A program made the position numbers and the translations under genes. A stretch of DNA of 64,000 nt from Pseudomonas aeruginosa PAO1 (GTDB taxonomy: Bacteria; Pseudomonadota; Gammaproteobacteria; Pseudomonadales; Pseudomonadaceae), in the NCBI RefSeq assembly GCF_000006765.1, contig NC_002516.2; one strand, given 5' to 3'. Below are positions 1 through 64,000 of the stretch, one piece after another. How positions within the stretch are numbered: position 1 is the first letter of the stretch; the number at the start of each line of letters is the position of its first letter. The notes under the pieces were generated by a model. It was not told where the DNA came from and did not search any database. It saw nothing but the letters and a program-made list of their open reading frames with translations.

Positions 1-2014
1 CCTGCAAGGTGAACTGGTACTGGGTGCGGGCGACCCGGTCCTCGATGGTCAGGTCCTGCACCGGCTGCATGTACAGCTTGATCCCGGGCAGGTGGTCGAG
101 TTCGGGCTGCAGGCGCTGGATCACTTCGCTGGCGGTGACGTCGCGCTCGCTGTGCGGCTTGAGGTTGATCAGCAGGCGGCCGGTGTTGAGGGTCGGGTTG
201 CTGCCGTCGACGCCGATGTAGGAGGACAGGCTGGCCACCGCCGGGTCCTTCAGCACCACCTCGGCAAGGGCGCGCTGGCGCTCGGACATGGCCTGGAAGG
301 AGATCGACTGCGGCGCTTCGGCGACGCCCTGGATCACCCCGGTGTCCTGCACCGGGAAGAAGCCCTTGGGCATGGCCAGGTAGAGTAGCGCGGTCAGCGC
401 CAGGGTGGCGATGGCCACCAGCAGGGTCAGCGGCTGGTGCCGCAGGACCACCCGCAGGGCCTTGGCGTACTGTGCGATCAGGCCATCGATGACCCGCCCC
501 GCGGCGCGCGCGAAGCGGCCCTGCTGGTCCTCGTCGATGTGGCGCAGCAGCTTGGCGCTGAGCATCGGCGTAAGGGTCAGGGAGACGAAGCCGGAAATCA
601 GGATCGCCACCGCCAGGGTGATGGCGAACTCGCGGAACAGCCGCCCGGCGACGTCGCCCATGAACAGCAGCGGGATCAGCACGGCGATCAGCGAGAAAGT
701 CAGCGAGATGATGGTGAAGCCGATCTGCTTCGAGCCCTTGAGCGCCGCTTCCAGCGGCGAGTCGCCCTGCTCCAGGTAGCGGGCGATGTTCTCCACCATG
801 ACGATCGCGTCGTCGACCACGAAGCCGGTGGCGATGGTCAGCGCCATCAGGGTCAGGTTGTTGATCGAGAAGCCGGACAGGTACATCACGCCGAAGGTAC
901 CGATCAGCGACAGCGGCACGGCGAAGCTGGGAATCAGGGTGGCGTAGACGTTGCGCAGGAACAGGAAGGTGACCATCACCACCAGCGCCACCGCCAGCGC
1001 CAGCTCGAACTGCACGTCCTTGACCGAGGCGCGGATGGTGGTGGTGCGGTCGGTCAGCACCTGCACGTCGAGATTGCCCGGCAGGGTCGATTGCAGCTGC
1101 GGCAGCAGCGCCTTGATCCGGTCGACCACCTCGATCACGTTGGCCCCCGGCTGGCGCTGGATGTTCAGCACCACCGCCGGCAGGTTGTTGGCCCAGGCGG
1201 CCAGGCGCACGTTCTCGGCGTCGTCCTCGACGCTGGCGACGTCGCGGATGCGCAGCGGCGAGCCGTTCTTGTAGGCGATGATCAGGTCGCGGTAGGCGTC
1301 GGCCGAGCGCAACTGGTCGTTGGCGTCCAGGGTCGAGGCACGGGTCGGGCCGTCGAAGCTGCCCTTGGGGCCGTTGAGGTTGTTGCTGGTCACCGTGCTG
1401 CGCAGGTCCTCCAGGCTCAGCCCCGCCGCCGCCAGCGCCGTCGGGTTGGCGCGCACCCGCACCGCCGGGCGCTGGCCGCCGCTGATGCTGACCAGGCCGA
1501 CCCCGGAGATCTGCGAGATCTTCTGTGCCAGGCGGGTATCCACCAGGTCCTGGATCTGCGGCAGCGGCATGCCGTCGGACATCACCGCCAGGGTCAGGAT
1601 CGGTGCGTCCGCCGGATTCACCTTGCTGAACACCGGCTGGTTCGGCAGGTCGTTGGGCAGCAGGCTCTGCGCGGCGTTGATCGCCGCCTGGACTTCCTGC
1701 TCGGCGACATCGAGGTTGCTCTGCAGGCTGAATTGCAGGGTGATCACCGAGGCGCCGCCGGAACTGCTGGAAGACATCTCGTTGAGCCCCGGAATCTGCC
1801 CGAGCTGGTTCTCCAGCGGCGCGGTGATCGACGAGGTCATGATCTCCGGGCTGGCGCCGGGGTACAGGGTGACCACCTGGATGGTCGGGTAGTCCACTTC
1901 CGGCAACGCCGAGATCGGCAGGAAGCGGTAGGCGATCAGGCCCGAGAGCAGGATCGCCACCATCAGCAGGGTGGTCGCGACCGGCCGCAGGATGAACGGG
2001 CGGGACGGGTTCAT
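1..2014 (-). CDS. muxB: RND efflux transporter permease (MdtB-like); 5' part only, runs off the left edge
   Basis: Manual translation from ATG at 2014: [25 protein letters not shown]... with RND TM4 motif [18 protein letters not shown] overlap with the muxA stop. Not in the ORF track because it is truncated. Confidence 0.9.
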
Positions 2015-3291
2015 TCAGCGCTCCCGCTACCCACCGAGTCGCCCTGGAGGCCGCTGGGGCGGCCAGTCTGCGGTTTCTGCGGCTCGCCCTCGAGGACCTG
2101 CGGGGAGGCCTCGGCGACACGCACTTCCATACCGTCGCGCAGGCGGTCGGTGCCTTCCACCACCACCTGCTCGCCGGCCTTCAGGCCGCTTTCCACCACC
2201 ACCCGCTCGTTCTCGCTGGTGCCGATGGCGACGCTGCGCTGGCTGACCTTGTTGTCGGCGCCGACCACGTAGACATAGATACCGTTGGTGCCGCGCTGCA
2301 CGGCGTTGGCCGGAATGGTCAGCACGCCTTTGAGGGTCTGCGCCAGCAGGCGCACGTTGACGAACTGGTTGGGGAACAGCTTGCCGTCGGCGTTCTCGAA
2401 GCGCGCCTTGAGCTTGACCGTGCCGGTGGTGGTGTCGATCTGGTTGTCCAGGGTGGTCAGGGTGCCTTCGGCGAGAACCTTGTCCTGGTTGCGGTCCAGC
2501 GCGGTGACCGTCAGCTTGCCGGGGCCGTTCATCTGCTCGACGACGGTGCCGATCTGCTGCTGCGGCAGGCTGAACACCACCGAGATCGGCTTGACCTGGG
2601 TGATCACCACCAGCGGCGTGGTATCGCCGCTGGTGACCAGGTTGCCGATGTCCACCTGGCGCAGGCCGAGGCGCCCGGAAATCGGTGCGCGGACCTCGGT
2701 GAAGGTCAGGTTGAGGCGGGCGTCGTCGACCTGGCCCTGGTTGGTACGGATGGTGCCCTGCAACTGGCGGACCTGGGCTTCCTGGGTATCCAGGGTCTGC
2801 TTGGCTATCGAGTCCTCGGCATACAGCCCCTTGTAGCGCTGCAGGTCGATCTCGGCGTTCTTCAGTTGCGCCTGGTTCTGCATCAGCGTGCCCTCGGCCT
2901 GGGCCAGCGCCGCCTTGTAGGTGCGCGGGTCGACCACCGCCAGCAGGTCGCCGGCCTTGACCTCCTGCCCCTCCTGGAACAGCACCTTGACCAGCTCGCC
3001 GTTGACCCGCGGCTTGACGTTCACCGTGTTGAAGGCGGTGACGGTGCCAAGCGCGTTGAAATGCAGCGCCAGGTCGCCCTGCTCCACCCTGGCCACGCCG
3101 ACGGTGAGCGCGTTGGCCTTGGGCAGCGCGGCGCCCGGCTTGCCGCCGCGACCGGGTCGCCCGTCGGAGGACGGTGCCGAGGCGGGCGCCGCCAGCCACA
3201 TCACCAGGCCGATCACGGCGGCGAAGGCCAGGGCGGTGATCAGCCACGGGCGCAGGGTACGGAACTTGGATTTACCGGTCGTTGGAGTCAT
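2011..3291 (-). CDS. muxA: RND efflux membrane fusion protein (MdtA-like)
   Basis: 426 aa; N-terminal TM anchor, lipoyl/hairpin MFP motifs ([22 protein letters not shown]); directly upstream of the RND pump. Confidence 0.92.
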
Positions 3292-3369
3292 GGTTCTTCT
3301 TCAGGCTTAGAACGGAGGCGCTTTTTCCAGGCTGCACGATAAGCATTGCAGGGGCCCAGGCAAAGCCTC

Positions 3370-3397
3370 TTTACCCGCTATTTACCCTTGCTTTACC
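3370..3397 (-). promoter_or_regulatory. Triple GTAAA-N6 direct repeat, candidate CpxR site upstream of muxA
   Basis: TTTACC at 3370, 3381 and 3392 (11-bp period); minus strand reads GTAAA-GCAAGG-GTAAA-TAGCGG-GTAAA. Confidence 0.55.
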
Positions 3398-3547
3398 GAT
3401 AGTTAGGCATTCCGCCCGCATGCTTCGGCGAGCCACCCGCAGCCTGGCACCAGGCTATGACAACAAACGGCTTGCTCCGTTACGGGCGAAGGCTTGAAAT
3501 AGAGCGTTCTGCATTCGCCCACTCCGCAATCGGCCAGGGACGCACAG

Positions 3548-4981
3548 ATGATCGACCCGTTGAAACACCGCTTCGCGGCGCTCCGCAGTCGCGCCGAATT
3601 CCACTCCTTGCGCTACGTCCAGCGTAGCGGCGAGTACCTCTCGGTGCGCCGCAACGTCAGCGAACCGCCGCACTTCAGCCAGGACCGCGGCGCCATGCTC
3701 TGCGTACGGCTGAACGGCGTGGAAGCCTACGCCGCCACCAACGATCTCTCCGCGGCCGGCCTGCAGGCCGCCCTGGAGCAGGCCGAACGGCAAGCCGAGC
3801 GGATCGCCCGGCACGCCCTGTTCGACGTCCGCGGATTGCCGCCGGCAAGCGGCCGCTCGCAGTATCGCTCGCCGAACCAGGACGCCCCTTTCCCCTCCCT
3901 CGCCGAGTGCTACGAACTGCTCGCCGAGGAGTCCGCCAAGGTGCCGCGCGACGAGCGCCTGGTGAACTGGAGCGTATTCCTCGAAGTCAGCCGCCAGGAA
4001 CAGCTCTACCTGAACAGCGCCGGCGCCGAGCAATACCACGAGCAGCGCTTCGTCTATCCTGGCGCCAGCGTCACCGCCTACGACGGCCATGACAGCCAGA
4101 CCCGCAGTTTCGGCGGCCACCATGCCGGCCAGCAGGGCGGCGCCGAAGTGATCGAGCGCCTCGGCCTGGTCGGCGCCGCGCCGCGCATCGCCGACCAGGC
4201 CCTGCAACTGCTGGCGGCGCCGAACACCCCGAGCGGCCGCTGCGACCTGCTGCTGATGCCGGACCAGATGATCCTGCAGATCCACGAGTCGATCGGCCAC
4301 CCGCTGGAGCTGGATCGCATCCTCGGCGACGAGCGCAACTACGCCGGTACCAGCTTCATCAAGACCGAGGACTTCGGTCGCTACCAGTACGGCTCCAGCC
4401 TGCTCAATGTCAGCTTCGACCCGGAAATCCCCGAGGAGCTGGCCAGCTACCGCCAGGACGACGACGGCAGCCCCGCGCGCAAGGAATACCTGATCCGCGA
4501 AGGCCGCCTGCTGCGTCCGCTCGGCGGCGCCCTGTCGCAACACCGCAGCGGCCTGGAGGGCGTCGCCAACAGCCGCGCCAGCAGTTGGAACCGCGCGCCC
4601 ATCGACCGCATGGCCAATCTCAACCTGGAGCCCGGCGACAAGAGCTTCGCGCAGCTGGTGGCCGGTATCGAGCGCGGGGTGCTGATGTCCTACAACCGCT
4701 CCTGGTCGATCGACGACGCACGCAACAAGTTCCAGTTCGGCTGCGAATGGGGCCAGTTGATCGAGGACGGCGAACTCAAGGGCGTGGTGAAGAACCCCAA
4801 CTACCGGGGCATCTCCGCGCAGTTCTGGCGCAACCTCAGCGCGGTGGGCGACGCCGGCACCTTCGAGGTGCTCGGCACGCCCTACTGCGGCAAGGGCGAG
4901 CCGAACCAGGTGATCCGTGTCGGCCACGCCTCGCCGGCCTGCGTATTCAGCGATGTGGACGTATTCGGGGGAGATACCTGA
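3548..4981 (+). CDS. tldD: TldD-family metalloprotease
   Basis: 477 aa; HESIGHPLELD zinc motif and C-terminal CGKGEP. Confidence 0.88.
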   Translation: MIDPLKHRFAALRSRAEFHSLRYVQRSGEYLSVRRNVSEPPHFSQDRGAMLCVRLNGVEAYAATNDLSAAGLQAALEQAERQAERIARHALFDVRGLPPASGRSQYRSPNQDAPFPSLAECYELLAEESAKVPRDERLVNWSVFLEVSRQEQLYLNSAGAEQYHEQRFVYPGASVTAYDGHDSQTRSFGGHHAGQQGGAEVIERLGLVGAAPRIADQALQLLAAPNTPSGRCDLLLMPDQMILQIHESIGHPLELDRILGDERNYAGTSFIKTEDFGRYQYGSSLLNVSFDPEIPEELASYRQDDDGSPARKEYLIREGRLLRPLGGALSQHRSGLEGVANSRASSWNRAPIDRMANLNLEPGDKSFAQLVAGIERGVLMSYNRSWSIDDARNKFQFGCEWGQLIEDGELKGVVKNPNYRGISAQFWRNLSAVGDAGTFEVLGTPYCGKGEPNQVIRVGHASPACVFSDVDVFGGDT

Positions 4982-6306
4982 TGCACCAGAGACAGCATTT
5001 CGAAGCCCTCGCCGAGGACCTGCGCCGGCATCTGGCCGAGGGCGAGGACTTCACCCTCTGGTACAGCGCCGAGGACTCCGAGTTCATCCGCTTCAACCGG
5101 GCACGGGTGCGCCAGGCCGGCCGGGTGCGCCAGGCCAGCGCGCTGCTCCGGCTGATTCGCGACGAACGCCAGGCGAGCCTCGACCTGACGCTCTCCGGCG
5201 CGCCGGAAGAAGACCGCCAGCGTCTGGCCGAAGGCCTTCGGCAACTGCGCCAGAGCCTGGCCTGGATTCCCGCCGATCCCTATCTGCTGCTCGACACCTC
5301 GGCCTGGCAGCGAGAGAACCAGGACCTCGGCGCAGCGCCCGACAGCGGCGCGCTGCTGGCCAGCCTCGAACGCCGGGCGCGCGACCTCGACCTGGTCGGC
5401 ATCTATGCCGCCGGACCGCTGTTCCGTGGCTTCGCCAACTCCTGGGGCGCCTTCGGCTGGCATGCCGGCAGCAGCTTCAACTTCGACTGGAGCCTGTTCC
5501 ATGGCAACGGCCAGGCGGTGAAGGCCGACTACGCCGGCCAGCGCTGGGACGACGAAGCCTTCGCCCGGCGCTTCGAACAGGCCCGGGAGCAGCTCGGCCA
5601 CCTGGGCAAGCCGCTGCGCCAGTTGCGCCCCGGCGACTATCGCGCCTACCTGGCGCCGGCGGCGCTCGAGGAAGTCATGCAGATGCTCTGCTGGGGCGGT
5701 TTCTCCGCGCGCGCCCTGGCTACCGGCGAAAGCCCCCTGCAACGCCTGCAGAACGGCGACGCCCTGCTCAGCCCGCTGCTGAACCTCGCCGAGCGCCCTG
5801 CCACCTCGCCCTCCCCGGCATTCAGCGCGGAAGGCTCGCCGCGCGCCGAGGTCGAACTGGTCGGCAACGGCCGCCTGAGCGGACGCCTGGTGAGTTCGCG
5901 CAGCGCCCGCGAATACGGCCTGGTAGCCAATGGCGCCGGCGCCAACGAGGCGCCCACGGCGCTGGACATGGCCGGCGGCAGCCTGGAGCAGGCGCGCATC
6001 CTCGAGGCCCTGGATACCGGCCTGTACATCGGCAACCTGTGGTACCTGAACTACTCGGACATGCCCGCCGCGCGCCTGACCGGAATGACCCGCTTCGCCA
6101 CCTTCTGGGTGGAGAACGGCCAGATCCGGGCACCGGTCAGCACCATGCGCTTCGACGACAGCCTGTACAGCTTCCTCGGCGCCCACCTGGAAGACCTCAG
6201 CCACGAGCGCGAACTGCGCCTGTCCAGCAATACCTACGGCGAACGCCAGACCGACTCGATGCACCTGCCGGGCGCGCTGACCGGGCGCTTCACCCTCACG
6301 CTCTGA
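4981..6306 (+). CDS. TldE/PmbA-family protease partner subunit
   Basis: Start MHQRQHFEAL at 4981, TGATG overlap with the tldD stop; IRFNRARVRQ and GMTRFATFWVENG family motifs; no HExxxH. Confidence 0.85.
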   Translation: MHQRQHFEALAEDLRRHLAEGEDFTLWYSAEDSEFIRFNRARVRQAGRVRQASALLRLIRDERQASLDLTLSGAPEEDRQRLAEGLRQLRQSLAWIPADPYLLLDTSAWQRENQDLGAAPDSGALLASLERRARDLDLVGIYAAGPLFRGFANSWGAFGWHAGSSFNFDWSLFHGNGQAVKADYAGQRWDDEAFARRFEQAREQLGHLGKPLRQLRPGDYRAYLAPAALEEVMQMLCWGGFSARALATGESPLQRLQNGDALLSPLLNLAERPATSPSPAFSAEGSPRAEVELVGNGRLSGRLVSSRSAREYGLVANGAGANEAPTALDMAGGSLEQARILEALDTGLYIGNLWYLNYSDMPAARLTGMTRFATFWVENGQIRAPVSTMRFDDSLYSFLGAHLEDLSHERELRLSSNTYGERQTDSMHLPGALTGRFTLTL

Positions 6307-6404
6307 GCCCGCGCGGCGCTCCCGGGCGGCGAGCCGCCGGGGGGCGCCTGGTGCGCAATCCGAAGAACGACCGCCGATATTCCGGCGCCATTATCACGCC
6401 ACCA

Positions 6405-6428
6405 TAAACGGACCGACTCCCTCCTCGT
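6405..6428 (+). promoter_or_regulatory. PvdS iron-starvation box
   Basis: TAAAC-N16-CGT (consensus TAAAT-N16-CGT), about 75 bp upstream of the aminotransferase start. Confidence 0.65.
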
Positions 6429-6502
6429 TATCCACTCTGGTGACACACGCCCGAGAGGAACCCACCGCACGCATATCCCATTCGGTACACGGAGGTGAAG
6501 CT

Positions 6503-7627
6503 ATGCCCGCTTTGAGTCGTCGTTCGTTCGTGACCCTGACCGCCCTGGCCTCCAGCAGCATCCTGCTGAGCCCGCGAGCCTTCGCCGGGAGCGGCGCGAC
6601 AAGCGCCGCCGGCAAGCCGCAAGAGACCTTCCTGGATTTCAACGAAAGCCCCTACGGCCCCTCCGCCAAGGCCAGGGCCGCCATGCAGCGGGCGGCCGCG
6701 CTCTGCGGTCGCTACGACTACGACGCGCAGGACGCCCTGGTCGGCCTGTTCGCCAAGCAGAACGGCATCCCCGCCGAATGCGTGCACGCCTACTGCGGCT
6801 CGCGCCAGCCGCTGCAATACGCCGTCGCGGCGTTCACCGGCAAGGAGCGCGGCCTGGTCATCGCCGATCCCTCCTACGACTCCGTGGTCGGCGCCGCCCA
6901 GGCCCAGGGGGCGAAGGTCGCTGCCGTGCCGCTGGACGCCGAGGCGGCCCACGACATCGAGCGCATGCTCGCCGCCGCGCAACGCGACGCCGGGCTGATC
7001 TATATCTGCAACCCGAACAACCCGACCGGCACCCTCACCCCGCACGAGCGGATCGTCAGGGCGATCGAACGCAAGCCCGAGCGCAGCGTGGTGCTGGTCG
7101 ACGAGGCGTATATCCATTTTTCCGACGCACCCAGCGTCGTTGGCCTGGCCGTCCAGCGCCAGGATGTGCTGGTCCTGCGTACCTTCTCGAAACTCTACGG
7201 GATGGCCGGCGCCCGGCTCGGCCTGGCCATCGGGCATCCGCAGCTGCTGGCGCGGCTGGAGCGCTTCGGCGGCCACAACGTGGTGCCCTCGCCGACCGCC
7301 CACGCCGGGCTGGAAAGCCTGCGTGACGACGACCTGGTGCCACGGCGCAAGCAGCAGAACGCAGAGGTCCGCGAGCGCACCATCGCCTGGCTGCGCCAGC
7401 AGGGCTTCCGCTGCACCGCCTCGCAGTCCAACTGTTTCATGGTGGATATGCGCCGTCCCGCCGAGCTGGTCATCGCCGAACTGGAGAAACAGCGGGTGCA
7501 CGTCGGCCGCCCGTGGGCCTCCTGGCCCAACTGGGTCCGCGTGACGGTAGGCAGCGAGGAAGAGATGCAGGCGTTCCGGAGCGCCTTCGCCAGCGTCAGC
7601 CGGCGCCACCAGGTCGCCATGCGCTAG
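6503..7627 (+). CDS. ptaA: Tat-exported PLP-dependent class I/II (HisC-like) aminotransferase; probable pyoverdine-tailoring periplasmic transaminase
   Basis: GGAGGT RBS at 6491; MPALSRRSFV twin-arginine signal; NPNNPTG, VDEAY and RTFSKLYGMAGARLG PLP motifs. Confidence 0.78.
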   Translation: MPALSRRSFVTLTALASSSILLSPRAFAGSGATSAAGKPQETFLDFNESPYGPSAKARAAMQRAAALCGRYDYDAQDALVGLFAKQNGIPAECVHAYCGSRQPLQYAVAAFTGKERGLVIADPSYDSVVGAAQAQGAKVAAVPLDAEAAHDIERMLAAAQRDAGLIYICNPNNPTGTLTPHERIVRAIERKPERSVVLVDEAYIHFSDAPSVVGLAVQRQDVLVLRTFSKLYGMAGARLGLAIGHPQLLARLERFGGHNVVPSPTAHAGLESLRDDDLVPRRKQQNAEVRERTIAWLRQQGFRCTASQSNCFMVDMRRPAELVIAELEKQRVHVGRPWASWPNWVRVTVGSEEEMQAFRSAFASVSRRHQVAMR

Positions 7628-7644
7628 CGCTGCGTCTCTGCGAC

Positions 7645-7681
7645 GCAGGGCGGATGACCGCGCTGCGATTATCCGCCCTGC
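7645..7681. repeat. Single REP-like palindrome between convergent genes
   Basis: GCAGGGCGGAT-gaccgcgctgcgatt-ATCCGCCCTGC; same core as the repeats at 11984 and 44643. Confidence 0.65.
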
Positions 7682-7776
7682 TCATGGCCCGAGGCGAGCA
7701 GCCAAGGGATTCGGGTTCGCCCGTTACCAGCCAGCCTGGCTGACGGTCATGGGACGAAGCGGGTTGGCCGTGGGGC

Positions 7777-8274
7777 TCAGAGAGCCGCCAGGGCCGCCGC
7801 GTAGTTCGGCTCGTCGGCGATTTCGCCGACCAGTTCGCTGTGCAGCACCTTGTTCTGCTCGTCGAGCACCACCACGGCGCGCGCGGCCAGGCCGGCCAGC
7901 GGGCCGCTGGCGATGGCCACGCCATAGTTCTCGAGGAACTCGCGACCGCGCAGGGTCGACAGGTTGACTACGTTCTCCAGGCCTTCGGCGCCGCAGAAGC
8001 GCTTCTGCGCGAACGGCAGGTCGGCGGAGATGCACAGCACCACGGTGTTGGCCAGCTTGCCGGCCTCGACGTTGAACTTGCGCACCGAGGTGGCGCAGGT
8101 CGGGGTGTCGACGCTGGGGAAGATGTTCAGCACCTTGCGCTTGCCGGCGAAGTTTTCCAGGGTCACGTCGGCGAGGTCGCCGCCGACCAGGCTGAAGGCC
8201 GGAGCCTGGGCGCCTTTCTGCGGGAGCTGGCCATCGACGTTGACCGGGTTGCCCTTGAGAGTCACTTGAGCCAT
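7777..8274 (-). CDS. tpx: Thiol peroxidase (atypical 2-Cys peroxiredoxin)
   Basis: [10 protein letters not shown] start; [22 protein letters not shown]; 165 aa. Confidence 0.93.
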
Positions 8275-8408
8275 TGCGTTGATCCTTCTAGTCAGTGAGA
8301 AGCCGCCGGCCCTGTGGCCGGCGGCGGAAGCATTCGGGGCCGGCGACGATGCTAGCACGCTTTACCCGAGCGAAAACCTCGGGTTTGAGCATCGCCGTCC
8401 CCCGAGGC

Positions 8409-9758
8409 TCAACTCCTGGCCTTGGCGAAATACTCCCGGGTCAGGCGGAACACCACCGGACTCAGCAGCAGCAAGGCGATCAGGTTGGGAATCGCCATCA
8501 GCGCGTTGAGGGTATCCGCCACCAGCCAGGCGAAGTCCAGCTGGGTCATGGCGCCGAACGGAATCGCCAGGGTCCAGACGATCCGGAACGGCAGGATCGC
8601 CCGGGTGCCCGCCAGGTACTCCCAGCAGCGCTCGCCGTAGTAGCTCCAGCCGAGGATGGTGGTATAGGCGAACACCACCAGGGCCAGCGACAGGATGTAG
8701 TGGCCGACGCCCGGCATCGCCGCCTCGAACGCCGCCGAGGACAGCGCCGCGCCGCTGGCGCCGCTGGTCCAGACGCCCGAGGTGATGATCGCCAGGCCGG
8801 TCAGGCTGCAGATGATCAGGGTATCGATGAAGGTGCCGAGCATACCGATCAGGCCCGAACGCACCGCGCTATGGGTCGTGCCGGCGGCCTGGGCGATGCC
8901 GGCGGTGCCGAGGCCGGCCTCGTTGGAGAAGATCCCGCGTGCGACACCGAAACGGATTGCCGCCATCACCGCTGCGCCGGCGAAGCCGCCGGTGGCGGCG
9001 ATCGGCGTGAAGGCGTGGGTGAAGATCAGTTGGAACGCGCCGGGAATCGCCTCGGCATGGACCACCAGGACGATCACCGAGGCGACGATGTAGCCGACGC
9101 ACATGAAGGGCACCAGGGCTTCGGCGACCTTGCCGATACGGCGGATGCCACCAAGGATCACCAGCCCGGTGACGAGCATGGTGGCGACCCCGGTGACCCA
9201 GTCGGGCACGCCGAAGGAAACCTCCAGGGCATCGGCCATGCTGTTGACCTGGACCATGTTGCCGATACCGAAGCCGGCGAGCCCGCCGAACAGCGCGAAG
9301 GCCGCGCCGAGCCAGGCCCAGCGCTTGCCCAGACCGTTCTTGATGGCATACATCGGACCGCCGACGTGTTCGTTGCGCTCATCCTTCTCGCGGTAGTGCA
9401 CCGCCAGCACCACTTCGGAGAACTTGGTGGCCATTCCCACCAGCGCGGTGCACCACATCCAGAACAGCGCGCCCGGGCCGCCGAGGAAGATCGCCGTGGC
9501 CACCCCGGCGATGTTGCCGGTACCGACGGTGGCCGCCAGGCAGGTCATCAGCGCCTGGAACGGGCTGATCTCGCCGCTGCTCTCGTCATCCTTGCTACGC
9601 CCCTGCCAGAGCAGGCGAAAGCCGACTCCCAGGCGCACCAGGGGCATGAACTTCAACCCCAGCATCAGGTACAGGCCGGTGCCGAGAATCAGCACCAGCA
9701 TCAACGGCCCCCAGACCACGCCGTTCAGGTCGACCACCCACTTCTGCAAGCTTTCCAT
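8409..9758 (-). CDS. Alanine/glycine:cation symporter (AGCS family)
   Basis: 449 aa; GTGNIAGVA, GVARGIFSNEAGLG motifs; multiple TM segments. Confidence 0.92.
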   Translation of the reverse strand: MESLQKWVVDLNGVVWGPLMLVLILGTGLYLMLGLKFMPLVRLGVGFRLLWQGRSKDDESSGEISPFQALMTCLAATVGTGNIAGVATAIFLGGPGALFWMWCTALVGMATKFSEVVLAVHYREKDERNEHVGGPMYAIKNGLGKRWAWLGAAFALFGGLAGFGIGNMVQVNSMADALEVSFGVPDWVTGVATMLVTGLVILGGIRRIGKVAEALVPFMCVGYIVASVIVLVVHAEAIPGAFQLIFTHAFTPIAATGGFAGAAVMAAIRFGVARGIFSNEAGLGTAGIAQAAGTTHSAVRSGLIGMLGTFIDTLIICSLTGLAIITSGVWTSGASGAALSSAAFEAAMPGVGHYILSLALVVFAYTTILGWSYYGERCWEYLAGTRAILPFRIVWTLAIPFGAMTQLDFAWLVADTLNALMAIPNLIALLLLSPVVFRLTREYFAKARS

Positions 9759-9767
9759 CAGCGATCC

Positions 9768-9778
9768 TTATTCTTGTT
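9768..9778 (-). promoter_or_regulatory. Hfq/Crc catabolite-activity (AANAANAA) motif
   Basis: Minus strand AACAAGAATAA directly abutting the RBS of the AGCS symporter. Confidence 0.5.
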
Positions 9779-9913
9779 CGAATGAATGCGGCCTGGCGGC
9801 AGCGGGCATCCGGAACTCGGACGAACATCCCTGCTCGACAGGCCAAGGCTGCCGATCCTAACGAGGTTCTCTCGGCGAAATCGAGAAAAATCTTCGCCCG
9901 GAAAGCCTGCGTC

Positions 9914-10825
9914 TCATTGCGTCTCGCCGGCCGCCTGGCGACCGAACAGTTCCACCAGCCAGTCGACGAACACCCTCACCCGCGGCGACAACTGGCGCTG
10001 CGAGGGATACACGGCATGCAGCGCCAGCGATGGCGGCAACCATTCTCCGAGCACTTGTCGGAGGCTACCGTCGGCCAGGCCGGCGGCGACGTGATAGTGC
10101 GGCGCCTGGATCAGCCCGAGCCCGGCCCGGCAGGCGGCGACGTAGGCATCGGCGTTGTTGACGCTGACCCGGCTGCGCATCGGCAACGTGCGCAGACGCC
10201 CGTCGACGCTGAACTCGAAGTCGAAGGTACGCCCGCTGGAAGGCGACTGGTAGTTCACCGCGAGGTGCCCGCCGAGCTCGGCGAGCTGCCGCGGATGGCC
10301 ATGACGCTCCAGGTAGGCGGCGCTGGCGCAGGTGACCTGCGGCAGGTCGGCCAGGTGCCGGCCGACCAGGCTCGAATCGTGCAGTTCGCCGACCCGCAGC
10401 ACGCAGTCCGCGCCCTCGCGCAGCAGGTCGACCAGGCGATCGTTGCTGCTCAACTGCAGCTCCAGTTCCGGGTAGCGCTCGCAGAACTCCGGCAGGAACG
10501 GAATCACCCGCATCCGCCCCAGTGCGCCCGGCAGGTCGACCCGCAAGCGCCCGCGCGGGTTGTTCAGGACGCGTGGAAAGCAGCTTTCCGCCTCCTCCAG
10601 GTCCGCCAGCAGGCGCACGCAACGCTCGTAGTAGGCCTGCCCGTCGAGGGTCAGGCTGACCTGGCGGGTGGTGCGCTGCAGCAACTGCACGCCAAGGTGC
10701 GCCTCCAGTTGCTGGATCGCCTGGGTCACGCTGGCGCGCGGCAGCTCCAGGCTGTCCGCGGCCTTGCCGAAGGCGCCCAGCTCGACGATGCGGGTGAAGG
10801 CCTGCATGGCCTGGAAACGATCCAT
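9914..10825 (-). CDS. LysR-family regulator (CrgA-like)
   Basis: MDRFQAM...LEAHLGVQLLQRTTRQVSLT HTH; 303 aa; divergent from an aldo/keto reductase. Confidence 0.93.
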   Translation of the reverse strand: MDRFQAMQAFTRIVELGAFGKAADSLELPRASVTQAIQQLEAHLGVQLLQRTTRQVSLTLDGQAYYERCVRLLADLEEAESCFPRVLNNPRGRLRVDLPGALGRMRVIPFLPEFCERYPELELQLSSNDRLVDLLREGADCVLRVGELHDSSLVGRHLADLPQVTCASAAYLERHGHPRQLAELGGHLAVNYQSPSSGRTFDFEFSVDGRLRTLPMRSRVSVNNADAYVAACRAGLGLIQAPHYHVAAGLADGSLRQVLGEWLPPSLALHAVYPSQRQLSPRVRVFVDWLVELFGRQAAGETQ

Positions 10826-10839
10826 CGGACACCCTCGAT

Positions 10840-10852
10840 TATTTGGAAAATA
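10840..10852. promoter_or_regulatory. LTTR T-N11-A box
   Basis: TATTT-GGA-AAATA dyad between the divergent LysR and AKR genes. Confidence 0.4.
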
Positions 10853-10943
10853 CGAATGGTAAAACCGTAATTATGGGCTTTATCCAGACCAATGCAGAGC
10901 GAAGAATGACGACGTTTTCCTTCCCTCCCGCGAGGCTCGACAC

Positions 10944-11939
10944 ATGAAAACCCGTCAACTCGGCCACAACGGCCCTTCCGTCTCCGCCATCGGCCTCGGC
11001 TGCATGGGCATGACCGACTTCTACACCACCGGCGGCGACCGCCAGGAGGCCATCGCCACCCTGCATCGCGCCGTGGAACTCGGGCTGAACTTCTTCGATA
11101 CCGCCGACATGTACGGCCCGCACAGTAACGAGGAACTGCTCGGCGAGGCCCTGCGCGGCAAACGCGAGCAGGTGTTCCTGGCCAGCAAGTTCGGCATCGT
11201 CCGCGACCCTGCCAATCCCCGGGCGCGCGGCGTCGACGGCAGCCCGGCGTACATCCGCCGCGCCATCGAAGGCAGCCTGAAGCGCCTCGGTACCGACCGC
11301 CTGGACCTGTACTATCAGCACCGCATGGACCCGCAGGTACCCATCGAGGACAGCGTCGGCGCCCTCGCCGACCTGGTGAAGGCCGGCAAGATCCGCCACA
11401 TCGGTCTCAGCGAAGCCTCGGCGGAAACCCTCGAGCGTGCCCACCGGGTGCACCCGATCAGCGCGTTGCAGAGCGAGTACTCGCTGTGGACCCGCGATCC
11501 GGAGGACACCGGGGTGCTCGCCGCCTGCCGTCGCCTGGGCATCGCCTTCGTCCCCTACAGCCCGCTGGGCCGAGGTTTCCTTACCGGCACCCTGAAGCGC
11601 CCGGAAGACTTCGCCGCCGACGACTACCGTCGTTTCAGCCCGCGCTTCCAGGGCGAGAACTTCGCGAAGAACCTGAAGCTGGTGGACAAGGTCGGCGAAC
11701 TGGCCGCAGCCAAGGGCGTGAAACCCTCGCAACTGGCGCTGGCCTGGGTGCTGGCGCAGGGCGATGACCTGATCCCGATTCCCGGCACCAAGCAGCGGCG
11801 CTACCTGGAGGAGAACGTCGCCGCGACGGAATTGCGCCTGAGCGCGGCGGAACTGGCCGAGCTGGATGCGATCTTCCCCGCCGAGGCGGTCGCCGGCAGT
11901 CGCTATAGCGAGGAAGGCATGCGCCTGGTCAATCTCTGA
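10944..11939 (+). CDS. Aldo/keto reductase
   Basis: [34 protein letters not shown]; 331 aa. Confidence 0.93.
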
Positions 11940-11983
11940 GACAGTGAAGCTGCAGTCACGTCCCCGTATGCCGGAGCCTGGTT

Positions 11984-12064
11984 GTAGGGCGAATCACCGC
12001 TTGCGGTTATCCGCCGCTTATCCGGGGTTTCGGCGGATACCGCCTGTGGCGGTATCCGCCCTAC
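11984..12064. repeat. Inverted REP doublet (GTAG-type)
   Basis: GTAGGGCGAATCACCGCTTGCGGTTATCCGCC ... GGCGGATACCGCCTGTGGCGGTATCCGCCCTAC between convergent genes. Confidence 0.8.
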
Positions 12065-12169
12065 GGGTCTCTATCGCTCGCAATTTCCTGGCTGCCTACA
12101 CGGCGGGAAAACGACGACGGGGCGGCCGCCATCGGCAACCGCCCCGCTCCCCTCGGCGCCAGGCGAACC

Positions 12170-13105
12170 TCAGGGCGTCCACCAGTAGCGCACCACGTGG
12201 AAGAAGATCGGCGCGGCGAAGCACACCGAGTCCAGGCGGTCGAGCATGCCACCGTGACCTTCGATCATGTGCCCCCAGTCCTTGACCCCACGGTCGCGCT
12301 TGATCGCCGACATCACCAGGCCGCCGAAGAAGCCCAGCAGGTTGATCAGCAGCGCGATCAACGCCGCCTGCCAGAGGTTGAACGGGGTGATCCACCACAG
12401 CGAGGCGCCGATGGCGGTGGCCAGGGCGATGCCGCCGACGAAGCCTTCGACGGTCTTCGACGGCGACAGGTTGGGAGCGATCTTGCGCTTGCCGAACAGC
12501 TTGCCGCAGATGTACTGCATCACGTCGGAGAGCTGCACGACGATCACCAGGTAGGCGATCAGCAGCAGGTTGCGCCCCTCGAAGCCGGGGATGTCGAGGG
12601 TCAGCAGCGCCGGCACGAAGGAGATACAGAACACCGCCAGCATCAGGCCCCACTGCACTTTCGAGGCGCGCTCGAGGAAGTGCTTGGTGTCGCCGCCCAG
12701 CGAGGCGAGGATCGGCAACAGCAGGAACACGTACACCGGGATGAAGATCGAGAACATGCTGTACCAGTCGATGTAGATCAGCAGGTACTGCATCGGCAGC
12801 ACGAAGTAGAACGCCGCCACCAGCGCCGGGTAGTCGCTGCGCCGGGTCGGGGTGAGGGTGATGAACTCGCGCAGGGCGTAGAACGACACGCCATAGAACA
12901 GCAGGATCACCGCCGCCTGGCCAAGCCAGAAGGCGAAACCGATCACCAGGACCATCGCCCACCAGGCGTTGATCCGCGCGTTCAGGTTGTCGATCACCGC
13001 GTTCGGGCCGGGACCGGCGCGCCACTTGAGGACGAAGCCGACCAGCGAGGCGAGCAGCAGCAGCGCGCCGATCCCGCCGAAGAGCATCCAGGTCTGTTCG
13101 TTCAT
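12170..13105 (-). CDS. Phosphatidate cytidylyltransferase (YnbB/CdsA-like)
   Basis: SPSKTVEG, SAIKRDRGVKDWG, GHGGMLDRLDS CTP_transf_1 motifs. Confidence 0.9.
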   Translation of the reverse strand: MNEQTWMLFGGIGALLLLASLVGFVLKWRAGPGPNAVIDNLNARINAWWAMVLVIGFAFWLGQAAVILLFYGVSFYALREFITLTPTRRSDYPALVAAFYFVLPMQYLLIYIDWYSMFSIFIPVYVFLLLPILASLGGDTKHFLERASKVQWGLMLAVFCISFVPALLTLDIPGFEGRNLLLIAYLVIVVQLSDVMQYICGKLFGKRKIAPNLSPSKTVEGFVGGIALATAIGASLWWITPFNLWQAALIALLINLLGFFGGLVMSAIKRDRGVKDWGHMIEGHGGMLDRLDSVCFAAPIFFHVVRYWWTP

Positions 13106-13106
13106 C

Positions 13107-13736
13107 TCAGGCCTCCTCTTCCGGCGCCAGGTCCAGCAGGGCCATGCGCGCTCGTTCGAGGAACGCCTCCTTGCCTTCTTCCGCCGTGGCGACCAGCGGC
13201 TTGCCGAAGCTCAGGGTGCAGAGCAGCGGCAACGGCAGCATGCGGCCCTTGGGCATGACCCGGTTGAGGTTGGCCAGCCAGACCGGCACCAGCTCGACGT
13301 CCGGGTGGGCCAGGGACAGGTGGTAGATACCGCTCTTGAATGGCAACAGCTTGACCTCGTCGTCCAGGTTGCGGGTGCCCTCGGGGAAGATGATCAGCGA
13401 ATCGCCGCCGTCCAGGGCGCGGTCGAGGGGTTCGAGCGGATTGGCATTGGCCTCGCTGCGCTGGCGGTCGACCAGCACGCCGTTGAACACCTTGTTGATC
13501 ACGTAGCTGCGCAGGCCGGCCTTGTTCCAGTAGTCGGCGCCCGCCACCGGCCGGGTACGCCGCCGCACCTCCGGCGGCAGCGAGGCCCAGAGCAGGACGA
13601 AGTCGCCATGGCTGCTGTGGTTGGCGTAATAGATGCGTTGCTTGGGGATCGGCGTGGTGCCCAGCCAGAGGCTGCGCAAGCCGGTGATGGCGCGGGCGCC
13701 GGCGATGATGCCATAGGCGACGACTGATTCGAGCAT
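13107..13736 (-). CDS. PlsC-type lysophospholipid acyltransferase
   Basis: Start MLESVV at 13736; NHSSHGD (HX4D), IFPEGTR; 209 aa. Confidence 0.88.
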   Translation of the reverse strand: MLESVVAYGIIAGARAITGLRSLWLGTTPIPKQRIYYANHSSHGDFVLLWASLPPEVRRRTRPVAGADYWNKAGLRSYVINKVFNGVLVDRQRSEANANPLEPLDRALDGGDSLIIFPEGTRNLDDEVKLLPFKSGIYHLSLAHPDVELVPVWLANLNRVMPKGRMLPLPLLCTLSFGKPLVATAEEGKEAFLERARMALLDLAPEEEA

Positions 13737-13747
13737 GGGAAGACTCT

Positions 13748-14200
13748 TCAGGTTTGAGCGTTGAATAGAGGGATCGACAACAGGCACGACAAGGCCAGCA
13801 GGAACTGGGCGCCACAGGCCAGCGCCTGCCAGCGTAGCAGGCGCAGGGCGCCGCGGCTGCGCTGGTTCCAGGTGCGCCCTGCGGCGTCCGCTCGGGCCAG
13901 GCCGAGATCGGCCAGGGCCCGGTCCAGGTCTTGGGTCTGCGCTTCCAGCCTGTCGCCGACGCGGCTGAAACGTTCGAACAGTTCGGCGTCCAGGGCCACT
14001 CGCAGCGCCCAGTACTTCTGCCACAGGCCGAGCAGGGCGATCGCCAGCATCGCCGCAGCGAAATAGCGCCAGCCGATGCCCTGCACGGCCTGGTACAGGC
14101 CCAGCCCGATGGCCAGCAGGGTCAGTGCGGCGGACAGCCGGTCAAGCTCGCGGCCACGGCGCAGCAGGGCCGCCACCAGGGCCAGGGTTTGCTCAGGCAT
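13748..14200 (-). CDS. Small membrane protein of unknown function inside the lipid operon
   Basis: 150 aa, about 3 hydrophobic segments; overlaps the upstream stop codon. Confidence 0.72.
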   Translation of the reverse strand: MPEQTLALVAALLRRGRELDRLSAALTLLAIGLGLYQAVQGIGWRYFAAAMLAIALLGLWQKYWALRVALDAELFERFSRVGDRLEAQTQDLDRALADLGLARADAAGRTWNQRSRGALRLLRWQALACGAQFLLALSCLLSIPLFNAQT

Positions 14201-15542
14201 GGCGCACCTCGCCCAGTTCCGCCGATGGCTCCGGCACGCTTCCGCTCAGCGCCGCGAGGGTCCGCCGCTGGGCCTCGCCCAGCAGCACTTGCGGTCGCGC
14301 CCGACGTAACACGGCCACGGCCGACTCGACGTCCGCCGCGCGGCCGCTGAGCAGCAGCCAGGCGGCGACCAGCGTGGCGCTGCGCGAATAGCCCAGGGCA
14401 CAGGCCACCAGCAGCGGCCCTTGCGCCAGCAGTTCGTCGATCAGCACCGCGGCGCGCCGGCAGTCCTCGACGTCCGGCGCGACCAGGTCGAGCAACGGCA
14501 GGCTGCGATAGGCCAGCCCCTGCGGCTCGCAGGAAAGTTCGGCGGTAGCGTCGAGCAATGCGCGGAAGCGGCCGTCGGCCAGTTCCGCGGACGACGGCAG
14601 GCGCCCCAACCAGAGGCCCGGCAGCACCTCGTCCGGCTGCGGCCGGCGACGGGTCCAGAGCCAGGCGTTGATCCGCGCGGCAAGCAGATATGGCGCCAGC
14701 AGCCAGCGCGCGGCGGCGCTCAGGCGGCCAGTGCTGCCCTTCTGGAAGCCGGCGGCGCCGAACAGCAGGTAGTTCAGCGCCACCAGCGCCAGCGCCAGCG
14801 CCGGCCAGCACAGCCACAACGCCGCACCGCCGACGGCAAAGGCGACGGCGGCGCAGGCCAGCGCGCCGAGGCCGTAGCAAGCGGCCAGCCGCCGCCGTTG
14901 CCGGTCGCGGCTCAGACTGGCGCGGGCGAACGGCGCGGGCTGCGCCTGCGGCCACAGCCAGACGCACAGCCAACCGGCCAGCGCGCCGGTGGGCACGTCG
15001 ATGAAATGGTGCTGCCAGGTGGTCAGCACCGACAGCCCGATCAGCGCGAACCAGCCATGCAGCAGCCAGCGCCAGGCGCCGCTGGCGTAGCGCGCGTAGC
15101 AGACCCAGAGCACTACCAGCAGGGCGATGTGCAGCGACGGTGCCTGGTTGTACGGTTTGTCGAACCCCATCAGCACGTCGAACAGCCAGCCGAACACGCC
15201 GCCCAGTTCCGGCCGTTCGAAGGTGAAGCGCAGGGGGAACAGCAGGAAGCAGGTCACCGACAGCACCTGGGCGCTGAGCAGGCGCAGGCAGTGGGTGTCC
15301 AGCTCGCGCTTGTCCCGCGGCAACAACAGCGACAGGCCGTAGAGCAGGTCGATCGACCAGTACGGCAGGATGGTCCAGGGCCACAGCGGCATCCCGCGTT
15401 CCCAGTCGAAGACCAGGCTGCCGACGTCGCCGCGCTGGCTGGTCAACCAGTTGGCCAGGCCATAGCTGGCGAAGAAGAACGGGCCGAGGAACAGCAGCCA
15501 GAGCACCGCCCGCTTCAGTACCCCCGGCTCGCGCGGCGCCAT
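14193..15542 (-). CDS. PAP2-like membrane domain fused to a dual-specificity phosphatase (YnbD-like)
   Basis: Start MAPREPG at 15542; APSLH and HHFID PAP2 motifs; C-terminal ACALGYSRS (CX5R). Confidence 0.85.
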   Translation of the reverse strand: MAPREPGVLKRAVLWLLFLGPFFFASYGLANWLTSQRGDVGSLVFDWERGMPLWPWTILPYWSIDLLYGLSLLLPRDKRELDTHCLRLLSAQVLSVTCFLLFPLRFTFERPELGGVFGWLFDVLMGFDKPYNQAPSLHIALLVVLWVCYARYASGAWRWLLHGWFALIGLSVLTTWQHHFIDVPTGALAGWLCVWLWPQAQPAPFARASLSRDRQRRRLAACYGLGALACAAVAFAVGGAALWLCWPALALALVALNYLLFGAAGFQKGSTGRLSAAARWLLAPYLLAARINAWLWTRRRPQPDEVLPGLWLGRLPSSAELADGRFRALLDATAELSCEPQGLAYRSLPLLDLVAPDVEDCRRAAVLIDELLAQGPLLVACALGYSRSATLVAAWLLLSGRAADVESAVAVLRRARPQVLLGEAQRRTLAALSGSVPEPSAELGEVRHA

Positions 15543-17302
15543 CAGCGGGCGACCTTCTGCGCCAGCGATACGCTGAAGATGCCCCACTGGTCGACCCGCT
15601 GGGTGATCTTGCGGAAGCCGGCGGCGGCCACCAGCTGGTCCATTTCCGCCTGGGTCCGGCGCCGCATCACCCAGGCCTGGCCCTGGCGGTGGCTGGTCAG
15701 CGCGCGGGCGATCAGTTCCAGCTGCGGGTGCCAGGGCTGTCCGGTGTAGACCAGGTAGCCGCCCTCCTCCAGCGCCTCGCCGAGGCCGGCGAGGGAGTCG
15801 CCGACCATGCGGTTGTCGGCGAACAGCTCGTAGAGCCCGGAAACCACCCCGAGGCTCGGCTTCGGTTGCAGCGCCGCCAGGTCGGCGCGATCGAAGGCAT
15901 CGCCCTTGACGAAGCGGGCGATGCCGGCGAGGCCCTTGCTTTCGATCAGGGCGCTGCCGTCACGCACGTTGATCTCGCTGTAGTCGCGCAGGAGGATGCT
16001 TTCCGGCAGCGGCTCGACGCCTTGCAGGGCTTCGAGGATGTAGCGGCCGTGGCCGGCGGCGATGTCGACGATGCGCACCTCGCGCTGCTCCTCGCGCAAC
16101 CGCTGCATGGCCAGGCGCAGCAGTTCCTCGACGTGCAGCTTGCGCTGGCGGATGCCGCGCCAGCCGATGGAGTCCAGGTAGTTGCGGTCGATCAGGCGAC
16201 CCAGCGGGCCGCTGCCGCAGGGCTGGTTGCGGTAGACATAGTCGAGGGTGCTGCCGGAATCGAAGCCGGTGTCGAAGCCCAGCTTGACCCCGTCCGACCA
16301 CAGGCTGCCCAGGCGCAGCCCGGCACGGGTGGCGCGCCAGTAGAGATCGCGCGGCGAGTTCTTCGGCAACGGCGCGGCCAGCGCCTCGGCCTCGGCGCAG
16401 GTATGACCCAGGCGGTCGGCATCAAGCAGGCTCGGTCGTTCAGGTGCCGTGGCGAATGCCTCGAGGAGGAAGCGCCGGGCACGGCCGACGGCCAGGTGAC
16501 GATCGCGCTCGCCAAGGGTGTCGTGGAAGAAGCCGGGCAGGATGTGCTTTTCCTTGCGCAGGCTGCCGAGACGCTCGAAGAAGCGCTCCTGCGGCGCACG
16601 ATGGACGACGAAGTCGGCCCCGGAAATCAGCAGTTGGGTGGGAATCTGGATCGCCTGTGCGTCCGCTACCACCCGCTCGGCAGCTTCGTAGAGGCCGAGC
16701 AGGACGTTCACCGAGATCGCCTTGGCGATCAGCGGGTCGCTGTCGTAGGAGGCGATCCGCTCCGGGTCGTGACTGAGGAAGCGTGCCTTGACATAGCTGT
16801 TGACGAAGAAATTGCCGCGCCACAGGCGCATCAGTTTCAGCCCGCTGCGGGCGAACGGCACGTAGAGCTTGACCTGGAACGCCGGCGAAGCCAGCACCAG
16901 TGCGCGCACCTTCGGCGCGTAGTCGTGGGCCCAGGTGGAAACCAGCACCGCGCCGACGCTCTGCGCCACCACCGCCATCCGCTCTTCGGCGATACCGTGG
17001 ACGGCCTGGATATGGTCGACGAAGGTCTGTACGTCGCGCACGCTGGTGGCAAAGCTCGGGCTGTCGCCGCGGGCGCCTGGCGAGAGGCCGTGGCCACGGG
17101 CGTCCCAGGCGAAGAAGTCGTGTTCCGGCAGGTCGAGTTCGTCGACCAGGTGGGCGATCCGCCCGGAGTGCTCATGGCCGCGGTGGAACAGCAGCACCGC
17201 CTGGCGCGTGCCGTCCGGCGCCGGGCGGCTGGCCGGCCAGTGGCGGTAGAAGAGCTCTACCCCGTCGTGGGTGGTGAAACGCAATTCCTGTACGTCGCGC
17301 AT
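15542..17302 (-). CDS. Alpha/beta hydrolase fused to a class I SAM methyltransferase (YnbC-like)
   Basis: HRGHEHSG, DARGHGLS, AQSVG nucleophile elbow; C-terminal IVDIAAGHG SAM motif; 586 aa. Confidence 0.88.
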   Translation of the reverse strand: MRDVQELRFTTHDGVELFYRHWPASRPAPDGTRQAVLLFHRGHEHSGRIAHLVDELDLPEHDFFAWDARGHGLSPGARGDSPSFATSVRDVQTFVDHIQAVHGIAEERMAVVAQSVGAVLVSTWAHDYAPKVRALVLASPAFQVKLYVPFARSGLKLMRLWRGNFFVNSYVKARFLSHDPERIASYDSDPLIAKAISVNVLLGLYEAAERVVADAQAIQIPTQLLISGADFVVHRAPQERFFERLGSLRKEKHILPGFFHDTLGERDRHLAVGRARRFLLEAFATAPERPSLLDADRLGHTCAEAEALAAPLPKNSPRDLYWRATRAGLRLGSLWSDGVKLGFDTGFDSGSTLDYVYRNQPCGSGPLGRLIDRNYLDSIGWRGIRQRKLHVEELLRLAMQRLREEQREVRIVDIAAGHGRYILEALQGVEPLPESILLRDYSEINVRDGSALIESKGLAGIARFVKGDAFDRADLAALQPKPSLGVVSGLYELFADNRMVGDSLAGLGEALEEGGYLVYTGQPWHPQLELIARALTSHRQGQAWVMRRRTQAEMDQLVAAAGFRKITQRVDQWGIFSVSLAQKVAR

Positions 17303-17391
17303 GTGATGTCCCTATGTCGTTGCCCCGGCCGGGATCCCGGCGGGGTTGCTTCCTGCGGGCGCCCACCTCCATGGCGTTCGCCCGTTCCCTC

Positions 17392-18027
17392 TCAGGCCTG
17401 GCCGTCGCTGCCCCGTCGACTCGCGGCCAGCTCGGCCAGGCCCTGGCGCACGCGGTTGCCGATGGTCAGCAACAGCAGGGCCGCGATCAGCAACATCAGC
17501 CAGTCGATCCAGGCCAGCGGCAACAGGCCGCTGGCCACCCCGGCGCCGATCACGCCGAAACACAGCGCCCGGTCGCTCTTGCCCATCGGGCCGTCGTAGC
17601 GGCGCGAAGCGCCGACCATGGTGCCCAGCGCGCCGGCATATTCGCTGATCACCGCCAGCAGCACCACCAGCACCACCCACAGCGGGTTGACTCCCGGCAA
17701 CAGGGCGAACGGCAGGTACAGGCCGCTGTCGGCGATCACGTCGGTGAGTTCGTTGAGGTAGGCGCCCAGGTCGGATTTCTGGCCGAACTCGCGGGCAAGC
17801 ATGCCGTCCACCGCGTTCAGCGCCATGCGCAGGAACATCCACAGCGGAACGAGGGCGAACAGCCAGAGATGGCTGGCGAAACCGGCGACCAGCGCGCCGA
17901 CCAGCAGGGACAGCAGGCAAGCCGCCAGGGTCACCTGGTTGGCAGTGATGCCGCGCTGGTAGAGGCGCTGCACGCCGGGACGAAGAAGATTCTGAAAGCG
18001 CGGTTTGAGTTGATAGACGGAAATCAT
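17392..18027 (-). CDS. CDP-alcohol phosphatidyltransferase (YnbA-like)
   Basis: DGMLAREFGQKSDLGAYLNELTD motif; 211 aa, hydrophobic. Confidence 0.88.
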   Translation of the reverse strand: MISVYQLKPRFQNLLRPGVQRLYQRGITANQVTLAACLLSLLVGALVAGFASHLWLFALVPLWMFLRMALNAVDGMLAREFGQKSDLGAYLNELTDVIADSGLYLPFALLPGVNPLWVVLVVLLAVISEYAGALGTMVGASRRYDGPMGKSDRALCFGVIGAGVASGLLPLAWIDWLMLLIAALLLLTIGNRVRQGLAELAASRRGSDGQA

Positions 18028-18161
18028 GTCAGCCAGTCCTTGTGCCGAGTTGCTTCGGGCACCGACCTGGCGGTCGGCGCCCGCTCCATTCTACGACGTC
18101 GATGCGCCGCTAAAAGTGACATACTTTTATGCGTTACGCATGGTCCGTATCAGCGCATCCG

Positions 18162-21100
18162 TCAGAAATCGCGCTTGAAGAACAGGTCCAGCGAACTGGC
18201 CAGGCCGCTCGCCGCTTCGAGATAGAGGCGTTTGGTCAACTGGTAGCGCAAGGCGATGGTATTTGCCGGTTCGAACACTCCAACACCATAGCGCAGGCTG
18301 AGCTTGTCGGTGATATTCCCGCTGGCGACCACGCTGGTGCTGTTGCCGGTGCCCTCGGTGTCCAGCTGGAAGTCCTGGATGCCGAGCTGCTTGGCGATTT
18401 CCCCGGTGAGCGGTGCGCTACCGGCCAGGCCCAGGGCCAGGGCCGCCTCGCCGAGCATGTTGCTGTCTTCGCCGGTGCTCATCGGCCGCCCCAGCACCAG
18501 GTAGGACAGCGCCTGCTCCTGGCTCATCGCCGGTTCGGAGAATACCGCGCTGGTCGGCTGCTCGGCGCTGCCGGTCAGGCGCAGGCCGGCGACCACGTCG
18601 TCGACCCGGCGGATCGCCTCGATATCCAGGTACGGCTGGTCGATCGGTCCGGCGAAGAACAGCCGCGCCCTACGGATCGTCAGGCGCTGGCCGTAGGCAC
18701 GATAGCGGCCCTTGTTCAGGTTCAGCTCGCCGCGGGTATCCAGGTTGTCGCCGATGTGCAGGTGGCCGGCCAGTTCGGCGCTGAGGCCGAAGCCGGAAAA
18801 CGCCAGCTTGTCCTGGCCGACCTCGACATCGATGTCCATCTTCATCTTCAGCGGCCGCTGCGCGGGCTGCTCGGAGCCGACGATCACCGCGTCGTCGGAG
18901 ACCTTGACCGTGGATGGCGGCAACTGGCGGATGGTGATGTCGCCACGCGGCACCAGGACCTTGCCGGAGATCGCCAGCTCCTGCCCGGCCATGCCGATCT
19001 TCAGGTCCGGTTCCACCTCCAGTTGCGCATAGGGATCGACCACCACCGGCAGGCGGTTGCCACGGATGTTCAGGGCGACGTTCAGCGCGTCGCCCCAGCT
19101 CAGGTTGCCGGACAGGCTGCCCTGGCCGTACCTGCCGCTGCGCCAGCCGCCGCCGAGTTCCAGGCTTTCGCCAGCGATGCGAGCGTCGAGGGAAAGGTTC
19201 TCGAAGCTGGTCGGCAGCTCGCCGCCGCCAATGTTGCCGTCGCTCAGCGTCACCCGTCCGTCGACCCGCGGCGCCAGCAGGCCGCCGGACAGCCGGCCGC
19301 TGCCGTTCAGCCTGCCTTGCAGTTTCTCCACCATCGGCACGAACGGGCGCGCCAGCGACAGGTCGAGGCCGGCCAGGCTGAACTCGCCGCTCAGCGGCTT
19401 GCTCGCCGGGCGCGGGTCGATCTGCGCCTGCACCCGCAACTCGCCGAGCTTCGGTCCGCGGAAGTCGAGGGAGGTATCGACGCGGTTGGGCGCCAACCGG
19501 CTCTCCAGGCGCAGGCTGTCGTAGCCGACGTCGACCCACTGGCCCTGGTCGCGCAGGCGCAGCGTACCGCTGCCGGCGTCCAGGCTGACCACGCCGCTCG
19601 GGCCGCGGGCCGGAACGTCCAGTTGCAGGTCGCCGTTCAGCTTGCCCTGCCAGGCGAAGTCCTCGGGGAACCATTGCTTCAGGCTGTCCAGCGGGAAGTC
19701 GCGCAGGGTGTAGCGCAGCCGCGGCTCGGGCAGCAGGCGCTGCTCGCCGCCGCAGAGGCTGGCGGCGCCGGATACCCAGCAATGTGCGCCGAAATTGACC
19801 CTGCCGTCGGCCAACCGCTCCAGGCGCGCCGGCTGCTGTAGCTTCCAGTCCTGGCCGCCACTGCTCAACTCGCCGCGCGCCAGGCGACCGCGCCAGTTGC
19901 CGCGCTCCAGTTGCCCGTCGAAGGCCAGGCCGAGCTTGAGCAAGGCACCTTGCAGGTCCAGTTCCAGTTGCTGGCGGCGTTGGTCGCCGCGGGCATTGGC
20001 CTTGAACAGGCCGAGGTCGGTTTCGCCGCTGCGCAGGCCGGAAGCGACCAGCGCCAGGGTGCCGTTCTGCCGGGCATCGAGGTTCGCCTGCAGGTCGAGG
20101 CCGGCGATGCGCTGCTCGGCGTAGGCGATCTGCTGTCCCTTGAGGTTCAGCCTGCCTTGCGGCGCCGCGAGGCTGCCAGCCAGGTCGAGGCGTCCGTCGA
20201 GGCGACCGAAGAGTTGCGGCCAAAGCTGGCCGAGACGGTTCAGGGCGATGTCCAGGCGGCCTTGCAGGCGCTGGTCGAGCGCCCCGCTGCCCTGAACCTT
20301 GTTATCCCCCAGGCGCAGGTCGAGGTTGCCCAGCGTCCAGCGCTGCCCCTCGCCTTCGGCGCGCGCCTGGAATAGCGCCGGCTGGCCGCGCAGGCGGCCC
20401 TTGACGTCGAGATCCACGCCCAACGCCAGCCGCTCGTCGCGAACACTTCCCTGGCTACGCAAGGGACCGGCCAGTGAACCCGGCAGCTCGGCGACCCAGT
20501 AAGCCGGGTTCAGTTCGCTGAGCTGCAGGGCGGTATCCCAAGCCACGCCATTGTCGAAACGCAACGTCACCCTCCCCTCGGCCTGGCCTTGCCCGGCGCG
20601 GAGCTGCAGCGACGGCAGGTTGAGCTGGACGAGGTCGCCGGACACCGGGCTGGCCAGCGTGAAGTCGCCCGCCGGACCGCTCGCCGCCGCGCTGAAATTG
20701 CCCAGGTAGCGCTGGTCCTGGTAATGCACTTCCGCCTTGAAGGTCTTCAGCGTCACCGGCGGCGGCTCCGCCAGCGGATACAGGCGCAGCCAGGGGAAAT
20801 CCTTCCAGTCCAGGGTCGCGTCGGCGGCCAGGCTTTCGCGCCAGTCCAGGCGTCCGACCAGCTCCAGGCGCTGCTCGCCGCCAGCGTCCAGGCGCAGTTG
20901 GCGGATATCCGCGCCCTGGGCGTCGACCCGCCCGTCCAGGCTCAACGCCACCGCCCCGCCCTCGCCCGGCAGGCTGGCGCCGCCGCGGATCAGGTAACCG
21001 CTCTTGAGATCGCCGCTGGCATCGAGCTGGATGGCATTCAGGGTCAAGGTGTCCGGTAGTCCGGCCGCCCCCTTGAAACCGTCGGCGCGGATCAGCAATC

Positions 21101-21827
21101 GTGCCGGCAGGTTTTCCGCCAGCGCCTGCAACTGTCCTTCCAGGCTGCCGTCCAGGTAACCGCTGCTGCGGCCTTTCAGGGTCAGCGCCTGCTGCAGCTC
21201 ACCGCCGACCTGGACGGCCAGCTTCCACGGCTTGCCTTCGGGAGCGGGCAGGCCGAGCGTGGCTTCGGCCTGCAAGGGCCAGTCGCCGCTCGGCTGCAAG
21301 CGCCCCTGGAGCGCCAGGTCCAGGCCGAAGCCCCGCGCCGTCAGCGAGTCGATGTGCAGGCCGTCGGCCAGCCAATGGGCCGCCAGCTTGAGTTCGGCGA
21401 CCTGCTGGTTGCCGTCGAGCAGGAAGCTGCCGACCGCCACTTCGCCGAGCTCGATGCTCAGCGGCAGTTTCAGCGTCGGCAGGCTGATCGGCCCGCTGTC
21501 GGCGCTGTCGCCGCTCGGCGGCAGGTCCAGCGCGACCCGTTCGGCGGCCACCCGCTGCAGGCACAGGCGCAGCCCCGCCAGGCAGGCCGGCGACCAGCGC
21601 AGTTCCGGCCGCTCGACGACCAGTTGCGTACCGTCCTGCGCCCAGGACAGTCGCTGTGCCTGCCAGGCGCCACCGAGGCGACCCTCGAAGCCGCTGACCT
21701 GCAGGCCCGGCACGCGGCCGAGCAGCCAGGCGCTGCCGGTCTGGGTGCCGAGCAGCGCAGCGAGTCCCAGGAGCAACGCGAGGAGCAGCCCGACTATGGC
21801 CAGCAAGGTGATCTTCAGCGCCTTCAC
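18162..21827 (-). CDS. tamB: Translocation and assembly module subunit TamB
   Basis: GTG start at 21827 (MKALKITLL) overlapping the tamA stop; N-terminal TM, long beta-rich body, DUF490-like C-terminus (LDLFFKRDF); 1221 aa. Confidence 0.92.
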   Translation of the reverse strand: MKALKITLLAIVGLLLALLLGLAALLGTQTGSAWLLGRVPGLQVSGFEGRLGGAWQAQRLSWAQDGTQLVVERPELRWSPACLAGLRLCLQRVAAERVALDLPPSGDSADSGPISLPTLKLPLSIELGEVAVGSFLLDGNQQVAELKLAAHWLADGLHIDSLTARGFGLDLALQGRLQPSGDWPLQAEATLGLPAPEGKPWKLAVQVGGELQQALTLKGRSSGYLDGSLEGQLQALAENLPARLLIRADGFKGAAGLPDTLTLNAIQLDASGDLKSGYLIRGGASLPGEGGAVALSLDGRVDAQGADIRQLRLDAGGEQRLELVGRLDWRESLAADATLDWKDFPWLRLYPLAEPPPVTLKTFKAEVHYQDQRYLGNFSAAASGPAGDFTLASPVSGDLVQLNLPSLQLRAGQGQAEGRVTLRFDNGVAWDTALQLSELNPAYWVAELPGSLAGPLRSQGSVRDERLALGVDLDVKGRLRGQPALFQARAEGEGQRWTLGNLDLRLGDNKVQGSGALDQRLQGRLDIALNRLGQLWPQLFGRLDGRLDLAGSLAAPQGRLNLKGQQIAYAEQRIAGLDLQANLDARQNGTLALVASGLRSGETDLGLFKANARGDQRRQQLELDLQGALLKLGLAFDGQLERGNWRGRLARGELSSGGQDWKLQQPARLERLADGRVNFGAHCWVSGAASLCGGEQRLLPEPRLRYTLRDFPLDSLKQWFPEDFAWQGKLNGDLQLDVPARGPSGVVSLDAGSGTLRLRDQGQWVDVGYDSLRLESRLAPNRVDTSLDFRGPKLGELRVQAQIDPRPASKPLSGEFSLAGLDLSLARPFVPMVEKLQGRLNGSGRLSGGLLAPRVDGRVTLSDGNIGGGELPTSFENLSLDARIAGESLELGGGWRSGRYGQGSLSGNLSWGDALNVALNIRGNRLPVVVDPYAQLEVEPDLKIGMAGQELAISGKVLVPRGDITIRQLPPSTVKVSDDAVIVGSEQPAQRPLKMKMDIDVEVGQDKLAFSGFGLSAELAGHLHIGDNLDTRGELNLNKGRYRAYGQRLTIRRARLFFAGPIDQPYLDIEAIRRVDDVVAGLRLTGSAEQPTSAVFSEPAMSQEQALSYLVLGRPMSTGEDSNMLGEAALALGLAGSAPLTGEIAKQLGIQDFQLDTEGTGNSTSVVASGNITDKLSLRYGVGVFEPANTIALRYQLTKRLYLEAASGLASSLDLFFKRDF

Positions 21828-23563
21828 AGTTCTGGCCCCATGGAGAAGTGCAGGCGGAAACCGCCGTCGTCGTCGAGCGCATGGGCCAGGTCGAGGCGCA
21901 ACGGGCCGACCGGCGAGACCCAGCGCACGCCGAAGCCGACCCCGGTCTTGATCGACGGGAAGTCCAGCGAGTTGAAGGCGTTGCCCTGGTCGACGAAGGT
22001 CGCCAGGCGCCAGCGCTCGGCCAGCGGATATTGATACTCGACGCTGCCGGCGATCATGTAGCGGCCGCCGATCTTGTCGCCATCGGAATTCTCCGGCGAC
22101 AGCGTCCGGTAGTCGTAGCCACGCACGCTCTGGTCGCCGCCAGCGAAGAAGCGCAGCGAGGGCGGGATCGACTTGTAGTCGTTGGTGGCGATTCCGCCTA
22201 CCTGCAGGCGGCCGAGCAGGCGATGGCCGCCGGCGAAGCTGGTCAGGCCCTTGGCCATGGCGTCGACATGGAGGACGTCGGCGTCGGCCAGCAGGCCTTC
22301 CTTCGCCCCCTTGACGTTGAACTGCAGGCGGTAGCCATGGCTGGGGTCGACCTTGTTGTCGGTCTCCAGCAGCGAGTAGCCGATCCCCGGCATCAGGAAG
22401 CTGCTCAGCCCGGAGTCGTCGCCCAGCTTGTACTCCTCGCGCATCCAGTTCAGCGAAACCACCCGCTGCCAGCCATCGGGCCGCTTGCTGTGCCATTCGC
22501 CGCCAAGGGTCAGCAGCTTGCTCTCGGTGTCGACCAGGTCTTCGAACTGGTAGCCGCTGGTGAAGCGCAGCTTGTCGGTGAGCGGCGGATCGAGGGGAAT
22601 CTCGTACCAGGCGCCGACGTTCTGCCGTGGTGCGGAGATTTCCGACTCGAATCCCAGGCTATGTCCTTCGGCATTCACCCAATGGCGGGTCCAGTTGAAC
22701 CTCGCGCGCGCCCCGACGTCGGTCGAGAAACCGAGGCCGACGCCCATGGTCCGGGGCTTGCGCGCCTCCAGCCGGACCGCTACCGGGATCGCCTGGCGCG
22801 CGCCGTCGGCCTGCGCCTGGGTCGGCGCGGCGTCGACCCGCACGCCCTCGAAGTAGCCGCTGGATTGCAGGTTCTGGTTGAGTTCGGCGATCAGTTCGGA
22901 GTCATAGGGTTGGCCGGCCTTGAACGGCACCATGCGGCGCAACAGTTCTTCCTCGATGATCGAGTCGCCGTCGAAGCTCACCTTGCCGAAGGTGTAGCGC
23001 TGGCCGCTGTCGTAGACCAGGTCGATGTCGGCGATGCCGGCGCGCGGATCGATGCTCAGGCGCTGGGTGCTGAAGCGGCCCTGGAAGAAGCCGTAGCGCG
23101 AGGCCTGGTTCTGGATCAGCCGCTTGGCATCCTCGTAGACACCCTGGTTCAGCTTCGCGCCCGGTTTCAGCTGCTTGCCCGACGGCAAGCGGAAGCTCTC
23201 CAGGCTGGCGGCCTCGCCGAGCACCTGGATATTCACCTGGCGCAGGCGCACGGGCTCGCCGGGCACTACCTTGAGCGTGAGCTTCGGCGGCTTGCCGTCC
23301 TTCACCTCGCTGTCGATCTGCGCCTGGAAGTAGCCGAGCGCCTGGGCCGCCTTTTCCGCCTGCGCTTCGGCATTGCGGCGGAAACGTTGCAACGCCGCTT
23401 CGTCCCGCTCGCCGAGGCTACCCACATAGGCCTCGATATTGGCCTTCAGGGCGGCATTGGCGGGGGTGACGCGCACGCTAAGCTGGCTCTCCGCGAAGGC
23501 GGCCGTACTCAGGCACAGCAGCCCGGCCAGCGGGAACCGGAACAATCCTTGAGTCAGTCTCAT
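21824..23563 (-). CDS. tamA: Omp85-family autotransporter assembly protein TamA
   Basis: Signal peptide, POTRA repeats, [24 protein letters not shown]; 579 aa. Confidence 0.93.
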
Positions 23564-23696
23564 GGCGCGGATGCTACGCAGGCGGGTGGCGCGCGTCCAG
23601 ATTTGCGCGGACGCCGCCGACCACCTCCTGACATTCGGGTTTTATGACGCCAAGCGCCTGACAGGCATGGCTTTTCTCGCGCGTCCGGGGGAACGC

Positions 23697-24329
23697 TCAG
23701 GTCGCCGCCGGCGTCTCGCCAGGATGCAGGAGGACGTGCTCGCGCACCGCTCCCAGCGTCACCTCGCCGATCTCGCGGTAGCCGTGCCGCTGGTAGAAGT
23801 CCAGGTAGCGCGCATTGCCGGTATCCAGGACCAGCCCCTGCGAAGCGGAGTCCTCGGCGCACCAGCGCTGCACGGCCGCCAGCAACTGCTCGCCGATCTG
23901 CCTGCCCTGGTACTCGGGATGCACGCCGAGCATCGGCAACTGGTGGTGGGGGCCGACCGGCAGGCAGGCCTGCACCGCCCGGTGGTAATCCAGGTAGCGC
24001 CGGGTCGCGGCCAGGCCGACGCTGAACAGCATGCGCAGGCGCCAGCTCCAGCTCTCGGTGATATCCAGGCGCCGCTGCGGCGGCGTGATCAGGGCCGCCG
24101 CGACCAGCCGATCGTCGATGAACAGGCCGATGGCCGGCAACTCTTCGCCCAGATGGCGCTCGACCATCTCCCGGACGCAGGCACGCACGCGCTGGTCGTA
24201 GCCGGCGCGCTGCGCATCCATCAGGTAGGCGAAGGTCGGTTCGTGGCGGTAGGCGTGGTAGAAAAGCGAGCGGACTTCGCGACTATAGCCGTCGTCGAGC
24301 AGACGGACATCGGTGACCTGATCAGGCAT
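23697..24329 (-). CDS. GNAT-family acetyltransferase
   Basis: Start MPDQVT at 24329; [13 protein letters not shown] motif A, YQRHGY. Confidence 0.8.
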
Positions 24330-24554
24330 GGAACGCATTCCTTGTCGGCCGCCGGCGCAGCGACACGCACGCTTCGCCACGGCGATTGGTCGAGCGGATG
24401 GCCTGGCCATCCCCGTCCGCGGCAGACCACAGGGCCGGCAAGGCGCCAAGCCACACAGCCATCGGGTACCCGGCGGACACTAGCACAGCGCCTCCAGGGT
24501 CGCCAGGCATCCCCCGGCTGGGCTAGCATTCCTGTTTTTGCCAGGACGCCCACC

Positions 24555-25367
24555 ATGAAAATCGTCTCTTTCAATATCAACGGTCTGCGCGCCCGGCCGC
24601 ACCAGTTGGCGGCGCTGATCGAGCGGCACCAGCCCGACGTGATCGGGCTGCAGGAAACCAAGGTCGCCGACGACCAGTTTCCCCAGGCCGAGATCGAGGC
24701 GCTCGGCTACCACGTCCACTACCACGGGCAGAAAGGCCACTACGGCGTCGCCCTGCTCTCCCGCCAGGCGCCCCTGGAACTGCATCGCGGCTTCCCGAGC
24801 GACGGCGAGGAATCCCAGCGGCGCTTCATCTGGGGCACCTTCAGCGACGCCCAGGGCAACCCGATCACCGTGATGAACGGTTACTTCCCGCAAGGCGAGA
24901 ACCGCGAGCATCCGACCAAGTTCCCGGCCAAGCAGCGCTTCTACGCCGATCTCCAGTCGCTGCTGGAGAACAGCTTCAAGCCCGAGCAGGCCCTGGTGGT
25001 GATGGGCGACATCAATATCTCGCCGGAGGACTGCGACATCGGCATTGGCGAGGAAAACCGCAAGCGCTGGCTGAAGACCGGCAAGTGCAGCTTCCTGCCG
25101 GAAGAGCGCGAATGGCTGGCTACCTTGAAGAACTGGGGCCTGGTCGACAGCTTCCGGGCCCTGAATCCGGAGGTGAACGACCGCTTCAGCTGGTTCGACT
25201 ACCGCAGCCGTGGCTTCGAGGACAACCCCAAGCGCGGCCTGCGCATCGATGTGATCCTGGCCAGCCGGGTGCTGCAGTCGCGCTTCAAGGACGCCGGCAT
25301 CGACTACGACCTGCGCGGCATGGAGAAACCCTCCGATCACGCCCCGATCTGGCTGGAACTGGCCTGA
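24555..25367 (+). CDS. xthA: Exodeoxyribonuclease III
   Basis: [29 protein letters not shown]; 270 aa. Confidence 0.95.
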
Positions 25368-25380
25368 GGCTCAGCCCAAG

Positions 25381-25407
25381 GAAAAGGCTCATCCCCGGAT
25401 GAGCCTT
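25381..25407. terminator. Intrinsic terminator hairpin between convergent genes
   Basis: AAGGCTCATCC-CC-GGATGAGCCTT, with a U-tract on the minus strand. Confidence 0.6.
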
Positions 25408-25476
25408 CAGGCGATCGCTACCTGGTCCGGGCGATCTCGCCGACGCCGCCCCCCTATCCGGCGCGGGGCCTTTCCC

Positions 25477-25908
25477 TCAGGCAGGACTGTCCACCCGCGG
25501 CCCCTTCAGCTCCACTCGATTGCCATCCGGGTCGAAGAAGTACAGCGACCAGCCGTCGCCCTCGGCGCCGAAGCGGATTTCCGCGGGAACCTGCGGGACC
25601 AGGCCGAACCCCTCGAGATGGGCGACCAGCGCGGCCTCGTCGAACGGCTCGATGCGCACGCAGAAATGGTCGACGTTTCGCCCTTCCCCACCCGGAGCCG
25701 CACCGCCCTCCCGGCCGAGCGCCCCGGACACCGCGACCAGATCGAGCATCGACGTGCCCAGGCGCAGATGGGCCAGCTCCAGGTCGTCGCGCCACTTCAC
25801 CACCACGCAACCGAGGACATCGCGATAGAAAGCGATGCTGCGTTCCAGGTCGCGGACCCGCAGGACGATGTGATCGAGACGTTCGACGACGAAGGGTTGC
25901 ATGGTCAT
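25477..25908 (-). CDS. VOC/glyoxalase-family protein
   Basis: LDHIVLRVRDLERSIAFY, DHFC, YFFDPDGNRVEL. Confidence 0.9.
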   Translation of the reverse strand: MTMQPFVVERLDHIVLRVRDLERSIAFYRDVLGCVVVKWRDDLELAHLRLGTSMLDLVAVSGALGREGGAAPGGEGRNVDHFCVRIEPFDEAALVAHLEGFGLVPQVPAEIRFGAEGDGWSLYFFDPDGNRVELKGPRVDSPA

Positions 25909-25998
25909 TCACCTCTTGGACCGTGGACTATGGCAAGACTTTAGCCAGCACACCTCGGGTTGATAATGGTTTAATCCCTGATTCATTGATTACTGACA

Positions 25999-26916
25999 GT
26001 GAATTATCCCGTGGATCACCTCACCGCTCTCAAGGTCTTCCGCGCCGTGGCCGCGAATGGCGGCTTCGCCGCCGCGGCCCGGCAGATGAATCTCTCGCCG
26101 GCCGCCGTGAGCAAGAACGTCGCCGAGCTGGAAGCGCACCTCAAGGTGCGCCTGATCAATCGCACCACCCGCAGCATGAGCCTGACCGAGGCCGGCGAAG
26201 TCTACCGGCAGCGCCTGGAGCGCATCCTCGACGACCTCGAGGCCGCCGACGCCGCGCTCACTTCGATGCAGCAGGGCCCCAGCGGCCTGCTGCGGGTCAG
26301 CGCCCCGCTGACCCTCGCCCTCACCTGCCTGACCCCGGCCATTCCGGCTTTTCTCCAGCGTTATCCGGAGCTGCGCCTGGAACTGCTCCTGCAGGACGGC
26401 CGCCAGGACCTGATCGCCGAAGGCATCGACCTGGCCCTGCGTGGTAGCGACCGGGTTGCGGACTCCGGCCTGGTCGCCCGCCCGCTGCTGGTCCTGGAGC
26501 ACGTGCTCTGCGCGGCGCCGGCCTACCTCAGTCAGCATGGCCAGCCGCTGCGGCCGGAGGCCCTGCGCGAACACGAGTGCATCCGCTTCAGCCTCTCTGG
26601 CCATGCCGACCGCTGGACCTTCCGCAAGGACCGCGAGTGCATAGCGGTGCCTATCGCCGGCCGTTACCGGGTGTCCTCCAGCCTGGCGGTGCGCGATGCC
26701 CTGCTCGCCGGCTTCGGCTTGAGCCTGATCCCACGGCTGTACGTACAGGCGGAACTGGCCGAAGGCCGCCTGGTTGAATTGCTGGCTGACTGGAAGGCCG
26801 ACGAGACGGCGATCCACGCGGTCTATCCATCGCGCCAACTGGCCGGCAAGACCCGGGTGTTTCTCGACTTCCTGACCGAGACAATGGCGCAGGGCCATGA
26901 TTCCCCAACGCTGTAA
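25999..26916 (+). CDS. LysR-family regulator
   Basis: GFAAAARQMNLSPAAVSKNVAELEAHL HTH; 305 aa; divergent from the VOC gene. Confidence 0.92.
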   Translation: MNYPVDHLTALKVFRAVAANGGFAAAARQMNLSPAAVSKNVAELEAHLKVRLINRTTRSMSLTEAGEVYRQRLERILDDLEAADAALTSMQQGPSGLLRVSAPLTLALTCLTPAIPAFLQRYPELRLELLLQDGRQDLIAEGIDLALRGSDRVADSGLVARPLLVLEHVLCAAPAYLSQHGQPLRPEALREHECIRFSLSGHADRWTFRKDRECIAVPIAGRYRVSSSLAVRDALLAGFGLSLIPRLYVQAELAEGRLVELLADWKADETAIHAVYPSRQLAGKTRVFLDFLTETMAQGHDSPTL

Positions 26917-26928
26917 CCTTAGCGTCAC
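26911..26928 (+). promoter_or_regulatory. Candidate Pho box
   Basis: CTGTAAC-CTTA-GCGTCAC (7-4-7 spacing) upstream of the PstS-like gene. Confidence 0.5.
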
Positions 26929-26975
26929 CCGTCTGACTTAATCTCGCCGGCAAATCCCTTCCCCCATAGAAGACG

Positions 26976-28370
26976 ATGCCCGCGATGCCACACCGCCAGC
27001 GCGCCAGTGACAAAGACCTCTGGAGCCGTACCCTGAGCCTGGTTTTCCTCGGATTCCTCTGTTACGCCTTCCCCTGGTCGGTATTCGCCGCCCCCTTGCC
27101 GATCCCCACGGACGACACGCCGGCGCTGCGCATCCAGGGTTCCAACACCATCGGCGCGAAGCTCCTGCCGGCCCTGGTCGAGGGCCTGATGGAAGAGGAA
27201 GGCCTGGAGGATATCCGCCGTACCCCCGGAGAACGGGAAAACGAACTCCATCTGCTCGGCAAGAGCCGCGACGGCCGCCTGGTGAGGGTGGAGCTATCCG
27301 CCCACGGTTCGAGCACCGGCTTCACCGCCCTCCTCGAACGCCACGCCGAACTCGCCGCGGCCTCGCGTCCCGTCAAGGACAGCGAAGTTCGCGCCCTGGC
27401 CGGCTTCGGCGACCTGCGCAGCCCATATGCCGAGCAGGTGATCGCCATCGACGGACTGGCGATCATCCTGCATCCGGACAACCCGCTGGCCTCGCTGGAC
27501 ACCGCGCAAATGGCGGCGGTGTTCGCCGGCGAGGTGCATACCTGGGAAGAACTGGGCGGCAAGGGCGGCGCCATCCGCCTGTACGCTCGCGACGAGCAGT
27601 CCGGCACCTACGACACCTTCAAGGAACTGGTGCTGGCCAGTCACGGCAAAAGCCTGGCCAGCGACGCCCGCCGCTTCGAATCCAACGATCGGCTGGCGGC
27701 CGCGGTGAGCGCCGATCCGCACGCCATCGGCTTCGTCGGCATCGCGTCGGTGGGCCGGGCCCGCGCCTTGGCCATCGCCGACGGCGAATCGCTGCCGATG
27801 GCGCCCCAGGAAAGCCTGATCGCCACCGAGGACTATCCGCTGTCGCGCCGCCTGTTCCTCTACCTGAAGCCCGGCGAGAAGAACCCCTGGGCCCAGGCCC
27901 TGGTACGTTTCGCCCAGGGCCCGCGCGGCCAGGCGATCGTCACCCGCAGCGGCTTCGTCGCGCAGAAGATCCAGGCGGTGCAGATCGCACCGCGCCCGCA
28001 GATGCCCGCCGAATACCGCAAGCTCGCGGAACAGGCGCGGCGCCTGACGGTGAACTTCCGCTTCCAGGAAGGCAGCGCGCTGCTCGACAACAAGGCACTG
28101 CTCGACGTACAGCGTTTGCTGGACTACCTGCGGCAAAATCGGAAGTTGCAGGAGCGCACCGTGCTGGTGGGCTTCGGCGATCCCAAGTCCGACGCCGAGC
28201 GCTCGGTCCTGCTTTCGCGCCTGCGCGCCATGGCCGTGCGCCGCGAACTGGCCCGCGGCGGCGTGAGTTTCCGCGAGATCGCCGGCTTCGGCGACGAGTT
28301 GCCGGTCGCCAGCAACGACCAGGAACTGGGCCGACAGAAGAACCGGCGGGTGGAAGTCTGGGTCTACTGA
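26976..28370 (+). CDS. PstS-like phosphate-binding domain fused to an OmpA/MotB peptidoglycan-binding domain
   Basis: GSNTIG, HGSSTG, RDEQSGT PBP motifs; C-terminal LSRLRAMAV and NRRVEV OmpA_C motifs. Confidence 0.87.
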   Translation: MPAMPHRQRASDKDLWSRTLSLVFLGFLCYAFPWSVFAAPLPIPTDDTPALRIQGSNTIGAKLLPALVEGLMEEEGLEDIRRTPGERENELHLLGKSRDGRLVRVELSAHGSSTGFTALLERHAELAAASRPVKDSEVRALAGFGDLRSPYAEQVIAIDGLAIILHPDNPLASLDTAQMAAVFAGEVHTWEELGGKGGAIRLYARDEQSGTYDTFKELVLASHGKSLASDARRFESNDRLAAAVSADPHAIGFVGIASVGRARALAIADGESLPMAPQESLIATEDYPLSRRLFLYLKPGEKNPWAQALVRFAQGPRGQAIVTRSGFVAQKIQAVQIAPRPQMPAEYRKLAEQARRLTVNFRFQEGSALLDNKALLDVQRLLDYLRQNRKLQERTVLVGFGDPKSDAERSVLLSRLRAMAVRRELARGGVSFREIAGFGDELPVASNDQELGRQKNRRVEVWVY

Positions 28371-28442
28371 ACGCTGTAGCACTTTGTAACCTCGCCGTTT
28401 TGCCGGCGCCCGGAGCCTGGTTTATTTTTTCCGAGTGACTGC

Positions 28443-28518
28443 GGGCCCCTCTGACGGTAAGCAATTGCCGCCATGTCGGAGTCACATGACCATCCGACAA
28501 TTCGAAGCGAGGGGGCCC
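28443..28518 (+). ncRNA. Structured cis-regulatory leader of terC (candidate terC RNA motif / orphan riboswitch)
   Basis: P1 GGGCCCCTC pairs with GAGGGGGCCC (contains the SD); P2 CGGTAA-GCAA-TTGCCG with GNRA loop; P3 TGTCGGA...TCCGACA. Confidence 0.6.
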
Positions 28519-28519
28519 A

Positions 28520-29563
28520 ATGGCAGCTCTGCATGCATTTCTCACCGAACCGTTCCTCGGTACGGCTACCTGGTTCTGGCTGGCCTTCCTGGCCATCGTC
28601 ATCGTTCTCCTGGTCCTCGACCTCGGCGTGCTGCAACGCGACCACCACGAAATCGGCGTGCGCGAAAGCCTGCTGCTGTCCGCCGGCTACTTCGCCTGCG
28701 GCCTGGCCTTCGGCGGCTGGGTCTGGTACGCCTTCGGCCCCACCAGCGCGGTGGAGTACTACACCGGCTTCCTGGTCGAACAGTCGCTATCGATGGACAA
28801 CGTGTTCGTCATGGCGATGATCTTCAGTTTCTTCGGCATCCCCCGCCGCTACCAGCACCAGGTGCTGTTCTGGGGCATCCTCGGCGCCATCGTCCTGCGG
28901 GCGATCATGATCGGCCTGGGCGCCGCGCTGGTGAAGGAGTTCGACTGGATCATGTACGTGTTCGGCGCCTTCCTGCTGTTCAGCGGCGTGAAGATGCTGT
29001 TCAACAAGCACGAGGAAGAACCCGACCTCGAGCACAACCCGGTGCTGCGCTTCCTGCGCAAGCACATGCGGGTGACCAAGGAACTGCACGAGCATCACTT
29101 CTTCGTCCGCCTGCCGGACGCCAGCGGCAAGCTGGTGCGCTACGCCACCCCGCTGTTCTTCGCCCTGGTGCTGATCGAGCTGGCCGACCTGGTGTTCGCG
29201 GTGGACAGCGTGCCGGCGATCTTCGCCATCACCCAGGACCCGTTCATCGTCTACACCTCGAACATCTTCGCCATCCTCGGCCTGCGCGCCCTGTACTTCT
29301 CGCTGGCGGCGATGATCCACCGCTTCGTCTACCTGAAGTACGCCCTGGCCCTGGTGCTGGTGTTCATCGGTGCGAAGATCATGCTCCACGGTGTGATCGG
29401 CAAGATTCCCGCCGGCCTCTCGCTTGGCGTAACCTTCGGCCTGCTGGCGGGCGGTATCCTGCTCTCCCTGCTGAAGACCCGCACGCCGAAAGCCACCGTC
29501 GAGGACAAGGCCGAACCGAATGCCGAACACGCTCTGGATCGAACGTCTGGACACCCACGCTGA
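28520..29563 (+). CDS. terC: TerC/Alx-family membrane protein
   Basis: EQSLSMDNVF, LFWGILGAIVLR, DLVFAVDSVPAIFAIT; 347 aa. Confidence 0.92.
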   Translation: MAALHAFLTEPFLGTATWFWLAFLAIVIVLLVLDLGVLQRDHHEIGVRESLLLSAGYFACGLAFGGWVWYAFGPTSAVEYYTGFLVEQSLSMDNVFVMAMIFSFFGIPRRYQHQVLFWGILGAIVLRAIMIGLGAALVKEFDWIMYVFGAFLLFSGVKMLFNKHEEEPDLEHNPVLRFLRKHMRVTKELHEHHFFVRLPDASGKLVRYATPLFFALVLIELADLVFAVDSVPAIFAITQDPFIVYTSNIFAILGLRALYFSLAAMIHRFVYLKYALALVLVFIGAKIMLHGVIGKIPAGLSLGVTFGLLAGGILLSLLKTRTPKATVEDKAEPNAEHALDRTSGHPR

Positions 29564-29711
29564 ACCTTTCTGGCGGGTCCGCCTCGGCACGCGTGGGATC
29601 TGCTTCCGCAACGAGCGGGCGGCCCGCGAGTTCGCCGCCCTGCTGCACAGCCGTCGCGCGTGGCAGCTGGAACGCAACGCCGAGGAAAAAGGGGCAGACT
29701 CCCCGGAATGA
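29520..29711 (+). CDS. 63-aa small hypothetical protein overlapping the terC 3' end
   Basis: MPNTLWIERL...WRVRLGTRGICFRNERAAREFAALLHSR; stops exactly at a terminator. Confidence 0.5.
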   Translation: MPNTLWIERLDTHAEPFWRVRLGTRGICFRNERAAREFAALLHSRRAWQLERNAEEKGADSPE

Positions 29712-29736
29712 AAAAGGCCCGCACCCGCGGGCCTTT
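29711..29736. terminator. Rho-independent, probably bidirectional terminator
   Basis: AAAAAGGCCCGC-ACCC-GCGGGCCTTT. Confidence 0.8.
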
Positions 29737-29753
29737 CCCCTATACCACAGCCG

Positions 29754-30983
<1,230 letters not shown>

Positions 30984-31085
30984 GGGGGATACCTTCTGAC
31001 GGGTTGGCAGGCGAGGCATCGGACAAAGGCGCTGGTAACGATGCCGGAACAGGGCTTAAGATTTGCCCAGTCTATTTTTTCCGTC

Positions 31086-31099
31086 CATGAACATTCATG
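31086..31099. promoter_or_regulatory. Palindrome, likely LTTR site
   Basis: CATGAA-CA-TTCATG between the divergent ACAD and LysR genes. Confidence 0.4.
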
Positions 31100-31156
31100 A
31101 TCCATATGGGGGTCATCCAAGCCCCCAATAACAAGAAAAGTCGCGGAGCCAGTGCC

Positions 31157-32089
31157 ATGAACCTGAACAAAGTCGACCTGAACCTGTTCATCGTGTTCGA
31201 TGCGATCTATACCGAAGCCAACCTGACCCGCGCCGGGCAGATCGTCGGCATCACCCAGCCAGCCGTATCCAACGCCCTTTCCCGGCTGCGCGAGACCTTC
31301 AACGACCCGCTGTTCGTGCGCACCGCCCAAGGCATGGTGCCGACCCCTATGGCGCAGAACATCATCGGCCCGGTGCGCAACGCGCTGCAGTTGCTGCGGG
31401 TTTCGGTGCAGGAGAGCCGCAGCTTCGATCCGCAGCAGGCGAACAAGACCTACCGCATCAGCATGACCGACCTCACCGAAGCGGTCATCCTCCCCCCGCT
31501 GTTCCAGCGCTTGCGCCGCCTGGCGCCGAACGTGCATATCGAGAGCTTCCTCGCCAAGCGCCGCGAGACCACCAAGGAACTCGCCGCCGGCCGCCTCGAC
31601 TTCGCCGTCGACGCGCCGCTGAACACCGATCCCCAGGTGCGCCACGTCAAGCTGATGGAGGACCGCTACGTCTGCGCCATGCGCCGCGGCCACCCACTGG
31701 CGGGCAAGCCTAAGCTGGCCCTGGACGATTACCTGGGCCTGACCCACATCCATATTTCCAGCCGCCGCAGCGGCCTCGGCTACATCGACCTGGCGCTGGG
31801 CAAGATGGGCATCCAGCGCAAGATCGCGCTGCGCTCGCAGCACTACCTGATGGCCTCCACGGTGGTCCAGCAGACCGACATGGCGATGACCGTGCCGGAA
31901 CGCTTCGCCCGTCACCACGACCTGCACTACGCGGTGCTGCCGGTGAGCGACGTGCCGAAGCTGGAAACCCACCTGTACTGGCACGAGAGCACCGATCAGG
32001 ACCCGGCCAACCGCTGGATGCGCGAGCAGATCATCGAGCTGTGCCAGCAGGTCACCGCGCGCGAGAACAAGGCGGCACAGCCGGCGTGA
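31157..32089 (+). CDS. LysR-family regulator (NodD/MexT-like)
   Basis: MNLNKVDLNLF, TQPAVSNALSRLR; 310 aa. Confidence 0.92.
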   Translation: MNLNKVDLNLFIVFDAIYTEANLTRAGQIVGITQPAVSNALSRLRETFNDPLFVRTAQGMVPTPMAQNIIGPVRNALQLLRVSVQESRSFDPQQANKTYRISMTDLTEAVILPPLFQRLRRLAPNVHIESFLAKRRETTKELAAGRLDFAVDAPLNTDPQVRHVKLMEDRYVCAMRRGHPLAGKPKLALDDYLGLTHIHISSRRSGLGYIDLALGKMGIQRKIALRSQHYLMASTVVQQTDMAMTVPERFARHHDLHYAVLPVSDVPKLETHLYWHESTDQDPANRWMREQIIELCQQVTARENKAAQPA

Positions 32090-32150
32090 GCGCCTGCCAA
32101 GGGGCGTAGGGCGAACGAGGCTCGGGCATTTGCTTCCGAGGTGCCTCAGT

Positions 32151-32178
32151 GCGCCCTCTCCCTGAAGGGAGAAGGCGC
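32151..32178. repeat. CCCTCTCCC/GGGAGA-type extragenic hairpin between convergent genes
   Basis: GCGCCCTCTCCC-TGAA-GGGAGAAGGCGC; a GTAGGGCGAA REP half lies at 32106. Confidence 0.5.
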
Positions 32179-32205
32179 CGTTGCGGAAACGACGGATAGT
32201 CGCCG

Positions 32206-33333
32206 CTACAGGCTGCGCGCGATCACCAGGCGCTGCACGTCGCTGGTGCCCTCGTAGATCTGGCAGACCCGCACGTCCCGATAGATGCGTTCCACCGGGA
32301 AGTCCTTGAGGTAGCCATAGCCACCGAGGGTCTGGATCGCCGCGGAGCAGACTTCCTCGGCCATCTCCGAGGCGAACAGCTTGGCCATCGAGGCTTCGGT
32401 CAGGCACGGCAGGCCGGCTTCGCGCAGGCTGGCGGCGTGGTGGACCATCTGCCGCGCCACGGCGATGCGGGTGGCCATGTCGGCCAGGCGGAAGGCCACC
32501 GCCTGGTGCTCGATGATCGGCTTGCCGAAGGTTTCCCGCTCATGGGCGTAGTCGCGCGCCGCCTCGAACGCCGCGCGCGCCATGCCGACCGCCTGGGCGG
32601 CGATGCCGATGCGGCCGCCTTCGAGGTTGGCCAGGGCGATGCGGTAACCCTCGCCCTCCTCGCCCAGGCGCAGCGTGGCCGGGATACGCAGGTCGTTGAA
32701 GGCCAGCTGGCAGGTGTCCGAGGCGTGCTGGCCGAGCTTGTCCTCGATCCGCACCACCTCGTAGCCGGGCGTGTCGGTGGGCACGATGAACGCGCTGATG
32801 CCGCGCTTTCCGGCATCCGGATCGGTGACCGCGAAGACGATCACCATCCCCGCGTGGCTGCCCGAAGTGATGAACTGCTTGGCACCGTTCAGCACGTAGT
32901 GGTCACCGTCGCGGCGGGCGCGGGTCTTCAGGAAGCTCGCGTCGGAACCGGCCTGCGGCTCGGTCAGGGCGAAGGCGCCGAGCATCGAACCCTGGGCCAG
33001 CGGACGGAGGAAGCGCTCCTTCTGCTCGGCGCTGCCGAACTTGTGGATCGGCATGCAGCCGACCGAGTTGTGCACGCTCATGATGGTCGAGCAGGCGCCG
33101 TCGCCAGCGGCGATCTCCTCGAGGGCCATGGCGTAGGCCAGGTGCCCGGTCTGCGCGCCGCCCCATTCCTCGGGCACCAGCATGCCGAGGAAGCCGAGGT
33201 CGGCCATCTCGCGGATCGCCTCGGCCGGGAAACGGTGCTCGCGGTCCCAGTCGGCGGCGAACGGTTTCAGCCGTTCCTGGGCGAACTGCCGCGCCATGTC
33301 ACGGATCTGGATCTCTTCTTCGCAGGGAATCAT
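32206..33333 (-). CDS. Short/branched-chain acyl-CoA dehydrogenase
   Basis: [24 protein letters not shown]; 375 aa. Confidence 0.92.
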
Positions 33334-33361
33334 CGCGGGTTCCTCTTCTTCACTGCCTGCA

Positions 33362-34552
33362 TCAGCGCAAGCGCTCGACGGCGATCGCGGTCGCCTCGCC
33401 GCCGCCGATGCAGACCGCCGCCACGCCGCGTTCCAGGTCGTACTGCTGCAGGGCGTTGAGCAGGGTCACGACGATCCGCGCGCCGGACGCGCCGATCGGA
33501 TGGCCCAGCGCACAGGCGCCGCCGTGGACGTTGAGGCGCTCGTGGGACAGGTCGAGGTCGCGCATTGCCGCCATGCCGACCACGGCGAAGGCTTCGTTGA
33601 CCTCGAACAGGTCGACCTCGCCCAGCGACCAGCCGGTACGCTGCATCAGGCGCTTCACCGCACCGACCGGCGCGGTGGGGAACAGGTTCGGCGCGTCGGC
33701 GAACGAAGCATGCCCACGAATCGCCGCCAACGGCGCGAGCCCGCGTCGCTCGGCCTCGGAAAGGCGCATCAGGACCAGCGCGGCGGCGCCGTCGGAAATC
33801 GAACTGGAGTTGGCCGCGGTCACCGTGCCGCCTTCGCGGAACGCCGGCTTCAGGGTCGGGATCTTGTCCAGCCGGGCCTTCGGCGGCTGCTCGTCGCTAT
33901 CCACCAGGCGCTCGGTCTTGCCGGCGGTGACCGTCAGCGGCACGATCTCGGCCTGGAAGCGCCCGTCGCGCATGGCTTGCTGCGCGCGGGTCAGCGAGGC
34001 CACGGCGAACTCGTCCTGTGCTTCGCGGGTGAAGCCGTAGGCCTCGGCACAGTCCTCGGCGAAGGTGCCCATCAGGCGGCCCTTGTCGTAGGCGTCTTCG
34101 AGGCCGTCGAGGAACATGTGGTCGAGCACCTTGCCGTGGCCCATGCGGTAGCCGCTACGGGCGCGCTCCAGCAGGTAGGGCGCGTTGGACATGCTTTCCA
34201 TGCCCCCGGCCAGCGCGACCCCGGCGCTGCCGGCGAGCAACGTGTCATGGGCGAGCATCAGCGCCTTCATGCCCGAGCCGCACATCTTGTTCAGCGTCGA
34301 GCACGGCGTGCCGCGCGCCAGTCCGGCGCCAAGCACCGCCTGGCGCGCCGGCGCCTGGCCCTGGCCGGCGGCGAGCACGCAGCCGAGCACGGCCTCGTCC
34401 ACTTCGTCGGCTTGCAGGCGCGCCCGCTCCACCGCGGCGCGCACCGCCGCGGCACCGAGGGTAGCGGCGTTGACGTCCTTGAAGTCGCCGAGGAAGCCGC
34501 CCATCGGGGTGCGGACGGCGCTGACGATGACGATCGGATCTTCGCGGGTCAT
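33362..34552 (-). CDS. Acetyl-CoA C-acyltransferase (thiolase)
   Basis: Start MTREDP at 34552; [24 protein letters not shown]. Confidence 0.93.
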
Positions 34553-34569
34553 GGGATCTTCCTCCTGTA

Positions 34570-35337
<768 letters not shown>

Positions 35338-35356
35338 GTCGTTTTCTCCTGCTGAA

Positions 35357-37024
35357 TCAGTTCGCGGCGGCCGCCCGTGGGGCCGCCTCGCGTTGCCGGG
35401 CGATCTCCTGGTTGCGCAGGAGAAAGCGCTGGATCTTGCCGCTGGGAGTCTTCGGCAGTTCCTCGAGGAACTCGATCTCCCGCGGGTAGGCGTGCGCCGA
35501 CAGGCGCTGGCGCACGTATCGCTGCAATGCGTCCGCCAGTTCCGGCGTCGGCCGGTGGCCGGCGCAGAGCACGACGAAGGCCTTGACCAGTTCGGTGCGC
35601 TCCGGGTCGGGCTTGCCGATCACCGCCGCCTCCATCACTGCCGGGTGTTCGATCAGCGCGCTCTCCACATCGAACGGGCCGACCCGGTAGCCAGAGGTGG
35701 TAATGACGTCGTCGGCGCGGCCGACGAAGCTGATGCTGCCGTCTTCGTTGAGTTCGACGGTATCGCCGCTCAGGTAGTAGTCGCCGACGAAGGCTGCGGT
35801 TTCCAGGCCCTGGTAGCCGGGAAACCACATCAGCGGCGAACGCCGCCGGTCGAGGGCGAGGATGCCTGGCTGGCCGGGCGGCAGTTCGTTGAGATCGTCG
35901 TCCAGCACTACTACCCGGTGCCCGGGACAGGCGAACCCGGCGGCGCCGACCCGCACCGGATGCGCCAGGGCATGGTGGTTGCACAGCACCATGCCCAGCT
36001 CGGTCTGCCCGTAATGATCGTGGATGGTGGTGCCGAGCCTGTCGGCGAACCAGCGGATCACCTCCGGCGTCAACGGCTCGCCGGCGCTGCTGACCGCGCG
36101 CAGGCGCCCCTTCAGCGCAGTTTCCGCGGCCGCGCCGGCGGCCATCAGCAGGCGATAGGCGGTGGGCGATCCGGCGAGGTTGGTGATGCCGTAGTCACGG
36201 ATGATCCGGCAGGTGCTTTCCACGCTGAACGGCCCTTCGTAGAAGGTGGTCGGATGGCCCATGGCGAGGGGACCGGCGACAGCGTAGTAGAGGCCGTAGG
36301 CCCAGCCCGGATCGGCGAGGTTCCAGAAGGCGTCCTCGGGGCGCAGGTCCACCGCCTCGCGCAGGTAGCCGACGAAGGCGAGGATCGCCTTGAGCGGCAC
36401 CGGCACCGGTTTGGCCAGGCCGGTGGTGCCGGAGGTGAACATCATCAGGAACGGATCCTCGCCGCTGCGCGGAACCGGTTCGAATTCGGCCGGATAGCGC
36501 TCCAGCTCGGCCCAGAAGCTGAAATCGCCGCGACGGATGCCCTGCCCCTTCGGTCCGCCGACGGTGACGGCCAGAGGCGGATCGGCGAGTTCGTCGAGCT
36601 TGTCGCGGTTGGCCGCATCGGTGACCAGCACCTTGCTGCCGGCGGTCGCCACGCGGTGTTCGATGGCCTTCGGGCCGAAGGCGGTGAACAGCGGCTGGTA
36701 CACCGCGCCCAGGCGCCAGGCGCCGAGGATGGTGACCAGCAGCTCGGGCGTGCGCGGCAACAGGCCGGCGACGCAGTCGCCCGGGCGTACGCCCTGGGCC
36801 TGGAGGAAATTGGCGAAACGTCCGGAGAGCGCTTTCAGCTCGCTGAAGGTATAGCTGGCGCGACTGCCATCCTTGCCCTCCCAGAACAACGCGATCCGAC
36901 CCGGCAGGGCATGCCGGTCGCAGCATTCGACGCAGGCGTTGAGCGCCTGGAGCGTACCGGAAAGCGTGGCGGCGGCGGTCCGCTGCAAGTCGAACCCGGC
37001 GGCAGTGGTGGCGTAGTCGCGCAT
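35357..37024 (-). CDS. Acyl-CoA synthetase (AMP-binding)
   Basis: GAGGAG RBS; start MRDYAT at 37024; [22 protein letters not shown]; 555 aa. Confidence 0.92.
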
Positions 37025-37201
37025 TGCAGGACTCCTCGGCTTGTTTTTGTATGGAGTAGCCGGAATCTTCACGCCGTGGCCGACGCGGGGCAATGTCGAA
37101 AGGCTTCAATCTGCCTGAGCGGTTTGGACAATCCGTGCTGGCCGCCTGCCCCGCCGAACCGTTCGCGACATACGGCGGATGACGCTGCGCGGGCATTCAC
37201 C

Positions 37202-38287
37202 CTATCGATGGCCGAGCGTTTCGGACAAGACGCCTGACGACTCGGCCGACGCGGTTTCCGCCGCGACCTGCGTCCGGTACTGCCCGGGGGTCGAGCCGGT
37301 CCACTTCTTGAACGCCTTGTGGAACGCGCTGCCATCGGCGAAGCCCAGCTCCAGCGCCAGTTCGGCGAAATTCGCCGCGCCGGCGTCCAGCCGCGCGATG
37401 GCCAGGTCGCGGCGGACCTGGTCCTTCAGCGCCTGGTAGCTCTGCCCTTCCAGGGACAGCTTGCGGCGCAGGGTCGAGGGCGCCATGAAGAAATGCCCGG
37501 CGAGCGCGTCCGCGTCCGGCCAGCGTCCCGGCCGCAGGCTGCGCAGGTAGGCCTTGATCCGCGCCGCCAGGCTCTGCGGATCGCGATAGCGGACCAGGAT
37601 GTTGGCCGGCGCGCCGAGCAGGAAGCGCCGCAGCTCCCGCTTGTCGCGGCGGACCGGCAAGGCCAGGCAGTCGGCATTGAACAGCAGGCGGCTGAGGGGA
37701 CGGGAGAAACGCAGGTTGTCGCTGAACATCACCCGGTAGTCCTCGATGTAGTCCGGCTGCGGACAGCGCAGGTCGATGGCCAGGATCGGGATGCGCCGGC
37801 CGACCAGCCAGCAGGCCAGGCCATGGGTGATCATCCATAGGGTGAAGTAGGACAGCGCTCGCCCGTACCGGCCCGGCGCCTCGTCGAGGACGATTTCCGC
37901 CAGGCCGCCGCGGCGCTGCAGGCGCGGCTGGAAGTCGTCGAACTGCAGGCAGAGGAATCGCAGGATGCCGGTCAGCGCCGGCTCCAGGGTCTGCTCGTGG
38001 ATCGCGCAGCGGCTCATGAAAGCGAAGCTGCCACTCTTCAGGCGCCGCGAGTCCATGCCGAAGAACTCGTCGTCCATGCGCCGAGCGAGATCCAGCCAGA
38101 GCCGCGAATAGGCGTGCGAGGTGACCCGCGCGTAGGGTTTGCCGAGCAGCTGCGGATCGATACCGGCGGCCTGGAGGACCTCCCCCTGCTCGCCGCCCTG
38201 CCGGCGCCACTCCACCAGCGCCTCGCCGACCAGGCGCACCGAGATGGTGCCCTTGGTGCTCGCCTGAGTCTCGCCGTCGTTCTTCAC
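37202..38287 (-). CDS. AraC-family regulator (OruR/Arabinose_bd_2 type)
   Basis: C-terminal STLRRKL and LGFADGSAFHKAFKKWTG double HTH. Confidence 0.9.
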   Translation of the reverse strand: MKNDGETQASTKGTISVRLVGEALVEWRRQGGEQGEVLQAAGIDPQLLGKPYARVTSHAYSRLWLDLARRMDDEFFGMDSRRLKSGSFAFMSRCAIHEQTLEPALTGILRFLCLQFDDFQPRLQRRGGLAEIVLDEAPGRYGRALSYFTLWMITHGLACWLVGRRIPILAIDLRCPQPDYIEDYRVMFSDNLRFSRPLSRLLFNADCLALPVRRDKRELRRFLLGAPANILVRYRDPQSLAARIKAYLRSLRPGRWPDADALAGHFFMAPSTLRRKLSLEGQSYQALKDQVRRDLAIARLDAGAANFAELALELGFADGSAFHKAFKKWTGSTPGQYRTQVAAETASAESSGVLSETLGHR

Positions 38288-38355
38288 CCGCCCCTCTCGC
38301 CTCGCTGCGCGCCGCCCGCCACCTTAGCGCAGGAGCGGGGCGCGGCTCCATCCTC

Positions 38356-40050
38356 TCAATCGCGCCCCTGGCGCAGCGCGAGTAGGCGAATCTCTTCGAT
38401 GCTGATCTCGCGCATGCGGAACTTCTGGATCTTGCCGGTAACGGTCATCGGGAACTCGTCGACGAACTTGAAGTGGCGCGGGATCTTGAAGTGAGCGATA
38501 CGCGCCTTGCAGAACGCCCGCAACTGTTCGTCATCGGCGTGGTGGCCCGGATGCAGCTTGATCCAGGCGACGATTTCCTCGCCATAGCGCTCGTCGGGGA
38601 TGCCGATCACCTGCACGTCGGCCACCGCCGGGTGAGTGAAGAAGAACTCCTCCAGTTCGCGCGGATAGATGTTCTCGCCGCCGCGGATGATCATGTCCTT
38701 GCTGCGCCCGACGATCCGCACGTAGCCGTCGTCGTCCATCACCGCCAGGTCGCCGGTGTGCATCCAGCGCGCCGGGTCGATGGCCTCGGCGGTGGCCTGG
38801 GGGTCGTTCCAGTAGCCGAGCATCACGCTGTAGCCGCGGGTGCACAGCTCGCCGATCTCGCCGCGCGGCACCACCCTGCCCGTCTGGTCGACGATCTTGC
38901 TCTCCAGCCTCGGCTGGGTGCGTCCGACAGTGGTCACGCGCAGCTCCAGGCCATCGTCCGGACCGGTCTGCAGCGACACCGGACTGGTCTCGGTCATGCC
39001 GTAGGCGATCTGCACCTCGGCCATGTGCATGTCGCCAATGACCCGCCGCATCACCTCGATCGGGCAGGTGGCGCCGGCCATGATTCCGGTGCGCAGGCTG
39101 GAAAGGTCGAATTCGCGGCGGCGCGGATGATCCAGCTCGGCGATGAACATGGTCGGTACCCCGTACAGCGCGGTGGCGCGCTCCTCGGCCACGGCCAGCA
39201 GGGTCGCCTCGGCGTCGAAGCTGGGCGCCGGGTAGATCATGGTCGAGCCGTGGGTGACGCAGCCGAGGTTGCCCATCACCATGCCGAAGCAGTGATACAG
39301 CGGCACCGGGATCACCAGGCGGTCTTCCGCGCCGAGTCCGAGGCTTTCGCCGACCATGTAGCCGTTGTTGAGGATGTTGTAGTGGCTGAGGGTGGCGCCC
39401 TTGGGGAAGCCGGTGGTACCGGAGGTGTACTGGATGTTGATCGGCTCGTCGAACTGTAGCGAGGCCTGGCGCTGGCGCAGTTCCTCGGCGCCTACCGCGG
39501 CGGCCAGCCCCGGCAGGCCCTGCCAGTGCAGGAAGCCCGCCGGCGCCCGCTCGGCCAGGCTGATCACGCCGCGCAGTTCCGGCAGGCGCTCGCTGGCCAG
39601 TTCGCCCGGACGCGCCCGCGCCAGCTCCGGCAGCAGGTCGCCGAGCATCGCGTGGTAGTCGCTGGTCTTGAAGGCGTCGGCGCAGATCAGCCAACTGCAA
39701 CCGGACTGCTTGAGAGCGTATTCCAGCTCGCTGCTGCGGTATGCCGGGTTGATGTTCACCAGGACCGCACCGACCTTGGCGCTGGCGAACTGGGTAATGC
39801 ACCATTCGGCGCAGTTCGGCGCCCAGATCCCCAGGCGCTCGCCGGGGCGCAGGCCCAGGGCGATGAAGGCGCGGGCGTAGGCATCGACCCGCTCCGCCAG
39901 TTGCCGCCAGCTGTAGCGCAGGCGTTGATGCCGCACCACCAGCGCCTCGCGCTCGGCATGACGCGCGACGGTGGCATCGAAGGCGTCGCCGACGGTGGTC
40001 GCCAGCAAGGCGACATCCTGGCGACCCGAGGTATAGCTCGGCTGATTCAT
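38356..40050 (-). CDS. Acyl-CoA synthetase (ACSF2-like)
   Basis: [29 protein letters not shown]; 564 aa. Confidence 0.92.
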
Positions 40051-40159
40051 GGCTTTCCCTTGTTGTGGTTGTTCTGGGAATGTCGCTGAACCGTCGTCCT
40101 GCGCCGCCAGGGCGCTACGACGGACACCGGCGAGCGGTGTCGGTGAAGTCGAAGAGCAT

Positions 40160-40183
40160 GTTTACGTTAACGTAAAGGTAAAC
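40160..40183. promoter_or_regulatory. LiuR operator (overlapping tandem)
   Basis: GTTTACGTTAACGTAAAGGTAAAC; contains the perfect palindrome TTTACGTTAACGTAAA, about 110 bp upstream of the acyl-CoA cluster. Confidence 0.75.
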
Positions 40184-40270
40184 GCAAGAGGCTTATCCGC
40201 CCAGGGCCGTCGGCCCCGGCGCGGCCCAACGGAACGGCGTAGAATGGGCGGTTTTTCACAGGAGCACAGC

Positions 40271-40963
40271 ATGACCCCGGAAATCGCCATCGGCCTGGTG
40301 ACGGCCCTCGGCCTCGGTGCGCTGGTCGGTCTCGAGCGACAATGGCGACAGCGCTCTTCCGGCATGGCCACCCACGCGATGGTCGCACTCGGTGCGGCCA
40401 GCTTCTCGATCCTGCCGCTGTTGCTCGACAACGAGGTCAGCGTGACCCGAATGGCGGCCCAGGTAGTCAGCGGCATCGGTTTTCTCGGCGCCGGCGTGAT
40501 CATGCGCGACGGCCTCAGCGTACGCGGCCTGAGCACTGCGGCGAGCATCTGGAGCACCGGCGCGATCGGCGTACTGGCCGGCAGCGGTTTCATCCTGGCG
40601 GCCTGCATGACGACCGCGCTGATCGTCATCGCCAACCTGTTCCTGCCCGCTCTCGGCCGGGTGGTGGACCGCCACACCTCGGGCGAGGCCGAGCAGGAGC
40701 GCTTCTACCAGATCAGCGTGTCCTGCGAGGCGCGCAACGAAGCGCTGGTGCGCATGCAGTTGCTGCAACGCATGGGCGACAACCGCCTGAACCTGCAGAG
40801 CCTGGAAAGCCACGCGCTGAAAGGCAGCGGCAACGTGGAAGTGAACGCCGTGGTGTTCACCCTGCACAAGGAGGACTCGCTGGTGGAACAGATGGTCGGC
40901 GAGCTGTGCCTGGCACCGCAGGTCACCGCCGCCAGTTGGGTGATGAATCCCGCCGCGGAATGA
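40271..40963 (+). CDS. MgtC/SapB-family membrane protein
   Basis: GGAG RBS; GLERQ, AQVVSGIGFLGAG, GLSTAASIW; C-terminal ACT-like domain; 230 aa. Confidence 0.92.
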   Translation: MTPEIAIGLVTALGLGALVGLERQWRQRSSGMATHAMVALGAASFSILPLLLDNEVSVTRMAAQVVSGIGFLGAGVIMRDGLSVRGLSTAASIWSTGAIGVLAGSGFILAACMTTALIVIANLFLPALGRVVDRHTSGEAEQERFYQISVSCEARNEALVRMQLLQRMGDNRLNLQSLESHALKGSGNVEVNAVVFTLHKEDSLVEQMVGELCLAPQVTAASWVMNPAAE

Positions 40964-41099
40964 ACCGGCGAATTTAGGTTGCCCATTCTAGACGCTTCGC
41001 CGCAGGCTTTTCCCACCTCCAGACAAGAACAAGCCGGAGTGAACCACACCACCACTGCCTGTTTCGTGGACGGGGCGAGCCGCCCCGCGGGGAGGAGTC

Positions 41100-41246
41100 A
41101 TGCGCTTGCGTTGTTTCTTGCGAGGTTGCCGCTGGGACGAAGGTAGCCTGGTCACGGTAGGCCCCGACCTGATGCTGCGCCAACGTTGCCGGCGTTGCGG
41201 CGCCCATCGCTATCTCAGCGTCGAGGCGCCGCCCGAGGAAGCCTGA
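41100..41246 (+). CDS. 48-aa Cys-rich small protein (below the ORF-track cutoff; resembles the PSPA7_2676 family as I recall it)
   Basis: GGAGGAG RBS; MRLRCFLRGCRWDEGSLVTVGPDLMLRQRCRRCGAHRYLSVEAPPEEA. Confidence 0.75.
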   Translation: MRLRCFLRGCRWDEGSLVTVGPDLMLRQRCRRCGAHRYLSVEAPPEEA

Positions 41247-41285
41247 GCGACGCCGGTCGCGTCCAGGCGTCGAGCGGCTGGCCCT

Positions 41286-41828
41286 TCAGCGCAGGACCAG
41301 GCTGGCCCGGGTGCGCAGGTAGCTCTGCCGGTAGACCACGCTGTTGGCCGGACTGGCGGTATATACCAGGGAGTACATCGCGCGCTGTCCCAGGGCCATC
41401 GCCACGATCTGGGTCAGCAGCACCTCGTTGCCCTGGCTGATCCGGCAGTGGGTCTCCAGCGATGCCAGGCCGCCGAGGTTCGAGCGGATCGGTGTGGTGC
41501 AGCGCGAGCCCAGCCCGGCCTTGCGGTAGCCCGATTGGACGACATCGAAGACACTCTGGAACTGGCCGTCGATCTCCACCGACTCCTCTTCCATCATCTT
41601 CAGGCTGAGCAACTCGATGCTGGCTTCCTTCTCGCCTCCCGGCCCGAGCTTGGTCGCCAGTTGCCGGGAGCCCAGTTGCTCCACGTCGCTGGCCTCGGGT
41701 GGGATGCTCTCGGTGATCACCTGCCAGCCGGCCGGCCAGTCGACCTCGGGCTGATAGCCACTGCTGGCGCAACCCGCCACAAGCCCCGCCACTACCACCA
41801 GCGCCAAGCCGGACGCCTTGCTTCTCAT
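41286..41828 (-). CDS. Lipoprotein of unknown function
   Basis: MRSKASGLALVVVAGLVAG-C lipobox; 180 aa. Confidence 0.8.
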   Translation of the reverse strand: MRSKASGLALVVVAGLVAGCASSGYQPEVDWPAGWQVITESIPPEASDVEQLGSRQLATKLGPGGEKEASIELLSLKMMEEESVEIDGQFQSVFDVVQSGYRKAGLGSRCTTPIRSNLGGLASLETHCRISQGNEVLLTQIVAMALGQRAMYSLVYTASPANSVVYRQSYLRTRASLVLR

Positions 41829-42072
41829 AGCATTTCCTTACTCGCAAAACCCATCGGAGGGAAAGGTCGGACCTGTCGCCATAGCGCCGTCCGCGCAGTC
41901 TCCGAGCCCATGGCGACAACGTTCCCAGCTTACCGGAGAGACGGCGAGCGCCAAGGCGCAAGCCTGAACAAGCTAGCCGACTTGGCGAGGAACGCACAAA
42001 TTTCATCGGCTGGCGTACAGGTATGGGACATCGGTACCAATAGCGAAGTCGCGCAATCCGTCAGTTTTTTTT

Positions 42073-42099
42073 GAATTTTTGCCATTGGAAAAAGTCTGT
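42073..42099 (+). promoter_or_regulatory. AlgU (sigma22) promoter
   Basis: GAATTT-N16-TCTGT versus consensus GAACTT-N16/17-TCTGA; 47 bp before a small ORF. Confidence 0.6.
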
Positions 42100-42146
42100 T
42101 CAGCGCAGCGTTTTTCCAAGTCCCATCCGGCCCGCAAGGAGAACCC

Positions 42147-42377
42147 ATGGCTGAACCCCAGGACAAGTACACCCGGCGCACAGGCAGGACCTGGGCGGAC
42201 GACCAGGCGACCTACAACCGTCTGCGCGAAGAAGCCGACGCCGCTCGCCAGAAGCTGCGCGAAAGCGGCTACAGCGGCGCCGAGTACGACCAGTTGCGTC
42301 AAGCCGCCTTCGATCTCAACCGCAAGGCCAACCAGTACTGGGAGCAGATGCTCAGCGACCTGCGCCAGGAAGACTGA
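42147..42377 (+). CDS. srfA: 76-aa small helical protein, probably the AlgU-dependent stress response facilitator
   Basis: AAGGAG RBS, AlgU-like promoter; size and position between the lipoprotein and the next hypothetical gene match recalled literature. Confidence 0.68.
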   Translation: MAEPQDKYTRRTGRTWADDQATYNRLREEADAARQKLRESGYSGAEYDQLRQAAFDLNRKANQYWEQMLSDLRQED

Positions 42378-42451
42378 TCAGCGCCACGCCGGGAGACTGC
42401 CGCTCTCGGCCCGCACACCCCCTCCACTCTTTGCGTGCTCCTGGCGTCGGC

Positions 42452-42739
42452 TCATTCGGGCGCATCCGGGTATTGCACCTCGTCCAGCAGGCGAAACCCC
42501 ACGTTGTCGGCGTCCAGCGCGCTGAGCAGCTCGATCTGTCGATCAATGTCCTGGTTGATATTGGCCAACTGGCCGATGAAGGCATTGGCCGCCTGGCGGG
42601 TGCCAGGGTCGGAGCTGCGCGACAGCTCGAAGCCGAGCTGGGTCAGGGCAGCGGCCAGGTGAGCGAGATTGCGCACACTCAACGAGTGCAACTGGCGGGA
42701 AACGGCCTGTTCATCCTGAACGGTGGGAGGGACATCCAT
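42452..42739 (-). CDS. Hypothetical protein, 95 aa
   Basis: ATG start, helical composition, fills the gap between srfA and ctpH. Confidence 0.65.
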   Translation of the reverse strand: MDVPPTVQDEQAVSRQLHSLSVRNLAHLAAALTQLGFELSRSSDPGTRQAANAFIGQLANINQDIDRQIELLSALDADNVGFRLLDEVQYPDAPE

Positions 42740-42764
42740 GAGTCAGATCCTTCGACTGGCACAA

Positions 42765-42780
42765 TGTGACATTCGTCACA
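42765..42780. promoter_or_regulatory. CRP/Vfr-type site
   Basis: TGTGA-CATTCG-TCACA, perfect TGTGA-N6-TCACA core between divergent genes. Confidence 0.55.
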
Positions 42781-42907
42781 GAGATTAACCGAAGCCCCGC
42801 AGAACATCCATGCCAGCTATTTCCCTTCGTCGGCTCTGGCCCGGCCCCTGCGTCGTCCTCAAGTTGTCAGATCCGCTGTCGATACTCTGCGAGCCGGAAC
42901 ACGCGCC

Positions 42908-44614
42908 ATGCCCGCCTCGCCGGGCCACAGGGACGTCCTCGGCTGCCTCGTCGCAGCCTGCGTGCCGGTCCAACCTGGCAATCCATCGAGGCGTTCCATG
43001 CTGCAACAATCCCTACGTGCGCAAATCCTTGTCCTGCTCGGCGGCAGCCTGGCGGCGCTGCTACTCATAGCCCTGGCCTGCTTCGGCTCGCTGACCGGCG
43101 ACGTACGCGCCTACCGCGAGCTGCTCGGCGGCCCCGTGCGGGCGGCGCAACTGATCGACGAGGCCAACCTGCAATTCCGCGGCCAGGTCCAGGAATGGAA
43201 GAACGTCCTGCTGCGCGGACGCCAGACGGAGGCCCAGACGAAATACTGGAGCCAGTTCGAAGCCCAGGAGCGAGCGGTGCAGGACATCCTCGGGCGCCTG
43301 GGCAGCGTGGCCGAAGGCGAGTTGAAGGATCGTGTCGAGCGCCTGCGCGAAGAGCACCGGCGACTCGGTACGGCTTACCGACAAGGCAGGCAACGGTTCC
43401 TCGAGGCGGGCGCCGACCCCATCGCCGGCGACCAGGCGGTGACCGGCATCGACCGCGCCACCACCGCGCAGATGCAGACCCTGCGCGACGAACTGCACCA
43501 GGCCAGTGATCTCCATTCCTCCTCCATCAGCGCGGAGGCCCGGCGCACCATGCTGCTCGGCAGCCTGGTGCTGATCGGCGCCAGCCTGGCCGTCGCCCTG
43601 CTCAGCCTGTGGCTGGTCAACCGCAACCTGGTCCGTCCGGTGCAACGCCTGATCGAGCACATCGCCCAGCTCAGCCATGGCGACTTCGGCGAGCGCATCG
43701 AGATCCGGCGCAAGGACGAACTCGGCAAGCTGGCCCTGGCCGCCAACACCCTGCGCGACTTCCTGGTGGACATCTTCGACCGGCTGCGGCGCAGTACCCG
43801 CGACCTGGACAGCGCCAGCGGCTCGCTGAACGCGATCGCCAGCCTGATGGCGGCCGGTACCCGCGAGCAGTTCAGCCGCACCGACCAGGTCGCCACGGCG
43901 ATGCAGGAAATGTCCGCCACCGCCCAGGAAGTGGCGCGCTACGCCGGCGACGCGGCCAGGGCCGCCGACGAGGCGGACGATTCCGCCCAGCGCGGCGAAG
44001 ACGTGATGGAAGAAACGATTCGCAGCATCGGCGAGATGCGCAAGGAGATCGACCATACGGTGGAGGTCATCCGCCAATTGGAAAGCGATAGCGGCAGGAT
44101 CGGCAAGGTCCTCGACGTGATCCGTGGCATCGCCGAGCAGACCAACCTGCTCGCTCTCAACGCGGCCATCGAAGCCGCCCGCGCCGGCGATGCCGGCCGT
44201 GGCTTCGCGGTGGTCGCCGACGAGGTCCGCACCCTGGCGCAGCGCACCGCCGAGTCCATCGCCGAGATCCACCAGATCATCGATACCGTGCAGAACGGCG
44301 CGGTGAATGCCGCGCGCGCCATCGAAAGCGGGCAGTCGCGCAGCGAGGCCGGTGCCGAGCAGGTTGCCAACGCCGGCGCCATGCTGCGCCAGATCACCGC
44401 CTCGGTCGAATCGATCCGCGACATGAACCGCCAGATCGCTACCGCCGCCGAGGAACAGACCGCCGTGGCCGAGGAGATTTCCCGCAACCTCACGGAAATC
44501 GCCTCGATCGCCTCCAGCAACCAGGAACAGGTGGAGCAGACCGAAGCCGCCAGCCGCGATCTCCACGGCCTCTCCGCGCAACTGGGCGATGCCCTGCAAC
44601 GCCTGCGGGCCTGA
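42908..44614 (+). CDS. ctpH: Methyl-accepting chemotaxis protein for inorganic phosphate
   Basis: Two TM segments, periplasmic sensor, [24 protein letters not shown]; sequence recognised as CtpH; alternative start at 42998. Confidence 0.85.
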
Positions 44615-44642
44615 CCTGGGGTAAGGAAACGACTTCCATGAG

Positions 44643-44723
44643 GTAAGGCGGACAACCGCAACGCGATTATCCGCCGCTCCAACGGGGGGTCATGGCGGAT
44701 AGCGTTGTGGCGCTATCCGCCAT
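44643..44723. repeat. Degenerate REP doublet
   Basis: GTAAGGCGGACAACCGC...TTATCCGCC then ATGGCGGATAGCG-TTGTGG-CGCTATCCGCCAT. Confidence 0.7.
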
Positions 44724-44740
44724 GCACAGCCAGGGTTCGA

Positions 44741-45253
44741 TCAGTCGAGGACGTTGTCCAGCACCTCGTAGATCAGCCCGGTCGCCACCGCCACCAGCAG
44801 CAGGTCGGTGCCGGCCTGCATCCACTCGTAGCCGTCGTAGTGCGGCAGCCGGCCTAGCAGGCGGCCGTCGAGTTTCTTGGCGATGCCGGGCGGCAGCGGC
44901 TTGCCGCGCGCCAGGTTCTTCTGGATGCCGGGCGGCAGGGCCGGCCCCGGGTTCCAGTAGCCGCGGTTGTCGCCGAGGATCACCCGTACCCCGCCGACGT
45001 CGATACGCGGTCCCGAGTCCCAGTTGCCGCCGCCGTTGCCCTTCTGGCCGGCGCCGCCGCCCTTGTTGCCGGGGCCGCCATGGTTGTCGTGGCCACCCTG
45101 GTTGCCTTTGTTGCCCTTGTTACCCTTTCCGCCGTCCATCTGGTTGCCATGCGGGTTGCCCTTGCCATTGCCCGGGTCGGCCAGGACGGCAGGCGTACCG
45201 CCGATCAGGGACAGGCTCACGACCAGCGCGAGCACAGAACGAGTGTTGAACAT
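44741..45253 (-). CDS. Exported Gly/Asn-rich protein, CigR/RcnB-like
   Basis: Signal peptide, GNKG repeats, LPPGIQKNLARGKPLPPGIAKK, LPHYDGYEW. Confidence 0.78.
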   Translation of the reverse strand: MFNTRSVLALVVSLSLIGGTPAVLADPGNGKGNPHGNQMDGGKGNKGNKGNQGGHDNHGGPGNKGGGAGQKGNGGGNWDSGPRIDVGGVRVILGDNRGYWNPGPALPPGIQKNLARGKPLPPGIAKKLDGRLLGRLPHYDGYEWMQAGTDLLLVAVATGLIYEVLDNVLD

Positions 45254-45609
45254 GATGATGTTCTCTCCATGCGAGGACGATCCCTCGATAGCTTAGAACC
45301 GTTTCGCTTGTTTGGTTCCATGCCGTCGATCGCGACGCAACCCAGGGAAAGCCCGAGCTGCCGGCTTGGTCGAACCTGTCGAATCAGCTATGCTGCCGCT
45401 CCCTGCAAGCGACTACCCGCTACTCCCCGATGACCTGGCTGCCCACTCCGCCATAGCCATGCCTGCCCCTTCCGGCCACGGTCCGAACGACCGTGGCCAG
45501 CGTTCGTTCGCCTGAACGCCTGTCGTCATCCCTTGTTTTTTCCAATGCCATCCCGCGGCCCGCGCTGTCGACCGACTGCACGGGCCGTGCCTCGCCCCTG
45601 GGTATCCCG

Positions 45610-47097
45610 ATGCTACAGACGCTGAAACAGAACTGGTTCTCCAACCTCCGCGGCGACCTGCTCGCCGGCCTGGTCGTCGCCCTTGCGCTGATCCCCGAGG
45701 CCATCGCCTTCTCCATCATCGCCGGGGTCGACCCGAAGATCGGCCTGTACGCCTCCTTCAGCATGGCGGTGGTGATCGCCTTCGCCGGCGGCCGTCCGGG
45801 AATGATCTCCGCCGCGACTGGCGCCATGGCGCTGCTGATGGTCAACCTGGTGAAGGACCACGGCCTGCAATACCTGCTGGCGGCGACCCTGCTCTGCGGC
45901 GTGCTGCAGATACTCGCCGGCTACCTGCGCCTGGGTTCGCTGATGCGCTTCGTCTCGCGCTCGGTGGTGACCGGTTTCGTCAATGCCCTGGCGATCCTCA
46001 TCTTCATGGCCCAGCTACCCGAACTCACCGATGTCGGCTGGCCGGTCTACGCGATGACCGCCGCGGGCCTGGCGATCGTCTACGGCTTCCCGCACCTGCC
46101 ACGGATCGGCCGGCTGCTGCCCTCTCCGCTGGTATGCATCCTGGTCCTCACCGGCATATCCATCTACCTGGGCCTGGACATCCGCACCGTCGGCGACATG
46201 GGTCAGTTGCCCGACAGCCTGCCGCTGTTCCTCTGGCCGGACGTGCCGCTGAACCTCGACACCCTGCTGATCGTCCTGCCCTACTCCGCCGCCCTGGCGG
46301 TGGTCGGCCTTCTGGAGTCGCTGATGACCGCCACCATCGTCGACGAGATGACCGACACCGGCAGCGACAAGAACCGCGAATGCAAGGGCCAGGGCCTGGC
46401 GAACATAGCCACCGGCCTGCTCGGCGGCATGGCTGGCTGCGCGATGATCGGCCAGTCGGTGATCAATGTTAAATCCGGCGGGCGCAGCCGGCTCTCGACC
46501 CTGGTGGCCGGCGTCGCGCTGCTGCTGATGGTGGTGTTCCTCAGCGACTGGGTCGGGCGGATTCCCATGGCGGCCCTGGTGGCGGTGATGATCATGGTAT
46601 CCATCGGCACCTTCCGCTGGGAGTCGATCCGCAACCTGAAGCGCTACCCGCTATCGACCAACCTGGTCATGCTGGTGACGGTCGGCGTGGTCCTCGCCAC
46701 CCACAACCTGGCCTTCGGCGTGGTCGCCGGCGTTCTCCTGGCCTCGCTGTTCTTCGCCAACAAGATCGGGCACTACCTCGATATCGACAGCGAACGCTCC
46801 GCCGACGGCACCCGCCGCCACTACCAGGTGAGCGGGCAGGTGTTCTTCGCGTCGTCCGGCAGGTTCGTCGCTGCCTTCGACCTGAAAGAGACACTGGAGC
46901 ATGTGCTCATCGACCTGCGCCACGCCCACCTGTGGGACGTCACCGCCGTCGCGGCACTGGACAAGGTGGTCCTGGGCTTTCGCCAGCGCGGCGTGCAGGT
47001 CGACGTGCTGGGCCTGAACGCCGCCAGCGCGACCCTGGTCGATCGCTTCGGCGCCTACGACAAGCCGGGCGCCGTGGACATTCTCTCCGATCACTGA
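45610..47097 (+). CDS. SulP/SLC26 anion permease with STAS domain
   Basis: Start MLQTLKQNW; ALIPEAIAFS, GRPGMIS, GGMAGCAMIGQS; C-terminal STAS; 495 aa. Confidence 0.92.
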   Translation: MLQTLKQNWFSNLRGDLLAGLVVALALIPEAIAFSIIAGVDPKIGLYASFSMAVVIAFAGGRPGMISAATGAMALLMVNLVKDHGLQYLLAATLLCGVLQILAGYLRLGSLMRFVSRSVVTGFVNALAILIFMAQLPELTDVGWPVYAMTAAGLAIVYGFPHLPRIGRLLPSPLVCILVLTGISIYLGLDIRTVGDMGQLPDSLPLFLWPDVPLNLDTLLIVLPYSAALAVVGLLESLMTATIVDEMTDTGSDKNRECKGQGLANIATGLLGGMAGCAMIGQSVINVKSGGRSRLSTLVAGVALLLMVVFLSDWVGRIPMAALVAVMIMVSIGTFRWESIRNLKRYPLSTNLVMLVTVGVVLATHNLAFGVVAGVLLASLFFANKIGHYLDIDSERSADGTRRHYQVSGQVFFASSGRFVAAFDLKETLEHVLIDLRHAHLWDVTAVAALDKVVLGFRQRGVQVDVLGLNAASATLVDRFGAYDKPGAVDILSDH

Positions 47098-47106
47098 AAC
47101 GCCCGT

Positions 47107-47934
47107 TCAGCGGCCGAGACTGGCGACGATGAATACTCGGCGGAACGGGAACAGCGTTCGTCCATCCAGTTCCCGTGGATAGTGACGGTGCAGCAGTTCC
47201 AGGTAACGGTCGAGGAAGCGCCGACGCGCCTCTTCGTCCAGTTCGCCGAGCACCGGACGCAAGGCGGAGACCTTGATCCAATCGAAGATCGGGTCGTTGC
47301 CGTCCACCACTTGCAGGTACTCGGTCTCCCAGATGTCCAGCTCCGCCGTCAGCGGCGCCAGTAGCCGGTAGTAGTTGTCCAGCGACAGCACATTGCGCCG
47401 ATGCAGCCGGTAGCGCAACGCGGGGCTGCCCAGCGATGCACCACCGGGGCCCGCACTGTCCAGCGCATCGAGCATCAGGCGATACCAGGAAGCATCGCGC
47501 CAGTTCGGCATGTGCGCCGCCAGGCAGCCTCCCGGAGTCAGTTGCCCCAGCAGGCGTGGCAGCAGCTTGCCGTGATCTTCGAGAAAGTGCAGTACCGCCG
47601 CTGCGAACAGCAGGCTGGCAGGGCGCTCGGCGCACCAGTGGCGCAGGTTGGCGCGTTCCCAACTGGCTTTGATCGGCAAGCGCGCGGCCTCCTCGAGCAT
47701 CTCCACGGAGCTGTCCACGCCGTATAGTTCGGCCAGCGGCCAGCGGCGGGCGAGCAATTCGGTGGCGATGCCGGTTCCGCAGCCAAGATCGTAGATCCGC
47801 TCCGGACAGCACGGCTCGATGTGGTCCAGCAACTCCACCACCGGCCGCTGGCGCAACCGGGCGAACTGCATGTAGGCGGAAGGGTTCCAACGCGCCTCCA
47901 GATCCGCACGATCTCGGAGAAGGTCATGCACCAT
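47107..47934 (-). CDS. Trans-aconitate 2-methyltransferase-like SAM methyltransferase
   Basis: GGAGG RBS; WNPSAY, RPVVELL, DLGCGTG, LFPFRRVFIVA. Confidence 0.85.
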   Translation of the reverse strand: MVHDLLRDRADLEARWNPSAYMQFARLRQRPVVELLDHIEPCCPERIYDLGCGTGIATELLARRWPLAELYGVDSSVEMLEEAARLPIKASWERANLRHWCAERPASLLFAAAVLHFLEDHGKLLPRLLGQLTPGGCLAAHMPNWRDASWYRLMLDALDSAGPGGASLGSPALRYRLHRRNVLSLDNYYRLLAPLTAELDIWETEYLQVVDGNDPIFDWIKVSALRPVLGELDEEARRRFLDRYLELLHRHYPRELDGRTLFPFRRVFIVASLGR

Positions 47935-48349
47935 GGGCAACCTCCTGCTCCGCGGCGAGTTGGCGCCCCAGGCTGCGCAAGCTACCCAGCACGAGCGCCA
48001 ACCCGCGCCGGGAATCGGCGTCGCGCAACAACCGCAGCAGGTCTTTCAGGCTTGGCGGCTGCTCTCGGAGCAGCTCCGCCTTGGCCACGCGTACCGCGTT
48101 GCCGACTGACCAACCGACGCTGGTGACCTGCTCGAAGAGCTGCGCCAGCCTGTCCACCATGGCCGGGTCCAGCAGATCGACGATATCCGAAAGCAGTGAC
48201 AGCAGATCCACCAGGTTGTCCAGGCGGTGGCCCTCGATCAGCGGCTGCAACTTGACGGCCAGGGCCTGGAGACTCTCGCGGGTCTGCTCGGGAAACAGGG
48301 TGGTATCGGCCTGCGCCTGCGACGCGTATGGCTGCTGATGGCTATCCAT
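47924..48349 (-). CDS. DUF1641-type helical membrane-plugin protein
   Basis: GAGGAG RBS; 141 aa; PPSLKDLLRLLRDADSRRGL resembles the DUF1641 motif. Confidence 0.72.
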   Translation of the reverse strand: MDSHQQPYASQAQADTTLFPEQTRESLQALAVKLQPLIEGHRLDNLVDLLSLLSDIVDLLDPAMVDRLAQLFEQVTSVGWSVGNAVRVAKAELLREQPPSLKDLLRLLRDADSRRGLALVLGSLRSLGRQLAAEQEVAHGA

Positions 48350-48371
48350 GTCGGCTCCTCCCCGTGCGGGG

Positions 48372-49559
48372 TCAAAGCATTCCACGGGCTACGGCCCAGT
48401 ACAGGCCGCGATTGAAACCCTGGCGCAACAACCCGCCAAGCTTGGTCGGCGGGGTCGGCTTTACGTCGTGCCGATAGTCGTACCAGAGCGGCATTCCGGC
48501 GTTCAGGCCCATCTGCGCGACAGCCTGGACTCGTCCATCGTAGATCGCGCAGGGCTTGCCGAGACGAATCTCGGCAGCGATGTTGCTGGCGACTACCGGC
48601 GCCTGGTTGTGACAGGCCCCACCGGCCTTGCTCACCGGCAGATCGACGGTATCGCCCAGGGTATACACCCGGTCGACGCCATACACCTGCAAGGTTTCAT
48701 GGTTCGTCGGCAACCAGCCTTCATCGGCGGCGGCCTGGGGCAGGCCGCACTCCCTGACCGCATCCACGGCGTGGATCGGCGGTGTCGCCATGAGCAAGTC
48801 GAACGGCTGCTCGTCGCCCTCCTCCGAATAGGCGATGCGCCGCTCCGGGTCGACCCTGGCCAGGGTAAAACCGCGCTGGAAACGGATGCCGCGTTGCTCG
48901 AACAGGCTCGGCAGGATTTCGCAGGTCGGTCGTTGCAGGAACAGACAGTTGCGCAGCAACTGGGCCGTGGTGGGATAGGTGTAGACGATCTCGACACGTT
49001 CGCGGACACCCCGGCGGCGCAAGTAGTCGTCGAGCATCAGGGTCGTCTCCACAGGCGCGATCCCGCACTGGTGGGGCACGTTCGGCGTCCTCGGGAAGCT
49101 CACCGTGATGAATACCCGCCCCGACTCCAGGCTCGCCAGCCGCTCGGCCAACCGACGGGCCGGCTGGTACTGGTAGAAATGGTCGCCAGCCTCTTTCAGC
49201 CCCTCGATACGTTCCGGAGCCGGCACGCAACCCGTGGCGATCACCAGGTAGTCGTAGCCATGGCGCCTGCCGCTGCGGGTCTGCAGTTCCTGGCGGGGGA
49301 AATCGAAACGGTCGACCCGGTCGAGCTGGAACATCACTTCCGGCCGCAGCAGCGAGCGCTGCGGTCGTTTCAGATCTTCGAGGAAGAATTGCTCGAAGGC
49401 GACGTACATGAAGGCCGGCTTGTAGTAGTGATCCGGCGAGTCGGAAATCAGCAGTACCTGCACCTCGCCGCCGAGTATCTCCGGGTAGAGCCGGACGACC
49501 AGCAGGTTGGCGAGCATGGTGCCGCCCACTCCGCCCCCGACGATGACGATTCGTTGCAT
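48372..49559 (-). CDS. Sulfide:quinone oxidoreductase/FCSD-like flavoprotein
   Basis: IVGGGVGG Rossmann, YDYLVIATG, QCGIAP, LGDTVDLPVSKAG; 395 aa. Confidence 0.82.
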   Translation of the reverse strand: MQRIVIVGGGVGGTMLANLLVVRLYPEILGGEVQVLLISDSPDHYYKPAFMYVAFEQFFLEDLKRPQRSLLRPEVMFQLDRVDRFDFPRQELQTRSGRRHGYDYLVIATGCVPAPERIEGLKEAGDHFYQYQPARRLAERLASLESGRVFITVSFPRTPNVPHQCGIAPVETTLMLDDYLRRRGVRERVEIVYTYPTTAQLLRNCLFLQRPTCEILPSLFEQRGIRFQRGFTLARVDPERRIAYSEEGDEQPFDLLMATPPIHAVDAVRECGLPQAAADEGWLPTNHETLQVYGVDRVYTLGDTVDLPVSKAGGACHNQAPVVASNIAAEIRLGKPCAIYDGRVQAVAQMGLNAGMPLWYDYRHDVKPTPPTKLGGLLRQGFNRGLYWAVARGML

Positions 49560-49695
49560 GACTTCTCCTTAACCCTGAGAAAGCCATGGGTATATCTAGA
49601 TGAACCGGGGGATTAGGCAAGCACGGCTTCGCCACGGAAACAGGACAAATCCGGAAACCTCATCCAGTTCAAGCGCTTGCCTGAGAAGACCCGCC

Positions 49696-49715
49696 GCCTA
49701 CCAGAACTGGCAGGG
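49696..49715. promoter_or_regulatory. las/rhl box
   Basis: GCCTACCAGAACTGGCAGGG (CT-N12-AG), near-identical to the hcnA/lasB boxes as recalled; about 137 bp upstream of the flavoprotein operon. Confidence 0.75.
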
Positions 49716-49751
49716 TAAAACGACGGGAATACAGCGCTGCCTCGCTGACGC

Positions 49752-49961
49752 CTAGCGCCTCGTTCGGGCGAGGGCCCGGAACGTATCGAACGCCAGCACC
49801 AGCACGAGCATCGGCATGAGCAACGGGACGAAGGCGGACATGGCGTCCTGGTAAGGCCGCCCCAGCCACCACAGGAAGAGGCTGGCGCCGCCGATCAGCA
49901 GGATGACGAGAAGGATGACGAACTTGCAGAGGCGCGAGGCGAAGGAGAGCGTGTCGGACAT
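49752..49961 (-). CDS. 69-aa two-TM small membrane protein
   Basis: MSDTLSFASRLCKFVILLVILLIGGASLFLWW...; two clear hydrophobic helices, basic C-terminus. Confidence 0.55.
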   Translation of the reverse strand: MSDTLSFASRLCKFVILLVILLIGGASLFLWWLGRPYQDAMSAFVPLLMPMLVLVLAFDTFRALARTRR

Positions 49962-50087
49962 GTCTTTTCTCGGTGGAAGCATGTGCGACCGTTTTAGCGA
50001 GCGGTGATGCTGGCCGATATAGGAAGAGTCCGTTTACCAGGTAATCGATTTCGCAGAGCTGGCGTCGGCGTCGAAGGCCGTACCGGC

Positions 50088-50101
50088 ATGACCGCGATCA
50101 A
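50088..50101 (+). promoter_or_regulatory. Anr/Fnr-like box
   Basis: ATGAC-CGCG-ATCAA versus TTGAT-N4-ATCAA; 116 bp upstream of the phosphodiesterase. Confidence 0.4.
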
Positions 50102-50217
50102 CCTCCATGCCCTTTCATCGCTGCAATCTGGGAAAAGAGCCCGCGCTCCACGAAATAAAGGCACAATGACATCATTGATTGCCGATGCCCGACATCGCAG
50201 TAGCCCAGGAGTCCAGC

Positions 50218-51981
50218 ATGGCAACCCCACCCTATCCCGAGGACGAGCATTCGAGACAGGCCTACGTCGACCAACTCGGTCTGCTGGAAGAAGGTGCGGA
50301 CGAGGTATTCGAGGAAATCCTCGCCGCCGCTACGTCCTACTTCCAGACGCCCATCGCGCTCATTTCCATCCTCGACCATCAGCGCCAGTGGTTTCGCGCG
50401 AGCATCGGCCTCGATATCCGGCAGACGCCGCGACGGGATTCATTCTGCGCCTATGCGATCCTGGGCAAGGGAGTATTCGAGGTGGCCGACGCCACCCTCG
50501 ACCCGCGCTTCCGGGACAACCCCTATGTGCAAGGCGAACCGCGCATCCGCTTCTACGCCGGGGCTCCGCTGGCCACCGCGGAAGGTCTCAACCTCGGCAG
50601 CCTCTGCGTCATCGACCGGGAACCACGCGGGCCGCTGGCCGAGCGGGACGTCGCCATGCTCGAGCACTTCGCCCGGCTGGTGATGGCCCGTATCCATACG
50701 CTCCGCTCGACCAACTACATCGACGAGCCAACCGGCCTGTACAACCGTCTCCGCCTGCAGGAGGACGTTTCCCTGCGCCTGCAGCGCGACGGCGCCCTCA
50801 CCGTGATCGCCGCCGACCTCCTGCCCCTCGCCCTGCTGAATACCATCATCCGTACGCTGGGCTATCCCTTTTCCAACGACCTCATGCTCGAGGCGCGCGA
50901 CCGCATCCGCGCGGAACTGCCGGATTTCACTCTCTACAAGATCAGCCCGACGCGCTTCGGACTGCTCCTGCCACGGCAGCAACAGGAAGAAACCGAGTCG
51001 GTCTGCCTCCGCCTGCTGCGGGCCTTCGAAAGCCCCGTCGTATGTCGCGGGATCCCGATCAAGGCCAACGTGGGCCTCGGCGTACTACCGCTTGCCGACG
51101 ATACCCTCGACGGCGATCAGGACTGGCTGCGCCTGGTGGTCAGCGCGGCCGACGACGCCCGCGACCGCGGTGTCGGCTGGGCCCGCTACAACCCGCCGCT
51201 GGACCAGGCCCAGCAGCGTGCCTTCACATTGCTGACCTCGCTGTCCCAGGCGATCGGAACCGAAGAAGGCTTCCATCTGGTGTATCAGCCGAAAATCGAC
51301 CTGCCGACAGGCAGGTGCACGGGCGTGGAAGCGCTGCTGCGCTGGCGGCACCCGCAACTCGGCTTCGTCAGCCCCGCCGAATTCGTGCCCCTGGCGGAGA
51401 AAACCGCACTGATGCGCCCCCTCAGCGACTGGGTGCTGCGCCATGCCATGGCCCAGCTGGCGCAATGGAACGCACGGAACATCCCGCTCAGGCTGGCGAT
51501 CAACGTATCGGCATCGGACATGGAAGACAGCAGCTTCCTGGAAGAGGCCGTCAGACTCGCCAAAACCTACGACATCGACCTTTCCGCCCTCGAGCTGGAA
51601 TTCACCGAAAGCGTACTCATCCGCGACGCCTCGGCGGTCGGCTCGGTGCTGCTGCGTGCCCGGGAGCTTGGCATGGGCATCGCGGTGGACGACTTCGGCA
51701 CCGGCTACAGCAACTGGACCTACCTGCGCGATCTGCCAATCACCGCCATCAAGCTCGACCAATCGTTCACCCGCGACCTCGCCGGCTCGCCGAAGGCGCA
51801 GAGCGTCACCCAGGCGGTGATCGGCCTGGCCAGCCAGTTGGGTTATCGGGTGGTCGCGGAAGGCATAGAGACCCACGACACCTTCCACCTGCTGCAGGCA
51901 TGGGGCTGCCACGAGGGCCAGGGCTATCTGATCGCCCAGCCGATGCTGCCGGAGCAACTGGAGGACTGGCTGCGGCGTTAG
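50218..51981 (+). CDS. GAF-degenerate GGDEF-EAL c-di-GMP phosphodiesterase
   Basis: AGGAG RBS; GAF (IRFYAGAPL), VEALLRW, DDFGTGYS, VAEGIET; GGDEF position reads ISPTRF; 587 aa. Confidence 0.9.
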   Translation: MATPPYPEDEHSRQAYVDQLGLLEEGADEVFEEILAAATSYFQTPIALISILDHQRQWFRASIGLDIRQTPRRDSFCAYAILGKGVFEVADATLDPRFRDNPYVQGEPRIRFYAGAPLATAEGLNLGSLCVIDREPRGPLAERDVAMLEHFARLVMARIHTLRSTNYIDEPTGLYNRLRLQEDVSLRLQRDGALTVIAADLLPLALLNTIIRTLGYPFSNDLMLEARDRIRAELPDFTLYKISPTRFGLLLPRQQQEETESVCLRLLRAFESPVVCRGIPIKANVGLGVLPLADDTLDGDQDWLRLVVSAADDARDRGVGWARYNPPLDQAQQRAFTLLTSLSQAIGTEEGFHLVYQPKIDLPTGRCTGVEALLRWRHPQLGFVSPAEFVPLAEKTALMRPLSDWVLRHAMAQLAQWNARNIPLRLAINVSASDMEDSSFLEEAVRLAKTYDIDLSALELEFTESVLIRDASAVGSVLLRARELGMGIAVDDFGTGYSNWTYLRDLPITAIKLDQSFTRDLAGSPKAQSVTQAVIGLASQLGYRVVAEGIETHDTFHLLQAWGCHEGQGYLIAQPMLPEQLEDWLRR

Positions 51982-52039
51982 CCAACGCAGGCACGTGGAA
52001 TGGGCCCTACCAGCATGCTCGCCAGCCTCAGCGCGTCGC

Positions 52040-52447
52040 TCAGGGACTGGCGAGCAAGGCCCAGACCAGATAGATCGAGTAAAGGGTCAGGAGTATCAGT
52101 GCCAACAGCACCGCCCTGCTGGCATGGCGCGCAGCCACCCAGCGGGAATTGCGCCCGCAGCGCCAGACCACGACGAGGCTGAGGCACAGGTAGGCCAGTC
52201 TCACCAGCTCGACACCGACCATTCCCCACAAGGTCAGGGCCACCGCATGTTCGCCGGGAGCTTCCTGCATCAGCGGATCGACAATGGCCACCATCGCCTG
52301 CCTGGCGGCGACGCTGAGCAATAAGAAACCCGCAGCGAAGAACAGCCAGAATGCCTTCCACAGCGGCTGCCCGCCGGAAAGGAAACCTCCCGCAGTCAGC
52401 CTCTCGTCGGCCAGGTCCGCTTCTGGGGTCTTGTATGGGTGCTCCAT
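52040..52447 (-). CDS. Membrane protein of unknown function
   Basis: GGAGGA RBS; MEHPYKTPEADL leader then three TM segments. Confidence 0.7.
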   Translation of the reverse strand: MEHPYKTPEADLADERLTAGGFLSGGQPLWKAFWLFFAAGFLLLSVAARQAMVAIVDPLMQEAPGEHAVALTLWGMVGVELVRLAYLCLSLVVVWRCGRNSRWVAARHASRAVLLALILLTLYSIYLVWALLASP

Positions 52448-52565
52448 GCCCTGGGTCCTCCCTGCAAACGGGCACCCTAGCACATCCCGCGCCGCTCGCC
52501 TTCTTCAGCGGGCGGCAGACCGTCCGTTGCACCTCGCGATGTTTCCAGCACTCGGCCGAGCGTCT

Positions 52566-52907
52566 CTAGCGCGGGCAGGAAACCTGCGTGCCTTCCACCT
52601 TGCGGATGTGATCGCGATAGGAGCCGGAAACCAGGATCGATTGCGTGCCGCCCTTCTCGCTGAGAATGCCATCGCAACTGTAATCGCAGCCAGCCTCGAT
52701 GCTGAGGCACACGTCCTGTCCCTCGAAACGGTACAGGTTGGCAGGCCACCCCGTGCAATCGTACAGGCCTGCGCCAGGGCATTCGACGGCCTCGAGTCTT
52801 CCGGCAACGACGATGGTCGAACCTGCCATGTCCTTGAGTTCCTCCGCGGCGCCAGCGGCAATGGAGAAGAGAGCGGGAAATACAACCAGGGAAAGTCGGC
52901 AGGGCAT
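52566..52907 (-). CDS. Small secreted six-Cys protein
   Basis: Signal peptide (LSLVVFPALFSIAAGAA), six Cys in the mature part; 113 aa. Confidence 0.7.
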   Translation of the reverse strand: MPCRLSLVVFPALFSIAAGAAEELKDMAGSTIVVAGRLEAVECPGAGLYDCTGWPANLYRFEGQDVCLSIEAGCDYSCDGILSEKGGTQSILVSGSYRDHIRKVEGTQVSCPR

Positions 52908-53136
52908 CGGCTTCGGTACTGTCTACTATGTGGACGGAATTCTGAATCGGGTCAGGAATCGATATTCCCGTTCAGACCGAAGCGTGTTGAAGCAGTTCCC
53001 CGCCCCCACTCGCTCGGTTTCCCACGACCGCGGCAGCTCCAGGAGTTCGATACTCTTGTCATTGGTAGTCGCAACTGCGAAGCGCTGCCTGTCCGTTCAT
53101 AACGGCCACACGGGCAACTTCACTTTATTTGCATTT

Positions 53137-53168
53137 AAAAAAAGAGCCCATTCGGGCCCTTTTTTTTT
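53137..53168 (-). terminator. lecA terminator (bidirectional shape)
   Basis: A-tract, GAGCCC-ATTC-GGGCCC, T-tract. Confidence 0.75.
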
Positions 53169-53181
53169 CCGAGACAAGTTA

Positions 53182-53673
<492 letters not shown>

Positions 53674-53965
53674 GAAAAGAGGATAATTCCGCCAGTGAAT
53701 TGAATATATTCGGAAAGGAAATTAAAAAGCAGGAGCAGAAGATAACGACAAAAAATCAAAATTCCAAAGACAACTACTTCAAGCTGCACAAACACTCCCG
53801 CACACCAGCCAGGGCGAACCCTATACGGAGCCGTACTAGAATGAAACGCCTCCAAGGCCGAGGAGGGAAAGAAGGCAACGTCGACTCGTTGATTGCCGCG
53901 CGATGGCGGGCCGGAAGAAAATCGGGGAAGGAACGCAGAAGTCGGCTGAACGCCAGGAAACACAA

Positions 53966-54052
53966 TGGTGCCCGGAGCCGGGGTCGAACCGGCACGGGGT
54001 TACCCCCGAGGGATTTTAAGTCCCTTGCGTCTACCGATTTCGCCATCCGGGC
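53966..54052 (-). tRNA. tRNA-Leu(TAA), 87 nt, CCA encoded
   Basis: GCCCGGATGGCGAAATCGGTAGACGCAAGGGACTTAAAATCCC...GGTTCGACCCCGGCTCCGGGCACCA; long variable arm. Confidence 0.97.
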
Positions 54053-54165
54053 AGGATCTCGCTTCAAGTGAGCCGGCAACGGGAACCAAACCGGCATCCC
54101 AACCCGAGACCCACCCCAAACGGTAGATAAATCATTGTCTTACGTTACCCTAGCCGGCGCAACAG

Positions 54166-55578
54166 TTAATTTCCGTGGGCTCCGCCCAGGTTGCCGGGCG
54201 ATTCCAGGGGAAGCACGATCCGGAAAGCGCTGCCGACTCCCGGCTGGCTACGTACCTCGATGGTGCCGCCGTGTTTCTGGACGATGCCGTAGGAGAGCGA
54301 CAACCCCAGGCCGGTCCCCTTGCCTACCGGCTTGGTGGTGAAGAACGGATCGAAGATGCGCGGCAGGATCTCGGGGGAGATACCCTGCCCCGAGTCTTCC
54401 ACCTCGATCCAGGCATGCTCCACGGTATGCCCCGTGCGAATCACGATGCGACCCCGCTCCGGCCCCATCGCCTGGGCCGCGTTCATCACCAGGTTCATCA
54501 CCACCTGGTTGATCTGCGACGGCAGGCACTTCACCTCGGGCAGATCGCCGTATTCGCGGACCACGTCGGCCCGGTACTTCAGTTCGCTGGCGACGATATT
54601 GAGGGTCGACTCGATCCCCTGGTGCAGATCGGTCCACTGCCAGTCGTCCTCGGCGTCGACGCGGGAGAAGTTCTTCAGGTCCTGGACGATCTTGCGCACC
54701 CGCCCTATACCTTCCCTGGATTCGCGCAGCAACACGGCGACATCCTCCTTGACGAAGGCCAGTTCGACCCGCTCACCGAGCTGCTCCAGGCGTCTTGCCA
54801 GCGCCTCGTCGCGGATCGCGGGGCGAGCCTCTTCATAGGCTTCAAGTACCTCCAGCAAACGCCTGACGTGCTCCTCCAGGGTGGTGTAGTTGGAGGAAAC
54901 GTAGCTGATGGGGTTATTGATCTCATGGGCGACGCCGGCGGCCAGGTGGCCGATCGAGGCAAGCTTCTCCGTCTGCACCAGTTGGCTTTCCAGTTCCTTG
55001 CGCTCGCCGATCTCTTTCTCCAGCGCCTCCTTGGCCTGGCCGACTTCCCGGGTGATCTCCTGGATGGCAGCCTCCATCCGGCTCATCTGCAACTGGAGGT
55101 GAGCCGTCACGTTCCACTTGGCGCTGAGATTGCCGGCCATCTGGCGGACCTCCTGTCCCTGCAAAGGCAGGCCGAGGAGCAGCAGGCGCTCTTCCGCAGC
55201 CCACGGCGCCAATAGCGGAAAATCGGCGGGAGGCGCATGCACCACGACCTGCAAGCGGGAGTCGAGACGCCAGAACCGCTCTAGAACGGGAATATCCGCG
55301 CCTACCGACGGCATCCCGAGAAACACCACGGCATACGGCGCATCGGCCTGGAGGGCCGAGCGTATCCGCCCCAATGCCTCCTCGGCGCTTCCCGCCGTAT
55401 CCACCTGGTAGCCCCGCTCAGGCGCCACGGGAGGCGATTCGGCCCCTAGGGTTCCCTGCAACAACCCGCATACACGGTCTCGATCCGCCTGCCGCTCATC
55501 GATCACCAGCAAGCGCCGGTTCCTGATGGGTAACGTCTCCATGATCCGCACCTCCGCTCGCCCAGCCGCCGCGTGCAT
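54166..55578 (-). CDS. Cytoplasmic NtrB-like histidine kinase with an N-terminal degenerate receiver-like domain
   Basis: AHEINNP H-box, [29 protein letters not shown]; no TM; start could be 55542. Confidence 0.88.
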
Positions 55579-55655
55579 GCGCCCTCGTCCAGGCCAGACT
55601 CGGACTATGCTTGCCTGAAGTATTCAGGCAAAACTCACCCGGTGGACAGACACTC

Positions 55656-56999
55656 ATGAACGATAGCGCACCTCCTTCCAACGAGACGGAGATCCGCTTC
55701 AGCGTGCTGCTGGTCGACGACGAGCCGCTGATCCTCAGCAGCCTGCGCCGGCTGCTACGCAACCAGCCCTACGACCTGTTGCTGGCGGAGAGCGGCGAAC
55801 AGGCCCTGCAACTGCTGGAAAGCCGGCCCGTGGACCTGGTGGTGTCCGACGCCCGCATGCCGAACATGGACGGCGCTGCCCTGCTCGCGGAAATCCATCG
55901 CCGCTCCCCGGAAACCATTCGCATCCTGCTCACCGGCCATGCCGACCTGCCAACCATCGCCAAGGCCATCAATGAAGGGCGCATCCACCATTACCTGAGC
56001 AAGCCGTGGAACGACGACGAGTTGCTGCTGACCCTGCGCCAGTCGCTCGAATACCTGCATTCCGAGCGCGAGCGGCGGCGCCTGGAGCGACTTACCCAGG
56101 AGCAGAACGACCGCCTCCAGCAACTCAACGCCACGCTGGAAAAGCGCGTTCAGGCGCGCACCGCCGAACTGCAGCAGACCGCCGACATGCTCGACCTCGC
56201 CTATGAGGAGCTAAAGCGCAGCTACGTGGTCGGCACCGAAGTCTTCTCGCTGCTGGTCAACCAGCGCCTGCCCAAGGACAAGCAGACCAACCAGCAAATC
56301 ATCGAACTGGTCCGCGCCTGCTGTGCCAGCGGCCTCGTCGACGAATCGGATGGTCGCGACCTGGCGATGGCCGCGGCGCTCTACAACATCGGCAAGCTAA
56401 GCTGGAACGACACCCTGCTCAGCTCGCCCTCGGACCTGCTCTATCACCACGACCGCGATCGTTTCCGCGGCTACCCGGAACTCAGCGAGTCGCTGCTGAT
56501 GTCGCTGGAACCGATGCAGGACGCCGCCCGCCTGATTCGCCATCACCAGGAGCACTGGGACGGCAGCGGCTATCCGGACCACCTCAAGGGCGAGGCCATT
56601 CCCCTGGGCTCGCGCCTCTTGAAGCTGGCGGTGGATTTCGTCGAGCTGCAGCGCGGACTGATCCTCGAACGGCGCATGAATCGCGACGAAGCACTGATGT
56701 ACATCCGCAAATACGCCGGCCGGCTGTACGACCCCGAGCTGATCGAACCGTTCATCCAGGTCTGTGCGACGACCCTTGCCGATGTCACCCTGGCCGATCC
56801 GCAAGTCCGTGCCCATGGCACCCGCGACCTGGTTCCGGGCATGGTGCTGGCGCGCAACCTCACCGCCAACAACGGCATGCTGCTGCTCAACGCGGGCAAG
56901 GTCCTGAACCTGGCGCTGATCGAGAAGCTGATCGCCTTCGAAGCGATCGAAGGCGCACGCTACACGCTGTTCGTGCGCCTCCCGGAGTCGACGACCTAG
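55656..56999 (+). CDS. Response regulator with REC and a degenerate HD-GYP domain
   Basis: VDDE, SDARMP, KPW; YNIGK instead of HDIGK, DGSGYP; 447 aa. Confidence 0.88.
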   Translation: MNDSAPPSNETEIRFSVLLVDDEPLILSSLRRLLRNQPYDLLLAESGEQALQLLESRPVDLVVSDARMPNMDGAALLAEIHRRSPETIRILLTGHADLPTIAKAINEGRIHHYLSKPWNDDELLLTLRQSLEYLHSERERRRLERLTQEQNDRLQQLNATLEKRVQARTAELQQTADMLDLAYEELKRSYVVGTEVFSLLVNQRLPKDKQTNQQIIELVRACCASGLVDESDGRDLAMAAALYNIGKLSWNDTLLSSPSDLLYHHDRDRFRGYPELSESLLMSLEPMQDAARLIRHHQEHWDGSGYPDHLKGEAIPLGSRLLKLAVDFVELQRGLILERRMNRDEALMYIRKYAGRLYDPELIEPFIQVCATTLADVTLADPQVRAHGTRDLVPGMVLARNLTANNGMLLLNAGKVLNLALIEKLIAFEAIEGARYTLFVRLPESTT

Positions 57000-57009
57000 G
57001 CGGCTCCCG

Positions 57010-58617
57010 TCAGATCTTGAAGCGCTCCACCGACGAGCGCATGGTCGCTGCAACCTCGTTCAGGCGCCTGGCGGTGGCGGCCATCTCGTGCATCGCCTGG
57101 GTGTTCTGCTGCGAACGCTGGGCGATGAGTTCCACGCGCTGGGCGATTTCATCACTGGCGCGCGACTGCTCGCGGATGGTCTGGGAAATCTCATCGACCA
57201 CCGACGCGGCATGACGGGTTCCATCGAGAATCTCGTTGATCGACACCCCTGCCTGGCGGGCGAACGACACCCCCTCGTTGACCCGGCTCACGCCGGCCTC
57301 CATGCTGTTGATCGCTTGCCCCGTGCTGGCGCGGATGCGCTCGATCATCGCGGTGATCTCCTGGGTCGACTGGGTGGTCCGCGCCGCCAGCCCGCGTACC
57401 TCGTCGGCGACCACGGCGAAACCGCGCCCGGCCTCTCCGGCCCGCGCCGCCTCGATGGCGGCGTTCAACGCCAGCAGGTTGGTCTGCTCGGCGATCCCCT
57501 TGATCACCTGGATGATCGAATGGATCTCGTCCGACGACTGGCCGAGAGCGGTGATGCTGGTGGAGGACTGGTTGACCACGTCGGCGATGCGGCTCATCCC
57601 TTCCACCACGTTGAGGATCACCTGCCCGCCACTGCTGGCCAGCTCCTCGGACTTGGCCGAGATCACCCTGGCGTTGTCGGCGTGGTCGGAAATCTGCGAG
57701 ATATTGGTGATCATCTCTTCCATGCTCGCGGCCATGCTGGTGGCGCTGTCGGCCTGTTGGCTGGCGCCGTGGACGATCGACTGCGAGGTCTGGCCGATGG
57801 ATTGGGAGGTGTCGTGGAGTTCTTCGCTTTCCTGGCGGATGATGGTGATCATCTGCCGCAGGTTCTCCTGCATCTCGCCCAACGCCCGCTGCAACTGGCC
57901 GGCCTCGTCATTGCTGTCGACGCCGATCGGCTCCTGCAGGTTGCCCTGGGCGATCACCCGGGCCGATGAGACCAGTTTGCGCAGCGGCTGCAGGACGGCG
58001 CGCAGCAACTGGCGACAGAGCTGTCCAAGGACCAGGCAGGCGACCAGGATGCCGCCCGCGAGCATCCAGGCGGAATAGCGCATGCTGTCTTCGCGCGCCC
58101 GGTTGGTCTGCTCGACGTGTTTCTCGATCAGGCTGCTGAGCGCTTCGTTGCGCCCTTCCAGCTCCTTGAAGGCCTGGACGAACTGCGGCAGCTCGGCCCG
58201 CGCCGCCACGGGATCAAGCAACGCCTTGCCGACGATGCTCTCGGCGGCGCCGATGTAGGCTTCCAGGTCGGGCCGCAACTCGACCAGCGCCTGGTGGATG
58301 GCGTCGTTGAGAGGCAGCCCCTGGTTCTGCTCGACCACCTTGCGAAACCACTGGCTGTGCTCCTGCAGGTCCTGGCGGACCTGCTCGGCCGCCGCGCCGT
58401 CGCCGGGCTGGACCACGAACGCCGCCAGGACGTCGGCGCGCAAGGCGTCGTGCATCATGTCGCCTTCCATGTGGTTGCGCAGCGCATTGACGCTCAGCTC
58501 GTTCTCCGACAGCGCCTTGCCCAACCGCAATTGCCCCCAGAAGCCGACCCCGCCTAGCAGCACCACAGCCACGATGCCGATGGCGCCCGAAGCGAGGATT
58601 CTCTGCCGAATGTTCAT
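57010..58617 (-). CDS. Methyl-accepting chemotaxis protein
   Basis: Two TM segments, 4-helix sensor ([11 protein letters not shown]), HAMP, MCP hairpin; 535 aa. Confidence 0.92.
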
Positions 58618-58728
58618 CCCTGGGCTCCTTTCCGTGCCGAGATATCGCTAAGGATAGTCAACCCCAGGCAAGGCGGGATTGCCCGAACGAAGAGCTATTC
58701 GGGCACGGAGCGGGGACGCCGGCCATTC

Positions 58729-59877
58729 TCAGGAAGCTGCCGGCCGCTCGCTCTGTTCGGCCGTCAACTGGAACTCTTCGCCCGCATAGTAGGCCCGCAC
58801 CTTGGGGTCCATGACCGCCCGCCACAGCGGCGGGATCAGCGCCAGCACCACCATCCCGGCATAACCGCTGGGCATCTGCGGGCTATCGTCATAATGACGG
58901 AGGACCTGATAGGGGCGTTTGGCGAAGGCATGATGGTCGGAATGCCGTTGCAGATGGAACAGGACCAGGTTGGTGAAGACGAAGTTGCTGTTCCAGGAGT
59001 GGGTATGGTTGGTCCGCTCGTAGCGCCCGTCCTCGCCCTTTCGCCGATGCAGGCCGTAGTGCTCGACGTAGTTGATGATCTCCAGCAGGGTCACCGCGAC
59101 GAACGCTTGGCCAAGGAAGAAAACCATCCCCAGCCAGCCGAACGCCCAACCGAAACCGACCAGCAACGCCAGGCTCAGCAGGTACCACCAGATCAGTTCG
59201 TTCTGCCAGCCGAACACCGGCAGGCCCTTCTTGCGCAGCCGCACCGCTTCAAGGCGCCAGGCGTTGAGGAAGTTGTACTTGTAGGCATGCGGCAGGAACT
59301 GGTAGACCGACTGGCCGAAACGCGCCGACGAAGCGTCCTCCGGCGTAGACACATGCACATGGTGGCCGCGCACATGCTCGACCTTGAACCCCGCGTAGCA
59401 CACGGCGGCCAGCAGGATGCCGCCGGCAGCCTGCTCCAGCGCCGAGTCCTTGTGGATCAGCTCATGGGCGACGACGATCCCCACCGCTCCCATCACCGTG
59501 CCCATCGAGAGGATCCAGCCCAACCGGCCGAGCCAGCCCCACTCCTGGAAAGCGACGAACACGCCAGCGGCCCACACCAGCGTACCGATGAGCACCGGCA
59601 CCGTGGCCAGGGTCAGCAATACGTAATAGCCCTGGCCGAGCAACTGCGGCGTCTGGGTTTCCTCGTCGGGGTTGGCCGGGTCGCGGCCGAACAGCATGTC
59701 CAGCAGCGGCCCGATGCCGAATACCGCAATCACCAGGGAAAATGCCCAGAAGGCCGGATGTGCGCTGTCCTGGGCCATCCAGTAGTTGAACGGCATGGAC
59801 AACGCCAGCAGCAGCCAGAGCCAATAGGCGTACTTCTTGATGGCCAGCATGGTGCTGGGAGAGAAATTTTCAAACAT
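58729..59877 (-). CDS. alkB1: Alkane 1-monooxygenase
   Basis: HELIH, EHVRGHH, NYVEHYG, LQRHSDHHA motifs; 382 aa. Confidence 0.95.
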   Translation of the reverse strand: MFENFSPSTMLAIKKYAYWLWLLLALSMPFNYWMAQDSAHPAFWAFSLVIAVFGIGPLLDMLFGRDPANPDEETQTPQLLGQGYYVLLTLATVPVLIGTLVWAAGVFVAFQEWGWLGRLGWILSMGTVMGAVGIVVAHELIHKDSALEQAAGGILLAAVCYAGFKVEHVRGHHVHVSTPEDASSARFGQSVYQFLPHAYKYNFLNAWRLEAVRLRKKGLPVFGWQNELIWWYLLSLALLVGFGWAFGWLGMVFFLGQAFVAVTLLEIINYVEHYGLHRRKGEDGRYERTNHTHSWNSNFVFTNLVLFHLQRHSDHHAFAKRPYQVLRHYDDSPQMPSGYAGMVVLALIPPLWRAVMDPKVRAYYAGEEFQLTAEQSERPAAS

Positions 59878-59985
59878 CGTGCGCTCCAGTTTTTGTCCGA
59901 CAATCCTACAATCGAACCATCACCGAGCCGGGCTGCCAGGTCACCATCACTAAAGGTTGGCCGCCTCCCCCCGCCTTCACCCTGC

Positions 59986-59999
59986 TTGACCTGAATCAA
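59986..59999. promoter_or_regulatory. Anr/Fnr box
   Basis: TTGAC-CTGA-ATCAA between divergent alkB1 and the nitroreductase. Confidence 0.55.
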
Positions 60000-60224
60000 A
60001 GGCCAAGTCCTCGCGGTTTTATGCCCATCGACTTTCTCGATATTCCATTTTCATCCGTACTGGCCGTCTCTCGCTGCCGGCCGCGCTGGACCGTGGATAC
60101 CCGGCTTTCCTGGGGAAGCCGGGTATCCATCGCATCAGCCGATAGGAATCACCGGTTATTTCCCATTGATCTCATCGAGGCCGTCGCTAATATCGAATCC
60201 AATTTCCAAACAAGGAGCCTCACG

Positions 60225-60827
60225 ATGTCTGACGCATTCCTCTCCTCCATCAAGAACCGCCGCACCATCTACGCCCTGGACAAGCAACTGCCCGTCTCCC
60301 AGGAGAAAATCGTCGAACTGGTCAAGGAGGCCGTCTCGCACAGCCCTTCCGCGTTCAACTCGCAGAGCTCGCGGGTGGTCGTCCTGTTCGGCGCCGAGCA
60401 CGAGCAGTTCTGGAACATCGCCAAGGACGAGTTGAAGAAGATCGTTCCCGCCGACGCTTTCGCCGCCACCGAAACCAAGCTCAATTCCTTCGCCGCCGGT
60501 GCCGGCACCGTACTGTTCTTCGAAGACCAGACGGTAGTGCGCCAGCTTCAGGAGCAGTTCGCCCTCTACGCCGACAACTTCCCGGTGTGGTCGGAGCAGG
60601 CCAGCGGCATGGCCCAGTTCGCGGTCTGGACCGCCCTCGCCGAGCACAAGGTCGGCGCCAGCCTGCAGCACTACAACCCGCTGGTAGATGCGCAGACCCA
60701 CAAGACCTGGAACCTGCCGGAAAGCTGGAAGCTGCGCGCACAGATGCCTTTCGGCGCCATCGCCGCTCCGGCGGGGGAGAAAGCCTTCATCGCCGAAAGC
60801 GAACGCTTCAAGGTCTTCGGCAACTGA
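60225..60827 (+). CDS. Nitroreductase-family protein (Frm2/YodC-like)
   Basis: AAGGAG RBS; RRTIYAL, SPSAFNSQSSR, ASLQHYNP, AQMPFG; 200 aa. Confidence 0.9.
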   Translation: MSDAFLSSIKNRRTIYALDKQLPVSQEKIVELVKEAVSHSPSAFNSQSSRVVVLFGAEHEQFWNIAKDELKKIVPADAFAATETKLNSFAAGAGTVLFFEDQTVVRQLQEQFALYADNFPVWSEQASGMAQFAVWTALAEHKVGASLQHYNPLVDAQTHKTWNLPESWKLRAQMPFGAIAAPAGEKAFIAESERFKVFGN

Positions 60828-60846
60828 TCGGCCGAGATCGCCGTAG

Positions 60847-60875
60847 AAAAGCCCCGCCTCGTCGCGGGGCTTTTT
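60847..60875. terminator. Bidirectional intrinsic terminator
   Basis: AAAAGCCCCGC-CTCGTC-GCGGGGCTTTTT. Confidence 0.85.
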
Positions 60876-60889
60876 CTTTCCCCCGCGCC

Positions 60890-61789
60890 TCAGCCGCGAC
60901 GCACCGCCGGCCTCGGCAGGCGCACGCTCCAACCCTGCTGCATGCCTGCCGCGGCGAGCAGGATGGCGGCCACGCCAAGCCACTGGGCCAGGCTCAGGCG
61001 ATGTTCGAAGACCAGCCAGTCCACCAGGATCGCCGCGACCGGATAGATGAAGGACAAGGCACCGGTCAGCGCCGTCGGCAATTTCTGAATGGCGCCGTAG
61101 AGCAGTACGTACATCAGCCCGGTATGGACGATTCCCAGGGTCGCCAGGCTGGCCCAGGGAGCAACGTCCCGGGGCAGTTCGGCAAGGTTCGCCAGCGGTG
61201 CGAGCATCAGCACGCCGGTGCCCACCTGGATCAAGGCGATAAGATGCGGCGGCGTGCCTTGCAGGCGCTTCACGATCAGCGCGGCAAAGGCATACAGCAG
61301 CGCGGCAGCGAGCGCCAGGAGGATACCGAACAGGTAGTCCCCGCGCGGGGCGCCGCTGTCGCCGTGGGCGTTGACGATCGCCAGCATGCCGGCGAACGAA
61401 AGCCCCAGCCAGCCCAGCTTGCGCGCCGTGACCTTCTCGCCGAGAAACGCCGCGCCTAGCCCCACCAGCATGAACGGCTGGACGTTGTAGACCGCGGTAC
61501 CGATGGCGATCGAAGCCCGTGAGTAGGATGCGAACAGCAACACCCAGTTGCCGACGATGAACACCCCGCTGAGGAGCGCCAGCAGGAACGCCTCGCGCCC
61601 CAGGCTGCCGCGGCGCAGGAAGCCCAGCGCGGCACAGGCGACCAGCAGCGTGGCGAAACCGAATACGCAGCGCCAGAACACCACGTCCAGCACGGGCTGC
61701 CCGGAGAGCAGCACCAGCCAGCCAATGGTGCCGCAGATCAGCATGGCCGAAGTCATTTCCAGCGTACCGCGACGGATCGGATCGTTCAT
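60890..61789 (-). CDS. EamA/DMT-family exporter
   Basis: Start MNDPIRRG; ten TM segments in two repeats; YNVQPF, FIYPVAA. Confidence 0.88.
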   Translation of the reverse strand: MNDPIRRGTLEMTSAMLICGTIGWLVLLSGQPVLDVVFWRCVFGFATLLVACAALGFLRRGSLGREAFLLALLSGVFIVGNWVLLFASYSRASIAIGTAVYNVQPFMLVGLGAAFLGEKVTARKLGWLGLSFAGMLAIVNAHGDSGAPRGDYLFGILLALAAALLYAFAALIVKRLQGTPPHLIALIQVGTGVLMLAPLANLAELPRDVAPWASLATLGIVHTGLMYVLLYGAIQKLPTALTGALSFIYPVAAILVDWLVFEHRLSLAQWLGVAAILLAAAGMQQGWSVRLPRPAVRRG

Positions 61790-61921
61790 GGGCGCTCTCC
61801 CGCAAGACAGGCCTATGATTATCCAAAGTCGTCTTCCAGCCCTCCATCGCATTACTCAGGCAAAAACCCGTGACGACCTTTTTTATCAGGGCTATTTTGA
61901 AAAAAAACTTTCGAGGCCGAC

Positions 61922-62934
<1,013 letters not shown>

Positions 62935-62965
62935 GGCGCAGGCGGATGCTGCGCCTCATCCGGTA

Positions 62966-63832
62966 CTACAGGTTGGAACGGAGCCGCCACAGTTCGGGGA
63001 AGAGGATGGTATCGAGCATGCTGCGCAGATACCCCACTCCCTCGGTTCCGCCCGTGCCGGGTTTGAAACCGATGATGCGCTCCACCGTGGTCACGTGACG
63101 GAAGCGCCACTGGCGGAACGAGTCCTCCAGGTCGATCAGTTTCTCCGCCAGCTGATACAGGTCCCAGTAGCGTTCCGGCGCCTGGTAGACCTGTCGCCAC
63201 GCCGCCTCCACCGAGGCCTCGTAACAGGTGCCGGCCGCCGCGTCCCGGGCGAGCCGCTCCTGGCTTACCGGCAACCCCTGGGCGGCCATCAGGCGGATCG
63301 CTTCGTCGTATAGCGACGGCGTATGCAGGGCCTGCTCCAGGGCCGCCAGCAGCTCGGCACGGTGAGCATGGGGCTTGAGCAGGGTGGCGTTCTTGTTGCC
63401 GAGGATGAATTCGATCTCGCGGTACTGGTAGGACTGGAAACCGGAAGACTGGCCCAGGTACGGGCGGATGGTGTTGTACTCGGTCGGCGTCATGGTCGCC
63501 AGCACCGCCCAGGCGTGTACCAGCTGGTCGAAGATCCGCGAGACCCTGGCGAGCATTTTCAGCGCCGGACCGAGCTTGCCTGACTTGACGTGCTCCCGGG
63601 CGGCTCGCAGTTCGTGGAGCATCAGCTTCATCCATAGCTCCGAGGTCTGGTGCTGGATGATGAACAGCATTTCGTTGTGGTCGGGCGAAAGCGGGAACTG
63701 GGCGTCCAGGACCTTGTCCAGCTTCAGGTAATCGCCGTAGCTCATCGCATGGGTGAAGTCCAGGGCGGCGTTATGCCACTCAGCCTCTCCGTCCGTTTCT
63801 CCCTGGGCCTGGGAGTGAGGGCAAGGACACAT
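62966..63832 (-). CDS. kynA: Tryptophan 2,3-dioxygenase
   Basis: Start MCPCPHS; [34 protein letters not shown]; 288 aa. Confidence 0.95.
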
Positions 63833-64000
63833 GTGAATCTCCTGAATTCGGCGGCAGGCGTCGGAAGTCGATGAGCGACCTGCCGGCAACGTTGTCGGGG
63901 GTGGCTTCGACACGGTCGAAAGCGCGCTCATTTTACGATGCGCCCATTCGAATATTCGTGCAAAGCATCCTTTCCTGCCCGTCCCCGATGAAATCTAATT

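Follow-up and report, generated by a model that had tools for sequence, protein, structure and literature searches.

The six genes at positions 12170–18027 of the window, which is the whole stretch of 64,000 nucleotides that was analyzed, are the arc1 operon (PA2541–PA2536) of Pseudomonas aeruginosa, an operon that aids survival of T6SS attack, including attack by phospholipase effectors, probably by means of an auxiliary lipid pathway. Four PAO1 primers of Ting et al. (PMC8926400) have exact matches in the window where PA2541 begins, at the PA2537/PA2536 junction (where a deletion primer matches exactly at arc1E/arc1F), and at both flanks. The nearest protein cluster shows 99% identity. Ting et al. 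(eLife, 2022) have named arc1A–F antagonism resistance cluster 1 and have reported that its basal expression is very low, that its induction is Gac/Rsm-dependent and that deletion mutants have reduced fitness against the T6SS of B. thailandensis. The Arc1 mutants had no defect with heat, peroxide, salt or detergent. According to a later study, cells need arc1A to resist the lipase effectors TseL and Tle1 fully (Nat Commun 2025, PMC12663445), and PA2541 is among the listed direct targets of RsmA, with one site, located around the Shine-Dalgarno sequence (PMC4066749). An earlier reading made from the sequence alone had proposed an undescribed system, which is wrong because operon, regulation and phenotype are already published. 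What both PMC8926400 and PMC12663445 contain on arc1 is genetics and regulation, without enzymology or a product. As that reading had also stated, no lipid product of arc1 or ynbABCD has been reported in the searchable literature. Operon identity, Gac/Rsm regulation and the T6SS-defence phenotype are published; for this known operon we infer the reaction order and the product.

All six open reading frames are co-directional on the minus strand, and Pfam bore out every domain call of the sequence-only reading (Table 1). The arc1E reading frame (13107–14024) most likely starts at ATG 13736, giving 209 aa, and that of arc1C (14193–15587) at ATG 15542, giving 449 aa. The tight coupling claimed earlier holds for four of the five junctions, since arc1B–arc1C overlap by 1 nt (TGATG), arc1C–arc1D overlap by 8 nt, and the arc1D–arc1E and arc1E–arc1F gaps are 11 and 1 nt, whereas arc1A and arc1B are separated by 89 nt. 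The lettering of the genes is inconsistent within PMC8926400, where PA2541 is A in the text and the PA2541 fusion is called Arc1F in the methods.

Table 1. Features of the arc1 operon and its flanks in the window.
Feature	Position	Strand	Family or basis
arc1A / PA2541, YnbA orthologue	17392..18027	-	PF01066 CDP-OH_P_transf
arc1B / PA2540, YnbC orthologue	15542..17302	-	Hydrolase_4 + Methyltransf_20
arc1C / PA2539, YnbD orthologue	14193..15542	-	PAP2/PAP2_3 (weak) + DSPc
arc1D / PA2538, membrane protein	13748..14200	-	no family
arc1E / PA2537, PlsC/LPLAT-type acyltransferase	13107..13736	-	PF01553
arc1F / PA2536, YnbB orthologue, CdsA-type cytidylyltransferase	12170..13105	-	PF01148
-10-like TAGAAT	18088..18093	-	read in sequence; candidate promoter element only
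GC-rich leader hairpin, 12 bp, GCCA loop	18056..18083	-	RNA fold
Small hairpin, ACAAGGAC in loop (18036-18043), GGA 18037-18039	18029..18048	-	RNA fold
Intrinsic terminator after arc1F	12107..12147	-	terminator scan; 14-pair stem (12117-12147), then CGTCGTTTTC

The -10-like hexamer proposed earlier is present, but a consensus promoter scan of 11800–18400 found no paired -35/-10 site. Transcription of arc1 may be by read-through from tamB. The upstream position of TamA and TamB, which had been pointed out, was confirmed; it carries no functional weight, as neither gene lies within about 10 kb in any of 80 related Pseudomonadaceae loci. The 76-nt leader folds at -35.1 kcal/mol (z = -3.55), a stability reached in 0 of 200 shuffles, and its GC-rich hairpin has 12 bp and not 9 as first read. 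This hairpin is not kept in the other Pseudomonas leaders compared. The loop of the small hairpin contains the AAGGA Shine-Dalgarno of arc1A; this ACAAGGAC loop is a probable RsmA binding site and agrees with the published site at PA2541 (PMC4066749). Of 76 aligned leaders, 63 have a GGA no more than 25 nt from the start, although Shine-Dalgarno sequences often hold GGA anyway.

The gene-neighborhood survey suggested by the sequence-only reading found all six genes, identically ordered, in a further 72 Pseudomonadaceae species, which excludes a chance arrangement, and the catalytic motifs are all kept across 75–82 orthologues. YnbA and YnbB are also paired in Fusobacterium, Bacteroidota and other bacteria, with interchangeable partners, namely an acyltransferase, YnbC+YnbD, or a patatin and a short-chain dehydrogenase. 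In Fusobacterium ulcerans, Bacteroidota and uncultured bacteria the arc1-type enzymes are re-assorted in other orders, with YnbA and YnbB always together. Clusters in Bacteroidota and one gammaproteobacterial MAG lack YnbC and YnbD, and Stutzerimonas has YnbC alone; the six steps therefore do not form a single inseparable pathway.

Four of the products resemble E. coli ynbABCD, as had been noticed, with 50% (Arc1A and YnbA), 56% (Arc1B and YnbC), 40% (Arc1C and YnbD) and 39% (Arc1F and YnbB) identity. Arc1A matches PF01066 at 33.5 bits (cut-off 22) and carries a variant CDP-alcohol phosphotransferase motif, NxxDGxxAR-x8-GxxxNExxDxxxD. Throughout the YnbA family, Asn replaces two (D1 and D3) of the four signature Asp of these enzymes. 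All of 75 sequences have both Asn (N71 and N92), and among 144 diverse sequences (143 cluster representatives and the window protein) N71 is found in 133 and N92 in 138. The nearest NCBIfam models, NF040950 (73.7 bits) and NF045883 (50.4 bits), score below their cut-offs of 180 and 170; bacterial phosphatidylinositol-phosphate synthases and archaetidylinositol-phosphate synthases form the comparison group. The nearest solved structure is M. tuberculosis PgsA1 (PDB 6H53/6H5A; E = 4e-4 for 6h5a), in which the D1 and D3 equivalents, D68 and D89, bind two catalytic Mg ions. Both are Asn in Arc1A, so that this enzyme may catalyze something other than plain phosphatidyl transfer. K135 and R137 of PgsA1 are not kept. 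After the catalytic Asp the Arc1A family has Val/Ile, Val in Arc1A itself, where PgsA1 has R94, which binds the acceptor phosphate, and this weakens the case for a phosphorylated acceptor.

Arc1B (Hydrolase_4, 234 bits; Methyltransf_20, 525 bits) is a fusion of a monoacylglycerol-lipase-like serine hydrolase (about residues 1–270) and a class I SAM methyltransferase (about 276–586). Its AF2 model (pLDDT 77) has monoacylglycerol lipases as best Foldseek matches (TM about 0.8), and AQS115VG, D230, H260 and DIAAGHG are invariant. Arc1C consists of an N-terminal PAP2-type membrane domain and a C-terminal dual-specificity (Cys) phosphatase domain (AF2 pLDDT 88), with DUSPs and Tk-PTP as best Foldseek matches. 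DSPc scores 35.3 bits; PAP2 and PAP2_3 score about 20 bits, under the cut-off, and the PAP2 match is found in 16 of 16 family members. Invariant residues include P135-S-L-H138, S171..H178..D182, D352 and C381-x5-R387. The PAP2 domain lacks two basic motif residues (C1 Lys and C3 Arg) and, judged by its sequence, could be a transferase and not a phosphatase. The AF2 helices and the positive-inside rule suggest that the PAP2 motifs should face the periplasm and the DSP domain the cytoplasm. Arc1D is a 150-aa membrane protein with about three hydrophobic helices and no Pfam or NCBIfam match. A counterpart (38–56% identity) sits in this position in 75 Pseudomonadaceae loci, with a conserved QKYxAxRVxxDAxLF motif, and a protein of 128 aa that follows the YnbD gene in a distant locus (L089) matches the Arc1D profile with E = 8.6e-6 in a 10-sequence search. 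Arc1E (PF01553, 59.7 bits) conserves NHSSHGD (HX4D) and FPEGTR, and Arc1F matches CTP_transf_1 (PF01148) at 255.9 bits.

In the mechanism that we propose, Arc1E would acylate a lyso-lipid such as lysophosphatidic acid at the cytoplasmic face to give phosphatidic acid, which the CdsA paralogue Arc1F would convert with CTP to CDP-diacylglycerol. Arc1A would then transfer the phosphatidyl group to an acceptor, probably a phosphorylated one, and the cytoplasmic Cys-phosphatase domain of Arc1C would remove the terminal phosphate. Arc1B may take off an acyl chain and methylate either the fatty acid so released or the lipid itself, and the PAP2 domain of Arc1C may work on the periplasmic leaflet. Such a route would yield a tailored, non-bulk glycerophospholipid or else carry lipase products back in a repair flux, and in either case it would raise the tolerance of the inner membrane to phospholipase damage. 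The enzyme types of the five-step scheme proposed earlier stand; the scheme itself is inferred, the Arc1A motif is non-canonical and the PAP2 domain is perhaps no simple phosphatase. Conserved catalytic motifs, tightly coupled junctions and the order kept in 72 species speak for the proposed pathway, as does the re-assortment of its enzyme types in other taxa with YnbA and YnbB together.

It is unlikely that arc1 instead duplicates PlsC–CdsA–PgsA–Pgp and responds to lipase damage by boosting the synthesis of normal phosphatidic acid or phosphatidylglycerol, with no new lipid. Ting et al. have likened four arc1 products to phosphatidylglycerol synthesis enzymes; acyltransferase, CdsA-like, CDP-alcohol phosphotransferase and phosphatase domains are all present, and the phenotype is directed against lipase effectors (PMC12663445). 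However, the equivalog scores are far under the cut-offs (PgsA, 22.3 against 109; CdsA, 89.5 against 385 for Arc1F; PlsC, 17.8 against 501 for Arc1E), and YnbB does not complement an E. coli cdsA knockout (PMC6362211). On these grounds arc1 is not housekeeping, and the scores uphold the earlier view of an auxiliary pathway beside the housekeeping enzymes. In addition, the variant N/D/N/D motif is kept family-wide, and phosphatidylglycerol synthesis needs neither a hydrolase-methyltransferase fusion nor the patatin and SDR genes of other taxa. An MPIase-type route is more doubtful still. Here Arc1F and Arc1A would use CDP-diacylglycerol and a phosphate monoester, for instance a sugar-1-phosphate, to make X-PP-diacylglycerol, and the periplasm-facing PAP2 domain would recycle diacylglycerol pyrophosphate. 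YnbB overproduction in E. coli raises the glycolipid MPIase, and YnbB has been described as dedicated to its synthesis via GlcNAc-PP-DAG (PMC6362211; review, PMC11413397). The two missing acidic residues of Arc1A could admit an anionic nucleophile, and the predicted orientation of the PAP2 active site is outward. Against this, a ynbB knockout changed MPIase only marginally (PMC6362211), all arc1-related clusters examined lack glycosyltransferase and flippase genes, a literature search found no MPIase in Pseudomonas, and the hydrolase-methyltransferase is left unexplained. Least probable is a clean-up role parallel to Arc3/Aas, in which Arc1B and Arc1E remove lysophospholipids, the methyltransferase neutralizes freed fatty acids as methyl esters and the CDP branch serves only to recycle the backbone: the Arc1B hydrolase is most like monoacylglycerol lipases, with a weak resemblance to lysophospholipase L2, arc3A and aas share the anti-lipase-effector phenotype (PMC12663445) and related clusters include patatin phospholipase genes, but what stays constant as a core from phylum to phylum is YnbA+YnbB and not the hydrolase, the defence was tied to no single effector in the B. 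thailandensis screen (PMC8926400) and the literature searched reports no member of the Arc1B methyltransferase family with a substrate.

Compared with known systems, the window holds the same locus and the same six genes as the published arc1A–F of PAO1, with no locus-level difference, and its leader has a GGA site of the RsmA type, as the published regulation would lead one to expect. E. coli K-12 ynbABCD (b1408–b1411) has four orthologues with the same domain architectures and the shared N/D/N/D motif. It differs in gene order (A-B-C-D against A-C-D-x-x-B), in lacking counterparts of the acyltransferase Arc1E and the small membrane protein Arc1D, and in regulation, which is by BglJ-RcsB and cold in E. 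coli and by Gac/Rsm in arc1. Arc3A/B and Aas of P. aeruginosa belong to the same regulon and have a like phenotype against T6SS lipase effectors, but the proteins are unrelated to Arc1, and Arc3 has been reported to prevent lysophospholipid accumulation. The housekeeping PlsC–CdsA–PgsA–PgpA/B/C pathway has the same superfamilies in the same logical order of acylation, CDP activation, phosphatidyl transfer and dephosphorylation, whereas arc1 has an altered CDP-alcohol phosphotransferase motif, a PAP2+DSP fusion phosphatase and an extra hydrolase-methyltransferase.

The minus-strand genes at 12170-18027 are the arc1 operon of Pseudomonas aeruginosa. Ting et al. (eLife 2022, PMC8926400) have named PA2541-36 arc1A-F, for antagonism resistance cluster 1. 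The locus was identified from its six expected genes and from four exact matches to the PAO1 primers published by these authors, each with 0 mismatches, at the start of arc1A (18007-18027), at the arc1E/arc1F junction (13097-13116), 1 kb upstream inside tamB (18999-19018) and 0.8 kb downstream (11397-11416). The nearest protein cluster to the hydrolase-methyltransferase Arc1B is 99 % identical. [quoted passage not shown] A CRISPRi screen has recovered arc1 again, in defence against T6SS antagonism (PMC12663445). In the main text of PMC8926400 arc1A-F correspond to PA2541-36 and in its methods a PA2541-VSV-G fusion and a PA2541 expression construct are labeled 'Arc1F', while the main text of the 2025 paper (PMC12663445) uses 'arc1A' with no locus tag, so that the gene letters are ambiguous in the literature. 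The sequence-only reading had proposed an undescribed system, and this does not hold, as earlier papers had given arc1 its name and described its regulation and phenotype (PMC8926400, PMC4066749, PMC12663445). Its account of the gene content and of the homology to ynbABCD stands, as does its statement on the product, since a literature search found no paper identifying the lipid made by arc1 or ynbABCD. As a finding the operon is not new; its chemistry poses a genuine question that can be tested. What is added here is a family-wide Asn-Asp-Asn-Asp motif, a predicted two-sided topology of Arc1C, a modular synteny across phyla with a YnbA and YnbB core, and the irrelevance of tamAB.

Open reading frames and Pfam matches bore out six consecutive minus-strand genes with the expected domains. 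arc1A and arc1B are 89 nt apart; arc1B and arc1C overlap by 1 nt, the ATG of arc1C sharing a base with the arc1B stop (TGATG), and arc1C and arc1D by 8 nt; gaps of 11 nt and 1 nt separate arc1D from arc1E and arc1E from arc1F. Downstream of the operon come a convergent aldo-keto reductase gene and a LysR gene. Between the arc1F terminator and the 3' end of the aldo-keto reductase gene there is a perfect 13-bp inverted repeat (12032-12060, GGCGGATACCGCC-ACA-GGCGGTATCCGCC), which may be a REP-like element or act as an additional terminator in both directions. A second CDP-alcohol phosphotransferase gene (housekeeping pgsA) was not found within the 64-kb window, the 9-24 kb part of the window holds no tRNA genes, and PADLOC defence models gave no real match.

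Features of the arc1 region and gene order in related neighbourhoods of other genomes and contigs
Feature	Position	Strand	Content	Evidence
arc1A	17392-18027	minus	CDP-alcohol phosphatidyltransferase	PF01066, 33.5 bits (cut-off 22)
arc1B	15542-17302	minus	Hydrolase_4 and Methyltransf_20	PF12146, 234.5 bits; PF12147, 525.6 bits, whole model
arc1C	ORF 14193-15587; start corrected to ATG 15542	minus	weak PAP2/PAP2_3 and DSPc	Pfam
arc1D	13748-14200	minus		no Pfam match
arc1E	ORF 13107-14024; start corrected to ATG 13736	minus	Acyltransferase, 209 aa	PF01553, 59.7 bits
arc1F	12170-13105	minus	CTP_transf_1	PF01148, 255.9 bits
Terminator	12117-12147	minus	14-pair stem then T-run, closing the unit 3' of arc1F	terminator scan
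tamA and tamB	18162-23563	minus (same strand as arc1)	134 nt upstream of arc1A	TamA: Omp85/POTRA_TamA_1
Fusobacterium ulcerans (L082/L083)	3137-4995 (patatin/SDR)		patatin, SDR, YnbD, YnbC, YnbA, YnbB
Marine metagenomic scaffold (L087)	10433-12227 (patatin/SDR)		YnbA, YnbC, patatin, SDR, facing YnbB, YnbD
Low-GC contig			YnbB, YnbA, acyltransferase, YnbC, YnbD, then a 128-aa protein
Crocinitomicaceae and gammaproteobacterial MAG			YnbA, YnbB, acyltransferase only
One further contig			YnbC, second methyltransferase, YnbB, YnbA

The TAGAAT at 18088-18093, noticed previously as a -10-like element, is present in the sequence. A sigma-70 promoter is not supported, as a consensus scan gave 0 sites, with no -35/-10 pair anywhere in the operon region, and TAGAAT alone is weak evidence; TAGAAT is thus no more than a candidate promoter, and transcription may also come by read-through from tamB. 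The 76-nt leader folds at -35.1 kcal/mol (z = -3.55 against shuffles). The leader hairpin described in the sequence-only reading exists, with 12 bp in the fold (18056-18083) in place of the 9 bp given there, and it is not conserved in the leaders of other species. A second small hairpin (18029-18048) covers the arc1A Shine-Dalgarno (SD) sequence and exposes it, ACAAGGAC, with an A(N)GGA motif, in its loop. PMC4066749 names PA2541 among the direct targets of RsmA, with one site in the SD region, and the loop-exposed SD, which has the classic shape of an RsmA/CsrA site, is a putative RsmA site consistent with that status. A GGA occurs within 25 nt of the start in 63/76 leaders, which is weak evidence for such a site because SD sequences often contain GGA. 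The Rfam scan of the region gave only a chance miRNA match at E <= 1. The 89-nt gap between arc1A and arc1B (17303-17391) has several GGA motifs, one of them within the arc1B SD (AUAGGGACAUCACAUG), and a GC-rich stem. RNA structure in this gap is not significant, its fold being no stabler than shuffles (z = -1.1).

Arc1A departs from the four-Asp signature D1xxD2GxxAR...GxxxD3xxxD4 of its superfamily, with Asn at D1 and D3 in the motif N71-x2-D74-G-x2-A-R-x8-G-x3-N92-E-x2-D96-x3-D100. In an alignment to Mycobacterium tuberculosis PgsA1 (6H5A), N71 and N92 correspond to D68 and D89. In PgsA1, Mg-1 is bound by D68, D71 and D89, and Mg-2 by D89 together with D93, which presumably also acts as the base (PMC6506517). 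Both Asn residues are invariant in 75 orthologues, including that of E. coli, and in a more diverse set (143 representatives and the window protein) N71 is found in 133/144 sequences and N92 in 138/144. Since they are kept family-wide, the Asn-Asp-Asn-Asp motif is, as judged from these alignments, a family signature rather than decay. D96 is followed by Val, Ile or Leu in 127/144 sequences, where PgsA1 has the acceptor-binding R94. Arc1A reaches 22.3 bits against 109.1 for the PgsA equivalog TIGR00560. Its best NCBIfam and PDB resemblances are to the phosphatidylinositol-phosphate (PIP) and archaetidylinositol-phosphate synthases (NF045883, 50.4 vs 170 bits; NF040950, 73.7 vs 180), and assignment to either was rejected because these scores lie below the cut-offs and the acceptor-binding residues are not conserved.

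The C-terminal CdsA signature SxxKRxxxxKD...HGGxxDRxD is conserved in Arc1F (SAIKRDRGVKDWGHMIEGHGGMLDRLD), which scores 89.5 against 385 for the housekeeping CdsA equivalog PRK11624. The HX4D (NHSSHGD) and EGTR (FPEGTR) motifs of Arc1E are conserved in 75 sequences. In Arc1B, the Ser-Asp-His triad S115 (AQS115VG), D230 and H260 is invariant, and the protein matched PDB monoacylglycerol lipases by sequence (E = 1e-18) and by Foldseek (TM ~0.8; model pLDDT 77). The methyltransferase motifs VDIAAGHGRY (the glycine-rich SAM motif), LLRDYS and GDAFD are also conserved, and a profile search of PDB sequences found no close solved relative of this half. The 50 Foldseek matches listed were filled by the hydrolase domain for Arc1B and by the dual-specificity phosphatase (DSP) domain for Arc1C. 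No paper mentioning the methyltransferase family PF12147 was found in the literature search. Neither Arc1B nor Arc1E has a strong hydrophobic segment.

Arc1C (model pLDDT 88, pTM 0.87) carries a C-terminal DSP fold, with TM 0.75-0.83 to Tk-PTP, DUSP5 and DUSP23 among the matches listed. Its DSPc match has 35.3 bits against a cut-off of 33.5, and the CX5R P-loop C381ALGYSR387 and the general acid D352 are invariant. The PAP2 and PAP2_3 matches reach ~20-23 bits against cut-offs of 27.2 and 27. Compared with the reference PAP2 motifs KxxxxxxRP, PSGH and SRxxxxxHxxxD, Arc1C has PSLH138 and S171-x6-H178-x3-D182, with H138, H178, D182 and the RP of C1 invariant, a Pro in place of the C1 Lys and a Val in place of the C3 Arg. 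Such loss of basic motif residues is seen in sphingomyelin-synthase-type PAP2 transferases. The C3 motif also gave a weak match to phospholipid phosphatase 1 (E = 0.008) in a profile search of PDB sequences. The AF2 helices and the Arg-rich loops at 197-213, 74-79 and 297-300 predict a periplasmic location for the PAP2 motifs and a cytoplasmic one for the DSP domain.

Synteny was scanned with one genome per species, and the best 80 loci (79 Pseudomonadaceae and one Acetobacteraceae MAG) were compared with ~10 kb flanks. All six genes occur in the window order at 72 of these 80 loci, with median junctions of 11, -1, -11, 9 and 1 nt; the A-B median is thus 11 nt against 89 in the window. The laboratory strains P. 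putida KT2440 and P. protegens Pf-5 likewise have the six-gene operon. The operon had been described as directly downstream of tamAB, which is right as to position, and the two lie on the same strand. TamB-type proteins are linked to phospholipid transport, which makes the adjacency attractive, but it is not conserved: in tblastn searches neither TamA nor TamB turned up within the flanks at any of the 80 best loci. A functional link was rejected on this count, and the adjacency is a peculiarity of P. aeruginosa and no part of the system.

Departures from the six-gene pattern were found in Stutzerimonas, P. parafulva and P. oryzagri. In Stutzerimonas (L075 8301-11752; L077) an arc1B-type gene stands without other arc1 genes, right after a gene for a VTT (DedA-like) and PAP2 fusion. 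In P. parafulva (L074) arc1C is absent, and in P. oryzagri (L043) arc1B-C-D are the only arc1 genes detected. P. violetae (L025) has an in-frame stop within arc1B and Phytopseudomonas dryadis (L048) a ~48-aa insertion within the methyltransferase domain. A weak VTT-like protein follows YnbA-YnbB-acyltransferase in the gammaproteobacterial MAG L086 (10229-10816).

In a full-library HMMER search with Arc1A, 259 clusters at the 50 % identity level passed E <= 1e-30, and 906 passed E <= 1e-10; among those with names are Fusobacterium ulcerans, Crocinitomicaceae, Flavobacteriales and gammaproteobacterial MAGs. Six distant neighbourhoods, out of 259 or more YnbA clusters, were inspected. YnbA and YnbB were always together, with the enzyme types in shuffled orders, and the full YnbA/YnbB/YnbC/YnbD set was also present in F. 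ulcerans and two metagenomic loci. The F. ulcerans and marine clusters carry patatin and SDR genes instead of the acyltransferase and small membrane protein found in Pseudomonas. A profile of Arc1D, searched against 10 sequences, picked up the 128-aa protein of the low-GC contig (E = 8.6e-6). This suggests that YnbA and YnbB are the core, and that the acyltransferase, YnbC with YnbD, and patatin with SDR behave as optional or tailoring modules.

Several products have to be weighed. Ting et al. have described five of the six arc1 products as phospholipid-related and four as resembling phosphatidylglycerol-synthesis enzymes (PMC8926400). A plain back-up line for phosphatidylglycerol is nevertheless unlikely, as the variant metal site of Arc1A, the extra tailoring genes and the failure of YnbB to replace CdsA speak against it; E. 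coli YnbB is a non-essential CdsA paralogue that cannot replace CdsA (PMC6362211, PMC11413397). Overproduction of YnbB in E. coli raises the glycolipid MPIase (PMC6362211, PMC11413397), and an MPIase-type, pyrophosphate-linked lipid is an improbable product of the module. In the CRISPRi work, arc1A contributed to resisting two lipase effectors, V. cholerae TseL and A. baylyi Tle1 (PMC12663445); a third candidate, a clean-up route for lipase products, is likewise improbable.

A bolder reading, possible but less likely than not, is that Arc1/Ynb makes an undescribed lipid class, such as a phosphatidyl derivative that is methylated, partly deacylated or linked through pyrophosphate, with an Asn-Asp-Asn-Asp subfamily of CDP-alcohol phosphotransferases as the key enzyme; the module, built on YnbA and YnbB, would be shared across Pseudomonas, E. 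coli, Fusobacteria and Bacteroidota, and in Pseudomonas it would serve as inducible armour of the membrane against phospholipase effectors. In the mechanism that is most likely, we infer every step beyond the domain identities. Arc1F would make CDP-diacylglycerol and hand it on to Arc1A, because a CdsA paralogue and a CDP-alcohol phosphotransferase are constantly paired. Arc1E, as acyltransferases are frequent partners, may supply phosphatidic acid from a lyso-lipid. The cytoplasmic Cys-phosphatase of Arc1C points to a product that first bears a phosphomonoester, like PGP and PIP, on which it would act. The fusion of hydrolase and methyltransferase in Arc1B argues for tailoring, in which one acyl chain might be removed and the lipid or the freed acid then methylated. 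As the PAP2 site is predicted to face outward, it may carry out a step on the periplasmic leaflet, where T6SS lipases act.

E. coli K-12 and essentially every Pseudomonas carry this lipid-enzyme module, relatives of which occur in Fusobacterium and Bacteroidota, and it has a measurable fitness role in interbacterial warfare. Identification of its product would add a missing entry to the lipid maps of two model organisms and account for the tolerance of phospholipase toxins. It would also show what chemistry is carried out by the CDP-alcohol phosphotransferase subfamily with the altered metal site, and by PF12147, a methyltransferase family without a characterised member. The split between core and tailoring genes points to minimal gene sets for expression.

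The resemblance to E. coli ynbABCD proposed from sequence was borne out by BLASTP over nearly full length (YnbA 50 %, YnbB 39 %, YnbC 56 %, YnbD 40 %). In E. coli, ynbA is activated by BglJ-RcsB. Orthologues of all four Ynb proteins are likewise encoded together in arc1, whereas the order differs, being A-B-C-D in the four-gene E. coli operon and YnbA, YnbC, YnbD, small protein, acyltransferase, YnbB in arc1. The acyltransferase and the small membrane protein are present in arc1 and absent from ynbABCD.

Follow-up and report, generated by a model that had tools for sequence, protein, structure and literature searches.

A terC RNA motif upstream of a Pseudomonas aeruginosa terC/alx-family gene with a candidate translational expression platform of two exclusive folds

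A terC/alx-family gene and its leader were analysed in a 64,000-nt window of the Pseudomonas aeruginosa PAO1 genome (the window is the whole stretch of DNA analysed, and all positions are counted from its first letter). The gene (28520-29563, + strand) encodes a protein of 347 aa that was assigned to Pfam TerC (1e-56) and to NCBIfam TIGR03718, R_switched_Alx (414.8 bits against a cutoff of 246.4), and it is the gene taken here to be regulated. TerC/Alx proteins are membrane proteins of metal homeostasis with a wide distribution; they have been linked to the export of Mn2+ and to the metalation of secreted enzymes. The gene upstream (26976-28370, + strand) encodes an unusual fusion of a PstS-like periplasmic binding domain with a C-terminal OmpA-family peptidoglycan-binding domain. 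No terminator was predicted between this gene and the terC leader, so read-through from the one into the other is possible. The whole window was scanned against Rfam 15, yielding two matches above threshold, one to tRNA and one to RF03067. The first (53969-54052, − strand, 84 nt, Rfam tRNA 56.6 bits) is probably a tRNA-Leu; its variable arm is long, and its anticodon loop reads CUUAAAA (anticodon UAA). A recent preprint states that there are apparently no studies of TerC in P. aeruginosa (PMC13015387), and a literature search for a paper on the induction of Pseudomonas terC found none.

The RF03067 (terC RNA) match, presumed to be an aptamer, covers 28433-28488 on the + strand with 48.6 bits against a gathering score of 39.9 (E = 2.5e-5 for the whole window, E = 1.6e-7 in a local scan). 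It is full-length (model positions 1-59 of 59, not truncated) and is located in the 5′ leader, ending 31 nt upstream of the start codon of the TIGR03718 gene. Both invariant family sequences, GGGCCCCUCUG (28443-53) and (G/C)AUGUCGG (28472-79), are present. The window has the same P1, P2, invariant GGGCCCCUCUG and AUGUCGG and the same downstream gene class (TIGR03718) as RF03067, and its core differs only by one G/G mismatch in P1. Based on the covariance-model match and the TIGR03718 gene downstream, the leader was identified as a member of a known orphan riboswitch-candidate family. An earlier note, made from the letters of this DNA, had proposed an orphan riboswitch candidate before terC and had mentioned the terC RNA motif; the leader is a scoring member of that motif. 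The family is already catalogued, and this instance adds no new one. The same note had seen no yybP-ykoY consensus, in agreement with the lack of any RF00080 match in 28300-28700 even at E ≤ 10 with permissive filters.

The terC motif is located in the 5′ leaders of TerC-family genes (TIGR03717/TIGR03718), and TIGR03718 was named as the main class that follows it (Weinberg et al., 2017; PMC5737381). The motif was considered a likely cis-regulator, possibly tied to Mn2+ or another cation, and none of the cations tried modulated the structure of terC RNA (Weinberg et al., 2017; PMC5737381). A literature search for a later paper on the terC motif found none; results for the name were dominated by telomerase papers.

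The leader sequence was read directly, and all pairings listed in the earlier note were found in it. The anti-Shine-Dalgarno (anti-SD) strand GGGCCCCUC (28443-28451, + strand) is complementary to GAGGGGGCCC (28509-28518, + strand), which contains the Shine-Dalgarno (SD) region and spacer and is followed by A28519 and the AUG at 28520. This helix, which had been labelled P1 and is called the SD helix below, has a duplex energy of −19.6 kcal/mol. It is present as proposed, except that its SD side contains one G more than the loop contains C, which gives two registers of 8-9 pairs. The P2 hairpin CGGUAA-GCAA-UUGCCG (28455-28470, + strand) occurs in both of the folds discussed below; its proposed GNRA tetraloop is present in the window but is not kept in the alignment of relatives. 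The P3 hairpin (28474-28499, + strand), an anti-P1 element, pairs UGUCGGA (28474-80) with UCCGACA (28493-99) around an inner GUC-ACAU-GAC. The alternative pairing given in the earlier note joins GUGACU (28435-40) to AGUCAC (28480-85).

RNAfold on 28425-28535 returned the three-stem fold (SD helix, P2 and P3) as both the minimum-energy and the centroid structure, at −43.0 kcal/mol. Compared with dinucleotide shuffles this gives z = −2.47, and 5/200 shuffles were equally stable. The single-sequence fold is therefore only modestly above chance, and the stronger support is comparative. When the first terC codons were included, the freed P1 5′ strand (28435-28442) paired in the minimum-energy fold with GCAGCUCUGC, just after the AUG (28520-28535). 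This predicted pairing would extend occlusion to the start codon. By eye, it has no apparent conservation in relatives.

Relatives were collected in two pattern scans. A scan of one genome per species gave 120 loci, mostly from Alphaproteobacteria and from Pseudomonas and relatives, and a metagenome scan with a Pseudomonas-type P1 gave 116 further loci. Start codons were anchored on the conserved TerC N-terminus, yielding 106 distinct leaders with TerC directly downstream: 75 Pseudomonas-type leaders with a platform of 34-50 nt, and 31 others. Average linkage grouped the platforms of the 75 Pseudomonas-type leaders into 9 sequence clusters. Twelve relatives spanning all 9 clusters scored 45.6-57.8 bits on RF03067, all above threshold. 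Because parts of GGGCCCCUCUG and AUGUCGG were written into the search patterns, the invariance of these sequences is partly by construction.

Fold A consists of P1 and P2. In the Rfam consensus, P1 is formed by ACUGCGG (28438-44) and UCGGAGU (28476-82); the window extends it to GUGACU/AGUCAC. The P1 5′ strand GUGACUGCGG (28435-28444, + strand) pairs with 28476-28485, with a mismatch at G28441/G28479. It is followed by the J1/2 internal loop GCCCCUCUG (28445-28453, + strand), which is invariant, unpaired in the Rfam consensus and, together with G28443-44, the anti-SD. The J1/2 loop region corresponds to the invariant alignment columns 11-21. On the other side of P2, J2/1 (CAUG) and then the P1 3′ strand (UCGGAGUCAC) occupy 28472-28485 (+ strand). 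This is the switching segment common to P1 and P3: its partner is 28435-44 in the Rfam fold and 28488-99 in the three-stem fold. AUGUCGG is invariant in the leader alignment.

The core alone (28433-28490) has fold A as its minimum-energy structure, and RNAalifold on a MAFFT alignment also returned it. Covariation in Pseudomonas terC leaders, a check named in the earlier note, supported P1 and P2. Across 43 Pseudomonas-type leaders the two helices were 87% paired (P1 90%, P2 83%), and 9 of their pairs were changed on both sides. Six of the seven P2 pairs were among these changes, and P1 carried a compensatory CG↔UA exchange at alignment columns 7/58 in 9 sequences. None of 500 shuffles matched the observed percentage paired, the both-side-changed pairs or cells, or the covariation score. 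The GUGACU/AGUCAC pairing, previously treated as a side option, is thus part of the covarying P1 of the family by the Rfam alignment, by pair changes in relatives and by RNAalifold.

Conservation of the SD helix was assessed in the same leaders. The duplex of CGGGCCCCUCUG with positions −25 to +3 relative to the start codon had a mean energy of −20.1 kcal/mol in the 75 Pseudomonas-type leaders (−19.6 kcal/mol in the window), compared with −10.8 kcal/mol for 342 ribosome sites that belong to other genes of the same contigs. A duplex of −16 kcal/mol or better was found in 95% of these leaders and in 5% of controls; with controls matched for SD strength (n = 23) the mean was −13.2 kcal/mol, and 13% reached −16 or better. 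The Pseudomonas-type leaders are related, and these statistics overstate independence, which comes to about 9 lineages. Loop-SD complementarity was present in all 9 clusters of the otherwise divergent platform (−13 to −26 kcal/mol). Fold B, in which the SD helix and P3 form and P2 is kept, was the minimum-energy structure in 73/75 leaders, with at least 6 pairs between loop and ribosome site. In the MAFFT alignment of 43 leaders the SD helix was 93% paired, the sole variation being GC↔GU and UA↔UG exchanges on the ribosome-site (3′) side. Relatives with a degenerate GGAG (L134, L201 and L202) still carry GGGGCC. True covariation of the SD helix is impossible because the anti-SD strand is invariant, and RNAalifold on the MAFFT alignment did not predict this helix. 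By the minimum-energy folds and the duplex enrichment, the proposal of a stable helix that can hide the ribosome-binding site holds for the window and for its Pseudomonas-type relatives.

The SD-pairing and P3 platform lies outside the 59-nt RF03067 model, and the same complementarity was looked for in the rest of the family. The 31 other leaders had no enrichment (−10.3 against −11.5 kcal/mol). A search of the 120 nt that follow in 95 non-Pseudomonas members gave a best complement at background level (−13.7 against −13.4 kcal/mol, KS p = 0.07). SD pairing as a family-wide feature was therefore rejected, since it is absent from the alphaproteobacterial and other members. It follows that the SD helix is a lineage-specific expression platform, and that the aptamer loop is conserved for a reason other than SD pairing, given that other members keep it without an SD complement. 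The three-stem fold proposed as the structure of this leader stands as the minimum-energy fold, but neither its SD helix nor P3 occurs in the family model or in alphaproteobacterial members. These two helices are probably the alternative, OFF conformer of the lineage-specific platform.

Features of a different kind were seen downstream of the motif outside Pseudomonas. A hairpin of −8 kcal/mol or better directly follows P1 (in the 40 nt after UGUCGG) in 75/95 non-Pseudomonas loci. In 34/95 it begins ACCGCAUCG (GCAUCGRG...CYCGAUGC), and the 3′ tail of the Rfam model reaches over only part of it. This hairpin may be the alphaproteobacterial expression platform. In many of the non-Pseudomonas leaders a C/U-rich tract precedes the SD as well.

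The P3 hairpin of the window has an energy of −12.3 kcal/mol, with z of about −3.6 to −4.0 against shuffles of the 3′ part. Hairpins of this type in relatives, taken from UGUCGG to just before the SD partner, had a mean z of −2.35, and 58/75 were at empirical p ≤ 0.05. Their sequence varies by cluster and always includes UGUCGG or the P1 3′ strand. In one relative (L097), GCAAC/GUUG replaces GUGAC/GUCAC in P1 (G-C to A-U), and the P3 partner strand changes in parallel. The number of P1 3′ bases paired downstream was not in excess over shuffles (5.4 against 4.9); only hairpin energy was above them.

Folds A and B are mutually exclusive and have 28443-44 and 28474-85 in common. The partner of G28443-44 is either C28477/U28476 or the spacer 3′ of the SD, and for 28474-85 the choice lies between the P1 5′ strand and 28488-99. 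Two exclusive conformers, one of them occluding the SD, were thus found in silico. In the window, fold A was evaluated at −18.1 and fold B at −39.3 kcal/mol. In the 75 leaders, fold A with the loop unpaired lay 6.3-21.7 kcal/mol (mean 14.4) above the minimum-energy fold. The predicted equilibrium unpaired probability of the SD-region bases was mostly 0.03-0.11 at 37 °C. Because fold B is much more stable, the mRNA is expected to be translationally off by default, and because the gap between A and B exceeds the usual energy of ligand binding, a switch would need kinetic control. Folding of the growing transcript was computed by 3′ end. Fold A was the minimum-energy structure for 3′ ends at 28485-28495, P3 won from 28500, and the SD helix was favoured once the 3′ end reached 28514. 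For the transition from A to B, a direct path gave an estimated barrier of about 13 kcal/mol.

The start of such a transcript was estimated from a promoter search. A consensus promoter scan at a threshold of 9/12 found none. A putative sigma-70-type promoter (28400-28428, + strand) matches at 8/12, with −35 TTGCCG (28400-05), a 17-nt spacer and −10 TATTTT (28423-28). This weak match would put the first transcribed base at about 28434-28436, where P1 begins. A start there would lie upstream of 28451, in line with the condition set in the earlier note. Among 72 distinct Pseudomonas-type upstream regions, most contain a TAnnnT box ending 6-10 nt upstream of P1, and the mean best −35/−10 score was 7.24 compared with 5.60 at random positions.

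Control by a leader peptide from the invariant AUG (28473-28475) was considered and rejected. The AUG-initiated ORF ranged from 4 to >100 codons in the 75 leaders, its frame relative to terC was distributed 32/24/19, and neither length, frame nor peptide was conserved. What is conserved in the AUG of AUGUCGG is therefore the RNA sequence, not a start codon.

Taken with a probability of roughly 0.6, the terC-motif leader would act as a translational ON switch with two exclusive folds and a default OFF state. Fold A would form first during transcription, with P1 (28435-44/28476-85) and P2 enclosing the invariant GCCCCUCUG and (C/G)AUG and leaving the SD free. A ligand, or a tertiary structure stabilised by the ligand, would hold the invariant loop in the aptamer, so that the SD stays open and TerC is made. 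Otherwise fold B would form: GGGCCCCUC would pair with the SD region (28509-18), P2 would stay, and P3 (28474-99) would capture the P1 3′ strand, blocking initiation of translation. We infer the switching itself, its direction (ligand = ON) and the kinetic control from these folds. The direction was chosen because of the analogy with the Mn2+ riboswitch, which controls the same gene families, because of the stability of fold B as the default, and because the aptamer exists elsewhere in the family without an SD partner.

The same conserved parts could serve a different kind of regulator. A protein or a trans-acting sRNA might bind the conserved loops and open or close the SD helix with no sensing of a small ligand. 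The literature since 2017 reports no ligand, the conserved core is small (59 nt, two helices), and an invariant C/U-rich loop and a GGA-containing ribosome site could be recognised in trans. The core is, however, the same across Alphaproteobacteria and Pseudomonadales and stands before non-homologous genes, which is typical of metabolite or ion sensors. Regulation in trans was accordingly rated unlikely, ahead of the other alternatives.

Reversed polarity was rated slightly lower still. The SD-paired state would then be the ligand-bound one, and the leader would be an OFF switch with a ligand-stabilised loop-SD helix or pseudoknot. Several riboswitch classes, among them SAM-II and preQ1-II, build the SD into a ligand-bound pseudoknot, which counts for this possibility, as does the finding that fold B is by far the most stable structure and includes invariant nucleotides. 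Against it, alphaproteobacterial members keep the invariant loop with no downstream complement above background, so that the aptamer needs no SD strand. Moreover, fold B dominates without ligand, with the SD >90% paired, leaving little for a ligand to add. The exporter/homeostasis genes of this family are also normally switched ON by the Mn2+ riboswitch (PMC5737381).

It is improbable that the structure is static, with an SD helix that simply holds down the synthesis of a membrane protein or makes its mRNA more stable, and with a coincidental overlap of the folds. The large energy gap in favour of fold B counts for this reading. P1, which is incompatible with P3 and with the top of the SD helix, nevertheless covaries across the family; the invariant loops are kept where SD pairing is absent; and the P1 3′ strand is systematically common to two helices. 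An RNA thermometer or a transcription attenuator is least likely by far: the SD is sequestered by a helix and temperature had been named in the earlier note, but that helix is worth about −20 kcal/mol, the predicted SD unpaired probability stays low from 25 to 60 °C (0.016 at 25 °C, 0.084 at 42 °C and 0.16 at 60 °C, with no melting), so that temperature sensing is disfavoured, and no intrinsic terminator (G+C-rich hairpin with U-tract) was found in 28250-28650.

The leader was compared with known systems. The yybP-ykoY class (RF00080, including the E. coli alx leader) controls the protein families that also follow the terC motif (TerC/Alx, YjbE and COG3809-type) and, like that motif, lies in the 5′ leader (PMC5737381). 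Its architecture is unrelated, and its ligand is Mn2+, whereas no cation modulated terC RNA (Weinberg et al.). The alx leader of the yybP-ykoY class is described as controlling translation via alternative folds chosen during transcription (PMC5737381; PMC13594968).

The leader in the window also resembles SAM-II, SAM-III and preQ1-II riboswitches in that nucleotides of the aptamer core can pair directly with the SD. In SAM-II, SAM-III/SMK box and preQ1-II, conserved aptamer nucleotides double as the anti-SD strand, and no separate expression platform is needed. The SD is within the ligand-bound structure of these three classes, and the ligand switches expression OFF. The terC motif is unlike them in that the SD partner is absent in half of the family and in that the favoured reading is ligand = ON.

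The genes that follow the motif were listed for non-Pseudomonas loci (L001-L120). The first genes comprised TerC subfamilies (TerC/Alx and YjbE-type), DUF475, DUF465 (57-86 aa) and Zn_ribbon_TFIIB, and further Bax1-I (BI-1/YccA), TerB, DUF4112 and YegS/diacylglycerol-kinase-like genes. A spread over non-homologous genes would be expected if the element senses a small, common signal; judging by these genes, the signal of the terC motif would most plausibly be a cation, or else a membrane or metal stress related to it. The regulon-like spread may help in guessing the ligand.

What is added to the catalogued family is a specific expression-platform model, predicted from conserved pairings, for its Pseudomonas-type members. 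The model specifies the bases that would hide the SD, the hairpin that would compete with P1, and the mutations expected to lock the leader ON or OFF, and it supplies the information required for a reporter-based ligand screen. A further proposal, put forward tentatively and held to be rather doubtful, is that the sensing unit in Pseudomonadales is the whole leader of ~90 nt, with the loop doubling as anti-SD and a kinetic decision made during transcription. If that were true, probing of the isolated 59-nt core could miss ligand effects, and a translational reporter carrying the full leader would make the ligand directly screenable.
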